This document shows, piece by piece, positions 1 to 64,000 of a stretch of DNA of 64,000 nucleotides. Location: NCBI GenBank assembly GCA_964016885.1, contig OZ024744.1, positions 130,944,001 through 131,008,000 of the forward strand, written 5' to 3'. Every line of letters starts with the position of its first letter. Position 1 is the stretch's first letter. Source of the DNA: Eledone cirrhosa. Its lineage: Eukaryota. Position numbers and translations under genes: made by a program. A model generated the notes under the pieces. It was not told the origin of the DNA. It saw only the letters and a program-made list of their open reading frames with translations, and ran no database searches.

Positions 1-409
1 GTTAAGTCGGGGTTAAGTTAAGTTGGGGTTAAGTTAAGTTGGGGTTAAGTTAAGTTGGGGTTAAGTTAAGTTGGGGTTAAGTTAAGTTGGGTTTAAGTTA
101 AGTTGGGGTTAAGTCAAGTTGGGGTTAAGTTAAGTTGGGGTTAAGTTTAGTTGGTTAGTTAAGTTGAGTTTAAGTTAAGTTGGGGTTAATTTAAGTTGGA
201 GTTAAGTTAATATGGGGTTAAGTTAAGTTGGGGTTAAGTTAAGTTGGGGTTTAAGTTAAGTTGGGGTTAAGTTAAGTTGGGGTCAAGTTAAGTTGGGGTT
301 AAGTTAAGTTGGTTAGTTAAGTCGAGTTTAAGTTAAGTTGGGGTTAATTTAAGTTGGGGTTAAGTTAAGTTGGGGTTAAGTTAAGTTGGGGTTAAGTTAA
401 GTTGGGGTT

Positions 410-562
410 AACCCCAACTTAACTTAACCCCAACTTCACTCAACCCCAACGTAACTCAACCCCAACTTAACTTAACCCCAACTTCACTCAACCCCAACTT
501 AACTTAACCCCAACTTCACTCAACCCCAACTTATGTCAACCCCAACTTAACTTAAGCCCAAA
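410..562 (-). repeat. Inverted satellite cassette 1 (type C, 153 bp)
   Basis: AACTTAACTTAACCCC monomers between GGGGTT|AACCCC and GCCCAAAGTCGGGG; marker CTTATGTC. Confidence 0.95.
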
Positions 563-1278
563 GTCGGGGTTAAGTTAAGTTGGCGTTATGTTAAGTCAGG
601 CTTAACTTAAGTTGGGGTTCAGTTAAGTTGGGGGTAAGTTAAGTTGGGGGTAAGTTAAGTTGGGGTTAAGTTAAGTTGCGGTTAGGTTGGGGTTAAGTTA
701 AGTTAGGGTTAAGTTAAGTTGGGGTTGAGTTAAGTTGGGGTTAATTAAGTGGTGGTTATGTTAAGTTGGGGTTAATTTAAATTGGGGTTAAGTTAACATT
801 GTGGTTAAGTTAAGTTGGGGTTAAGTTAAGTTGGGGTTAAGTTGGGGTTGAGTTAAGTTGGGGTTGAGTGAAGTTGGGGTTAAGTTAAGTTGGGGTAAAG
901 TTAAGTTGGGGTTAAGTTAAGTCGGGGTTAAGTTAAGTTGTGGTTGAGTTAAGTTGGGGTTAATTTAAGTTGGGGCTAAGTTAATTTGTGGTTAAGTTAA
1001 GTTGGGGTTAAGTTAAGTTGGGGCTAAGTTAAGTTGGGGCTGAGTTAAGTTGGGGTTAAGTTAAATTGGGGTTAAGTTAAGTTGGGGTTAAGTTAAGTTG
1101 GGGTTAAGTTAAGTTGGGGTTTATTTAAGTTGGGGTTAAGTTAAGTTGGGGTTAAGTTAAGTTGGGGTTAAGTTAAGTTGGTTAGTTAAGTTGAGTTTAA
1201 GTTAAGTTGGGGTTAATTTAAGTTGGGGTTAAGTTAAGTTGGGGTTAAGTTAAGTTGGGGTTAAGTTAAGTTGGGGTT

Positions 1279-1454
1279 AACCCCAACTTAACTTAACCCC
1301 AACTTCACTCAACCCCAACGTAACTCAACCCCAACTTAACTTAACCCCAACTTCACTCAACCCCAACTTAACTTAACCCCAACTTCACTCAACCCGAACT
1401 TCCAACTTGACTTAACCCCAACTTAACTTAGCCCCAACTTAACTTAAGCCCAAA
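1279..1454 (-). repeat. Inverted cassette 2 (176 bp, 25-bp deletion form)
   Basis: Same junctions; marker AACTTCCAACTTGAC. Confidence 0.95.
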
Positions 1455-4067
1455 GTCGGGGTTAAGTTAAGTTGGCGTTAAGTTAAGTTAGGCTTAACTT
1501 AAGTTGGGGTTCAGTTAAGTTGGGGGTAAGTTAAGTTGGGGGTAAGTTAAGTTGGGGGTAAGTTAAGTTGGGGTTAAGTTAAGTTGCGGTTAAGTTGGGG
1601 TTAAGTTAAGTTAGGGTTAAGTTAAGTTGGGGTTGAGTTAAGTTGGGGTTAATTAAGTGGTGGTTATGTTAAGTTGGGGTTAAGTTAAGTTGGGGTTAAG
1701 TTAAGTTGGGGTTAAGTTAAGTTGGGGTAAAGTTGGGGTTGAGTTAAGTTGGGGTTGAGTGAAGTTGGGGTTAAGTTAAGTTGGGGTTAAGTTAAGTTGG
1801 GGTTAAGATAAGTCGGGGTTAAGTTAAGTTGTGGTTGAGTTAAGTTGGGGTTAATTTAAGTTGGGGCTAAGTTAATTTGTGGTTAAGTTAAGTTGGGGTT
1901 AAGTTAAGTTGGGGTTAAGTTAAGTTGGGGTTGAATTAAGTTGGGGTTGAGTTAATTTGGGGTTAAGTTAAGTTGGGGTTAAGTTAAGTTGGGTTTAAGT
2001 TAAGTTGGGGTTAAATTAAGTTGGGGTTAAATTAAGTTGGGGTTAAGTTAAGTTGGGGGTAAGTTAAGTTGGGGGCAAGTTAAGTTGGGGTTAATTTAAG
2101 TTGGGGTTAAATTAAGTTGGGGTTACGTTAAGTTGGTGTTAAGTTAAGTTGGGGTTAATTTAAGTTGGGGTTAATTAAGTTGGGGTTAAGTTAAGTTGGG
2201 GTTAAGTTAAGTTGGGGTTAATTTAAGTTGGGGTTGAGTTAAGTTGGGGTTAAGTTAAGTTGGGGTTAATTTAAGTTGGGGTTAAGTTAAGTTGGGGTTC
2301 AGTTAAGTTGGGGTTAAGTTAAGTTGGGGTTAAGTTAAGTTGAGGTTAAGTTAAGTTGGGGTTAAGTTAAGTTGGTGTTAAGTTAAGTTGGGGCTAAGTT
2401 AAGTTGGGGCTGAGTTAAGTTGGGGCTGAGTTAAGTTGGGGCTAAGTTAAGTTGGGGTTGAGTTAAGTTGGGGTTAAGTTAAGTTGGGGTTAAGTTAAGT
2501 TGGGGTTAAGTTAAGTTGGGGTTCAGTTAAGTTGGGGTTAAGTTAAGTTGGGGTTAAGTTAAGTTGAGGTTAAGTTAAGTTGGGGTTAAGTTAAGTTGGT
2601 GTTAAGTTAAGTTGGGGCTAAGTTAAGTTGGGGCTGAGTTAAGTTGGGGCTGAGTTAAGTTGGGGCTAAGTTAAGTTGGGGTTGAGTTAAGTTGGGGTTA
2701 AGTTAAGTTGGGGTTAAGTTAAGTTGGGGTTAAGTTAAGTTAGGTTTAAGTTAAGTTGGGGTTAAGTTAAGTTGGGGTTAAGTTAAGTTGGGGTTAAGTT
2801 AAGTTGGGGTTAAGTTAAGTTGGGGATAAGTTAAGTTGGGGATAATTTAAGTTGGGGTTAAGTTAAGTTGGGTTTAAGTTAAGTTGGGGTTAAGTTAAGT
2901 TGGGGTTAAGTTAAGTTGGGGCTAAGTTAAGTTGGGGCTGAGTTAAGTTGGGGTTAAGTTAAATTGGGGTTAAGTTAAGTTGGGGTTAAGTTAAGTTGGG
3001 GTTAAGTTAAGTTGGGGTTTATTTAAGTTGGGGTTAAGTTAAGTTGGGGTTCAGTTAAGTCGGGGTTCAGTTAAGTTGGGGTTAAGTTAAGTTGGGGTTT
3101 AGATGGGGTTAAATTAAGTTGGGGTTAAGTTAAGTTGGGGTTAAGTTAAGTTGGGGTTAAGCTAAGTTGGGGTTAAGTTAAGTCGGGGTTAAGTTAAGTC
3201 GGGGTTAAGTTAAGTTAGGGTTCAGTTAAGTTGGGGTTAAGTTAAGTTGGTGTTAAGTTAAGTTGGGGCTAAGTTAAGTTGGGGCTGAGTTAAGTTGGGG
3301 CTGAGTTAAGTTGGGGCTAAGTTAAGTTGGGGTTGAGTTAAGTTGGGGTTAAGTTAAGTTGGGGTTAAGTTAAGTTGGGGTTAAGTTAAGTTAGGTTTAA
3401 GTTAAGTTGGGGTTAAGTTAAGTTGGGGTTAAGTTAAGTTGGGGTTAAGTTAAGTTGGGGTTAAGTTAAGTTGGGGTTAAGTTAATTTGTGGTTAAGTTA
3501 AGTTGTGGTTAAGTTAAGTTGGGGTTAAGTTAAGTTGGGCTTAAGTTAAGTCGGGGTTAAGTTAAGTTGGGGTTAAGTTAAGTTGGGGTTAAGTTAAGTT
3601 GGGTTTAAGTTAAGTTGGGGTTAAGTTAAGTTGAGGTTAAGTTAAGTTGGGGTTAAATTAAGTTGGGGTTAAGTTAAGTTGGGGTTCAGTTAAGTTGGGG
3701 TTAAGTTAAGTTGGGGATAAGTTAAGTTGGGGTTGAGTGAAGTTGGGGTTAAGTTAAGTTGGGTTTAAGTTAAGTTGGGGTTAAGTTAAGTTGGGGTTAA
3801 GTTAAGTTGGGGCTAAGTTAAGTTGGGGCTGAGTTAAGTTGGGGTTAAGTTAAATTGGGGTTAAGTTAAGTTGGGGTTAAGTTAAGTTGGGGTTAAGTTA
3901 AGTTGGGGTTTATTTAAGTTGGGGTTAAGTTAAGTTGGGGTTAAGTTAAGTTGGGGTTAAGTTAAGTTGGTTAGTTAAGTTGAGTTTAAGTTAAGTTGGG
4001 GTTAATTTAAGTTGGGGTTAAGTTAAGTTGGGGTTAAGTTAAGTTGGGGTTAAGTTAAGTTGGGGTT

Positions 4068-4243
4068 AACCCAAACTTAACTTAACCCCAACTTCACTCA
4101 ACCCCAACGTAACTCAACCCCAACTTAACTTAACCCCAACTTCACTCAACCCCAACTTAACTTAACCCCAACTTCACTCAACCCCAACTTCCAACTTGAC
4201 TTAACCCCAACTTAACTTAGCCCCAACTTAACTTAAGCCCAAA
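4068..4243 (-). repeat. Inverted cassette 3 (176 bp, 25-bp deletion form)
   Basis: Left junction variant GGGGTTAACCCAAAC; marker AACTTCCAACTTGAC. Confidence 0.95.
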
Positions 4244-6568
4244 GTCGGGGTTAAGTTAAGTTGGCGTTAAGTTAAGTTAGGCTTAACTTAAGTTGGGGTT
4301 CAGTTAAGTTGGGGGTAAGTTAAGTTGGGGGTAAGTTAAGTTGGGGGTAAGTTAAGTTGGGGTTAAGTTAAGTTGCGGTTAAGTTGGGGTTAAGTTAAGT
4401 TAGGGTTAAGTTAAGTTGGGGTTGAGTTAAGTTGGGGTTAATTAAGTGGTGGTTATGTTAAGTTGGGGTTAAGTTAAGTTGGGGTTAAGTTAAGTTGGGG
4501 TTAAGTTAAGTTGGGGTAAAGTTGGGGTTGAGTTAAGTTGGGGTTGAGTGAAGTTGGGGTTAAGTTAAGTTGGGGTTAAGTTAAGTTGGGGTTAAGATAA
4601 GTCGGGGTTAAGTTAAGTTGTGGTTGAGTTAAGTTGGGGTTAATTTAAGTTGGGGCTAAGTTAATTTGTGGTTAAGTTAAGTTGGGGTTAAGTTAAGTTG
4701 GGGTTAAGTTAAGTTGGGGTTGAGTTAAGTTGGGGTTGAGTTAATTTGGGGTTAAGTTAAGTTGGGGTTAAGTTAAGTTGGGTTTAAGTTAAGCTGGGGT
4801 TAAATTAAGTTGGGGTTAAATTAAGTTGGGGTTAAGTTAAGTTGGGGGTAAGTTAAGTTGGGGGCAAGTTAAGTTGGGGTTAATTTAAGTTGGGGTTAAA
4901 TTAAGTTGGGGTTACGTTAAGTTGGTGTTAAGTTAAGTTGGGGTTAATTTAAGTTGGGGTTAATTAAGTTGGGGTTAAGTTAAGTTGGGGTTAAGTTAAG
5001 TTGGGGTTAATTTAAGTTGGGGTTGAGTTAAGTTGGGGTTAAGTTAAGTTGGGGTTATATTAAGTTGGGGTTAAGTTAAGTTGGGGTTCAGTTAAGTTGG
5101 GGTTAAGTTAAGTTGGGGTTAAGTTAAGTTGAGGTTAAGTTAAGTTGGGGTTAAGTTAAGTTGGTGTTAAGTTAAGTTGGGGCTAAGTTAAGTTGGGGCT
5201 GAGTTAAGTTGGGGCTGAGTTAAGTTGGGGCTAAGTGAAGTTGGGGTTGAGTTAAGTTGGGGTTAAGTTAAGTTGGGGTTAAGTTAAGTTGGGGTTAAGT
5301 TAAGTTAGGTTTAAGTTAAGTTGGGGTTAAGTTAAGTTGGGGTTAAGTTAAGTTGGGGTTAAGTTAAGTTGGGGTTAAGTTAAGTTGGGGTTAAGTTAAT
5401 TTGTGGTTAAGTTAAGTTGTGGTTAAGTTAAGTTGGGGTTAAGTTAAGTTGGGCTTAAGTTAAGTCGGGGTTAAGTTAAGTTGGGGTTAAGTTAAGTTGG
5501 GGTTAATTTAAGTTGGGGTTAAGTTAAGTTGGGGTTAAGTTAAGTTGGGTTTAAGTTAAGTTGGGGTTAAGTTAAGTTGAGGTTAAGTTAAGTTGGGGTT
5601 AAATTAAGTTGGGGTTAAGTTAAGTTGGGGTTAAGTTAAGTTGGGGTTAAGTTAAGTTGGGGATAAGTTAAGTTGGGGATAATTTAAGTTGGGGTTAAGT
5701 TAAGTTGGGTTTAAGTTAAGTTGGGGTTAAGTTAAGTTGGGGTTAAGTTAAGTTGGGGCTAAGTTAAGTTGGGGCTGAGTTAAGTTGGGGTTAAGTTAAA
5801 TTGGGGTTAAGTTAAGTTGGGGTTAAGTTAAGTTGGGGTTAAGTTAAGTTGGGGTTTATTTAAGTTGGGGTTAAGTTAAGTTGGGGTTCAGTTAAGTTGG
5901 GGTTCAGTTAAGTTGGGGTTAAGTTAAGTTGGGGTTTAGATGGGGTTAAATTAAGTTGGGGTTAAGTTAAGTTGGGGTTAAGTTAAGTTGGGGTTAAGCT
6001 AAGTTGGGGTTAAGTTAAGTCGGGGTTAAGTTAAGTCGGGGTTAAGTTAAGTTAGGGTTCAGTTAAGTTGGGGTTAAGTTAAGTTGGGGTTGAGTTAAGT
6101 TGGGGTTGAGTTAAGTTGGGGTTAAGTTAAGTTGGGGTTAAGTTAAGTTGCAGTTAAGTTAAGTTGAGGTTAAGTTAAGGTGCGGTTAAGTTAAGTTGGG
6201 GTTAAGTTAAGTTGGGGCTAAGTTAAGTTGGGGCTAAGTTAAGTTGGGGCTAAGTTAAGTTGGGGTTAAGTTAAGTCGGGGTTAAGTTAAGTTGGGGTTA
6301 AGTTAATTTGGGGTTAATTTAAGTTGGGGTTAAGTTAAGTTGGGGTTAAGTTAAGTTGGGGTTAAGTTAAGTTGGGGTTGAGTTAAGTTGGGTTTAAGTT
6401 AAGTTGGGGTTAAGTTAAGTTGGGGTCAAGTTAAGTTGGGGTTAAGTTAAGTTGGTTAGTTAAGTTGAGTTTAAGTTAAGTTGGGGTTAATTTAAGTTGG
6501 GGTTAAGTTAAGTTGGGGTTCAGTTAAGTTGGGGTTAAGTTAAGTTGGGGTTAAGTTAAGTTGGGGTT

Positions 6569-6705
6569 AACCCAAACTTAACTTAACCCCAACTTCACTC
6601 AACCCCAACGTAACTCAACCCCAACTTAACTTAACCCCAACTTCACTCAACCCCAACTTGACTTAACCCCAACTTAAATTAGCCCCAACTTAACCTAAGC
6701 CCAAA
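6569..6705 (-). repeat. Inverted cassette 4 (137 bp)
   Basis: Left junction variant GGGGTTAACCCAAAC; marker AAATTAGCCCC. Confidence 0.95.
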
Positions 6706-7496
6706 GTCGGGGTTAAGTTAAGTTGGCGTTATGTTAAGTCAGGCTTAACTTAAGTTGGGGTTCAGTTAAGTTAGGGGTAAGTTAAGTTGGGGGTAAGTTA
6801 AGTTGGGGTTAAGTTAAGTTGCGGTTAAGTTGGGGTTAAGTTAAGTTAGGGTTAAGTTAAGTTGGGGTTGAGTTAAGTTGGGGTTAATTAAGTGGTGGTT
6901 ATGTTAAGTTGGGGTTAATTTAAATTGGGGTTAAGTTAACTTTGTGGTTAAGTTAAGTTGGGGTTAAGTTAAGTTGGGGTTAAGTTGGGGTTGAGTTAAG
7001 TTGGGGTTGAGTGAAGTTGGGGTTAAGTTAAGTTGGGGTAAAGTTAAGTTGGGGTTAAGTTAAGTCGGGGTTAAGTTAAGTTGTGGTTGAGTTAAGTTGG
7101 GGTTAATTTAAGTTGGGGCTAAGTTAATTTGTGGTTAAGTTAAGTTGGGGTTGAGTTAAGTTGGGGTTAAGTTAAGTTGGGGTCAAGTTAAGTTGGGGTT
7201 AAGTTGGGGTTAAGTTAAGTTAGGTTTAAGTTAAGTTGGGGTTAAGTTAAGTTGGGGTTAAGTTAAGTTGGGGTTAAGTTAAGTTGGGGTTAAGTTAAGT
7301 TGGGGTTAAGTTAAATTGGGGTTAAGTTAAGTTGGGTTTAAGTTAAGTTGGGGTTAAGTTAAGTTGGGGTCAAGTTAAGTTGGGGTTAAGTTAAGTTGGT
7401 TAGTTAAGTTGAGTTTAAGTTAAGTTGGGGTTAATTTAAGTTGGGGTTAAGTTAAGTTGGGGTTAAGTTAAGTTGGGGTTAAGTTAAATTGGGGTT

Positions 7497-7697
7497 AACC
7501 CCAACTTAACTTAACCCCAACTTCACTCAACCCCAACGTAACTCAACCCCAACTTAACTTAACCCCAACTTCACTCAACCCCAACTTAACTTAACCCCAA
7601 CTTCACTCAACCGCAACTTAAGTCAACCCCAACTTAACTTAACCCCAACTTGACTTAACCCCAACTTAACTTAGCCCCAACTTAACTTAAGCCCAAA
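7497..7697 (-). repeat. Inverted cassette 5 (201 bp)
   Basis: Same junctions; followed by GTCGGGATT variant. Confidence 0.95.
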
Positions 7698-7895
7698 GTC
7701 GGGATTAAGTTAAGTTGGCGTTAAGTTAAGTTGGGGTTAAGTTAAGTTGGGTTTAAGTTAAGTTGGGGTTAAGTTAAGTTGGGGTCAAGTTAAGTTGGGG
7801 TTAAGTTAAGTTGGTTAGTTAAGTTGAGTTTAAGTTAAGTTGGGGTTAATTTAAGTTGGGGTTAAGTTAAGTTGGGGTTAAGTTAAGTTGGGGTT

Positions 7896-8048
7896 AACCC
7901 CAACTTAACTTAACCCCAACTTCACTCAACCCCAACTTAACTTAACCCCAACTTCACTCAACCCCAACTTAAGTCAACCCCAACTTAACTTAACCCCAAC
8001 TTGACTTAACCCCAACTTAAATTAGCCCCAACTTAACTTAAGCCCAAA
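7896..8048 (-). repeat. Inverted cassette 6 (153 bp)
   Basis: Same junctions; starts only 399 bp after cassette 5; marker AAATTAGCCCC. Confidence 0.95.
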
Positions 8049-8988
8049 GTCGGGGTTAAGTTAAGTTGGCGTTATGTTAAGTCAGGCTTAACTTAAGTTG
8101 GGGTTCAGTTAAGTTGGGGGTAAGTTAAGTTGGGGGTAAGTTAAGTTGGGGTTAAGTTAAGTTGCGGTTAAGTTGGGGTTAAGTTAAGTTAGGGTTAAGT
8201 TAAGTTGGGGTTGAGTTAAGTTGGGGTTAATTAAGTGGTGGTTATGTTAAGTTGGGGTTAATTTAAATTGGGGTTAAGTTAACTTTGTGGTTAAGTTAAG
8301 TTGGGGTTAAGTTAAGTTGGGGTTAAGTTGGGGTTGAGTTAAGTTGGGGTTGAGTGAAGTTGGGGTTAACTTAAGTTGGGGTAAAGTTAAGTTGGGGTTA
8401 AGTTAAGTCGGGGTTAAGTTAAGTTGTGGTTGAGTTAAGTTGGGGTTAATTTAAGTTGGGGCTAAGTTAATTTGTGGTTAAGTTAAGTTGGGGTTAAGTT
8501 AAGTTGGGGTTAAGTTAAGTTGGGGTTGAGTTAAGTTGGGGTTGAGTTAATTTGGGGTTAAGTTAAGTTGGGGTCAAGTTAAGTTGGGTTTAAGTTAAGT
8601 TGGGGTTAAATTAAGTTGGGGTTAAATTAAGTTGGGGTTAAGTTAAGTTGGGGGTAAGTTAAGTTGGGGGCAAGTTAAGTTGGGGCTAAGTTAAGTTGGG
8701 GTTAAATTAAGTTGGGGTTACGTTAAGTTGGTGTTAAGTTAAGTTGGGGTTAATTTAAGTTGGGGTTAAGTTAAGTTGGGGTTAAGTTAAGTTGGGGTTA
8801 AGTTAAGTTGGGGTTAAGTTAAGTTGGGTTTAAGTTAAGTTGGGGTTAAGTTAAGTTTGGGTCAAGTTAAGTTGGGGTTAAGTTAAGTTGGTTAGTTAAG
8901 TTGAGTTTAAGTTAAGTTGGGGTTAATTTAAGCTGGGGTTAAGTTAAGTTGGGGTTAAGTTAAGTTGGGGTTAAGTTAAGTTGGGGTT

Positions 8989-9189
8989 AACCCCAACTTA
9001 ACTTAACCCCAACTTCACTCAACCCCAACGTAACTCAACCCCAACTTAACTTAACCCCAACTTCACTCAACCCCAACTTAACTTAACCCCAACTTCACTC
9101 AACCCCAACTTAAGTCAACCCCAACTTAACTTAACCCCAACTTGACTTAACCCCAACTTAACTTAGCCCCAACTTAACTTAAGCCCAAA
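8989..9189 (-). repeat. Inverted cassette 7 (201 bp)
   Basis: Same junctions; followed by GTCGGGATT variant like cassette 5. Confidence 0.95.
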
Positions 9190-11486
9190 GTCGGGATTAA
9201 GTTAAGTTGGCGTTAAGTTAAGTTAGACTTAACTTAAGTTGGGGTTCAGTTAAGTTGGGAGTAAATTAAGTTGGGGGTAAGTTAAGTTGGGGTTAAGTTA
9301 AGTTGCGGTTAAGTTAGGGTTAAGTTAAGTTGGCGTTGAGTTAAGTTGGGGTTAATTAAGTGGTGGTTATGTTAAGTTGGGGTTAATTTAAATTGGGGTG
9401 AAGTTAACTTTGTGGTTAAGTTAATTTGGGGTTAAGTTAAGTTGGGGTTAAGTTGGGGTTGAGTTAAGTTGGGGTTGAGTGAAGTTGGGGTTAAGTTAAG
9501 TTGGGGTAAAGTTAAGTTGGGGTTAAGTTAAGTCGGGGTTAAGTTAAGTTGTGGTTGAGTTAAGTTGGGGTTAATTTAAGTTGGGGCTAAGTTAATTTGT
9601 GGTTAAGTTAAGTTGGGGTTAAGTTAAGTTGGGGTTAAGTTAAGTTGGGGTTAAGTTAAGTTGGGGTTAAGTTAAGTTGGGGTTAAGTTAAGTTGGTGTT
9701 AAGTTAAGTTGGGGTCAAGTTAAGTTGGGGTTAAGTTGGGGTTAAGTTAAGTTAGGTTTAAGTTAAGTTGGGGTTAAGTTAAGTTGGGGTTAAGTTAAGT
9801 TGGGGTTAAGTTAAGTTGGGGTTAAGTTAAATTGGGGTTAAGTTAAGTTGGGGCTAAGTTAAGTTGGGGCTAAGTTAAGTTGGGGTTAAGTTAAGTTGGG
9901 GTTAAGTTAAGTTGGGGTTAAGTTAAGTTGGGGTTAAGTTAAGTTGGTGTTAAGTTAAGTTGGGGCTAAGTTAAGTTGGGGCTGAGTTAAGTTGGGGCTA
10001 AGTTAAGTTGGGGTTAAGTTAAGTTGGGGTTGAGTTAAGTTGGGTTTAAGTTAAGTTGGGGTCAAGTTAAGTTGGGGTTAAGTTGGGGATAAGTTAAGTT
10101 AGGTTTAAGTTAAGTTGGGGTTAAGTTAAGTTGGGGTTAATTTAAGTTGGGGTTAAGTTAAGTTGGGGTTAAGTTAAGTTGGGGTTAAGTTAAGTCGGGG
10201 TTAAGTTAAGTCGGGGTTAAGTTAAGTTGGGGTTAAGTTAAGTTGGGGTTAAGTTAAGTTGGGGTTAAGTTAAGTTGGGGTTAAGTTAAGTTGGGGTTAA
10301 GTTAAGTTGAGGTTAAGTTAAGTTGGGGTTAAATTAAGTTGGGGTTAAGTTAAGTTGGGGTTAAGTTAAGTTGGGGTTAAGTTAAGTTGGGGTTAACTTA
10401 AGTTGGTTAGTTAAGTTGAGTTTAAGTTAAGTTGGGGTTAATTTAAGTTGGGGTTAAGTTAAGCTGGGGTTAAGTTAAGTTGGGGTTAAGTTAAGTTGGG
10501 GTTAATTTAAGTTGGGGTTAAGTTAAGTTGCGGGTAATTTAAGTTGGCGTTAAGTTAAGTTGGGGTTAAGTTAAGTTGGGGTTAAGTTAAGTTGGGGTTA
10601 AGTTAAGTTGGGGTTAATTTAAGTTGGGGTTAAGTTAAGTTGCGGGTAATTTAAGTTGGCGTTTAGTTAAGTTGGGGTTAAGTTAAGTTGGGGTTAAGTT
10701 AAGTTGGGGTTAAGTTAAGTTGGGGTTTATTTAAGTTGGGGTTAAGTTAAGTTGGGGTTCAGTTAAGTTGGGGTTCAGTTAAGTTGGGGTTAAGTTAAGT
10801 TGGGGTTAAGATGGGGTTAAATTACGTTGGAGTTAAGTTAAGTTGGGGTTAAGTTAAGTTGGGGTTAAGTTAAGTTGGGGTTAAGTTAAGTCGGGGTTAA
10901 TTTAAGTCGGGGTTAAGTTAAGTTAGGGTTCAGTTAAGTTGGGGTTAAGTTAAGTTGGGGTTGAGTTAGTTGGGGTCGAGTTAAATTGGGGTTGAGTTTA
11001 GTTGGGCTTGAGTTAAGTTGGTGTTGAGTTAAGTTGGGGTTAAGGTAAATTGGGGTTAATTTAAGTTGCAGTTAAGTTAAGTTGAGGTTAAGTTAAGGTG
11101 CGGTTAAGTTAAGTTGGGGTTAATTTAAGTTGGGGCTAAGTTAAGTTGGGGCTAAGTTAAGTTGGGGCTAAGTTAAGTTGGGGTTAAGTTAAGTTGGGGT
11201 TAAGTTAAGTCGGGGTTAAGTTAAGTTGGGGTTAAGTTAAGTTGGGGTTAATTTAAGTTGGGGTTAAGTTAAGTTGGGGTTAAGTTAAGTTGGGGTTAAG
11301 TTAAGTTGGGTTTAAGTTAAGTTGGGGTTAAGTTAAGTTGGGGTTAAGTTAAGTTGGGGTTAAGTTAAGTTGGTTAGTTAAGTTGAGTTTAAGTTAAGTT
11401 GGGGTTAATTTAAGTTGGGTTTAAGTTAAGTTGGGGTTAAGTTAAGTTGGGGTTAAGTTAAGTTGGGGTTAAGTTAAGTTGGGGTT

Positions 11487-11614
11487 AACCCCAACTTAAC
11501 TTAACCCCAACTTCACTCAACCCCAACTTAACTTAACCCCAACTTCACTCAACCCCAACTTCCAACTTGACTTAACCCCAACTTAACTTAGCCCCAACTT
11601 AACTTAAGCCCAAA
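11487..11614 (-). repeat. Inverted cassette 8 (type A, 128 bp)
   Basis: Marker AACTTCCAACTTGAC, no CGTA monomer, followed by TTTGCG. Confidence 0.95.
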
Positions 11615-13743
11615 GTCGGGGTTAAGTTAAGTTTGCGTTAAGTTAAGTTAGGCTTAACTTAAGTTGGGGTTCAGTTAAGTTGGGGGTAAGTTAAGTTGGG
11701 GTTAAGTTAAGTTGCGGTTAAGTTGGGGTTAAGTTAAGTTAGGGTTAAGTTAATTTGGGGTTGAGTTAAGTTGGGGTTAATTAAGTGGTGGTTATGTTAA
11801 GTTGGGGTTAAGTTAAGTTGGGGTTAATTTAAATTGGGGTTAAGTTAACTTTGTGGTTAAGTTAAGTTGGGGTTAAGTTAAGTGGGGGTAAAGTTGGGGT
11901 TGAGTTAAGTTGGGGTTGAGTGAAGTTGGGGTTAAGTTAAGTTGGGGTTAAGTTAAGTTGGGGTTAAGATAAGTCGGGGTTAAGTTAAGTTGTGGTTGAG
12001 TTAAGTTGGGGTTAATTTAAGTTGGGGATAAGTTAATTTGTGGTTAAGTTAAGTTGGGGTTAAGTTAAGTTGGGGTTAAGTTAAGTTGGGGTTGAGTTAA
12101 GTTGGGGTTGAGTTAATTTGGGGTTAAGTTAAGTTGGGGTTAAGTTAAGTTGGGTTTAAGTTAAGTTGGGGTTAAATTAAGTTGGGGTTAAATTAAGTTG
12201 GGGTTGAGTTAAGTTGGGGGTAAGTTAAGTTGGGTGCAAGTTAAGTTGGGGTTAATTTAAGTTGGGGTTAAATTAAGTTGGGGTTACGTTAAGTTGGTGT
12301 TAAATTAAGTTGGGGTTAATTTAAGTTGGGGTTAATTAAGTTGGGGTTAAGTTAAGTTGGGGTTAAGTTAAGTTGGATTTAATTTAAGTTGGGGTTGAGT
12401 TAAGTTGGGGTTATATTAAGTTGGGGTTAAGTTAAGTTGGGGTTCAGTTAAGTTGGGGTTAAGTTAAGTTGGGGTTAAGTTAAGTTGAGGTTAAGTTAAG
12501 TTGGGGTTAAGTTAAGTTGGTGTTAAGTTAAGTTGGGGCTAAGTTAAGTTGGGGCTGAGTTAAGTTGGGGCTGAGTTAAGTTGGGGCTAAGTTAAGTTGG
12601 GGTTGAGTTATGTTGGGGTTAAGTTAAGTTGGGGTCAAGTTAAGTTGGGGTTAAGTTGGGGTTAAGTTAAGTTAGGTTTAAGTTAAGTTGGGGTTAAGTT
12701 AAGTTGGGGTTAAGTTAAGTTGGGGTTAAGTTAAGTTAGGTTTAAGTTAAGTTGGGGTTAAGTTAAGTTGGGGTTAAGTTAAGTTGGGGTTAAGTTAAGT
12801 TGGGGTTAAGTTAAGTTGAGGTTAAGTTAAGTTGGGGTTAAATTAAGTTGGGGTTAAGTTAAGTTGGGGTTAAGTTAAGTTGGGGATAAGTTAAGTTGGG
12901 GATAATTTAAGTTGGGGTTAAGTTAAGTTGGGTTTAAGTTAAGTTGGGGTTAAGTTAAGTTGGGGTTAAGTTAAGTTGGGGTTAAGTTAAGTTGGGGTTA
13001 AGTTAAGTTGGGGTTCAGTTAAGTTGGGGTTCAGTTAAGTTGGGGTTAAGTTAAGTTGGGGTTAAGATGGGGCTAAATTAAGTTGGGGTTAAGTTAAGTT
13101 GGGGTTAAGTTAAGTTGGGGTTAAGCTAAGTTGGGGTTAAGTTAAGTCGGGGTTAAGTTAAGTCGGGGTTAAGTTAAGTTAGGGTTCAGTTAAGTTGGGG
13201 TTAAGTTAAGTTGGGGTTGAGTTAAGTTGGGGTTGAGTTAAATTGGGGTTGAGTTAAGTTGGGGTTGAGTTAAGTTGGTGTTGAGTTAAGTTGGGGTTAA
13301 GTTAAGTTGGGGTTAAGTTAAGTTGCAGTTAAGTTAAGTTGAGGTTAAGTTAAGGTGCGGTTAAGTTAAGTTGGGGTTAAGTTAAGTTGGGGCTAAGTTA
13401 AGTTGGGGCTAAGTTAAGTTGGGGCTAAGTTAAGTTGGGGTTAAGTTAAGTCGGGGTTAAGTTAAGTTGGGGTTAAGTTAAGTTGGGGTTAATTTAAGTT
13501 GGGGTTAAGTTAAGTTGGGGTTAAGTTAAGTTGGGGTTAAGTTAAGTTGGGGTTAAGTTAAGTTGGGTTTAAGTTAAGTTGGGGTTAAGTTAAGTTGGGG
13601 TCAAGTTAAGTTGGGGTTAAGTTAAGTTGGTTAGTTAAGTCGAGTTTAAGTTAAGTTGGGGTTAATTTAAGTTGGGGTTAAGTTAAGTTGGGGTTAAGTT
13701 AAGTTGGGGTTAAGTTAAGTTGGGGTTAAGTTAAGTTGGGGTT

Positions 13744-13944
13744 AACCCCAACTTAACTTAACCCCAACTTCACTCAACCCCAACGTAACTCAACCCCAAC
13801 TTAACTTAACCCCAACTTCACTCAACCCCAACTTAACTTAACCCCAACTTCACTCAACCCCAACTTAAGTCAACCCCAACTTAACTTAACCCCAACTTGA
13901 CTTAACCCCAACTTAAATTAGCCCCAACTTAACTTAAGCCCAAA
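13744..13944 (-). repeat. Inverted cassette 9 (type B, 201 bp)
   Basis: Markers CGTAACTC and AAATTAGCCCC; downstream GGGAGTAAG. Confidence 0.95.
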
Positions 13945-15611
13945 GTCGGGGTTAAGTTAAGTTGGCGTTATGTTAAGTCAGGCTTAACCTAAGTTGGGGT
14001 TCAGTTAAGTTGGGAGTAAGTTAAGTTGGGGGTAAGTTAAGTTGGGGTTAAATTAAGTTGCGGTTAAGTTGGGGTTAAGTTAAGTTAGGGTTAAGTTAAG
14101 TTGGGGTTGAGTTAAGTTGGGGTTAATTAAGTGGTGGTTATGTTAAGTTGGGGTTAATTTAAATTGGGGTTAAGTTAACTTTGTGGTTAAGTTCAGTTGG
14201 GGTTAAGTTAAGTTGGGGTTAAGTTGGGGTTGAGTTAAGTTGGGGTTGAGTGAAGTTGGGGTTAAGTTAAGTTGGGGTAAAGTTAAGTTGGGGTTAAGTT
14301 AAGTCGGGGTTGAGTTAAGTTGTGGTTGAGTTAAGTTGGGGTTAATTTAAGTTGGGGCTAAGTTAATTTGTGGTTAAGTTAAGTTGGGGTTAAGTTAAGT
14401 TGGGTTTAAGTTAAGTTGGGGTTAAATTAAGTTGGGGTTAAATTAAGTTGGGGTTAAGTTAAGTTGGGGGTAAGTTAAGTTGGGGGCAAGTTAAGTTGGG
14501 GCTAAGTTAAGTTGGGGTTAAATTAAGTTGGGGTTACGTTAAGTTGGTGTTAAGTTAAGTTGGGGTTAATTTAAGTTGGGGTTAATTAAGTTGGGGTTAA
14601 TTTAAGTTGGGGTTAAGTTAAGTTGGGGTTAATTTAAGTTGGGGTTGAGTTAAGTTGGGGTTAATTTAAGTTGGGGTTATATTAAGTTGGGGTTAAGTTA
14701 AGTTGGGGTTAATTTAAGTTGGGGTTAAGTTAAGTTGGGGTTTATTTAAGTTGGGGTTAAGTTAAGTTGGGGTTCAGTTAAGTTGGGGTTCAGTTAAGTT
14801 GGGGTTAAGTTAAGTTGGGGTTAAGATGGGGTTAAATTAAGTTGGGGTTAAGTTAAGTTGGGGTCAAGTTAAGTTGGGGTTAAGTTAAGTTGGGGTTAAG
14901 TTAAGTCGGGGTTAAGTTAAGTCGGGGTTAAGTTAAGTTAGGGTTCAGTTAAGTTGGGGTTAAGTTAAGTTGGGGTTGAGTTAAGTTGGGGTTGAGTTAA
15001 ATTGGGGTTGAGTTAAGTTGGGGTTGAGTTAAGTTGGTGTTGAGTTAAGTTGGGGTTAAGTTAAGTTGGGGTTAAGTTAAGTTGCAGTTAAGTTAAGTTG
15101 AGGTTAAGTTAAGGTGCGGTTAAGTTAAGTTGGGGTTAAGTTAAGTTGGGGCTAAGTTAAGTTGGGGCTAAGTTAAGTTGGGGTTAAGTTAAGTTGGGGT
15201 TAAGTTAAGTCGGGGTTAAGTTAAGTTGGGGTTAAGTTAAGTTGGGGTTAAGTTAAGTTGGGGTTAAGTTAAGTTGGGGTTAAGTTAAGTTGGGTTTAAG
15301 TTAAGTTGGGGTTAAGTCAAGTTGGGGTTAAGTTAAGTTGGGGTTAAGTTTAGTTGGTTAGTTAAGTTGAGTTTAAGTTAAGTTGGGGTTAATTTAAGTT
15401 GGAGTTAAGTTAATATGGGGTTAAGTTAAGTTGGGGTTAAGTTAAGTTGGGTTTAAGTTAAGTTGGGGTTAAGTTAAGTTGGGGTCAAGTTAAGTTGGGG
15501 TTAAGTTAAGTTGGTTAGTTAAGTCGAGTTTAAGTTAAGTTGGGGTTAATTTAAGTTGGGGTTAAGTTAAGTTGGGGTTAAGTTAAGTTGGGGTTAAGTT
15601 AAGTTGGGGTT

Positions 15612-15764
15612 AACCCCAACTTAACTTAACCCCAACTTCACTCAACCCCAACGTAACTCAACCCCAACTTAACTTAACCCCAACTTCACTCAACCCCAAC
15701 TTAACTTAACCCCAACTTCACTCAACCCCAACTTATGTCAACCCCAACTTAACTTAAGCCCAAA
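15612..15764 (-). repeat. Inverted cassette 10 (type C, 153 bp)
   Basis: Marker CTTATGTC. Confidence 0.95.
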
Positions 15765-17210
15765 GTCGGGGTTAAGTTAAGTTGGCGTTATGTTAAGTCA
15801 GGCTTAACTTAAGTTGGGGTTCAGTTAAGTTGGGGGTAAGTTAAGTTGGGGGTAAGTTAAGTTGGGGTTAAGTTAAGTTGCGGTTAGGTTGGGGTTAAGT
15901 TAAGTTAGGGTTAAGTTAAGTTGGGGTTGAGTTAAGTTGGGGTTAATTAAGTGGTGGTTATGTTAAGTTGGGGTTAATTTAAATTGGGGTTAAGTTAACA
16001 TTGTGGTTAAGTTAAGTTGGGGTTAAGTTAAGTTGGGGTTAAGTTGGGGTTGAGTTAAGTTGGGGTTGAGTGAAGTTGGGGTTAAGTTAAGTTGGGGTAA
16101 AGTTAAGTTGGGGTTAAGTTAAGTCGGGGTTAAGTTAAGTTGTGGTTGAGTTAAGTTGGGGTTAATTTAAGTTGGGGCTAAGTTAATTTGTGGTTAAGTT
16201 AAGTTGGGGTTAAGTTAAGTTGGGGTTGAGTTAAGTTGGGGTTGAGTTAATTTGGGGTTAAGTTAAGTTGGGGTTAAGTTAAGTTGGGTTTAAGTTAAGT
16301 TGGGGTTAAATTAAGTTGGGGTTAAATTAAGTTGGGGTTAAGTTAAGTTGGGGGTAAGTTAAGTTGGGGGCAAGTTAAGTTGGGGCTAAGTTAAGTTGGG
16401 GTTAAATTAAGTTGGGGTTACGTTAAGTTGGTGTTAAGTTAAGTTGGGGTTAATTTAAGTTGGGGTTAATTAAGTTGGGGTTAATTTAAGTTGGGGTTAA
16501 GTTAAGTTGGGGTTAATTTAAGTTGGGGTTGAGTTAAGTTGGGGTTAAGTTAAGTTGGGGTTATATTAAGTTGGGGTTAAGTTAAGTTGGGGTTAAGTTA
16601 AGTTGGGGTTAAGTTAAGTTGGGGTTTATTTAAGTTGGGGTTAAGTTAAGTTGGGGTTCAGTTAAGTTGGGGTTCAGTTAAGTTGGGGTTAAGTTAAGTT
16701 GGGGTTAAGATGGGGTTCAATTAAGTTGGGGTTAAGTTAAGTTGGGGTCAAGTTAAGTTGGGGTTAAGTTAAGTTGGGGTTAAGTTAAGTCGGGGTTAAG
16801 TTAAGTCGGGTTTAAGTTAAGTTAGGGTTCAGTTAAGTTGGGGTTAAGTTAAGTTGGGGTTGAGTTAAGTTGGGGTTGAGTTAAATTGGGGTTGAGTTAA
16901 GTTGGGGTTGAGTTAAGTTGGTGTTGAGTTAAGTTGGGGTTAAGTTAAGTTGGGGTTAAGTTAAGTTGGGGTTAATTTAAGTTGGGGTTAATTTAAGTTG
17001 GGGTTAATTTAAGTTGGGGTTAAGTTAAGTTGGGGTTAAGTTAAGTTGGGGTTAAGTTAAGTTGGGTTTAAGTTAAGTTGGGGTTAAGTTAAGTTGGGGT
17101 CAAGTTAAGTTGGGGTTAAGTTAAGTTGGTTAGTTAAGTCGAGTTTAAGTTAAGTTGGGGTTAATTTAAGTTGGGGTTAAGTTAAGTTGGGGTTAAGTTA
17201 AGTTGGGGTT

Positions 17211-17411
17211 AACCCCAACTTAACTTAACCCCAACTTCACTCAACCCCAACTTCACTCAACCCCAACTTAACTTAACCCCAACTTCACTCAACCCCAACT
17301 TAACTTAACCCCAACTTCACTCAACCCCAACTTAAGTCAACCCCAACTTAACTTAACCCCAACTTGACTTAACCCCAACTTAAATTAGCCCCAACTTAAC
17401 TTAAGCCCAAA
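17211..17411 (-). repeat. Inverted cassette 11 (type D, 201 bp)
   Basis: CGTA monomer replaced by a second CACTC monomer; AAATTAGCCCC. Confidence 0.95.
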
Positions 17412-18670
17412 GTCGGGGTTAAGTTAAGTTGGCGTTATGTTAAGTCAGGCTTAACTTAAGTTGGGGTTCAGTTAAGTTGGGGGTAAGTTAAGTTGGGGGT
17501 AAGTTAAGTTGGGGTTAAGTTAAGTTGCGGTTAAGTTGGGGTTAAGTTAAGTTAGGGTTAAGTTAAGTTGGGGTTGAGTTAAGTTGGGGTTAATTAAGTG
17601 GTGGTTATGTTAAGTTGGGGTTAATTTAAATTGGGGTTAAGTTAACATTGTGGTTAAGTTAAGTTGGGGTTAAGTTAAGTTGGGGTTAAGTTGGGGTTGA
17701 GTTAAGTTGGGGTTGAGTGAAGTTGGGGTTAAGTTAAGTTGGGGTAAAGTTAAGTTGGGGTTAAGTTAAGTCGGGGTTAAGTTAAGTTGTGGTTGAGTTA
17801 AGTTGGGGTAAAGTTAAGTTGGGGTTAAGTTAAGTTGGGGTTAAGTTAAGTTGGGGTTGAGTTAAGTTGGGGTTGAGTTAATTTGGGGTTAAGTTAAGTT
17901 GGGGTTAAGTTAAGTTGGGTTTAAGTTAAGTTGGGGTTAAATTAAGTTGGGGTTAAATTAAGTTGGGGTTAAGTTAAGTTGGGGGTAAGTTAAGTTGGGG
18001 GCAAGTTAAGTTGGGGCTAAGTTAAGTTGGGGTTAAATTAAGTTGGGGTTACGTTAAGTTGGTGTTAAGTTAAGTTGGGGTTAATTTAAGTTGGGGTTAA
18101 TTAAGTTGGGGTTAATTTAAGTTGGGGTTAAGTTAAGTTGGGGTTAATTTAAGTTGGGGTTGAGTTAAGTTGGGGTTAAGTTAAGTTGGGGTTATATTAA
18201 GTTGGGGTTAGGTTAAGTTGGGGTTAAGTTAAGTTGGGGTTAAGTTAAGTTGGGGTTTATTTAAGTTGGGGTTAAGTTAAGTTGGGGTTAATTTAAGTTG
18301 GGGTTGAGTTAAGTTGGTGTTGAGTTAAGTTGCGGTTATGTTAAGTTGGGGTTAAGTTAAGTTGGGGTTAAGTTAAGTTGGGGCTGAGTTAAGTTGGGGC
18401 TGAGTTAAGTTGGGGTTAAGTTAAGTTGGGGTTAAGTTAAGTCGGGGTTAAGTTAAGTTGGGGTTAAGTTAAGTTGGGGTTAAGTTAAGTTGGGGTTAAG
18501 TTAAGTTGGGGTTAAGTTAAGTTGGGTTTAAGTTAAGTTGGGGTTAAGTTAAGATGGGGTCAAGTTAAGTTGGGGTTAAGTTAAGTTGGTTAGTTAAGTT
18601 GAGTTTAAGTTAAGTTGGGGTTAATTTATGTTGGGGTTAAGTTAAGTTGGGGTTAAGTTAAGTTGGGGTT

Positions 18671-18871
18671 AACCCCAACTTAACTTAACCCCAACTTCAC
18701 TCAACCCCAACGTAACTCAACCCCAACTTAACTTAACCCCAACTTCACTCAACCCCAACTTAACTTAACCCCAACTTCACTCAACCCCAACTTAAGTCAA
18801 CCCCAACTTAACTTAACCCCAACTTGACTTAACCCCAACTTAACTTAGCACGAACTTAACTTAAGCCCAAA
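18671..18871 (-). repeat. Inverted cassette 12 (type E, 201 bp)
   Basis: Marker TTAGCACGAAC. Confidence 0.95.
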
Positions 18872-20172
18872 GTCGGGGTTAAGTTAAGTTGGCGTTAAGT
18901 TAAGTTAGGCTTAACTTAAGTTGGGGTTCAGTTAAGTTGGGGGTAAGTTAAGTTGGGGGTAAGTTAAGTTGGGGTTAAGTTAAGTTGCGTTTAAGTTGGG
19001 GTTAAGTTAAGTTAGGGTTAAGTTAAGTTGGGATTAAGTTAAGTTGGGGATAATTTAAGTTGGGGTTAAGTTGGGGTTAATTTAACTTGGGGCTAAGTTA
19101 ATTTGTGGTTAAGTTAAGTTGGGGTTAAGTTAAGTTGGGGTTAAGTTAAGTTGGGGTTGAGTTAAGTTGGGGTTGAGTTAATTTGGGGTTAATTTAAGTT
19201 GGGGTTAAGTTAAGTTGGGTTTAAGTTAAGTTGGGGTTAAATTAAGTTGGGGTTAAATTAAGTTGGGGTTAAGTTAAGTTGGGGGTAAGTTAAGTTGGGG
19301 GCAAGTTAAGTTGGGGCTAAGTTAAGTTGGGGTTAAATTAAGTTGGGGTTACGTTAAGTTGGTGTTAAGTTAAGTTGGGGTTAATTTAAGTTGGGGTTAA
19401 TTAAGTTGGGGTTAAGTTAAGTTGGGGTTAAGTTAAGTTGGGGTTTAGTTAAGTTGGGGTTAAGTTAAGTTGGGGTTTATTTAAGTTGGGGTTAAGTTAA
19501 GTTGGGGTTCAGTTAAGTTGGGGTTCAGTTAAGTTGGGGTTAAGTTAAGTTGGGGTTAAGATGGGGTTAAATTAAGTTGGGGTTAAGTTAAGTTGGGGTT
19601 AAGTTAAGTTCGGGGTTAAGTTAAGTTGGGGTTAAGTTAAGTCGGGGTTAAGTTAAGTCGGGGTTAAGTTAAGTTAGGGTTCAGTTAAGTTGGGGTTAAG
19701 TTAAGTTGGGGTTGAGTTAAGTTGGGGTTGAGTTAAATTGGGGTTGAGTTAAGTTGGGGTTGAGTTAAGTTGGTGTTGAGTTAAGTTGCGGTTATGTTAA
19801 GTTGGGGTAAGTTAAGTTGGGGTTAAGTTAAGTTGGGGCTAAGTTAAGTTGGGGCTGAGTTAAGTTGGGGTTAAGTTAAGTTGGGGTTAAGTTAAGTCGG
19901 GGTTAAGTTAAGTTGGGGTTAAGTTAAGTTGGGGTTAAGTTAAGTTGGGGTTAATTAAGTTGGGGTTAAGTTAAGTTGGGGTTAAGTTTAGTTGGGTTTA
20001 AGTTAAGTTGGGGTTAAGTTAAGTTGGGGTCAAGTTAATTTGGGGTTAAGTTAAGTTGGTTAGTTAAGTTGAGTTTAAGTTAAGTTGGGGTTAATTTATG
20101 TTGGGGTTAAGTTAAGTTGGGGTTAAGTTAAGTTGGGGTTAAGTTAAGTTGGGGTTAAGTTAAGTTGGGGTT

Positions 20173-20373
20173 AACCCCAACTTAACTTAACCCCAACGTA
20201 ACTCAACCCCAACGTAACTCAACCCCAACTTAACTTAACCCCAACTTCACTCAACCCCAACTTAACTTAACCCCAACTTCACTCAACCCCAACTTAAGTC
20301 AACCCCAACTTAACTTAACCCCAACTTGACTTAACCCCAACTTAACTTAGCACCAACTTAACTTAAGCCCAAA
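20173..20373 (-). repeat. Inverted cassette 13 (type F, 201 bp)
   Basis: Two consecutive CGTAACTC monomers; TTAGCACCAAC. Confidence 0.95.
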
Positions 20374-21583
20374 GTCGGGGTTAAGTTAAGTTGGCGTTAA
20401 GTTAAGTTAGGCTTAACTTAAGTTGGGGTTCAGTTAAGTTGGGGGTAAGTTAAGTTGGGGGTAAGTTAAGTTGTGGTTAAGTTAAGTTGCGTTTAAGTTG
20501 GGGTTAAGTTAAGTTAGGGTTAAGTTAAGTTGGGGTTAAGTTAAGTTGGGGTTAATTTAAATTGGGGTTAAGTTAACTTTGTGGTTAAGTTAAGTTGGGG
20601 TTAAGTTAAGTTGGGGTTAAGTTGGGGCTAATTTAAGTTGGGGCTAAGTTAATTTGTGGTTAAGTTAAGTTGGGGTTAAGTTAAGTTGGGGTTAAGTTAA
20701 GTTGGGGTTGAGTTAAGTTGGGGTTGAGTTAATTTGGGGTTAATTTAAGTTGGGGTTAAGTTAAGTTGGGGCTAAGTTAAGTTGGGGCTAAGTTAAGTTG
20801 GGGCTAAGTTAAGTTGGGGTTAGGTTAAGTCGGGGTTAAGTTAAGTCGGGGTTAAGTTAAGTTGGCGTTAAGTTAAGTTGGGGTTAATTTAAGTTGGGGT
20901 TAAGTTAAGTTGGGGTTAATTTAAGTTGGGGTTAAGTTAAGTTGCGGGTAATTTAAGTTGGGGTTAAGTTAAGTTGGGGTTAAGTTAAGTTGGGGTTATG
21001 TTAAGTTGGTTAGTTAAGTTGAGTTTAAGTTAAGTTGGGGTTAATTTATGTTGGGGTTAAGTTAAGTTGGGGTTAAGTTAAGTTGGGGTTAATTTAAGTT
21101 GGGGTTAAGTTAAGTTGCGGGTAATTTAAGTTGGGGTTAAGTTAAGTTGGGGTTAAGTTAAGTTGGGGTTATGTTAAGTTGGGGTTAAGTTAAGTTGGGG
21201 TTAAGTTAAGTTGGGGCTAAGTTAAGTTGGGGCTGAGTTAAGTTGGGGTTAAGTTAAGTTGGGGTTAAGTTAAGTTGGGGATAAGTTAAGTTGGGGTTAA
21301 GTTAAGTTGGGGTTTATTTAAGTTGGGGTTAATTTAAGTTGGGGTTCAGTTAAGTTGGGGTTAAGTTAAGTTGGGGTTAAGTTAAGTTGGGGTTAAGTTA
21401 AGTTGGGGTTAAGTTAAGTTGGGTTTAAGTTAAGTTGGGGTTAAGTTAAGTTGGGGTCAAGTTAAGTTGGGGTTAAGTTAAGTTGGTTAGTTAATTTGAG
21501 TTTAAGTTAAGTTGGGGTTAATTTTTGTTGGGGTTAAGTTAAGTTGGGGTTAAGTTAAGTTGGGGTTAAGTTAAGTTGGGGTT

Positions 21584-21784
21584 AACCCCAACTTAACTTA
21601 ACCCCAACTTCACTCAACCCCAACGTAACTCAACCCCAACTTAACTTAACCCCAACTTCACTCAACCCCAACTTAACTTAACCCCAACTTCACTCAACCC
21701 CAACTTAAGTCAACCCCAACTTAACTTAACCCCAACTTGACTTAACCCCAACTTAACTTAGCACCAACTTAACTTAAGCCCAAA
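21584..21784 (-). repeat. Inverted cassette 14 (type G, 201 bp)
   Basis: Single CGTA monomer; TTAGCACCAAC; upstream AATTTTTGTT. Confidence 0.95.
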
Positions 21785-24700
21785 GTCGGGGTTAAGTTAA
21801 GTTGGCGTTAAGTTAAGTTAGGCTTAACTTAAGTTGGGGTTCAGTTAAGTTGGGGGTAAGTTAAGTTGGGGGTAAGTTAAGTTGGGGTTAAGTTAAGTTG
21901 CGTTTAAGTTGGGGTTAAGTTAAGTTAGGGTTAAGTTAAGTTGGGGTTAATTTAAATTGGGGTTAAGTTAACTTTGTGGTTAAGTTAAGTTGGGGTTAAG
22001 TTAAGTTGGGGTTAAGTTGGGGTTAATTTAAGTTGGGGCTAAGTTAATTTGTGGTTAAGTTAAGTTGGGGTTAAGTTAAGTTGGGGTTAAGTTAAGTTGG
22101 GGTTGAGTTAAGTTGGGGTTGAGTTAATTAGGGGTTAAATTAAGTTGGGGTTAAGTTAAGTTGGGGGTAAGTTAAGTTGGGGCTAAGTTAAGTTGGGGTT
22201 AAATTAAGTTGGGGTTACGTTAAGTTGGTGTTAAGTTAAGTTGGGGTTAATTTAAGTTGGGGTTAATTAAGTTGGGGTTAAGTTAAGTTGGGGTTAAGTT
22301 AAGTTGGGGTTTATTTAAGTTGGGGTTAAGTTAAGTTGGGGTTCAGTTAAGTTGGGGTTCAGTTAAGTTGGGGTTAATTTAAGTTGGGGTTAAGATGGGG
22401 TTAAATTAAGTTGGGGTTAAGTTAAGTTTGGGTTAAGTTAAGTTGGGGTTAAGTTAAGTTGGGGTTAAGTTAAGTCGGGGTTAAGTTAAGTCGGGGTTAA
22501 GTTAAGTTAGGGTTCAGTTAAGTTGGGGTTAAGTTAAGTTGGGGTTGAGTTAAGTTGGGGTTGAGTTAAATTGGGGTTGAGTTAAGTTGGGGTTGAGTTA
22601 AGTTGGTGTTGACTTAAGTTGGGGTTAAGTTAAGTTGGGGTTAAGTTAAGTTGCAGTTAAGTTAAGTTGAGGTTAAGTTAAGGTGCGGTTAAGTTAAGTT
22701 GGGGTTAAGTTAAGTTGGGGCTAAGTTAAGTTGGGGCTAATTTAAGTTGGGGCTAAGTTACGTTGGGGTTAGGTTAAGTTGGGGTTAAGTTAAGTCGGGG
22801 TTAAGTTAAGTTGGCGTTAAGTTAATTTGGGGTTAATTTAAGTTGGGGTTAAGTTAAGTTGGGGTTAAGTTAAGTTGGGGTTAAGTTAAGTTGGGGTTAT
22901 GTTAAGTTGGGGTTAAGTTAAGTTGGGGTTAAGTTAAGTTGGGGCTAAGTTAAGTTGGGGCTGAGTTAAGTTGGGGTTAAGTTAAGTTGGGGTTAAGTTA
23001 AGTTTGGGATAAGTTAAGTTGGGGTTAAGTTAAGTTGGGGTTTATTTAAGTTGGGGTTAATTTAAGTTGGGGTTCAGTTAAGTTGGGGTTCAGTTAAGTT
23101 GGGGTTAAGTTAAGTTGGGGTTTATTTAAGTTGGGGTTAATTTAAGTCGGGGTTAAGTTAAGTCGGGGTTCAGTTAATAAAGGGTTAAGTTAAGTTGGGG
23201 TTAAGTTAAGTTGGGGTTGTGTTAAGTTGGGGTTGAGTTAAATTGGGGTTGAGTTAAGTTGGGGTTGAGTTAAGTTGGTGTTCAGTTAAGTTGGGGTTAA
23301 GTTAAGTTGGGGTTAATTTAAGTTGCAGTTAAGTTAAGTTGAGGTTAAGTTAAGGTGGGGTTAAGTTAAGTTGGGGTTAGTTTAAGTTGGGGCTAAGCTA
23401 AGTTGGGGCTAAGTTAAGTTGGGGCTAAGTTAAGTTGGGGTTAAGTTAAGTTGGGGTATATTAAGTTGGGGTTAAGTTAAGTTGGGGTTAAGTTAAGTTG
23501 GGGTTAAGTTAAGTTGGGGCTGAGTTAAGTTGGGGCTGAGTTAAGTTGGGGCTGAGTTAAGTTGGGGTTAAGTTAAGTTGGGGTATATTAAGTTGGGGTT
23601 AAGTTAAGTTGGGGTTAAGTTAAGTTGGGGTTAAGTTAAGTTGGGGCTGAGTTAAGTTGGGGCTTAGTTAAGTTGGGGTTAAGTTAAGTTGGGGTTAAGT
23701 TAAGTTGGGGTTAAGTTAAGTTGGGGTTAAGTTAAGTTGAGGTTAAGTTAAGTTGGGGTTAAATTAAGTTGGGGTTAAGTTAAGTTGGGGTTAAGTTAAG
23801 TTGGGGTTAAGTTAAGTTGGGGATATGTTAAGTTGGGGATGAGTTAAATTGGGGTTAAGTTAAGTTGGGTTTAAGTTAAGTTGGGGTTAAGTTAAGTTGG
23901 GGTTAAGTTAAGTTGGGGTTAAGTTAAGTTGGTTAGTTAAGTTGAGTTTAAGTTAAGTTGGGGTTAATTTAAATCGGGGTTAAGTTAAGTTAGGGTTAAG
24001 TTAAGTTGGGGTTGAGTTAAGTTGGGGTTGAGTTAAATTGGGGTTGAGTTAAGTTGGGGTTGAGTTAAGTTGGTGTTGAGTTAAGTTGGGGTTAAGTTAA
24101 GTTGGGGTTAAGTTAAGTTGTGGTTAAGTTAAGTTGAGGTTAAGTTAAGTTGGGGTTAAGTTAAGTTGGGGTTAATTTAAGTTGGGGCTAAGTTAAGTTG
24201 GGGCTAAGTTAAGTTGGGGTTAAGTTAAGTTGGGGTCAACTTAAGTTGGGGTTAAGTTAAGTTGGCGTTAAGTTAAGTTGGGGTTAAGTTAAGTTGGGGT
24301 TAAGTTAAGTTGGTGTTAAGTTAAGTTGGGGCTGAGTTAAGTTGGGGCTGAGTTAAGTTGGGGCTGAGTTAAGTTGGGGTTCAGTCAAGTTGGGGTTAAG
24401 TTAAGTTGGGGTTATTTTAAGTTGGGGTTTAGTTAAGTTGGGGTTCATTTAAGTTGGGGTTAAGTTAAGTTTGGGTTAAGTTGGGGTTAAATTAATTTGG
24501 GGTTAAATGAAGTTGGGGTTAAGTTAAGTTGGGGTTAAGTTAAGTTGGGGTTAATTTAAGTTGGGGTTAAGTTAAGTTGCGGGTAATTTAAGTTGGGGTT
24601 AAGTTAAGTTGGGGTTAAGTTAAGTTGGGGTTAAGTTAAGTTTGGGTTAAGTTAAGTTGGGGTTAAGTTAATTTGGGGTTAAGTTGGGGTTAAGTTAAGT

Positions 24701-25115
24701 TGGGGTTTATTTAAGTTGGGGTTAAGTTAAGTTGGGGTTCAGTTAAGTTGGGGTTCAGTTAAGTTGGGGTTAAGTTAAGCTGGGGTTAAGATGGGGTTAA
24801 ATTAAGTTGGGGTTAAGTTAAGTTGGTTAGTTAAGTTGAGGTTAAGTTAAGTTGGGCTTAAGTTAAGTTGGGGTTAATTTAAGTTGGGGTTAAGTTAAGT
24901 TGGGGTTAAGTTAAGTTGGGGTTAAGTCAAGTTGGGGTTAAGTTAAGTTGGGGTTGAGTTAAGTTGGGGTTGAGTGAAGTTGGGGTTAAGTTAAGTTGGG
25001 GTTAAGTTAAGTTGGGGTTAAGTTAAGTTGGGGTCAAGTTAAGTTAGGGTTAAGTTAAGTTGGGGTTAAGTTAAGTTGGCGTTAAGTTAATTTGTGGTTA
25101 AGTTAAGTTGGGGTT

Positions 25116-25316
25116 AACCCCAACTTAACTTAACCCCATTTTCACTCAAACCCAACTTAACTCAACCCCAACTTAACTTAACCCCAGCTTCACTCAACCC
25201 CAACTTAACTTAACCCCAACTTCACTCAACCCCAACTTAACTCAACCCCAACTTAACTTAATCCCAACTTGACTTAACCCCAACTTAACTTAACCCCAAC
25301 TTAACTTAACCCCAAA
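25116..25316 (-). repeat. Inverted cassette 15 (type H, divergent, 201 bp, single copy in window)
   Basis: Same junction positions but ends CCCCAAAGTCGGGG; lacks CGTA/AAGTC/AGCCC markers; private changes CCCCATTTTCAC, CCCCAGCTT, AATCCC. Confidence 0.95.
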
Positions 25317-26468
25317 GTCGGGGTTAAGTTAAGTTGGGGGTAAGTTAAGTTGGGATTAAGTTGGGGTTAAGTTAAGTTAGGGTTAAGTTAAGTTGGGGTT
25401 AAGTTAAGTTGGGGTTAAGTTGGGGTTAAATTAAGTTGGGGCTAAGTTAATTTGTGGTTAAGTTAAGTTGGGGTTAAGTTAAGTTGGGGTTAAGTTAAGT
25501 TGCGTTTAAGTTGGGGTTAAGTTAAGTTAGGGTTAAGTTAAGTTGGGGTTAAGTTAAGTTGGGGTTAATTTAAATTGGGGTTAAGTTAACTTTGTGGTTA
25601 AGTTAAGTTGGGGTTAAGTTAAGTTGGGGTTAAGTTGGGATTAATTTAAGTTGGGGCTAAGTTAATTTGTGGTTAAGTTAAGTTGGGGTTAAGTTAAGTT
25701 GGGGTTAAGTTAAGTTGCGGGTAATTTAAGTTGGCGTTAAGTTAAGTTGGGGTTAAGTTAAGTTGGGGTTAAGTTAAGTTGGGGTTAAGTTAAGTTGGGG
25801 TTTATTTAAGTTGGGGTTAAGTTAAGTTGGGGTTCAGTTAAGTTGGGGTTCAGTTAAGTTGGGGTTAAGTTAAGTTGGGGTTAAGATGGGGTTAAATTAC
25901 GTTGGAGTTAAGTTAAGTTGGGGTTAAGTTAAGTTGGGGTTAAGTTAAGTTGGGGTTAAGTTAAGTCGGGGTTAATTTAAGTCGGGGTTAAGTTAAGTTA
26001 GGGTTCAGTTAAGTTGGGGTTAAGTTAAGTTGGGGTTGAGTTAGTTGGGGTCGAGTTAAATTGGGGTTGAGTTAAGTTGGGCTTGAGTTAAGTTGGTGTT
26101 GAGTTAAGTTGGGGTTAAGGTAAATTGGGGTTAATTTAAGTTGCAGTTAAGTTAAGTTGAGGTTAAGTTAAGGTGCGGTTAAGTTAAGTTGGGGTTAAGT
26201 TAAGTTGGGGCTAAGTTAAGTTGGGGCTAAGTTAAGTTGGGGCTAAGTTAAGTTGGGGTTAAGTTAAGTTGGGGTTAAGTTAAGTCGGGGTTAAGTTAAG
26301 TTGGGGTTAAGTTAAGTTGGGGTTAATTTAAGTTGGGGTTAAGTTAAGTTGGGGTTAAGTTAAGTTGGGGTTAAGTTAAGTTGGGTTTAAGTTAAGTTGG
26401 GGTTAAGTTAAGTTGGGGTTAAGTTAAGTTGGGGTTAAGTTAAGTTGGGGTTAAGTTAAGTTGGGGTT

Positions 26469-26596
26469 AACCCCAACTTAACTTAACCCCAACTTCACTC
26501 AACCCCAACTTAACTTAACCCCAACTTCACTCAACCCCAACTTCCAACTTGACTTAACCCCAACTTAACTTAGCCCCAACTTAACTTAAGCCCAAA
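26469..26596 (-). repeat. Inverted cassette 16 (type A, 128 bp)
   Basis: Same markers as cassette 8. Confidence 0.95.
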
Positions 26597-28597
26597 GTCG
26601 GGGTTAAGTTAAGTTTGCGTTAAGTTAAGTTAGGCTTAACTTAAGTTGGGGTTCAGTTAAGTTGGGGGTAAGTTAAGTTGGGGTTAAGTTAAGTTGCGGT
26701 TAAGTTGGGGTTAAGTTAAGTTAGGGTTAAGTTAATTTGGGGTTGAGTTAAGTTGGGGTTAATTAAGTGGTGGTTATGTTAAGTTGGGGTTAAGTTAAGT
26801 TGGGGTTAATTTAAATTGGGGTTAAGTTAACTTTGTGGTTAAGTTAAGTTGGGGTTAAGTTAAGTGGGGGTAAAGTTGGGGTTGAGTTAAGTTGGGGTTG
26901 AGTGAAGTTGGGGTTAAGTTAAGTTGGGGTTAAGTTAAGTTGGGGTTAAGATAAGTCGGGGTTAAGTTAAGTTGTGGTTGAGTTAAGTTGGGGTTAATTT
27001 AAGTTGGGGCTAAGTTAATTTGTGGTTAAGTTAAGTTGGGGTTAAGTTAAGTTGGGGTTAAGTTAAGTTGGGGTTGAGTTAAGTTGGGGTTGAGTTAATT
27101 TGGGGTTAAGTTAAGTTGGGGTTAAGTTAAGTTGGGTTTAAGTTAAGTTGGGGTTAAATTAAGTTGGGGTTAAATTAAGTTGGGGTTGAGTTAAGTTGGG
27201 GGTAAGTTAAGTTGGGGGCAAGTTAAGTTGGGGTTAATTTAAGTTGGGGTTAAATTAAGTTGGGGTTACGTTAAGTTGGTGTTAAGTTAAGTTGGGGTTA
27301 ATTTAAGTTGGGGTTAATTAAGTTGGGGTTAAGTTAAGTTGGGGTTAAGTTAAGTTGGGGTTAAGTTAAGTTGGTGTTAAGTTAAGTTGGGGCTAAGTTA
27401 AGTTGGGGCTGAGTTAAGTTGGGGCTGAGTTAAGTTGGGGCTAAGTTAAGTTGGGGTTGAGTTATGTTGGGGTTAAGTTAAGTTGGGGTCAAGTTAAGTT
27501 GGGGTTAAGTTGGGGTTAAGTTAAGTTAGGTTTAAGTTAAGTTGGGGTTAAGTTAAGTTGGGGTTAAGTTAAGTTGGGGTTAAGTTAAGTTAGGTTTAAG
27601 TTAAGTTGGGGTTAAGTTAAGTTGGGGTTAAGTTAAGTTGGGGTTAAGTTAAGTTGGGGTTAAGTTAAGTTGAGGTTAAGTTAAGTTGGGGTTAAATTAA
27701 GTTGGGGTTAAGTTAAGTTGGGGTTAAGTTAAGTTGGGGATAAGTTAAGTTGGGGATAATTTAAGTTGGGGTTAAGTTAAGTTGGGTTTAAGTTAAGTTG
27801 GGGTTAAGTTAAGTTGGGGTTAAGTTAAGTTGGGGTTAAGTTAAGTTGGGGTTAAGTTAAGTTGGGGTTCAGTTAAGTTGGGGTTCAGTTAAGTTGGGGT
27901 TAAGTTAAGTTGGGGTTAAGATGGGGCTAAATTAAGTTGGGGTTAAGTTAAGTTGGGGTTAAGTTAAGTTGGGGTTAAGCTAAGTTGGGGTTAAGTTAAG
28001 TCGGGGTTAAGTTAAGTCGGGGTTAAGTTAAGTTAGGGTTCAGTTAAGTTGGGGTTAAGTTAAGTTGGGGTTGAGTTAAGTTGGGGTTGAGTTAAATTGG
28101 GGTTAAGTTAAGTTGGGGTTGAGTTAAGTTGGTGTTGTGTTAAGTTGGGGTTAAGTTAAGTTGGGGTTAAGTTAAGTTGCAGTTAAGTTAAGTTGAGGTT
28201 AAGTTAAGGTGCGGTTAAGTTAAGTTGGGGTTAAGTTAAGTTGGGGCTAAGTTAAGTTGGGGCTAAGTTAAGTTGGGGCTAAGTTAAGTTGGGGTTAAGT
28301 TAAGTCGGGGTTAAGTTAAGTTGGGGTTAAGTTAAGTTGGGGTTAATTTAAGTTGGGGTTAAGTTAAGTTGGGGTTAAGTTAAGTTGGGGTTAAGTTAAG
28401 TTGGGGTTAAGTTAAGTTGGGTTTAAGTTAAGTTGGGGTTAAGTTAAGTTGGGGTCAAGTTAAGTTGGGGTTAAGTTAAGTTGGTTAGTTAAGTCGAGTT
28501 TAAGTTAAGTTGGGGTTAATTTAAGTTGGGGTTAAGTTAAGTTGGGGTTAAGTTAAGTTGGGGTTAAGTTAAGTTGGGGTTAAGTTAAGTTGGGGTT

Positions 28598-28798
28598 AAC
28601 CCCAACTTAACTTAACCCCAACTTCACTCAACCCCAACGTAACTCAACCCCAACTTAACTTAACCCCAACTTCACTCAACCCCAACTTAACTTAACCCCA
28701 ACTTCACTCAACCCCAACTTAAGTCAACCCCAACTTAACTTAACCCCAACTTGACTTAACCCCAACTTAAATTAGCCCCAACTTAACTTAAGCCCAAA
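28598..28798 (-). repeat. Inverted cassette 17 (type B, 201 bp)
   Basis: As cassette 9; downstream GGCAGTAAG. Confidence 0.95.
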
Positions 28799-30433
28799 GT
28801 CGGGGTTAAGTTAAGTTGGCGTTATGTTAAGTCAGGCTTAACTTAAGTTGGGGTTCAGTTAAGTTGGCAGTAAGTTAAGTTGGGGGTAAGTTAAGTTGGG
28901 GTTAAATTAAGTTGCGGTTAAGTTGGGGTTAAGTTAAGTTAGGGTTAAGTTAAGTTGGGGTTGAGTTAAGTTGGGGTTAATTAAGTGGTGGTTATGTTAA
29001 GTTGGGGTTAATTTAAATTGGGGTTAAGTTAACTTTGTGGTTAAGTTCAGTTGGGGTTAAGTTAAGTTGGGGTTAAGTTGGGGTTGAGTTAAGTTGGGGT
29101 TGAGTGAAGTTGGGGTTAAGTTAAGTTGGGGTAAAGTTAAGTTGGGGTTAAGTTAAGTCGGGGTTGAGTTAAGTTGTGGTTGAGTTAAGTTGGGGTTAAT
29201 TTAAGTTGGGGCTAAGTTAATTTGTGGTTAAGTTAAGTTGGGGTTAAGTTAAGTTGGGTTTAAGTTAAGTTGGGGTTAAATTAAGTTGGGGTTAAATTAA
29301 GTTGGGGTTAAGTTAAGTTGGGGGTAAGTTAAGTTGGGGGCAAGTTAAGTTGGGGCTAAGTTAAGTTGGGGTTAAATTAAGTTGGGGTTACGTTAAGTTG
29401 GTGTTAAGTTAAGTTGGGGTTAATTTAAGTTGGGGTTAATTAAGTTGGGGTTAATTTAAGTTGGGGTTAAGTTAAGTTGGGGTTAATTTAAGTTGGGGTT
29501 GAGTTAAGTTGGGGTTAATTTAAGTTGGGGTTATATTAAGTTGGGGTTAAGTTAAGTTGGGGTTAATTTAAGTTGGGGTTAAGTTAAGTTGGGGTTTATT
29601 TAAGTTGGGGTTAAGTTAAGTTGGGGTTCAGTTAAGTTGGGGTTCAGTTAAGTTGGGGTTAAGTTAAGTTGGGGTTAAGATGGGGTTAAATTAAGTTGGG
29701 GTTAAGTTAAGTTGGGGTCAAGTTAAGTTGGGGTTAAGTTAAGTTGGGGTTAAGTTAAGTCGGGGTTAAGTTAAGTCGGGGTTAAGTTAAGTTAGGGTTC
29801 AGTTAAGTTGGGGTTAAGTTAAGTTGGGGTTGAGTTAAGTTGGGGTTGAGTTAAATTGGGGTTGAGTTAAGTTGGGGTTGAGTTAAGTTGGTGTTGAGTT
29901 AAGTTGGGGTTAAGTTAAGTTGGGGTTAAGTTAAGTTGCAGTTAAGTTAAGTTGAGGTTAAGTTAAGGTGCGGTTAAGTTAAGTTGGGGTTAAGTTAAGT
30001 TGGGGCTAAGTTAAGTTGGGGCTAAGTTAAGTTGGGGTTAAGTTAAGTTGGGGTTAAGTTAAGTTGGGGTTAAGTTAAGTTGGGGTTAAGTTAAGTTGGG
30101 GTTAAGTTAAGTTGGGTTTAAGTTAAGTTGGGGTTAAGTCAAGTTGGGGTTAAGTTAAGTTGGGGTTAAGTTTAGTTGGTTAGTTAAGTTGAGTTTAAGT
30201 TAAGTTGGGGTTAATTTAAGTTGGAGTTAAGTTAATATGGGGTTAAGTTAAGTTGGGGTTAAGTTAAGTTGGGTTTAAGTTAAGTTGGGGTTAAGTTAAG
30301 TTGGGGTCAAGTTAAGTTGGGGTTAAGTTAAGTTGGTTAGTTAAGTCGAGTTTAAGTTAAGTTGGGGTTAATTTAAGTTGGGGTTAAGTTAAGTTGGGGT
30401 TAAGTTAAGTTGGGGTTAAGTTAAGTTGGGGTT

Positions 30434-30586
30434 AACCCCAACTTAACTTAACCCCAACTTCACTCAACCCCAACGTAACTCAACCCCAACTTAACTTAAC
30501 CCCAACTTCACTCAACCCCAACTTAACTTAACCCCAACTTCACTCAACCCCAACTTATGTCAACCCCAACTTAACTTAAGCCCAAA
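30434..30586 (-). repeat. Inverted cassette 18 (type C, 153 bp)
   Basis: Marker CTTATGTC. Confidence 0.95.
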
Positions 30587-31984
30587 GTCGGGGTTAAGTT
30601 AAGTTGGCGTTATGTTAAGTCAGGCTTAACTTAAGTTGGGGTTCAGTTAAGTTGGGGGTAAGTTAAGTTGGGGGTAAGTTAAGTTGGGGTTAAGTTAAGT
30701 TGCGGTTAGGTTGGGGTTAAGTTAAGTTAGGGTTAAGTTAAGTTGGGGTTGAGTTAAGTTGGGGTTAATTAAGTGGTGGTTATGTTAAGTTGGGGTTAAT
30801 TTAAATTGGGGTTAAGTTAACATTGTGGTTAAGTTAAGTTGGGGTTAAGTTAAGTTGGGGTTAAGTTGGGGTTGAGTTAAGTTGGGGTTGAGTGAAGTTG
30901 GGGTTAAGTTAAGTTGGGGTAAAGTTAAGTTGGGGTTAAGTTAAGTCGGGGTTAAGTTAAGTTGTGGTTGAGTTAAGTTGGGGTTAATTTAAGTTGGGGC
31001 TAAGTTAATTTGTGGTTAAGTTAAGTTGGGGTTAAGTTAAGTTGGGGTTGAGTTAAGTTGGGTTTAAGTTAAGTTGGGGTTAAATTAAGTTGGGGTTAAA
31101 TTAAGTTGGGGTTAAGTTAAGTTGGGGGTAAGTTAAGTTGGGGGCAAGTTAAGTTGGGGCTAAGTTAAGTTGGGGTTAAATTAAGTTGGGGTTACGTTAA
31201 GTTGGTGTTAAGTTAAGTTGGGGTTAATTTAAGTTGGGGTTAATTAAGTTGGGGTTAATTTAAGTTGGGGTTAAGTTAAGTTGGGGTTAATTTAAGTTGG
31301 GGTTGAGTTAAGTTGGGGTTAAGTTAAGTTGGGGTTATATTAAGTTGGGGTTAAGTTAAGTTGGGGTTAAGTTAAGTTGGGGTTAAGTTAAGTTGGGGTT
31401 TATTTAAGTTGGGGTTAAGTTAAGTTGGGGTTCAGTTAAGTTGGGGTTCAGTTAAGTTGGGGTTAAGTTAAGTTGGGGTTAAGATGGGGTTCAATTAAGT
31501 TGGGGTTAAGTTAAGTTGGGGTCAAGTTAAGTTGGGGTTAAGTTAAGTTGGGGTTAAGTTAAGTCGGGGTTAAGTTAAGTCGGGTTTAAGTTAAGTTAGG
31601 GTTCAGTTAAGTTGGGGTTAAGTTAAGTTGGGGTTGAGTTAAGTTGGGGTTGAGTTAAATTGGGGTTGAGTTAAGTTGGGGTTGAGTTAAGTTGGTGTTG
31701 AGTTAAGTTGGGGTTAAGTTAAGTTGGGGTTAAGTTAAGTTGGGGTTAATTTAAGTTGGGGTTAATTTAAGTTGGGGTTAATTTAAGTTGGGGTTAAGTT
31801 AAGTTGGGGTTAAGTTAAGTTGGGGTTAAGTTAAGTTGGGTTTAAGTTAAGTTGGGGTTAAGTTAAGTTGGGGTCAAGTTAAGTTGGGGTTAAGTTAAGT
31901 TGGTTAGTTAAGTCGAGTTTAAGTTAAGTTGGGGTTAATTTAAGTTGGGGTTAAGTTAAGTTGGGGTTAAGTTAAGTTGGGGTT

Positions 31985-32185
31985 AACCCCAACTTAACTT
32001 AACCCCAACTTCACTCAACCCCAACTTCACTCAACCCCAACTTAACTTAACCCCAACTTCACTCAACCCCAACTTAACTTAACCCCAACTTCACTCAACC
32101 CCAACTTAAGTCAACCCCAACTTAACTTAACCCCAACTTGACTTAACCCCAACTTAAATTAGCCCCAACTTAACTTAAGCCCAAA
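31985..32185 (-). repeat. Inverted cassette 19 (type D, 201 bp)
   Basis: As cassette 11. Confidence 0.95.
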
Positions 32186-33396
32186 GTCGGGGTTAAGTTA
32201 AGTTGGCGTTATGTTAAGTCAGGCTTAACTTAAGTTGGGGTTCAGTTAAGTTGGGGGTAAGTTAAGTTGGGGGTAAGTTAAGTTGGGGTTAAGTTAAGTT
32301 GCGGTTAAGTTGGGGTTAAGTTAAGTTAGGGTTAAGTTAAGTTGGGGTTGAGTTAAGTTGGGGTTAATTAAGTGGTGGTTATGTTAAGTTGGGGTTAATT
32401 TAAATTGGGGTTAAGTTAACATTGTGGTTAAGTTAAGTTGGGGTTAAGTTAAGTTGGGGTTAAGTTGGGGTTGAGTTAAGTTGGGGTTGAGTGAAGTTGG
32501 GGTTAAGTTAAGTTGGGGTAAAGTTAAGTTGGGGTTAAGTTAAGTCGGGGTTAAGTTAAGTTGTGGTTGAGTTAAGTTGGGGTAAAGTTAAGTTGGGGTT
32601 AAGTTAAGTTGGGGTTAAGTTAAGTTGGGGTTGAGTTAAGTTGGGGTTGAGTTAATTTGGGGTTAAGTTAAGTTGGGGTTAAGTTAAGTTGGGTTTAAGT
32701 TAAGTTGGGGTTAAATTAAGTTGGGGTTAAATTAAGTTGGGGTTAAGTTAAGTTGGGGGTAAGTTAAGTTGGGGGCAAGTTAAGTTGGGGCTAAGTTAAG
32801 TTGGGGTTAATTTAAGTTGGGGTTAATTAAGTTGGGGTTAATTTAAGTTGGGGTTAAGTTAAGTTGGGGTTAATTTAAGTTGGGGTTGAGTTAAGTTGGG
32901 GTTAAGTTAAGTTGGGGTTATATTAAGTTGGGGTTAGGTTAAGTTGGGGTTAAGTTAAGTTGGGGTTAAGTTAAGTTGGGGTTTATTTAAGTTGGGGTTA
33001 AGTTAAGTTGGGCTTAATTTAAGTTGGGGTTGAGTTAAGTTGGTGTTGAGTTAAGTTGCGGTTATGTTAAGTTGGGGTTAAGTTAAGTTGGGGTTAAGTT
33101 AAGTTGGGGCTGAGTTAAGTTGGGGCTGAGTTAAGTTGGGGTTAAGTTAAGTTGGGGTTAAGTTAAGTCGGGGTTAAGTTAAGTTGGGGTTAAGTTAAGT
33201 TGGGGTTAAGTTAAGTTGGGGTTAAGTTAAGTTGGGGTTAAGTTAAGTTGGGTTTAAGTTAAGTTGGGGTTAAGTTAAGATGGGGTCAAGTTAAGTTGGG
33301 GTTAAGTTAAGTTGGTTAGTTAAGTTGAGTTTAATTTAAGTTGGGGTTAATTTATGTTGGGGTTAAGTTAAGTTGGGGTTAAGTTAAGTTGGGGTT

Positions 33397-33597
33397 AACC
33401 CCAACTTAACTTAACCCCAACTTCACTCAACCCCAACGTAACTCAACCCCAACTTAACTTAACCCCAACTTCACTCAACCCCAACTTAACTTAACCCCAA
33501 CTTCACTCAACCCCAACTTAAGTCAACCCCAACTTAACTTAACCCCAACTTGACTTAACCCCAACTTAACTTAGCACGAACTTAACTTAAGCCCAAA
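33397..33597 (-). repeat. Inverted cassette 20 (type E, 201 bp)
   Basis: Marker TTAGCACGAAC. Confidence 0.95.
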
Positions 33598-34881
33598 GTC
33601 GGGGTTAAGTTAAGTTGGCGTTAAGTTAAGTTAGGCTTAACTTAAGTTGGGGTTCAGTTAAGTTGGGGGTAAGTTAAGTTGGGGGTAAGTTAAGTTGGGG
33701 TTAAGTTAAGTTGCGTTTAAGTTGGGGTTAAGTTAAGTTAGGGTTAAGTTAAGTTGGGATTAAGTTAAGTTGGGGATAATTTAAGTTGGGGTTAAGTTGG
33801 GGTTAATTTAACTTGGGGCTAAGTTAATTTGTGGTTAAGTTAAGTTGGGGTTAAGTTAATTTGGGGTTAAGTTAAGTTGGGGTTGAGTTAAGTTGGGGTT
33901 GAGTTAATTTGGGGTTAATTTAAGTTGGGGTTAAGTTAAGTTGGGTTTAAGTTAAGTTGGGGTTAAATTAAGTTGGGGTTAAATTAAGTTGGGGTTAAGT
34001 TAAGTTGGGGGTAAGTTAAGTTGGGGGCAAGTTAAGTTGGGGCTAAGTTAAGTTGGGGTTAAATTAAGTTGGGGTTACGTTAAGTTGGTGTTAAGTTAAG
34101 TTGGGGTTAATTTAAGTTGGGGTTAATTAAGTTGGGGTTAAGTTAAGTTGGGGTTAAGTTAAGTTGGGGTTTATTTAAGTTGGGGTTAAGTTAAGTTGGG
34201 GTTCAGTTAAGTTGGGGTTCAGTTAAGTTGGGGTTAAGTTAAGTTGGGGTTAAGATGGGGTTAAATTAAGTTGGGGTTAAGTTAAGTTGGGGTTAAGTTA
34301 AGTTGGGGTTAAGTTAAGTTGGGGTTAAGTTAAGTCGGGGTTAAGTTAAGTCGGGGTTAAGTTAAGTTAGGGTTCAGTTAAGTTGGGGTTAAGTTAAGTT
34401 GGGGTTGAGTTAAGTTGGGGTTGAGTTAAATTGGGGTTGAGTTAAGTTGGGGTTGAGTTAAGTTGGTGTTGAGTTAAGTTGCGGTTATGTTAAGTTGGGG
34501 TAAGTTAAGTTGGGGTTAAGTTAAGTTGGGGCTAAGTTAAGTTGGGGCTGAGTTAAGTTGGGGTTAAGTTAAGTTGGGGTTAAGTTAAGTCGGGGTTAAG
34601 TTAAGTTGGGGTTAAGTTAAGTTGGGGTTAAGTTAAGTTGGGGTTAATTAAGTTGGGGTTAAGTTAAGTTGGGGTTAAGTTTAGTTGGGTTTAAGTTAAG
34701 TTGGGGTTAAGTTAAGTTGGGGTCAAGTTAATTTGGGGTTAAGTTAAGTTGGTTAGTTAAGTTGAGTTTAAGTTAAGTTGGGGTTAATTTATGTTGGGGT
34801 TAAGTTAAGTTGGGGTTAAGTTAAGTTGGGGTTAAGTTAAGTTGGGGTTAAGTTAAGTTGGGGTTAAGTTAAGTTGGGGTT

Positions 34882-35082
34882 AACCCCAACTTAACTTAAC
34901 CCCAACGTAACTCAACCCCAACGTAACTCAACCCCAACTTAACTTAACCCCAACTTCACTCAACCCCAACTTAACTTAACCCCAACTTCACTCAACCCCA
35001 ACTTAAGTCAACCCCAACTTAACTTAACCCCAACTTGACTTAACCCCAACTTAACTTAGCACCAACATAACTTAAGCCCAAA
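34882..35082 (-). repeat. Inverted cassette 21 (type F, 201 bp)
   Basis: Double CGTA; sub-variant CACCAACATAAC. Confidence 0.95.
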
Positions 35083-36292
35083 GTCGGGGTTAAGTTAAGT
35101 TGGCGTTAAGTTAAGTTAGGCTTAACTTAAGTTGGTGTTCAGTTAAGTTGGGGGTAAGTTAAGTTGGGGGTAAGTTAAGTTGTGGTTAAGTTAAGTTGCG
35201 TTTAAGTTGGGGTTAAGTTAAGTTAGGGTTAAGTTAAGTTGGGGTTAAGTTAAGTTGGGGTTAATTTAAATTGGGGTTAAGTTAACTTTGTGGTTAAGTT
35301 AAGTTGGGGTTAAGTTAAGTTGGGGTTAAGTTGGGGTTAATTTAAGTTGGGGCTAAGTTAATTTGTGGTTAAGTTAAGTTGGGGTTAAGTTAAGTTGGGG
35401 TTAAGTTAAGTTGGGGTTGAGTTAAGTTGGGGTTGAGTTAATTTGGGGTTAATTTAAGTTGGGGTTAAGTTAAGTTGGGGCTAAGTTAAGTTGGGGCTAA
35501 GTTAAGTTGGGGCTAAGTTAAGTTGGGGTTAGGTTAAGTCGGGGTTAAGTTAAGTCGGGGTTAAGTTAAGTTGGCGTTAAGTTAAGTTGGGGTTAATTTA
35601 AGTTGGGGTTAAGTTAAGTTGGGGTTAATTTAAGTTGGGGTTAAGTTAAGTTGCGGGTAATTTAAGTTGGGGTTAAGTTAAGTTGGGGTTAAGTTAAGTT
35701 GGGGTTATGTTAAGTTGGTTAGTTAAGTTGAGTTTAAGTTAAGTTGGGGTTAATTTATGTTGGGGTTAAGTTAAGTTGGGGTTAAGTTAAGTTGGGGTTA
35801 ATTTAAGTTGGGGTTAAGTTAAGTTGCGGGTAATTTAAGTTGGGGTTAAGTTAAGTTGGGGTTAAGTTAAGTTGGGGTTATGTTAAGTTGGGGTTAAGTT
35901 AAGTTGGGGTTAAGTTAAGTTGGGGCTAAGTTAAGTTGGGGCTGAGTTAAGTTGGGGTTAAGTTAAGTTGGGGTTAAGTTAAGTTGGGGATAAGTTAAGT
36001 TGGGGTTAAGTTAAGTTGGGGTTTATTTAAGTTGGGGTTAATTTAAGTTGGGGTTCAGTTAAGTTGGGGTTAAGTTAAGTTGGGGTTAAGTTAAGTTGGG
36101 GTTAAGTTAAGTTGGGGTTAAGTTAAGTTGGGTTTAAGTTAAGTTGGGGTTAAGTTAAGTTGGGGTCAAGTTAAGTTGGGGTTAAGTTAAGTTGGTTAGT
36201 TAATTTGAGTTTAAGTTAAGTTGGGGTTAATTTTTGTTGGGGTTAAGTTAAGTTGGGGTTAAGTTAAGTTGGGGTTAAGTTAAGTTGGGGTT

Positions 36293-36493
36293 AACCCCAA
36301 CTTAACTTAACCCCAACTTCACTCAACCCCAACGTAACTCAACCCCAACTTAACTTAACCCCAACTTCACTCAACCCCAACTTAACTTAACCCCAACTTC
36401 ACTCAACCCCAACTTAAGTCAACCCCAACTTAACTTAACCCCAACTTGACTTAACCCCAACTTAACTTAGCACCAACTTAACTTAAGCCCAAA
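36293..36493 (-). repeat. Inverted cassette 22 (type G, 201 bp)
   Basis: As cassette 14. Confidence 0.95.
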
Positions 36494-38564
36494 GTCGGGG
36501 TTAAGTTAAGTTGGCGTTAAGTTAAGTTAGGCTTAACTTAAGTTGGGGTTCAGTTAAGTTGGGGGTAAGTTAAGTTGGGGGTAAGTTAAGTTGGGGTTAA
36601 GTTAAGTTGCGTTTAAGTTGGGGTTAAGTTAAGTTAGGGTTAAGTTAAGTTGGGGTTAATTTAAATTGGGGTTAAGTTAACTTTGTGGTTAAGTTAAGTT
36701 GGGGTTAAGTTAAGTTGGGGTTAAGTTGGGGTTAATTTAAGTTGGGGCTAAGTTAATTTGTGGTTAAGTTAAGTTGGGGTTAAGTTAAGTTGGGGTTAAG
36801 TTAAGTTGGGGTTGAGTTAAGTTGGGGTTGAGTTAATTAGGGGTTAAATTAAGTTGGGGTTAAGTTAAGTTGGGGGTAAGTTAAGTTGGGGCTAAGTTAA
36901 GTTGGGGTTAAATTAAGTTGGGGTTACGTTAAGTTGGTGTTAAGTTAAGTTGGGGTTAATTTAAGTTGGGGTTAATTAAGTTGGGGTTAAGTTAAGTTGG
37001 GGTTAAGTTAAGTTGGGGTTTATTTAAGTTGGGGTTAAGTTAAGTTGGGGTTCAGTTAAGTTGGGGTTCAGTTAAGTTGGGGTTAATTTAAGTTGGGGTT
37101 AAGATGGGGTTAAATTAAGTTGGGGTTAAGTTAAGTTTGGGTTAAGTTAAGTTGGGGTTAAGTTAAGTTGGGGTTAAGTTAAGTCGGGGTTAAGTTAAGT
37201 CGGGGTTAAGTTAAGTTAGGGTTCAGTTAAGTTGGGGTTAAGTTAAGTTGGGGTTGAGTTAAGTTGGGGTTGAGTTAAATTGGGGTTGAGTTAAGTTGGG
37301 GTTGAGTTAAGTTGGTGTTGACTTAAGTTGGGGTTAAGTTAAGTTGGGGTTAAGTTAAGTTGCAGTTAAGTTAAGTTGAGGTTAAGTTAAGGTGCGGTTA
37401 AGTTAAGTTGGGGTTAAGTTAAGTTGGGGCTAAGTTAAGTTGGGGCTAATTTAAGTTGGGGCTAAGTTACGTTGGGGTTAGGTTAAGTTGGGGTTAAGTT
37501 AAGTCGGGGTTAAGTTAAGTTGGCGTTAAGTTAAGTTGGGGTTAATTTAAGTTGGGGTTAAGTTAAGTTGGGGTTAAGTTAAGTTGGGGTTAAGTTAAGT
37601 TGGGGTTATGTTAAGTTGGGGTTAAGTTAAGTTGGGGTTAAGTTAAGTTGGGGCTAAGTTAAGTTGGGGCTGAGTTAAGTTGGGGTTAAGTTAAGTTGGG
37701 GTTAAGTTAAGTTTGGGATAAGTTAAGTTGGGGTTAAGTTAAGTTGGGGTTTATTTAAGTTGGGGTTAATTTAAGTCGGGGTTAAGTTAAGTCGGGGTTC
37801 AGTTAATATAGGGTTAAGTTAAGTTGGGGTTAAGTTAAGTTGGGGTTGTGTTAAGTTGGGGTTGAGTTAAATTGGGGTTGAGTTAAGTTGGGGTTGAGTT
37901 AAGTTGGTGTTCAGTTAAGTTGGGGTTAAGTTAAGTTGGGGTTAATTTAAGTTGCAGTTAAGTTAAGTTGAGGTTAAGTTAAGGTGCGGTTAAGTTAAGT
38001 TGGGGTTAAGTTAAGTTGGGGCTAAGTTAAGTTGGGGCTAAGTTAAGTTGGGGCTAAGTTAAGTTGGGGTTAAGTTAAGTTGGGGTTAAGTTAAGTCGGG
38101 GTTAAGTTAAGTTGGGGTTAAGTTAAGTTGGGGTTAATTTAAGTTGGGGTTATGTTAAGTTGGGGTTAAGTTAAGTTGGGGTTAAGTTAAGTTGGGGCTA
38201 AGTTAAGTTGGGGCTGAGTTAAGTTGGGGTTAAGTTAAGTTGGGGTTAAGTTAAGTTGGGGATAAGTTAAGTTGGGGTTAAGTTAAGTTGGGGTTTATTT
38301 AAGTTGGGGTTAATTTAAGTTGGGGTTCAGTTAAGTTGGGGTTAAGTTAAGTTGGGGTTAAGTTAAGTTGGGGTTAAGTTAAGTTGGGGTTAAGTTAAGT
38401 TGGGTTTAAGTTAAGTTGGGGTTAAGTTAAGTTGGGGTCAAGTTAAGTTGGGGTTAAGTTAAGTTGGTTAGTTAATTTGAGTTTAAGTTAAGTTGGGGTT
38501 AATTTTTGTTGGGGTTAAGTTAAGTTGGGGTTAAGTTAAGTTGGGGTTAAGTTAAGTTGGGGTT

Positions 38565-38765
38565 AACCCCAACTTAACTTAACCCCAACTTCACTCAACC
38601 CCAACGTAACTCAACCCCAACTTAACTTAACCCCAACTTCACTCAACCCCAACTTAACTTAACCCCAACTTCACTCAACCCCAACTTAAGTCAACCCCAA
38701 CTTAACTTAACCCCAACTTGACTTAACCCCAACTTAACTTAGCACCAACTTAACTTAAGCCCAAA
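38565..38765 (-). repeat. Inverted cassette 23 (type G duplicate, 201 bp)
   Basis: Same as cassette 22, 2,272 bp downstream. Confidence 0.95.
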
Positions 38766-40535
38766 GTCGGGGTTAAGTTAAGTTGGCGTTAAGTTAAGTT
38801 AGGCTTAACTTAAGTTGGGGTTCAGTTAAGTTGGGGGTAAGTTAAGTTGGGGGTAAGTTAAGTTGGGGTTAAGTTAAGTTGCGTTTAAGTTGGGGTTAAG
38901 TTAAGTTAGGGTTAAGTTAAGTTGGGGTTAATTTAAATTGGGGTTAAGTTAACTTTGTGGTTAAGTTAAGTTGGGGTTAAGTTAAGTTGGGGTTAAGTTG
39001 GGGTTAATTTAAGTTGGGGCTAAGTTAATTTGTGGTTAAGTTAAGTTGGGGTTAAGTTAAGTTGGGGTTAAGTTAAGTTGGGGTTGAGTTAAGTTGGGGT
39101 TGAGTTAATTAGGGGTTAAATTAAGTTGGGGTTAAGTTAAGTTGGGGGTAAGTTAAGTTGGGGCTAAGTTAAGTTGGGGTTAAATTAAGTTGGGGTTACG
39201 TTAAGTTGGTGTTAAGTTAAGTTGGGGTTAATTTAAGTTGGGGTTAATTAAGTTGGGGTTAAGTTAAGTTGGGGTTAAGTTAAGTTGGGGTTTATTTAAG
39301 TTGGGGTTAAGTTAAGTTGGGGTTCAGTTAAGTTGGGGTTCAGTTAAGTTGGGGTTAATTTAAGTTGGGGTTAAGATGGGGTTAAATTAAGTTGGGGTTA
39401 AGTTAAGTTTGGGTTAAGTTAAGTTGGGGTTAAGTTAAGTTGGGGTTAAGTTAAGTCGGGGTTAAGTTAAGTCGGGGTTAAGTTAAGTTAGGGTTCAGTT
39501 AAGTTGGGGTTAAGTTAAGTTGGGGTTGAGTTAAGTTGGGGTTGAGTTAAATTGGGGTTGAGTTAAGTTGGGGTTGAGTTAAGTTGGTGTTGACTTAAGT
39601 TGGGGTTAAGTTAAGTTGGGGTTAAGTTAAGTTGCAGTTAAGTTAAGTTGAGGTTAAGTTAAGGTGCGGTTAAGTTAAGTTGGGGTTAAGTTAAGTTGGG
39701 GCTAAGTTAAGTTGGGGCTAATTTAAGTTGGGGCTAAGTTACGTTGGGGTTAGGTTAAGTTGGGGTTAAGTTAAGTCGGGGTTAAGTTAAGTTGGCGTTA
39801 AGTTAAGTTGGGGTTAATTTAAGTTGGGGTTAAGTTAAGTTGGGGTTAAGTTAAGTTGGGGTTAAGTTAAGTTGGGGTTATGTTAAGTTGGGGTTAAGTT
39901 AAGTTGGGGTTAAGTTAAGTTGGGGCTAAGTTAAGTTGGGGCTGAGTTAAGTTGGGGTTAAGTTAAGTTGGGGTTAAGTTAAGTTTGGGATAAGTTAAGT
40001 TGGGGTTAAGTTAAGTTGGGGTTTATTTAAGTTGGGGTTAATTTAAGTCGGGGTTAAGTTAAGTCGGGGTTCAGTTAATATAGGGTTAAGTTAAGTTGGG
40101 GTTAAGTTAAGTTGGGGTTGTGTTAAGTTGGGGTTGAGTTAAATTGGGGTTGAGTTAAGTTGGGGTTGAGTTAAGTTGGTGTTCAGTTAAGTTGGGGTTA
40201 AGTTAAGTTGGGGTTAATTTAAGTTGCAGTTAAGTTAAGTTGAGGTTAAGTTAAGGTGCGGTTAAGTTAAGTTGGGGTTAAGTTAAGTTGGGGCTAAGTT
40301 AAGTTGGGGCTAAGTTAAGTTGGGGCTAAGTTAAGTTGGGGTTAAGTTAAGTTGGGGTTAAGTTAAGTCGGGGTTAAGTTAAGTTGGGGTTAAGTTAAGT
40401 TGGGGTTAATTTAAGTTGGGGTTAAGTTAAGTTGGGGTTAAGTTAAGTTGGGGTTAAGTTAAGTTGGGTTTAAGTTAAGTTGGGGTTAAGTTAAGTTGGG
40501 GTTAAGTTAAGTTGGGGTTAAGTTAAGTTGGGGTT

Positions 40536-40663
40536 AACCCCAACTTAACTTAACCCCAACTTCACTCAACCCCAACTTAACTTAACCCCAACTTCACTCA
40601 ACCCCAACTTCCAACTTGACTTAACCCCAACTTAACTTAGCCCCAACTTAACTTAAGCCCAAA
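40536..40663 (-). repeat. Inverted cassette 24 (type A, 128 bp)
   Basis: As cassettes 8 and 16. Confidence 0.95.
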
Positions 40664-42664
40664 GTCGGGGTTAAGTTAAGTTTGCGTTAAGTTAAGTTAG
40701 GCTTAACTTAAGTTGGGGTTCAGTTAAGTTGGGGGTAAGTTAAGTTGGGGTTAAGTTAAGTTGCGGTTAAGTTGGGGTTAAGTTAAGTTAGGGTTAAGTT
40801 AATTTGGGGTTGAGTTAAGTTGGGGTTAATTAAGTGGTGGTTATGTTAAGTTGGGGTTAAGTTAAGTTGGGGTTAATTTAAATTGGGGTTAAGTTAACTT
40901 TGTGGTTAAGTTAAGTTGGGGTTAAGTTAAGTGGGGGTAAAGTTGGGGTTGAGTTAAGTTGGGGTTGAGTGAAGTTGGGGTTAAGTTAAGTTGGGGTTAA
41001 GTTAAGTTGGGGTTAAGATAAGTCGGGGTTAAGTTAAGTTGTGGTTGAGTTAAGTTGGGGTTAATTTAAGTTGGGGCTAAGTTAATTTGTGGTTAAGTTA
41101 AGTTGGGGTTAAGTTAAGTTGGGGTTAAGTTAAGTTGGGGTTGAGTTAAGTTGGGGTTGAGTTAATTTGGGGTTAAGTTAAGTTGGGGTTAAGTTAAGTT
41201 GGGTTTAAGTTAAGTTGGGGTTAAATTAAGTTGGGGTTAAATTAAGTTGGGGTTGAGTTAAGTTGGGGGTAAGTTAAGTTGGGGGCAAGTTAAGTTGGGG
41301 TTAATTTAAGTTGGGGTTAAATTAAGTTGGGGTTACGTTAAGTTGGTGTTAAGTTAAGTTGGGGTTAATTTAAGTTGGGGTTAATTAAGTTGGGGTTAAG
41401 TTAAGTTGGGGTTAAGTTAAGTTGGGGTTAAGTTAAGTTGGTGTTAAGTTAAGTTGGGGCTAAGTTAAGTTGGGGCTGAGTTAAGTTGGGGCTGAGTTAA
41501 GTTGGGGCTAAGTTAAGTTGGGGTTGAGTTATGTTGGGGTTAAGTTAAGTTGGGGTCAAGTTAAGTTGGGGTTAAGTTGGGGTTAAGTTAAGTTAGGTTT
41601 AAGTTAAGTTGGGGTTAAGTTAAGTTGGGGTTAAGTTAAGTTGGGGTTAAGTTAAGTTAGGTTTAAGTTAAGTTGGGGTTAAGTTAAGTTGGGGTTAAGT
41701 TAAGTTGGGGTTAAGTTAAGTTGGGGTTAAGTTAAGTTGAGGTTAAGTTAAGTTGGGGTTAAATTAAGTTGGGGTTAAGTTAAGTTGGGGTTAAGTTAAG
41801 TTGGGGATAAGTTAAGTTGGGGATAATTTAAGTTGGGGTTAAGTTAAGTTGGGTTTAAGTTAAGTTGGGGTTAAGTTAAGTTGGGGTTAAGTTAAGTTGG
41901 GGTTAAGTTAAGTTGGGGTTAAGTTAAGTTGGGGTTCAGTTAAGTTGGGGTTCAGTTAAGTTGGGGTTAAGTTAAGTTGGGGTTAAGATGGGGCTAAATT
42001 AAGTTGGGGTTAAGTTAAGTTGGGGTTAAGTTAAGTTGGGGTTAAGCTAAGTTGGGGTTAAGTTAAGTCGGGGTTAAGTTAAGTCGGGGTTAAGTTAAGT
42101 TAGGGTTCAGTTAAGTTGGGGTTAAGTTAAGTTGGGGTTGAGTTAAGTTGGGGTTGAGTTAAATTGGGGTTAAGTTAAGTTGGGGTTGAGTTAAGTTGGT
42201 GTTGTGTTAAGTTGGGGTTAAGTTAAGTTGGGGTTAAGTTAAGTTGCAGTTAAGTTAAGTTGAGGTTAAGTTAAGGTGCGGTTAAGTTAAGTTGGGGTTA
42301 AGTTAAGTTGGGGCTAAGTTAAGTTGGGGCTAAGTTAAGTTGGGGCTAAGTTAAGTTGGGGTTAAGTTAAGTCGGGGTTAAGTTAAGTTGGGGTTAAGTT
42401 AAGTTGGGGTTAATTTAAGTTGGGGTTAAGTTAAGTTGGGGTTAAGTTAAGTTGGGGTTAAGTTAAGTTGGGGTTAAGTTAAGTTGGGTTTAAGTTAAGT
42501 TGGGGTTAAGTTAAGTTGGGGTCAAGTTAAGTTGGGGTTAAGTTAAGTTGGTTAGTTAAGTCGAGTTTAAGTTAAGTTGGGGTTAATTTAAGTTGGGGTT
42601 AAGTTAAGTTGGGGTTAAGTTAAGTTGGGGTTAAGTTAAGTTGGGGTTAAGTTAAGTTGGGGTT

Positions 42665-42865
42665 AACCCCAACTTAACTTAACCCCAACTTCACTCAACC
42701 CCAACGTAACTCAACCCCAACTTAACTTAACCCCAACTTCACTCAACCCCAACTTAACTTAACCCCAACTTCACTCAACCCCAACTTAAGTCAACCCCAA
42801 CTTAACTTAACCCCAACTTGACTTAACCCCAACTTAAATTAGCCCCAACTTAACTTAAGCCCAAA
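42665..42865 (-). repeat. Inverted cassette 25 (type B, 201 bp)
   Basis: As cassette 17, downstream GGCAGTAAG. Confidence 0.95.
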
Positions 42866-44500
42866 GTCGGGGTTAAGTTAAGTTGGCGTTATGTTAAGTC
42901 AGGCTTAACTTAAGTTGGGGTTCAGTTAAGTTGGCAGTAAGTTAAGTTGGGGGTAAGTTAAGTTGGGGTTAAATTAAGTTGCGGTTAAGTTGGGGTTAAG
43001 TTAAGTTAGGGTTAAGTTAAGTTGGGGTTGAGTTAAGTTGGGGTTAATTAAGTGGTGGTTATGTTAAGTTGGGGTTAATTTAAATTGGGGTTAAGTTAAC
43101 TTTGTGGTTAAGTTCAGTTGGGGTTAAGTTAAGTTGGGGTTAAGTTGGGGTTGAGTTAAGTTGGGGTTGAGTGAAGTTGGGGTTAAGTTAAGTTGGGGTA
43201 AAGTTAAGTTGGGGTTAAGTTAAGTCGGGGTTGAGTTAAGTTGTGGTTGAGTTAAGTTGGGGTTAATTTAAGTTGGGGCTAAGTTAATTTGTGGTTAAGT
43301 TAAGTTGGGGTTAAGTTAAGTTGGGTTTAAGTTAAGTTGGGGTTAAATTAAGTTGGGGTTAAATTAAGTTGGGGTTAAGTTAAGTTGGGGGTAAGTTAAG
43401 TTGGGGGCAAGTTAAGTTGGGGCTAAGTTAAGTTGGGGTTAAATTAAGTTGGGGTTACGTTAAGTTGGTGTTAAGTTAAGTTGGGGTTAATTTAAGTTGG
43501 GGTTAATTAAGTTGGGGTTAATTTAAGTTGGGGTTAAGTTAAGTTGGGGTTAATTTAAGTTGGGGTTGAGTTAAGTTGGGGTTAATTTAAGTTGGGGTTA
43601 TATTAAGTTGGGGTTAAGTTAAGTTGGGGTTAATTTAAGTTGGGGTTAAGTTAAGTTGGGGTTTATTTAAGTTGGGGTTAAGTTAAGTTGGGGTTCAGTT
43701 AAGTTGGGGTTCAGTTAAGTTGGGGTTAAGTTAAGTTGGGGTTAAGATGGGGTTAAATTAAGTTGGGGTTAAGTTAAGTTGGGGTCAAGTTAAGTTGGGG
43801 TTAAGTTAAGTTGGGGTTAAGTTAAGTCGGGGTTAAGTTAAGTCGGGGTTAAGTTAAGTTAGGGTTCAGTTAAGTTGGGGTTAAGTTAAGTTGGGGTTGA
43901 GTTAAGTTGGGGTTGAGTTAAATTGGGGTTGAGTTAAGTTGGGGTTGAGTTAAGTTGGTGTTGAGTTAAGTTGGGGTTAAGTTAAGTTGGGGTTAAGTTA
44001 AGTTGCAGTTAAGTTAAGTTGAGGTTAAGTTAAGGTGCGGTTAAGTTAAGTTGGGGTTAAGTTAAGTTGGGGCTAAGTTAAGTTGGGGCTAAGTTAAGTT
44101 GGGGTTAAGTTAAGTTGGGGTTAAGTTAAGTTGGGGTTAAGTTAAGTTGGGGTTAAGTTAAGTTGGGGTTAAGTTAAGTTGGGTTTAAGTTAAGTTGGGG
44201 TTAAGTCAAGTTGGGGTTAAGTTAAGTTGGGGTTAAGTTTAGTTGGTTAGTTAAGTTGAGTTTAAGTTAAGTTGGGGTTAATTTAAGTTGGAGTTAAGTT
44301 AATATGGGGTTAAGTTAAGTTGGGGTTAAGTTAAGTTGGGTTTAAGTTAAGTTGGGGTTAAGTTAAGTTGGGGTCAAGTTAAGTTGGGGTTAAGTTAAGT
44401 TGGTTAGTTAAGTCGAGTTTAAGTTAAGTTGGGGTTAATTTAAGTTGGGGTTAAGTTAAGTTGGGGTTAAGTTAAGTTGGGGTTAAGTTAAGTTGGGGTT

Positions 44501-44653
44501 AACCCCAACTTAACTTAACCCCAACTTCACTCAACCCCAACGTAACTCAACCCCAACTTAACTTAACCCCAACTTCACTCAACCCCAACTTAACTTAACC
44601 CCAACTTCACTCAACCCCAACTTATGTCAACCCCAACTTAACTTAAGCCCAAA
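44501..44653 (-). repeat. Inverted cassette 26 (type C, 153 bp)
   Basis: Marker CTTATGTC. Confidence 0.95.
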
Positions 44654-46099
44654 GTCGGGGTTAAGTTAAGTTGGCGTTATGTTAAGTCAGGCTTAACTTA
44701 AGTTGGGGTTCAGTTAAGTTGGGGGTAAGTTAAGTTGGGGGTAAGTTAAGTTGGGGTTAAGTTAAGTTGCGGTTAGGTTGGGGTTAAGTTAAGTTAGGGT
44801 TAAGTTAAGTTGGGGTTGAGTTAAGTTGGGGTTAATTAAGTGGTGGTTATGTTAAGTTGGGGTTAATTTAAATTGGGGTTAAGTTAACATTGTGGTTAAG
44901 TTAAGTTGGGGTTAAGTTAAGTTGGGGTTAAGTTGGGGTTGAGTTAAGTTGGGGTTGAGTGAAGTTGGGGTTAAGTTAAGTTGGGGTAAAGTTAAGTTGG
45001 GGTTAAGTTAAGTCGGGGTTAAGTTAAGTTGTGGTTGAGTTAAGTTGGGGTTAATTTAAGTTGGGGCTAAGTTAATTTGTGGTTAAGTTAAGTTGGGGTT
45101 AAGTTAAGTTGGGGTTGAGTTAAGTTGGGGTTGAGTTAATTTGGGGTTAAGTTAAGTTGGGGTTAAGTTAAGTTGGGTTTAAGTTAAGTTGGGGTTAAAT
45201 TAAGTTGGGGTTAAATTAAGTTGGGGTTAAGTTAAGTTGGGGGTAAGTTAAGTTGGGGGCAAGTTAAGTTGGGGCTAAGTTAAGTTGGGGTTAAATTAAG
45301 TTGGGGTTACGTTAAGTTGGTGTTAAGTTAAGTTGGGGTTAATTTAAGTTGGGGTTAATTAAGTTGGGGTTAATTTAAGTTGGGGTTAAGTTAAGTTGGG
45401 GTTAATTTAAGTTGGGGTTGAGTTAAGTTGGGGTTAAGTTAAGTTGGGGTTATATTAAGTTGGGGTTAAGTTAAGTTGGGGTTAAGTTAAGTTGGGGTTA
45501 AGTTAAGTTGGGGTTTATTTAAGTTGGGGTTAAGTTAAGTTGGGGTTCAGTTAAGTTGGGGTTCAGTTAAGTTGGGGTTAAGTTAAGTTGGGGTTAAGAT
45601 GGGGTTCAATTAAGTTGGGGTTAAGTTAAGTTGGGGTCAAGTTAAGTTGGGGTTAAGTTAAGTTGGGGTTAAGTTAAGTCGGGGTTAAGTTAAGTCGGGT
45701 TTAAGTTAAGTTAGGGTTCAGTTAAGTTGGGGTTAAGTTAAGTTGGGGTTGAGTTAAGTTGGGGTTGAGTTAAATTGGGGTTGAGTTAAGTTGGGGTTGA
45801 GTTAAGTTGGTGTTGAGTTAAGTTGGGGTTAAGTTAAGTTGGGGTTAAGTTAAGTTGGGGTTAATTTAAGTTGGGGTTAATTTAAGTTGGGGTTAATTTA
45901 AGTTGGGGTTAAGTTAAGTTGGGGTTAAGTTAAGTTGGGGTTAAGTTAAGTTGGGTTTAAGTTAAGTTGGGGTTAAGTTAAGTTGGGGTCAAGTTAAGTT
46001 GGGGTTAAGTTAAGTTGGTTAGTTAAGTCGAGTTTAAGTTAAGTTGGGGTTAATTTAAGTTGGGGTTAAGTTAAGTTGGGGTTAAGTTAAGTTGGGGTT

Positions 46100-46300
46100 A
46101 ACCCCAACTTAACTTAACCCCAACTTCACTCAACCCCAACTTCACTCAACCCCAACTTAACTTAACCCCAACTTCACTCAACCCCAACTTAACTTAACCC
46201 CAACTTCACTCAACCCCAACTTAAGTCAACCCCAACTTAACTTAACCCCAACTTGACTTAACCCCAACTTAAATTAGCCCCAACTTAACTTAAGCCCAAA
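46100..46300 (-). repeat. Inverted cassette 27 (type D, 201 bp)
   Basis: As cassette 11. Confidence 0.95.
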
Positions 46301-47511
46301 GTCGGGGTTAAGTTAAGTTGGCGTTATGTTAAGTCAGGCTTAACTTAAGTTGGGGTTCAGTTAAGTTGGGGGTAAGTTAAGTTGGGGGTAAGTTAAGTTG
46401 GGGTTAAGTTAAGTTGCGGTTAAGTTGGGGTTAAGTTAAGTTAGGGTTAAGTTAAGTTGGGGTTGAGTTAAGTTGGGGTTAATTAAGTGGTGGTTATGTT
46501 AAGTTGGGGTTAATTTAAATTGGGGTTAAGTTAACATTGTGGTTAAGTTAAGTTGGGGTTAAGTTAAGTTGGGGTTAAGTTGGGGTTGAGTTAAGTTGGG
46601 GTTGAGTGAAGTTGGGGTTAAGTTAAGTTGGGGTAAAGTTAAGTTGGGGTTAAGTTAAGTCGGGGTTAAGTTAAGTTGTGGTTGAGTTAAGTTGGGGTAA
46701 AGTTAAGTTGGGGTTAAGTTAAGTTGGGGTTAAGTTAAGTTGGGGTTGAGTTAAGTTGGGGTTGAGTTAATTTGGGGTTAAGTTAAGTTGGGGTTAAGTT
46801 AAGTTGGGTTTAAGTTAAGTTGGGGTTAAATTAAGTTGGGGTTAAATTAAGTTGGGGTTAAGTTAAGTTGGGGGTAAGTTAAGTTGGGGGCAAGTTAAGT
46901 TGGGGCTAAGTTAAGTTGGGGTTAATTTAAGTTGGGGTTAATTAAGTTGGGGTTAATTTAAGTTGGGGTTAAGTTAAGTTGGGGTTAATTTAAGTTGGGG
47001 TTGAGTTAAGTTGGGGTTAAGTTAAGTTGGGGTTATATTAAGTTGGGGTTAGGTTAAGTTGGGGTTAAGTTAAGTTGGGGTTAAGTTAAGTTGGGGTTTA
47101 TTTAAGTTGGGGTTAAGTTAAGTTGGGCTTAATTTAAGTTGGGGTTGAGTTAAGTTGGTGTTGAGTTAAGTTGCGGTTATGTTAAGTTGGGGTTAAGTTA
47201 AGTTGGGGTTAAGTTAAGTTGGGGCTGAGTTAAGTTGGGGCTGAGTTAAGTTGGGGTTAAGTTAAGTTGGGGTTAAGTTAAGTCGGGGTTAAGTTAAGTT
47301 GGGGTTAAGTTAAGTTGGGGTTAAGTTAAGTTGGGGTTAAGTTAAGTTGGGGTTAAGTTAAGTTGGGTTTAAGTTAAGTTGGGGTTAAGTTAAGATGGGG
47401 TCAAGTTAAGTTGGGGTTAAGTTAAGTTGGTTAGTTAAGTTGAGTTTAATTTAAGTTGGGGTTAATTTATGTTGGGGTTAAGTTAAGTTGGGGTTAAGTT
47501 AAGTTGGGGTT

Positions 47512-47712
47512 AACCCCAACTTAACTTAACCCCAACTTCACTCAACCCCAACGTAACTCAACCCCAACTTAACTTAACCCCAACTTCACTCAACCCCAAC
47601 TTAACTTAACCCCAACTTCACTCAACCCCAACTTAAGTCAACCCCAACTTAACTTAACCCCAACTTGACTTAACCCCAACTTAACTTAGCACGAACTTAA
47701 CTTAAGCCCAAA
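47512..47712 (-). repeat. Inverted cassette 28 (type E, 201 bp)
   Basis: Marker TTAGCACGAAC. Confidence 0.95.
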
Positions 47713-48996
47713 GTCGGGGTTAAGTTAAGTTGGCGTTAAGTTAAGTTAGGCTTAACTTAAGTTGGGGTTCAGTTAAGTTGGGGGTAAGTTAAGTTGGGGG
47801 TAAGTTAAGTTGGGGTTAAGTTAAGTTGCGTTTAAGTTGGGGTTAAGTTAAGTTAGGGTTAAGTTAAGTTGGGATTAAGTTAAGTTGGGGATAATTTAAG
47901 TTGGGGTTAAGTTGGGGTTAATTTAACTTGGGGCTAAGTTAATTTGTGGTTAAGTTAAGTTGGGGTTAAGTTAATTTGGGGTTAAGTTAAGTTGGGGTTG
48001 AGTTAAGTTGGGGTTGAGTTAATTTGGGGTTAATTTAAGTTGGGGTTAAGTTAAGTTGGGTTTAAGTTAAGTTGGGGTTAAATTAAGTTGGGGTTAAATT
48101 AAGTTGGGGTTAAGTTAAGTTGGGGGTAAGTTAAGTTGGGGGCAAGTTAAGTTGGGGCTAAGTTAAGTTGGGGTTAAATTAAGTTGGGGTTACGTTAAGT
48201 TGGTGTTAAGTTAAGTTGGGGTTAATTTAAGTTGGGGTTAATTAAGTTGGGGTTAAGTTAAGTTGGGGTTAAGTTAAGTTGGGGTTTATTTAAGTTGGGG
48301 TTAAGTTAAGTTGGGGTTCAGTTAAGTTGGGGTTCAGTTAAGTTGGGGTTAAGTTAAGTTGGGGTTAAGATGGGGTTAAATTAAGTTGGGGTTAAGTTAA
48401 GTTGGGGTTAAGTTAAGTTGGGGTTAAGTTAAGTTGGGGTTAAGTTAAGTCGGGGTTAAGTTAAGTCGGGGTTAAGTTAAGTTAGGGTTCAGTTAAGTTG
48501 GGGTTAAGTTAAGTTGGGGTTGAGTTAAGTTGGGGTTGAGTTAAATTGGGGTTGAGTTAAGTTGGGGTTGAGTTAAGTTGGTGTTGAGTTAAGTTGCGGT
48601 TATGTTAAGTTGGGGTAAGTTAAGTTGGGGTTAAGTTAAGTTGGGGCTAAGTTAAGTTGGGGCTGAGTTAAGTTGGGGTTAAGTTAAGTTGGGGTTAAGT
48701 TAAGTCGGGGTTAAGTTAAGTTGGGGTTAAGTTAAGTTGGGGTTAAGTTAAGTTGGGGTTAATTAAGTTGGGGTTAAGTTAAGTTGGGGTTAAGTTTAGT
48801 TGGGTTTAAGTTAAGTTGGGGTTAAGTTAAGTTGGGGTCAAGTTAATTTGGGGTTAAGTTAAGTTGGTTAGTTAAGTTGAGTTTAAGTTAAGTTGGGGTT
48901 AATTTATGTTGGGGTTAAGTTAAGTTGGGGTTAAGTTAAGTTGGGGTTAAGTTAAGTTGGGGTTAAGTTAAGTTGGGGTTAAGTTAAGTTGGGGTT

Positions 48997-49197
48997 AACC
49001 CCAACTTAACTTAACCCCAACGTAACTCAACCCCAACGTAACTCAACCCCAACTTAACTTAACCCCAACTTCACTCAACCCCAACTTAACTTAACCCCAA
49101 CTTCACTCAACCCCAACTTAAGTCAACCCCAACTTAACTTAACCCCAACTTGACTTAACCCCAACTTAACTTAGCACCAACATAACTTAAGCCCAAA
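48997..49197 (-). repeat. Inverted cassette 29 (type F, 201 bp)
   Basis: Double CGTA; sub-variant CACCAACATAAC. Confidence 0.95.
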
Positions 49198-50407
49198 GTC
49201 GGGGTTAAGTTAAGTTGGCGTTAAGTTAAGTTAGGCTTAACTTAAGTTGGTGTTCAGTTAAGTTGGGGGTAAGTTAAGTTGGGGGTAAGTTAAGTTGTGG
49301 TTAAGTTAAGTTGCGTTTAAGTTGGGGTTAAGTTAAGTTAGGGTTAAGTTAAGTTGGGGTTAAGTTAAGTTGGGGTTAATTTAAATTGGGGTTAAGTTAA
49401 CTTTGTGGTTAAGTTAAGTTGGGGTTAAGTTAAGTTGGGGTTAAGTTGGGGTTAATTTAAGTTGGGGCTAAGTTAATTTGTGGTTAAGTTAAGTTGGGGT
49501 TAAGTTAAGTTGGGGTTAAGTTAAGTTGGGGTTGAGTTAAGTTGGGGTTGAGTTAATTTGGGGTTAATTTAAGTTGGGGTTAAGTTAAGTTGGGGCTAAG
49601 TTAAGTTGGGGCTAAGTTAAGTTGGGGCTAAGTTAAGTTGGGGTTAGGTTAAGTCGGGGTTAAGTTAAGTCGGGGTTAAGTTAAGTTGGCGTTAAGTTAA
49701 GTTGGGGTTAATTTAAGTTGGGGTTAAGTTAAGTTGGGGTTAATTTAAGTTGGGGTTAAGTTAAGTTGCGGGTAATTTAAGTTGGGGTTAAGTTAAGTTG
49801 GGGTTAAGTTAAGTTGGGGTTATGTTAAGTTGGTTAGTTAAGTTGAGTTTAAGTTAAGTTGGGGTTAATTTATGTTGGGGTTAAGTTAAGTTGGGGTTAA
49901 GTTAAGTTGGGGTTAATTTAAGTTGGGGTTAAGTTAAGTTGCGGGTAATTTAAGTTGGGGTTAAGTTAAGTTGGGGTTAAGTTAAGTTGGGGTTATGTTA
50001 AGTTGGGGTTAAGTTAAGTTGGGGTTAAGTTAAGTTGGGGCTAAGTTAAGTTGGGGCTGAGTTAAGTTGGGGTTAAGTTAAGTTGGGGTTAAGTTAAGTT
50101 GGGGATAAGTTAAGTTGGGGTTAAGTTAAGTTGGGGTTTATTTAAGTTGGGGTTAATTTAAGTTGGGGTTCAGTTAAGTTGGGGTTAAGTTAAGTTGGGG
50201 TTAAGTTAAGTTGGGGTTAAGTTAAGTTGGGGTTAAGTTAAGTTGGGTTTAAGTTAAGTTGGGGTTAAGTTAAGTTGGGGTCAAGTTAAGTTGGGGTTAA
50301 GTTAAGTTGGTTAGTTAATTTGAGTTTAAGTTAAGTTGGGGTTAATTTTTGTTGGGGTTAAGTTAAGTTGGGGTTAAGTTAAGTTGGGGTTAAGTTAAGT
50401 TGGGGTT

Positions 50408-50608
50408 AACCCCAACTTAACTTAACCCCAACTTCACTCAACCCCAACGTAACTCAACCCCAACTTAACTTAACCCCAACTTCACTCAACCCCAACTTAA
50501 CTTAACCCCAACTTCACTCAACCCCAACTTAAGTCAACCCCAACTTAACTTAACCCCAACTTGACTTAACCCCAACTTAACTTAGCACCAACTTAACTTA
50601 AGCCCAAA
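50408..50608 (-). repeat. Inverted cassette 30 (type G, 201 bp)
   Basis: As cassette 14. Confidence 0.95.
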
Positions 50609-53536
50609 GTCGGGGTTAAGTTAAGTTGGCGTTAAGTTAAGTTAGGCTTAACTTAAGTTGGGGTTCAGTTAAGTTGGGGGTAAGTTAAGTTGGGGGTAAG
50701 TTAAGTTGGGGTTAAGTTAAGTTGCGTTTAAGTTGGGGTTAAGTTAAGTTAGGGTTAAGTTAAGTTGGGGTTAATTTAAATTGGGGTTAAGTTAACTTTG
50801 TGGTTAAGTTAAGTTGGGGTTAAGTTAAGTTGGGGTTAAGTTGGGGTTAATTTAAGTTGGGGCTAAGTTAATTTGTGGTTAAGTTAAGTTGGGGTTAAGT
50901 TAAGTTGGGGTTAAGTTAAGTTGGGGTTGAGTTAAGTTGGGGTTGAGTTAATTAGGGGTTAAATTAAGTTGGGGTTAAGTTAAGTTGGGGGTAAGTTAAG
51001 TTGGGGCTAAGTTAAGTTGGGGTTAAATTAAGTTGGGGTTACGTTAAGTTGGTGTTAAGTTAAGTTGGGGTTAATTTAAGTTGGGGTTAATTAAGTTGGG
51101 GTTAAGTTAAGTTGGGGTTAAGTTAAGTTGGGGTTTATTTAAGTTGGGGTTAAGTTAAGTTGGGGTTCAGTTAAGTTGGGGTTCAGTTAAGTTGGGGTTA
51201 ATTTAAGTTGGGGTTAAGATGGGGTTAAATTAAGTTGGGGTTAAGTTAAGTTTGGGTTAAGTTAAGTTGGGGTTAAGTTAAGTTGGGGTTAAGTTAAGTC
51301 GGGGTTAAGTTAAGTCGGGGTTAAGTTAAGTTAGGGTTCAGTTAAGTTGGGGTTAAGTTAAGTTGGGGTTGAGTTAAGTTGGGGTTGAGTTAAATTGGGG
51401 TTGAGTTAAGTTGGGGTTGAGTTAAGTTGGTGTTGACTTAAGTTGGGGTTAAGTTAAGTTGGGGTTAAGTTAAGTTGCAGTTAAGTTAAGTTGAGGTTAA
51501 GTTAAGGTGCGGTTAAGTTAAGTTGGGGTTAAGTTAAGTTGGGGCTAAGTTAAGTTGGGGCTAATTTAAGTTGGGGCTAAGTTACGTTGGGGTTAGGTTA
51601 AGTTGGGGTTAAGTTAAGTCGGGGTTAAGTTAAGTTGGCGTTAAGTTAAGTTGGGGTTAATTTAAGTTGGGGTTAAGTTAAGTTGGGGTTAAGTTAAGTT
51701 GGGGTTAAGTTAAGTTGGGGTTATGTTAAGTTGGGGTTAAGTTAAGTTGGGGTTAAGTTAAGTTGGGGCTAAGTTAAGTTGGGGCTGAGTTAAGTTGGGG
51801 TTAAGTTAAGTTGGGGTTAAGTTAAGTTTGGGATAAGTTAAGTTGGGGTTAAGTTAAGTTGGGGTTTATTTAAGTTGGGGTTAATTTAAGTCGGGGTTAA
51901 GTTAAGTCGGGGTTCAGTTAATATAGGGTTAAGTTAAGTTGGGGTTAAGTTAAGTTGGGGTTGTGTTAAGTTGGGGTTGAGTTAAATTGGGGTTGAGTTA
52001 AGTTGGGGTTGAGTTAAGTTGGTGTTCAGTTAAGTTGGGGTTAAGTTAAGTTGGGGTTAATTTAAGTTGCAGTTAAGTTAAGTTGAGGTTAAGTTAAGGT
52101 GGGGTTAAGTTAAGTTGGGGTTAGTTTAAGTTGGGGCTAAGCTACGTTGGGGCTAAGTTAAGTTGGGGCTAAGTTAAGTTGGGGTTAAGTTAAGTTGGGG
52201 TATATTAAGTTGGGGTTAAGTTAAGTTGGGGTTAAGTTAAGTTGGGGTTAAGTTAAGTTGGGGCTGAGTTAAGTTGGGGCTGAGTTAAGTTGGGGCTGAG
52301 TTAAGTTGGGGTTAAGTTAAGTTGGGGTATATTAAGTTGGGGTTAAGTTAAGTTGGGGTTAAGTTAAGTTGGGGTTAAGTTAAGTTGGGGCTGAGTTAAG
52401 TTGGGGCTTAGTTAAGTTGGGGCTGAGTTAAGTTGGGGTTAAGATAAGTTGGGGTTAAGTTAAGTTAGGTTTAAGTTAAGTTGGGGTTAAGTTAAGTTGG
52501 GGTTAAGTTAAGTTGGGGTTAAGTTAAGTTAGGTTTAAGTTAAGTTGGGGTTAAGTTAAGTTGGGGTTAAGTTAAGTTGGGGTTAAGTTAAGTTGGGGTT
52601 AAGTTAAGTTGAGGTTAAGTTAAGTTGGGGTTAAATTAAGTTGGGGTTAAGTTAAGTTGGGGTTAAGTTAAGTTGGGGATAAGTTAAGTTGGGGATAATT
52701 TAAGTTGGGGTTAAGTTAAGTTGGGTTTAAGTTAAGTTGGGGTTAAGTTAAGTTGGGGTTAAGTTAAGTTGGGGTTAAGTTAAGTTGGGGTTAAGTTAAG
52801 TTGGGGTTCAGTTAAGTTGGGGTTCAGTTAAGTTGGGGTTAAGTTAAGTTGGGGTTAAGATGGGGCTAAATTAAGTTGGGGTTAAGTTAAGTTGGGGTTA
52901 AGTTAAGTTGGGGTTAAGCTAAGTTGGGGTTAAGTTAAGTCGGGGTTAAGTTAAGTCGGGGTTAAGTTAAGTTAGGGTTCAGTTAAGTTGGGGTTAAGTT
53001 AAGTTGGGGTTGAGTTAAGTTGGGGTTGAGTTAAATTGGGGTTGAGTTAAGTTGGGGTTGAGTTAAGTTGGTGTTGAGTTAAGTTGGGGTTAAGTTAAGT
53101 TGGGGTTAAGTTAAGTTGCAGTTAAGTTAAGTTGAGGTTAAGTTAAGGTGCGGTTAAGTTAAGTTGGGGTTAAGTTAAGTTGGGGCTAAGTTAAGTTGGG
53201 GCTAAGTTAAGTTGGGGCTAAGTTAAGTTGGGGTTAAGTTAAGTCGGGGTTAAGTTAAGTTGGGGTTAAGTTAAGTTGGGGTTAATTTAAGTTGGGGTTA
53301 AGTTAAGTTGGGGTTAAGTTAAGTTGGGGTTAAGTTAAGTTGGGGTTAAGTTAAGTTGGGTTTAAGTTAAGTTGGGGTTAAGTTAAGTTGGGGTCAAGTT
53401 AAGTTGGGGTTAAGTTAAGTTGGTTAGTTAAGTCGAGTTTAAGTTAAGTTGGGGTTAATTTAAGTTGGGGTTAAGTTAAGTTGGGGTTAAGTTAAGTTGG
53501 GGTTAAGTTAAGTTGGGGTTAAGTTAAGTTGGGGTT

Positions 53537-53737
53537 AACCCCAACTTAACTTAACCCCAACTTCACTCAACCCCAACGTAACTCAACCCCAACTTAACTT
53601 AACCCCAACTTCACTCAACCCCAACTTAACTTAACCCCAACTTCACTCAACCCCAACTTAAGTCAACCCCAACTTAACTTAACCCCAACTTGACTTAACC
53701 CCAACTTAAATTAGCCCCAACTTAACTTAAGCCCAAA
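53537..53737 (-). repeat. Inverted cassette 31 (type B, 201 bp)
   Basis: As cassette 9, downstream GGGAGTAAG. Confidence 0.95.
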
Positions 53738-55404
53738 GTCGGGGTTAAGTTAAGTTGGCGTTATGTTAAGTCAGGCTTAACTTAAGTTGGGGTTCAGTTA
53801 AGTTGGGAGTAAGTTAAGTTGGGGGTAAGTTAAGTTGGGGTTAAATTAAGTTGCGGTTAAGTTGGGGTTAAGTTAAGTTAGGGTTAAGTTAAGTTGGGGT
53901 TGAGTTAAGTTGGGGTTAATTAAGTGGTGGTTATGTTAAGTTGGGGTTAATTTAAATTGGGGTTAAGTTAACTTTGTGGTTAAGTTCAGTTGGGGTTAAG
54001 TTAAGTTGGGGTTAAGTTGGGGTTGAGTTAAGTTGGGGTTGAGTGAAGTTGGGGTTAAGTTAAGTTGGGGTAAAGTTAAGTTGGGGTTAAGTTAAGTCGG
54101 GGTTGAGTTAAGTTGTGGTTGAGTTAAGTTGGGGTTAATTTAAGTTGGGGCTAAGTTAATTTGTGGTTAAGTTAAGTTGGGGTTAAGTTAAGTTGGGTTT
54201 AAGTTAAGTTGGGGTTAAATTAAGTTGGGGTTAAATTAAGTTGGGGTTAAGTTAAGTTGGGGGTAAGTTAAGTTGGGGGCAAGTTAAGTTGGGGCTAAGT
54301 TAAGTTGGGGTTAAATTAAGTTGGGGTTACGTTAAGTTGGTGTTAAGTTAAGTTGGGGTTAATTTAAGTTGGGGTTAATTAAGTTGGGGTTAATTTAAGT
54401 TGGGGTTAAGTTAAGTTGGGGTTAATTTAAGTTGGGGTTGAGTTAAGTTGGGGTTAATTTAAGTTGGGGTTATATTAAGTTGGGGTTAAGTTAAGTTGGG
54501 GTTAATTTAAGTTGGGGTTAAGTTAAGTTGGGGTTTATTTAAGTTGGGGTTAAGTTAAGTTGGGGTTCAGTTAAGTTGGGGTTCAGTTAAGTTGGGGTTA
54601 AGTTAAGTTGGGGTTAAGATGGGGTTAAATTAAGTTGGGGTTAAGTTAAGTTGGGGTCAAGTTAAGTTGGGGTTAAGTTAAGTTGGGGTTAAGTTAAGTC
54701 GGGGTTAAGTTAAGTCGGGGTTAAGTTAAGTTAGGGTTCAGTTAAGTTGGGGTTAAGTTAAGTTGGGGTTGAGTTAAGTTGGGGTTGAGTTAAATTGGGG
54801 TTGAGTTAAGTTGGGGTTGAGTTAAGTTGGTGTTGAGTTAAGTTGGGGTTAAGTTAAGTTGGGGTTAAGTTAAGTTGCAGTTAAGTTAAGTTGAGGTTAA
54901 GTTAAGGTGCGGTTAAGTTAAGTTGGGGTTAAGTTAAGTTGGGGCTAAGTTAAGTTGGGGCTAAGTTAAGTTGGGGTTAAGTTAAGTTGGGGTTAAGTTA
55001 AGTCGGGGTTAAGTTAAGTTGGGGTTAAGTTAAGTTGGGGTTAAGTTAAGTTGGGGTTAAGTTAAGTTGGGGTTAAGTTAAGTTGGGTTTAAGTTAAGTT
55101 GGGGTTAAGTCAAGTTGGGGTTAAGTTAAGTTGGGGTTAAGTTTAGTTGGTTAGTTAAGTTGAGTTTAAGTTAAGTTGGGGTTAATTTAAGTTGGAGTTA
55201 AGTTAATATGGGGTTAAGTTAAGTTGGGGTTAAGTTAAGTTGGGTTTAAGTTAAGTTGGGGTTAAGTTAAGTTGGGGTCAAGTTAAGTTGGGGTTAAGTT
55301 AAGTTGGTTAGTTAAGTCGAGTTTAAGTTAAGTTGGGGTTAATTTAAGTTGGGGTTAAGTTAAGTTGGGGTTAAGTTAAGTTGGGGTTAAGTTAAGTTGG
55401 GGTT

Positions 55405-55557
55405 AACCCCAACTTAACTTAACCCCAACTTCACTCAACCCCAACGTAACTCAACCCCAACTTAACTTAACCCCAACTTCACTCAACCCCAACTTAACTT
55501 AACCCCAACTTCACTCAACCCCAACTTATGTCAACCCCAACTTAACTTAAGCCCAAA
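55405..55557 (-). repeat. Inverted cassette 32 (type C, 153 bp)
   Basis: Marker CTTATGTC. Confidence 0.95.
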
Positions 55558-57003
55558 GTCGGGGTTAAGTTAAGTTGGCGTTATGTTAAGTCAGGCTTAA
55601 CTTAAGTTGGGGTTCAGTTAAGTTGGGGGTAAGTTAAGTTGGGGGTAAGTTAAGTTGGGGTTAAGTTAAGTTGCGGTTAGGTTGGGGTTAAGTTAAGTTA
55701 GGGTTAAGTTAAGTTGGGGTTGAGTTAAGTTGGGGTTAATTAAGTGGTGGTTATGTTAAGTTGGGGTTAATTTAAATTGGGGTTAAGTTAACATTGTGGT
55801 TAAGTTAAGTTGGGGTTAAGTTAAGTTGGGGTTAAGTTGGGGTTGAGTTAAGTTGGGGTTGAGTGAAGTTGGGGTTAAGTTAAGTTGGGGTAAAGTTAAG
55901 TTGGGGTTAAGTTAAGTCGGGGTTAAGTTAAGTTGTGGTTGAGTTAAGTTGGGGTTAATTTAAGTTGGGGCTAAGTTAATTTGTGGTTAAGTTAAGTTGG
56001 GGTTAAGTTAAGTTGGGGTTGAGTTAAGTTGGGGTTGAGTTAATTTGGGGTTAAGTTAAGTTGGGGTTAAGTTAAGTTGGGTTTAAGTTAAGTTGGGGTT
56101 AAATTAAGTTGGGGTTAAATTAAGTTGGGGTTAAGTTAAGTTGGGGGTAAGTTAAGTTGGGGGCAAGTTAAGTTGGGGCTAAGTTAAGTTGGGGTTAAAT
56201 TAAGTTGGGGTTACGTTAAGTTGGTGTTAAGTTAAGTTGGGGTTAATTTAAGTTGGGGTTAATTAAGTTGGGGTTAATTTAAGTTGGGGTTAAGTTAAGT
56301 TGGGGTTAATTTAAGTTGGGGTTGAGTTAAGTTGGGGTTAAGTTAAGTTGGGGTTATATTAAGTTGGGGTTAAGTTAAGTTGGGGTTAAGTTAAGTTGGG
56401 GTTAAGTTAAGTTGGGGTTTATTTAAGTTGGGGTTAAGTTAAGTTGGGGTTCAGTTAAGTTGGGGTTCAGTTAAGTTGGGGTTAAGTTAAGTTGGGGTTA
56501 AGATGGGGTTCAATTAAGTTGGGGTTAAGTTAAGTTGGGGTCAAGTTAAGTTGGGGTTAAGTTAAGTTGGGGTTAAGTTAAGTCGGGGTTAAGTTAAGTC
56601 GGGTTTAAGTTAAGTTAGGGTTCAGTTAAGTTGGGGTTAAGTTAAGTTGGGGTTGAGTTAAGTTGGGGTTGAGTTAAATTGGGGTTGAGTTAAGTTGGGG
56701 TTGAGTTAAGTTGGTGTTGAGTTAAGCTGGGGTTAAGTTAAGTTGGGGTTAAGTTAAGTTGGGGTTAATTTAAGTTGGGGTTAATTTAAGTTGGGGTTAA
56801 TTTAAGTTGGGGTTAAGTTAAGTTGGGGTTAAGTTAAGTTGGGGTTAAGTTAAGTTGGGTTTAAGTTAAGTTGGGGTTAAGTTAAGTTGGGGTCAAGTTA
56901 AGTTGGGGTTAAGTTAAGTTGGTTAGTTAAGTCGAGTTTAAGTTAAGTTGGGGTTAATTTAAGTTGGGGTTAAGTTAAGTTGGGGTTAAGTTAAGTTGGG
57001 GTT

Positions 57004-57204
57004 AACCCCAACTTAACTTAACCCCAACTTCACTCAACCCCAACTTCACTCAACCCCAACTTAACTTAACCCCAACTTCACTCAACCCCAACTTAACTTA
57101 ACCCCAACTTCACTCAACCCCAACTTAAGTCAACCCCAACTTAACTTAACCCCAACTTGACTTAACCCCAACTTAAATTAGCCCCAACTTAACTTAAGCC
57201 CAAA
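57004..57204 (-). repeat. Inverted cassette 33 (type D, 201 bp)
   Basis: As cassette 11. Confidence 0.95.
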
Positions 57205-58463
57205 GTCGGGGTTAAGTTAAGTTGGCGTTATGTTAAGTCAGGCTTAACTTAAGTTGGGGTTCAGTTAAGTTGGGGGTAAGTTAAGTTGGGGGTAAGTTAA
57301 GTTGAGGTTAAGTTAAGTTGCGGTTAAGTTGGGGTTAAGTTAAGTTAGGGTTAAGTTAAGTTGGGGTTGAGTTAAGTTGGGGTTAATTAAGTGGTGGTTA
57401 TGTTAAGTTGGGGTTAATTTAAATTGGGGTTAAGTTAACATTGTGGTTAAGTTAAGTTGGGGTTAAGTTAAGTTGGGGTTAAGTTGGGGTTGAGTTAAGT
57501 TGGGGTTGAGTGAAGTTGGGGTTAAGTTAAGTTGGGGTAAAGTTAAGTTGGGGTTAAGTTAAGTCGGGGTTAAGTTAAGTTGTGGTTGAGTTAAGTTGGG
57601 GTAAAGTTAAGTTGGGGTTAAGTTAAGTTGGGGTTAAGTTAAGTTGGGGTTGAGTTAAGTTGGGGTTGAGTTAATTTGGGGTTAAGTTAAGTTGGGGTTA
57701 AGTTAAGTTGGGTTTAAGTTAAGTTGGGGTTAAATTAAGTTGGGGTTAAATTAAGTTGGGGTTAAGTTAAGTTGGGGGTAAGTTAAGTTGGGGGCAAGTT
57801 AAGTTGGGGCTAAGTTAAGTTGGGGTTAAATTAAGTTGGGGTTACGTTAAGTTGGTGTTAAGTTAAGTTGGGGTTAATTTAAGTTGGGGTTAATTAAGTT
57901 GGGGTTAATTTAAGTTGGGGTTAAGTTAAGTTGGGGTTAATTTAAGTTGGGGTTGAGTTAAGTTGGGGTTAAGTTAAGTTGGGGTTATATTAAGTTGGGG
58001 TTAGGTTAAGTTGGGGTTAAGTTAAGTTGGGGTTAAGTTAAGTTGGGGTTTATTTAAGTTGGGGTTAAGTTAAGTTGGGGTTAATTTAAGTTGGGGTTGA
58101 GTTAAGTTGGTGTTGAGTTAAGTTGCGGTTATGTTAAGTTGGGGTTAAGTTAAGTTGGGGTTAAGTTAAGTTGGGGCTGAGTTAAGTTGGGGCTGAGTTA
58201 AGTTGGGGTTAAGTTAAGTTGGGGTTAAGTTAAGTCGGGGTTAAGTTAAGTTGGGGTTAAGTTAAGTTGGGGTTAAGTTAAGTTGGGGTTAAGTTAAGTT
58301 GGGGTTAAGTTAAGTTGGGTTTAAGTTAAGTTGGGGTTAAGTTAAGATGGGGTCAAGTTAAGTTGGGGTTAAGTTAAGTTGGTTAGTTAAGTTGAGTTTA
58401 AGTTAAGTTGGGGTTAATTTATGTTGGGGTTAAGTTAAGTTGGGGTTAAGTTAAGTTGGGGTT

Positions 58464-58664
58464 AACCCCAACTTAACTTAACCCCAACTTCACTCAACCC
58501 CAACGTAACTCAACCCCAACTTAACTTAACCCCAACTTCACTCAACCCCAACTTAACTTAACCCCAACTTCACTCAACCCCAACTTAAGTCAACCCCAAC
58601 TTAACTTAACCCCAACTTGACTTAACCCCAACTTAACTTAGCACGAACTTAACTTAAGCCCAAA
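58464..58664 (-). repeat. Inverted cassette 34 (type E, 201 bp)
   Basis: Marker TTAGCACGAAC. Confidence 0.95.
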
Positions 58665-59948
58665 GTCGGGGTTAAGTTAAGTTGGCGTTAAGTTAAGTTA
58701 GGCTTAACTTAAGTTGGGGTTCAGTTAAGTTGGGGGTAAGTTAAGTTGGGGGTAAGTTAAGTTGGGGTTAAGTTAAGTTGCGTTTAAGTTGGGGTTAAGT
58801 TAAGTTAGGGTTAAGTTAAGTTGGGATTAAGTTAAGTTGGGGATAATTTAAGTTGGGGTTAAGTTGGGGTTAATTTAACTTGGGGCTAAGTTAATTTGTG
58901 GTTAAGTTAAGTTGGGGTTAAGTTAAGTTGGGGTTAAGTTAAGTTGGGGTTGAGTTAAGTTGGGGTTGAGTTAATTTGGGGTTAATTTAAGTTGGGGTTA
59001 AGTTAAGTTGGGTTTAAGTTAAGTTGGGGTTAAATTAAGTTGGGGTTAAATTAAGTTGGGGTTAAGTTAAGTTGGGGGTAAGTTAAGTTGGGGGCAAGTT
59101 AAGTTGGGGCTAAGTTAAGTTGGGGTTAAATTAAGTTGGGGTTACGTTAAGTTGGTGTTAAGTTAAGTTGGGGTTAATTTAAGTTGGGGTTAATTAAGTT
59201 GGGGTTAAGTTAAGTTGGGGTTAAGTTAAGTTGGGGTTTATTTAAGTTGGGGTTAAGTTAAGTTGGGGTTCAGTTAAGTTGGGGTTCAGTTAAGTTGGGG
59301 TTAAGTTAAGTTGGGGTTAAGATGGGGTTAAATTAAGTTGGGGTTAAGTTAAGTTGGGGTTAAGTTAAGTTGGGGTTAAGTTAAGTTGGGGTTAAGTTAA
59401 GTCGGGGTTAAGTTAAGTCGGGGTTAAGTTAAGTTAGGGTTCAGTTAAGTTGGGGTTAAGTTAAGTTGGGGTTGAGTTAAGTTGGGGTTGAGTTAAATTG
59501 GGGTTGAGTTAAGTTGGGGTTGAGTTAAGTTGGTGTTGAGTTAAGTTGCGGTTATGTTAAGTTGGGGTAAGTTAAGTTGGGGTTAAGTTAAGTTGGGGCT
59601 AAGTTAAGTTGGGGCTGAGTTAAGTTGGGGTTAAGTTAAGTTGGGGTTAAGTTAAGTCGGGGTTAAGTTAAGTTGGGGTTAAGTTAAGTTGGGGTTAAGT
59701 TAAGTTGGGGTTAATTAAGTTGGGGTTAAGTTAAGTTGGGGTTAAGTTTAGTTGGGTTTAAGTTAAGTTGGGGTTAAGTTAAGTTGGGGTCAAGTTAATT
59801 TGGGGTTAAGTTAAGTTGGTTAGTTAAGTTGAGTTTAAGTTAAGTTGGGGTTAATTTATGTTGGGGTTAAGTTAAGTTGGGGTTAAGTTAAGTTGGGGTT
59901 AAGTTAAGTTGGGGTTAAGTTAAGTTGGGGTTAAGTTAAGTTGGGGTT

Positions 59949-60149
59949 AACCCCAACTTAACTTAACCCCAACGTAACTCAACCCCAACGTAACTCAACC
60001 CCAACTTAACTTAACCCCAACTTCACTCAACCCCAACTTAACTTAACCCCAACTTCACTCAACCCCAACTTAAGTCAACCCCAACTTAACTTAACCCCAA
60101 CTTGACTTAACCCCAACTTAACTTAGCACCAACTTAACTTAAGCCCAAA
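59949..60149 (-). repeat. Inverted cassette 35 (type F, 201 bp)
   Basis: Double CGTA; CACCAACTTAAC as in cassette 13. Confidence 0.95.
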
Positions 60150-61359
60150 GTCGGGGTTAAGTTAAGTTGGCGTTAAGTTAAGTTAGGCTTAACTTAAGTT
60201 GGGGTTCAGTTAAGTTGGGGGTAAGTTAAGTTGGGGGTAAGTTAAGTTGTGGTTAAGTTAAGTTGCGTTTAAGTTGGGGTTAAGTTAAGTTAGGGTTAAG
60301 TTAAGTTGGGGTTAAGTTAAGTTGGGGTTAATTTAAATTGGGGTTAAGTTAACTTTGTGGTTAAGTTAAGTTGGGGTTAAGTTAAGTTGGGGTTAAGTTG
60401 GGGCTAATTTAAGTTGGGGCTAAGTTAATTTGTGGTTAAGTTAAGTTGGGGTTAAGTTAAGTTGGGGTTAAGTTAAGTTGGGGTTGAGTTAAGTTGGGGT
60501 TGAGTTAATTTGGGGTTAATTTAAGTTGGGGTTAAGTTAAGTTGGGGCTAAGTTAAGTTGGGGCTAAGTTAAGTTGGGGCTAAGTTAAGTTGGGGTTAGG
60601 TTAAGTCGGGGTTAAGTTAAGTCGGGGTTAAGTTAAGTTGGCGTTAAGTTAAGTTGGGGTTAATTTAAGTTGGGGTTAAGTTAAGTTGGGGTTAATTTAA
60701 GTTGGGGTTAAGTTAAGTTGCGGGTAATTTAAGTTGGGGTTAAGTTAAGTTGGGGTTAAGTTAAGTTGGGGTTATGTTAAGTTGGTTAGTTAAGTTGAGT
60801 TTAAGTTAAGTTGGGGTTAATTTATGTTGGGGTTAAGTTAAGTTGGGGTTAAGTTAAGTTGGGGTTAATTTAAGTTGGGGTTAAGTTAAGTTGCGGGTAA
60901 TTTAAGTTGGGGTTAAGTTAAGTTGGGGTTAAGTTAAGTTGGGGTTATGTTAAGTTGGGGTTAAGTTAAGTTGGGGTTAAGTTAAGTTGGGGCTAAGTTA
61001 AGTTGGGGCTGAGTTAAGTTGGGGTTAAGTTAAGTTGGGGTTAAGTTAAGTTGGGGATAAGTTAAGTTGGGGTTAAGTTAAGTTGGGGTTTATTTAAGTT
61101 GGGGTTAATTTAAGTTGGGGTTCAGTTAAGTTGGGGTTAAGTTAAGTTGGGGTTAAGTTAAGTTGGGGTTAAGTTAAGTTGGGGTTAAGTTAAGTTGGGT
61201 TTAAGTTAAGTTGGGGTTAAGTTAAGTTGGGGTCAAGTTAAGTTGGGGTTAAGTTAAGTTGGTTAGTTAATTTGAGTTTAAGTTAAGTTGGGGTTAATTT
61301 TTGTTGGGGTTAAGTTAAGTTGGGGTTAAGTTAAGTTGGGGTTAAGTTAAGTTGGGGTT

Positions 61360-61560
61360 AACCCCAACTTAACTTAACCCCAACTTCACTCAACCCCAAC
61401 GTAACTCAACCCCAACTTAACTTAACCCCAACTTCACTCAACCCCAACTTAACTTAACCCCAACTTCACTCAACCCCAACTTAAGTCAACCCCAACTTAA
61501 CTTAACCCCAACTTGACTTAACCCCAACTTAACTTAGCACCAACTTAACTTAAGCCCAAA
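61360..61560 (-). repeat. Inverted cassette 36 (type G, 201 bp)
   Basis: As cassette 14. Confidence 0.95.
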
Positions 61561-64000
61561 GTCGGGGTTAAGTTAAGTTGGCGTTAAGTTAAGTTAGGCT
61601 TAACTTAAGTTGGGGTTCAGTTAAGTTGGGGGTAAGTTAAGTTGGGGGTAAGTTAAGTTGGGGTTAAGTTAAGTTGCGTTTAAGTTGGGGTTAAGTTAAG
61701 TTAGGGTTAAGTTAAGTTGGGGTTAATTTAAATTGGGGTTAAGTTAACTTTGTGGTTAAGTTAAGTTGGGGTTAAGTTAAGTTGGGGTTAAGTTGGGGTT
61801 AATTTAAGTTGGGGCTAAGTTAATTTGTGGTTAAGTTAAGTTGGGGTTAAGTTAAGTTGGGGTTAAGTTAAGTTGGGGTTGAGTTAAGTTGGGGTTGAGT
61901 TAATTAGGGGTTAAATTAAGTTGGGGTTAAGTTAAGTTGGGGGTAAGTTAAGTTGGGGCTAAGTTAAGTTGGGGTTAAATTAAGTTGGGGTTACGTTAAG
62001 TTGGTGTTAAGTTAAGTTGGGGTTAATTTAAGTTGGGGTTAATTAAGTTGGGGTTAAGTTAAGTTGGGGTTAAGTTAAGTTGGGGTTTATTTAAGTTGGG
62101 GTTAAGTTAAGTTGGGGTTCAGTTAAGTTGGGGTTCAGTTAAGTTGGGGTTAATTTAAGTTGGGGTTAAGATGGGGTTAAATTAAGTTGGGGTTAAGTTA
62201 AGTTTGGGTTAAGTTAAGTTGGGGTTAAGTTAAGTTGGGGTTAAGTTAAGTCGGGGTTAAGTTAAGTCGGGGTTAAGTTAAGTTAGGGTTCAGTTAAGTT
62301 GGGGTTAAGTTAAGTTGGGGTTGAGTTAAGTTGGGGTTGAGTTAAATTGGGGTTGAGTTAAGTTGGGGTTGAGTTAAGTTGGTGTTGACTTAAGTTGGGG
62401 TTAAGTTAAGTTGGGGTTAAGTTAAGTTGCAGTTAAGTTAAGTTGAGGTTAAGTTAAGGTGCGGTTAAGTTAAGTTGGGGTTAAGTTAAGTTGGGGCTAA
62501 GTTAAGTTGGGGCTAATTTAAGTTGGGGCTAAGTTACGTTGGGGTTAGGTTAAGTTGGGGTTAAGTTAAGTCGGGGTTAAGTTAAGTTGGCGTTAAGTTA
62601 ATTTGGGGTTAATTTAAGTTGGGGTTAAGTTAAGTTGGGGTTAAGTTAAGTTGGGGTTAAGTTAAGTTGGGGTTATGTTAAGTTGGGGTTAAGTTAAGTT
62701 GGGGTTAAGTTAAGTTGGGGCTAAGTTAAGTTGGGGCTGAGTTAAGTTGGGGTTAAGTTAAGTTGGGGTTAAGTTAAGTTTGGGATAAGTTAAGTTGGGG
62801 TTAAGTTAAGTTGGGGTTTATTTAAGTTGGGGTTAATTTAAGTTGGGGTTCAGTTAAGTTGGGGTTCAGTTAAGTTGGGGTTAAGTTAAGTTGGGGTTTA
62901 TTTAAGTTGGGGTTAATTTAAGTCGGGGTTAAGTTAAGTCGGGGTTCAGTTAATATAGGGTTAAGTTAAGTTGGGGTTAAGTTAAGTTGGGGTTGTGTTA
63001 AGTTGGGGTTGAGTTAAATTGGGGTTGAGTTAAGTTGGGGTTGAGTTAAGTTGGTGTTCAGTTAAGTTGGGGTTAAGTTAAGTTGGGGTTAATTTAAGTT
63101 GCAGTTAAGTTAAGTTGAGGTTAAGTTAAGGTGGGGTTAAGTTAAGTTGGGGTTAGTTTAAGTTGGGGCTAAGCTAAGTTGGGGCTAAGTTAAGTTGGGG
63201 CTAAGTTAAGTTGGGGTTAAGTTAAGTTGGGGTATATTAAGTTGGGGTTAAGTTAAGTTGGGGTTAAGTTAAGTTGGGGTTAAGTTAAGTTGGGGCTGAG
63301 TTAAGTTGGGGCTGAGTTAAGTTGGGGCTGAGTTAAGTTGGGGTTAAGTTAAGTTGGGGTATATTAAGTTGGGGTTAAGTTAAGTTGGGGTTAAGTTAAG
63401 TTGGGGCTGAGTTAAGTTGGGGCTTAGTTAAGTTGGGGTTAAGTTAAGTTGGGGTTAAGTTAAGTTGGGGTTAAGTTAAGTTGGGGTTAAGTTAAGTTGA
63501 GGTTAAGTTAAGTTGGGGTTAAATTAAGTTGGGGTTAAGTTAAGTTGGGGTTAAGTTAAGTTGGGGTTAAGTTAAGTTGGGGATATGTTAAGTTGGGGAT
63601 GAGTTAAATTGGGGTTAAGTTAAGTTGGGTTTAAGTTAAGTTGGGGTTAAGTTAAGTTGGGGTTAAGTTAAGTTGGGGTTAAGTTAAGTTGGTTAGTTAA
63701 GTTGAGTTTAAGTTAAGTTGGGGTTAATTTAAATCGGGGTTAAGTTAAGTTAGGGTTAAGTTAAGTTGGGGTTGAGTTAAGTTGGGGTTGAGTTAAATTG
63801 GGGTTGAGTTAAGTTGGGGTTGAGTTAAGTTGGTGTTGAGTTAAGTTGGGGTTAAGTTAAGTTGGGGTTAAGTTAAGTTGTGGTTAAGTTAAGTTGAGGT
63901 TAAGTTAAGTTGGGGTTAAGTTAAGTTGGGGTTAATTTAAGTTGGGGCTAAGTTAAGTTGGGGCTAAGTTAAGTTGGGGTTAAGTTAAGTTGGGGTCAAC

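Follow-up and report, generated by a model that had tools for sequence, protein, structure and literature searches.

A mirrored patch beside an inverted cassette in a 16-bp satellite array is probably a copy of cassette sequence in the opposite arm

Introduction

The arms of a palindrome are two inverted copies on one molecule, and non-reciprocal exchange between them yields stretches of arm identity. ODIRA, DUP-TRP/INV-DUP and replication template switching are fold-back models of inverted duplication. Arm-to-arm gene conversion is known for the large sex-chromosome palindromes of primates and mice (PMC8600007, 10.1101/800185). Among satellites, TmSat2 of Tribolium carries inverted repeats of about 300 bp within a 704-bp monomer, conserved inversion sites are described in the same genus (PMC13081366), and in cichlid centromeres the satellite blocks alternate in orientation around paired inverted 'centroids' of ~15 kb of non-satellite sequence, with about four switches per centromere (PMC13652916).

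The locus described here is an inverted cassette of a 16-bp satellite, with a patch of mirrored sequence in the forward arm that faces it. It shares with the sex-chromosome palindromes the inverted copies on one molecule, the probable non-reciprocal transfer and the arm identity. However, the arms here consist of about 200-290 bp of satellite monomers, whereas the described sex-chromosome arms exceed 10 kb and bear genes; the identity here is confined to a single 120-bp patch, 32 bp out of register, in an arm that is 53 bp longer, and there is no sign of continuing whole-arm homogenisation. With TmSat2, the major satellite of T. brevicornis and their macro-dyad symmetries, the array has in common inverted segments of a few hundred bp within the unit, conserved inversion sites and predicted hairpins. 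Unlike in those satellites, the basic monomer here has a length of only 16 bp, the inverted block, at 127-490 bp, makes up a small insert within higher-order units of 1-4 kb and not half of the unit, and the part of the array that was read contains no kilobase-scale alternating sub-arrays, except one nested 2.5-kb inversion. As in the published description of the cichlid centromeres, orientation switches are regular in the satellite domain, but here they are made by hundreds of small inverted blocks of the satellite itself.

Results

The satellite array

The window, that is, the whole 64-kb stretch of DNA analysed here (C28: 130,944,001-131,008,000, in a genome of 3.0 Gb), is entirely a single tandem array of the 16-bp monomer GGGGTTAAGTTAAGTT (Table 1), in which segmentation by wrap-around alignment gave 3,609 forward monomers. 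On the 136.5-Mb contig C28, the array lies at 124.6 Mb and from 130.2 to beyond 131.58 Mb. Left of 130.247 Mb it goes on free of cassettes, and right of 131.428 Mb its cassettes are long ones; in the second block, at 124.61-124.69 Mb, the satellite is oppositely oriented and has its own cassettes of ~300 bp. An array of the same 16-bp satellite at 10.40-10.52 Mb of C18 is cassette-free. More than 1.3 Mb of array was read or sampled. The 16-mer, searched as six rotations or strands, had no match in the literature covered.

Table 1. Features of the window and cassette families of the surrounding 664 kb (positions are those of the window; slashes within sequences mark the junction)
Feature	Position or copies	Strand	Remarks
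16-bp satellite array, consensus GGGGTTAAGTTAAGTT	1..63996	+	TRF: period 16, 4036.8 copies, 87% matches
H-family higher-order unit, about 2 kb, among B-type units	24051..26042	+	global alignment of 21,786-26,470 with 36,495-40,537
Distal forward arm: 13-mer GGTTAGTTAAGTT, GAGG, GGGC and TTAATTTAAG monomers	24825..24885	+	also in H-type loci without the patch
Mirror patch: consensus, consensus, GTCA, consensus, TTGAGTTA, TTGAGTGA, consensus	24884..25003	+	putative recipient
Proximal forward arm: consensus monomers, GGGGTCAAG, AGGG, consensus, GGCG..AATTT, GTGG, GGGGTT	25004..25115	+	no mirror of the cassette; common to non-mirrored H loci
Head-to-head junction GGGGTT/AACCCC	25110..25121	.	centre between 25,115 and 25,116
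Cassette H (number 15 of the window)	25116..25317	-	12.5 monomers, H family; markers TTGAGTGAAGCT, GGGTTTGAGTGAAAAT
Distal half of cassette H	25196..25315	-	putative donor; sequence also in H-type cassettes whose arms lack the patch
Tail junction CCCCAAAGTCGGGG	25310..25323	.	H form, an intermediate of CCCCAAATTCGGGG (L form) and GCCCAAAGTCGGGG (B form)
Family B	200 copies in 664 kb		129-202 bp; tail junction GCCCAAAGTCGGGG
Family H	37 copies in 664 kb		about 202 bp; tail CCCCAAAGTCGGGG, a few CCCAAAAGTCGGGG
Family L	54 copies in 664 kb		314-490 bp, and two giant segments of 797 and 1,350 bp; tail CCCCAAATTCGGGG, rarely CCCCGAATTCGGGG

Inverted cassettes

We found 36 inverted cassettes within the window, of 200 bp (24 cassettes, 12.5 monomers), 152 bp (six), 127 bp (three), 175 bp (two) and 136 bp (one), and all 36 have the same head-to-head centre and the tail junction ..CCCAAAG/TCGGGG. 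Their length classes recur in a fixed order, indicating that the cassettes belong to a nested higher-order repeat. When 664 kb around the window was read, 291 inverted segments were found; their heads are nearly all GGGGTT/AACCCC or a one-base variant, and their tails, across the families, are CCC[C/A]AA[A/T/G]..CGGGG or related forms. The inverted segment is thus part of an amplified repeat unit with conserved inversion sites, as in the dyad-symmetric satellites. The rare tail CCCCGAATTCGGGG was considered as an ancestral perfect palindrome and dropped, since it is present in no more than a handful of copies, whereas CCCCAAATTCGGGG is present in about 47.

The same survey bears on the concern that the inverted cassettes, or the palindrome, are an artefact of long-read assembly, which we regard as hardly credible. 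Satellite arrays are hard to assemble, and the unitigs of public runs, about 60 nt in length, are too short to span the structure. However, the 291 segments fall into structured families with conserved junctions and higher-order periodicity, and all 383 genomic copies of the distal (B/H tail) junction, found from 130.248 Mb onward, point the same way. Furthermore, the ~60-nt unitigs of runs X4-X6, which derive from a single sample, perhaps the assembled one, cover 30 of the 30 bins of 24,700-25,500, both junction bins included, and one 60-nt unitig from these same runs (again, possibly from the assembled sample) matches 25,157-25,216 without differences, including the H-specific AGCT variant. 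Run X1, which carries another organism label, covers 26 of the 30 bins, with no cover at 25,078-25,185. The cover by all these runs is silent on long-range structure.

Cassette H is not the positional homologue of the adjacent B cassettes in the window, and the alignment of its higher-order unit with the paralogue at 38,764-40,124 is poor. Near-identical copies of the H unit, with arm and flanks as in the window, lie at 130,939,059, 131,008,876, 131,019,244 and 131,034,284. The H palindrome is an amplified unit and no lone relic.

The mirrored patch beside cassette H

In a tandem array, any inverted piece yields palindromic junctions from consensus monomers alone, so the symmetry of the junctions is uninformative here. 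The original prediction had called attention to an order of rare variant monomers at 24,852-24,990 of the forward strand, the same as in the reverse complement of the B-type cassette, and its coordinates and motifs were all correct. The forward monomers are GGGC (24,854-24,869), TTAATTTAAG (24,870-24,885), two consensus monomers (24,886-24,917), TTAAGTCAAG (24,918-24,933, with C at 24,928), a further consensus monomer, TTGAGTTAAG (24,950-24,965) and TTGAGTGAAG (24,966-24,981, with G at 24,976). The B-type reading holds for cassettes 6, 9, 11, 17, 19, 25, 27, 31 and 33 of the 36 in the window. The distances of the markers from the centre were likewise exact, being 155.5 and 107.5 bp in the cassette (25,271 and 25,223) against 187.5 and 139.5 bp in the arm.

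At the level of single bases, the forward sequence at 24,884-25,003 is identical to the reverse complement of 25,196-25,315 at 119 of 120 positions, and it is displaced by 32 bp (two monomers) from mirror symmetry, lying farther from the centre on the forward side. The same identity of 119/120 was found at three other loci, and 120/120 at seven more. At all 11 loci the identity ends 2 bases past the outer end and 6 bases past the inner end of a 112-bp core. The matching block begins 86 bp from the centre in the cassette and 112 bp from it in the arm, and the parts between the block and the centre are not mirrored: the cassette monomers R1-R5 are consensus, GGGT-TTGAGTGAAAAT, TTGAGTTA, consensus and TTGAGTGAAGCT, and the arm monomers F1-F7 (GTGG, GGCG..T, consensus, AGGG, TCAAG, consensus, consensus) contain no mirror of them.

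The check that had been suggested, a search of the whole forward array for the best ordered match to the cassette, was carried out by monomer-level Smith-Waterman alignment of the reverse complements of cassette H and of B-type cassette 9 with the 3,609 forward monomers, weighting matches by their rarity. As a result, the 24,884-25,003 stretch was the single best match in the window, ending at 24,997 with scores of 23.2 (H) and 21.3 (B-type), the runners-up scoring 13.1 and 10.7. None of 500 monomer shuffles reached these scores; their maxima were 21.1 and 20.8, a thin margin in the B-type case. The individual markers carry unequal weight. TTAATTTAAG is a weak one: it is the commonest variant, with 206 forward copies in the window, and together with the landmark 13-mer it is part of the standard upstream flank of nearly all cassettes, while its supposed partner CTAATTTAAG occurs in only 38 of the 200 B-type cassettes. 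The forward pair TTGAGTTAAG/TTGAGTGAAG is not unique to the site either, since 21 of the window's 23 forward TTGAGTGAAG monomers follow a cassette at a distance of 285-301 bp, always with TTGAGTTAAG before them. It is the succession GTCA / consensus / TTGAGTTA / TTGAGTGA, read on the forward strand, that makes the patch unique.

The regular forward pair offers a way to explain the patch with no transfer between the arms: TTGAGTTA/TTGAGTGA could have been brought in by forward-forward unequal exchange with the regular pair that many cassettes have ~300 bp downstream, landing by a GTCA monomer that is indeed an old feature of the arm, and the closeness of the best shuffle (21.1) to the observed 23.2 would be consistent with it. 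Nevertheless, we consider this origin very unlikely. The regular pair stands between an 11-mer and GGGGTAAAG, whereas the pair in the patch has a full consensus monomer before it and a consensus monomer after it, as in the cassette; the match to the cassette extends over 120 bp without a mismatch in seven loci; and the monomer before GTCA has also changed, from TTCAG to the consensus state of the cassette. Copying from the cassette is the reading that we prefer. The patch carries TTGAGTTA, the state of H and L cassettes, and not TTGACTTA, the state of B cassettes, so its own neighbour cassette fits as the donor.

Two states of the forward arm

We searched the genome for the exact 58-mer GTCA / consensus / TTGAGTTA / TTGAGTGA of the patch. 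It gave 11 forward and 28 reverse matches, all at 130.94-131.30 Mb of C28, with seven forward/reverse pairs spaced 298 bp apart, and no forward match in cassette-free satellite anywhere in this genome-wide search. Of the H-type loci, 37 in all, 11 carry the mirrored arm; they are near-identical and fall into two haplotypes. At 25 others, which have the same cassette block, the patch site is occupied by TTCAG / GTCA / 11-mer / AAATT, in at least a dozen haplotypes, and the remaining locus has a shortened arm in neither state. On the reading preferred here, the state of the arm before the event is visible in paralogues (25 of the 37 loci), with the donor unchanged.

The common motif is not limited to H-type loci. 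Diverged versions of GTCA / 11-mer / AAATT are present in the flanks of L-type cassettes, and its exact 34-mer has 138 forward matches in the genome, spread over more than 530 kb of C28 (131.046 to beyond 131.578 Mb), at several distances from cassette heads and even where no head lies within 1 kb. Ten forward matches of a 34-mer on C18 were set aside, being an unrelated GTCA / GTCA / consensus / TTGATTTA run in the cassette-free array.

The patch is internal to the arm. On its distal side, F15-F18 (13-mer, GAGG, GGGC, AATTT) match the unpatched arms, and so do F1-F5 (TCAAG, AGGG, consensus, ..AATTT, GTGG) on its proximal side. At all 11 loci the patch of identity is bounded on both sides by sequence not shared with the cassette. 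The patched arm is longer by 53 bp, measuring 291 bp from the 13-mer to the centre against 238 bp. The cassettes of the 11 patched loci are the basic H haplotype plus a private change of GAAGTT to GAAAAT in monomer R2; this basic haplotype otherwise occurs with unpatched arms. When 290 cassettes were scored against their own upstream flanks of 30 monomers, scores above 20 were obtained in these 11 only (25.8 in seven loci and 22.3 in four), besides two giant nested inversions, and the event therefore looks single and exceptional.

History of the cassette

The long cassettes contain 15 further monomers, with at least eight distinct variant monomers, between GTCA and TTGAGTTA. Alignment of H with L indeed required one 240-bp gap, pairing L 1-47 with H 1-47 and L 288-439 with H 48-199 (2 and 4 mismatches, respectively). 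The 240-bp internal segment is common to the L family (131.06-131.43 Mb) and the oppositely oriented 124.61-124.69 Mb block, 6 Mb apart. Since the two array blocks share it, the long form is most simply the ancestral one, and the adjacency GTCA / consensus / TTGAGTTA would have arisen by deletion. Judged from the alignments, the forward arm thus most simply reproduces a derived adjacency, born of the 240-bp deletion inside the cassette. One ancient inverted block, carried within the higher-order repeat, has diversified into the L form and the short H and B forms.

A forward template was also sought for the long cassettes. The reverse complement of L was aligned, under two scoring schemes, with both flanks and with 37,548 forward monomers, and gave short matches only. 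These were the TTGAGTTA/TTGAGTGA pair, which scored 14-14.5, and, at a distance of about 1.1 kb, a GTC/GTC/consensus/AGGG/../TTGAGTTA motif, which scored 16.7; in these alignments neither adjacent flank stood out as a template. Of the 74 forward matches of TTGAGTGA / consensus / TTGAGTGA, the first 12 listed, at 124.6 Mb, were rejected as candidate templates, being cassettes of the oppositely oriented block.

Direction of the copying

The original prediction favoured a different history, in which the cassette was made by fold-back or template-switch copying of the adjacent upstream DNA, and the template survives as the forward stretch. The mirrored arm would then be ancestral, the other arms would derive from it by a 53-bp deletion, and the long cassettes would have gained their 240 bp later. 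Some of what such models expect is present. The inverted copy adjoins forward sequence with the same markers (119 of 120 bases, a match equalled in none of 500 shuffles), the mirror identity and the marker order are real, and the head junction falls within TTAA, a self-complementary stretch of the monomer. Without a root, this polarity is equally simple, as the 53-bp deletion and two point changes suffice to turn the patched arm into the common, unpatched one. In addition, forward GGGC / AATTT precede the block in the order in which GGGC / CTAATTT stand in some B cassettes, and GGGC is a rarity among forward monomers (57 of 37,548) and matches the terminal GGGC of B-type cassettes.

We nevertheless judge it unlikely that the forward stretch is the template. 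A fold-back copy should begin at the centre, yet the 86 bp of the cassette and the 112 bp of the arm that lie nearest to it are unmirrored, and the symmetry about the junction that the models predict fails for the cassette, as the block starts that far out and with the 32-bp offset. The 15-monomer segment would have to be an insertion, yet it is common to oppositely oriented blocks 6 Mb apart. The models also expect an older forward copy, which fails for the cassette as a whole: the patched arm is known from 11 near-identical loci against 138 copies of the unpatched motif over more than 530 kb, and, with the 240-bp deletion, the forward arrangement does not come out as older than the inverted copy under the rooting that we inferred. 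Three arguments underlie this rooting, namely that two blocks have long cassettes in common, that the unpatched motif is abundant and diverse, and that there are consensus-like character states, all within one assembly. As to the terminal monomers, CTAATTT is in the minority among the B cassettes (38 of 200), and under cassette-to-arm copying the GGGC match of the arm and the B cassettes is a coincidence.

A maximum-likelihood tree of the flanks (420 bp after the tail, 117 distinct haplotypes, midpoint root) bears on both histories. H1 and H2 form separate tight clades (100/99 each) in a group (99/92) that also holds 10 L haplotypes and one B haplotype. The tree gives no firm branching order for H1, H2 and the L haplotypes related to them and does not show H1 as nested in H2, which counts in favour of the template history. 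L flanks, however, fall on both sides of the midpoint root, which argues against that history and weakly suggests an old L, the root being a midpoint in a recombining array. H and B have the short form in common, and their flanks fall in different groups of the tree; since the histories of cassettes and flanks disagree, the units appear to have been reshuffled by recombination.

We therefore read the patch as probably the result of a single conversion or template switch that carried cassette sequence into the arm of the inverted repeat, with amplification of the higher-order unit afterwards. The cassette-to-arm direction is suggested by the distribution of the arm states, the origin of the adjacency, the internal position of the patch and the cassette states beside it; the mechanism and the later spread to 11 copies are likewise reconstructed from these data. 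The inverted repeat itself was present before the event, as it belongs to the 291-member family and has homologous cassettes 6 Mb away. Of the original claim of copying between the arms, the copying itself stands; the surviving fold-back template is not supported, given its occurrence at 11 loci only, the internal patch, the cassette-derived adjacency and the unmirrored inner parts. Gene conversion between the arms, which the prediction had named as its alternative, is the explanation that the evidence favours.

Discussion

By the time of the event the cassette family would already have been in place, and the starting point would have been an H-type unit whose arm was in the common state. A break or a stalled fork in the forward arm may have been repaired with the inverted cassette as template, on the same molecule and at a distance of about 200 bp. 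What seeded the pairing may have been sequence already common to both arms, namely the GTCA monomer and the consensus monomers around it. The copied tract, at most 120 bp, would have been laid down two monomers out of mirror register, because the partners are tandem repeats, and the arm would have grown by 53 bp. The unit would then have been amplified to 11 copies at spacings of 10-40 kb, as a super-repeat, and a later G-to-A change in the cassette would mark the four leftmost copies, that of the window included. Hairpin gene conversion, synthesis-dependent repair and a replication template switch would leave the same sequence; a template switch is thus possible as the mechanism of the patch itself.

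The patch is likely an ordinary by-product of repeat turnover, a small new example of known processes and unsurprising in kind. If our reading holds, it is a clean and datable small-scale transfer between inverted repeats inside a satellite, for which a single assembly displays the donor, the recipient, the state before the event and the later amplification. A further implication is that, where tandem DNA holds an inversion, a mirrored order of markers next to it does not reveal the template, because the junctions are palindromic automatically and secondary copying from arm to arm can mimic a fold-back origin. The broader array, in which one ancient inversion is present in hundreds of copies and three to four length families, may serve the study of how satellites tolerate and propagate palindromes, and the sister block in the opposite orientation adds to its usefulness for this purpose.

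Inverted satellite blocks might even lengthen their own palindromes, repair or replication at the junction repeatedly copying the cassette into the opposite arm, with the patched H loci caught in the act. We regard this as improbable; if it were so, the perfect stem would have grown to 120 bp and been spread along with its higher-order unit, and dyad symmetry would be self-reinforcing in such arrays. When 24,854-25,317 was folded as a single strand, the predicted free energy was -215.3 kcal/mol, against -67.2 (sd 5.3) for shuffled sequences, with the patch paired in the shifted register, and the patch is predicted to lengthen the perfect stem of a possible hairpin or cruciform at the site.

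Probable rearrangement of cassette-bearing units

Besides the cassettes, the small inverted blocks of the 16-bp satellite, a probable larger inversion was detected on the same contig, OZ024744.1 (C28; see the table for all positions). Two giant inverted segments of 1,350 bp and 797 bp lie there on either side of ~340 bp that read "forward", that is, in the orientation of the main array. When compared with the reverse-complemented cassette of the long (L) family, these ~340 bp gave a score of 62.9, with the remaining matches at ~20. The whole segment looks like a secondary inversion of ~2.5 kb, comprising one entire higher-order repeat unit, the cassette of which would thereby have become forward again.

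Within the window, the unit bearing cassette H, of the short H family, has one site at which the usual landmark of cassette upstream flanks leads into TTAATTTAAATCGGGG and no cassette is present. The position is homologous to that of cassette 23; either the cassette was cleanly lost here, or two types of unit were joined by recombination. Cassettes 5 and 6 are separated by only 199 bp, as compared with the usual spacing of 1–3.5 kb, and their proximity looks like a local duplication of a cassette together with its upstream flank.

Positions of satellite features on C28, in the window and on a second contig
Feature	Sequence	Position
Giant inverted segments with intervening forward stretch	C28	131,323,655–131,326,134
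Cassette-less site	window	23,990–24,050
Cassette 23	window	38,567–38,766
Cassettes 5 and 6	window	7,499–8,049
TTGAGTTAAG/TTGAGTGAAG pair, examples	window	848–879; 14,230–14,261
GGGA after GTCA, patched H cassettes	window	25,250–25,265
GGGA after GTCA, opposite-orientation block	C28	124.655 Mb
Opposite-orientation block	C28	124,612,001–124,694,000
200-N gap and satellite end	C28	near 124.691 Mb
Left part of main array	C28	130,230,001–130,247,000
Leftmost cassette of main array	C28	~130,247,8xx
Second-contig array	C18	10,395,001–10,528,000

Other satellite blocks

A further block of the satellite on C28 runs opposite to the main array, and a 200-N gap and a satellite end lie near its right edge. 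The block carries its own set of cassettes, ~300 bp each, with the + strand tail (far end) CCGATTTTGGGG and the same head-to-head junction as in the main array. In these cassettes, the variant monomer GGGA follows the variant GTCA. Of the patched H cassettes (those with a mirror copy in the forward arm), the leftmost four have the same order, through either coincidence or shared ancestry.

The left part of the main array contained no inverted cassettes over at least 17 kb, and no inverted blocks were found in 50 kb sampled from the array that the same 16-bp satellite forms on the second contig, C18. The variant monomers of the latter, runs of GTCA, TTGATTTA and TTGAATTA, are unlike those of the C28 array.

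Recurrent markers within the array

A forward TTGAGTTAAG/TTGAGTGAAG pair was located 285–301 bp downstream of the tail in 21 of the 36 cassettes of the window; in long cassettes, the pair lies ~370 bp from the tail, on the opposite side. This placement about the tail may be a remnant of an old tail-centred symmetry. Throughout the window, 11-bp short monomers, GGGGTTAAGTT and GGGGTTAAGAT, occupy fixed, repeated places within the higher-order unit, and a period-11 signal was also given by TRF. They reflect the TTAAG/TTAAG half-repeat internal to the satellite monomer.
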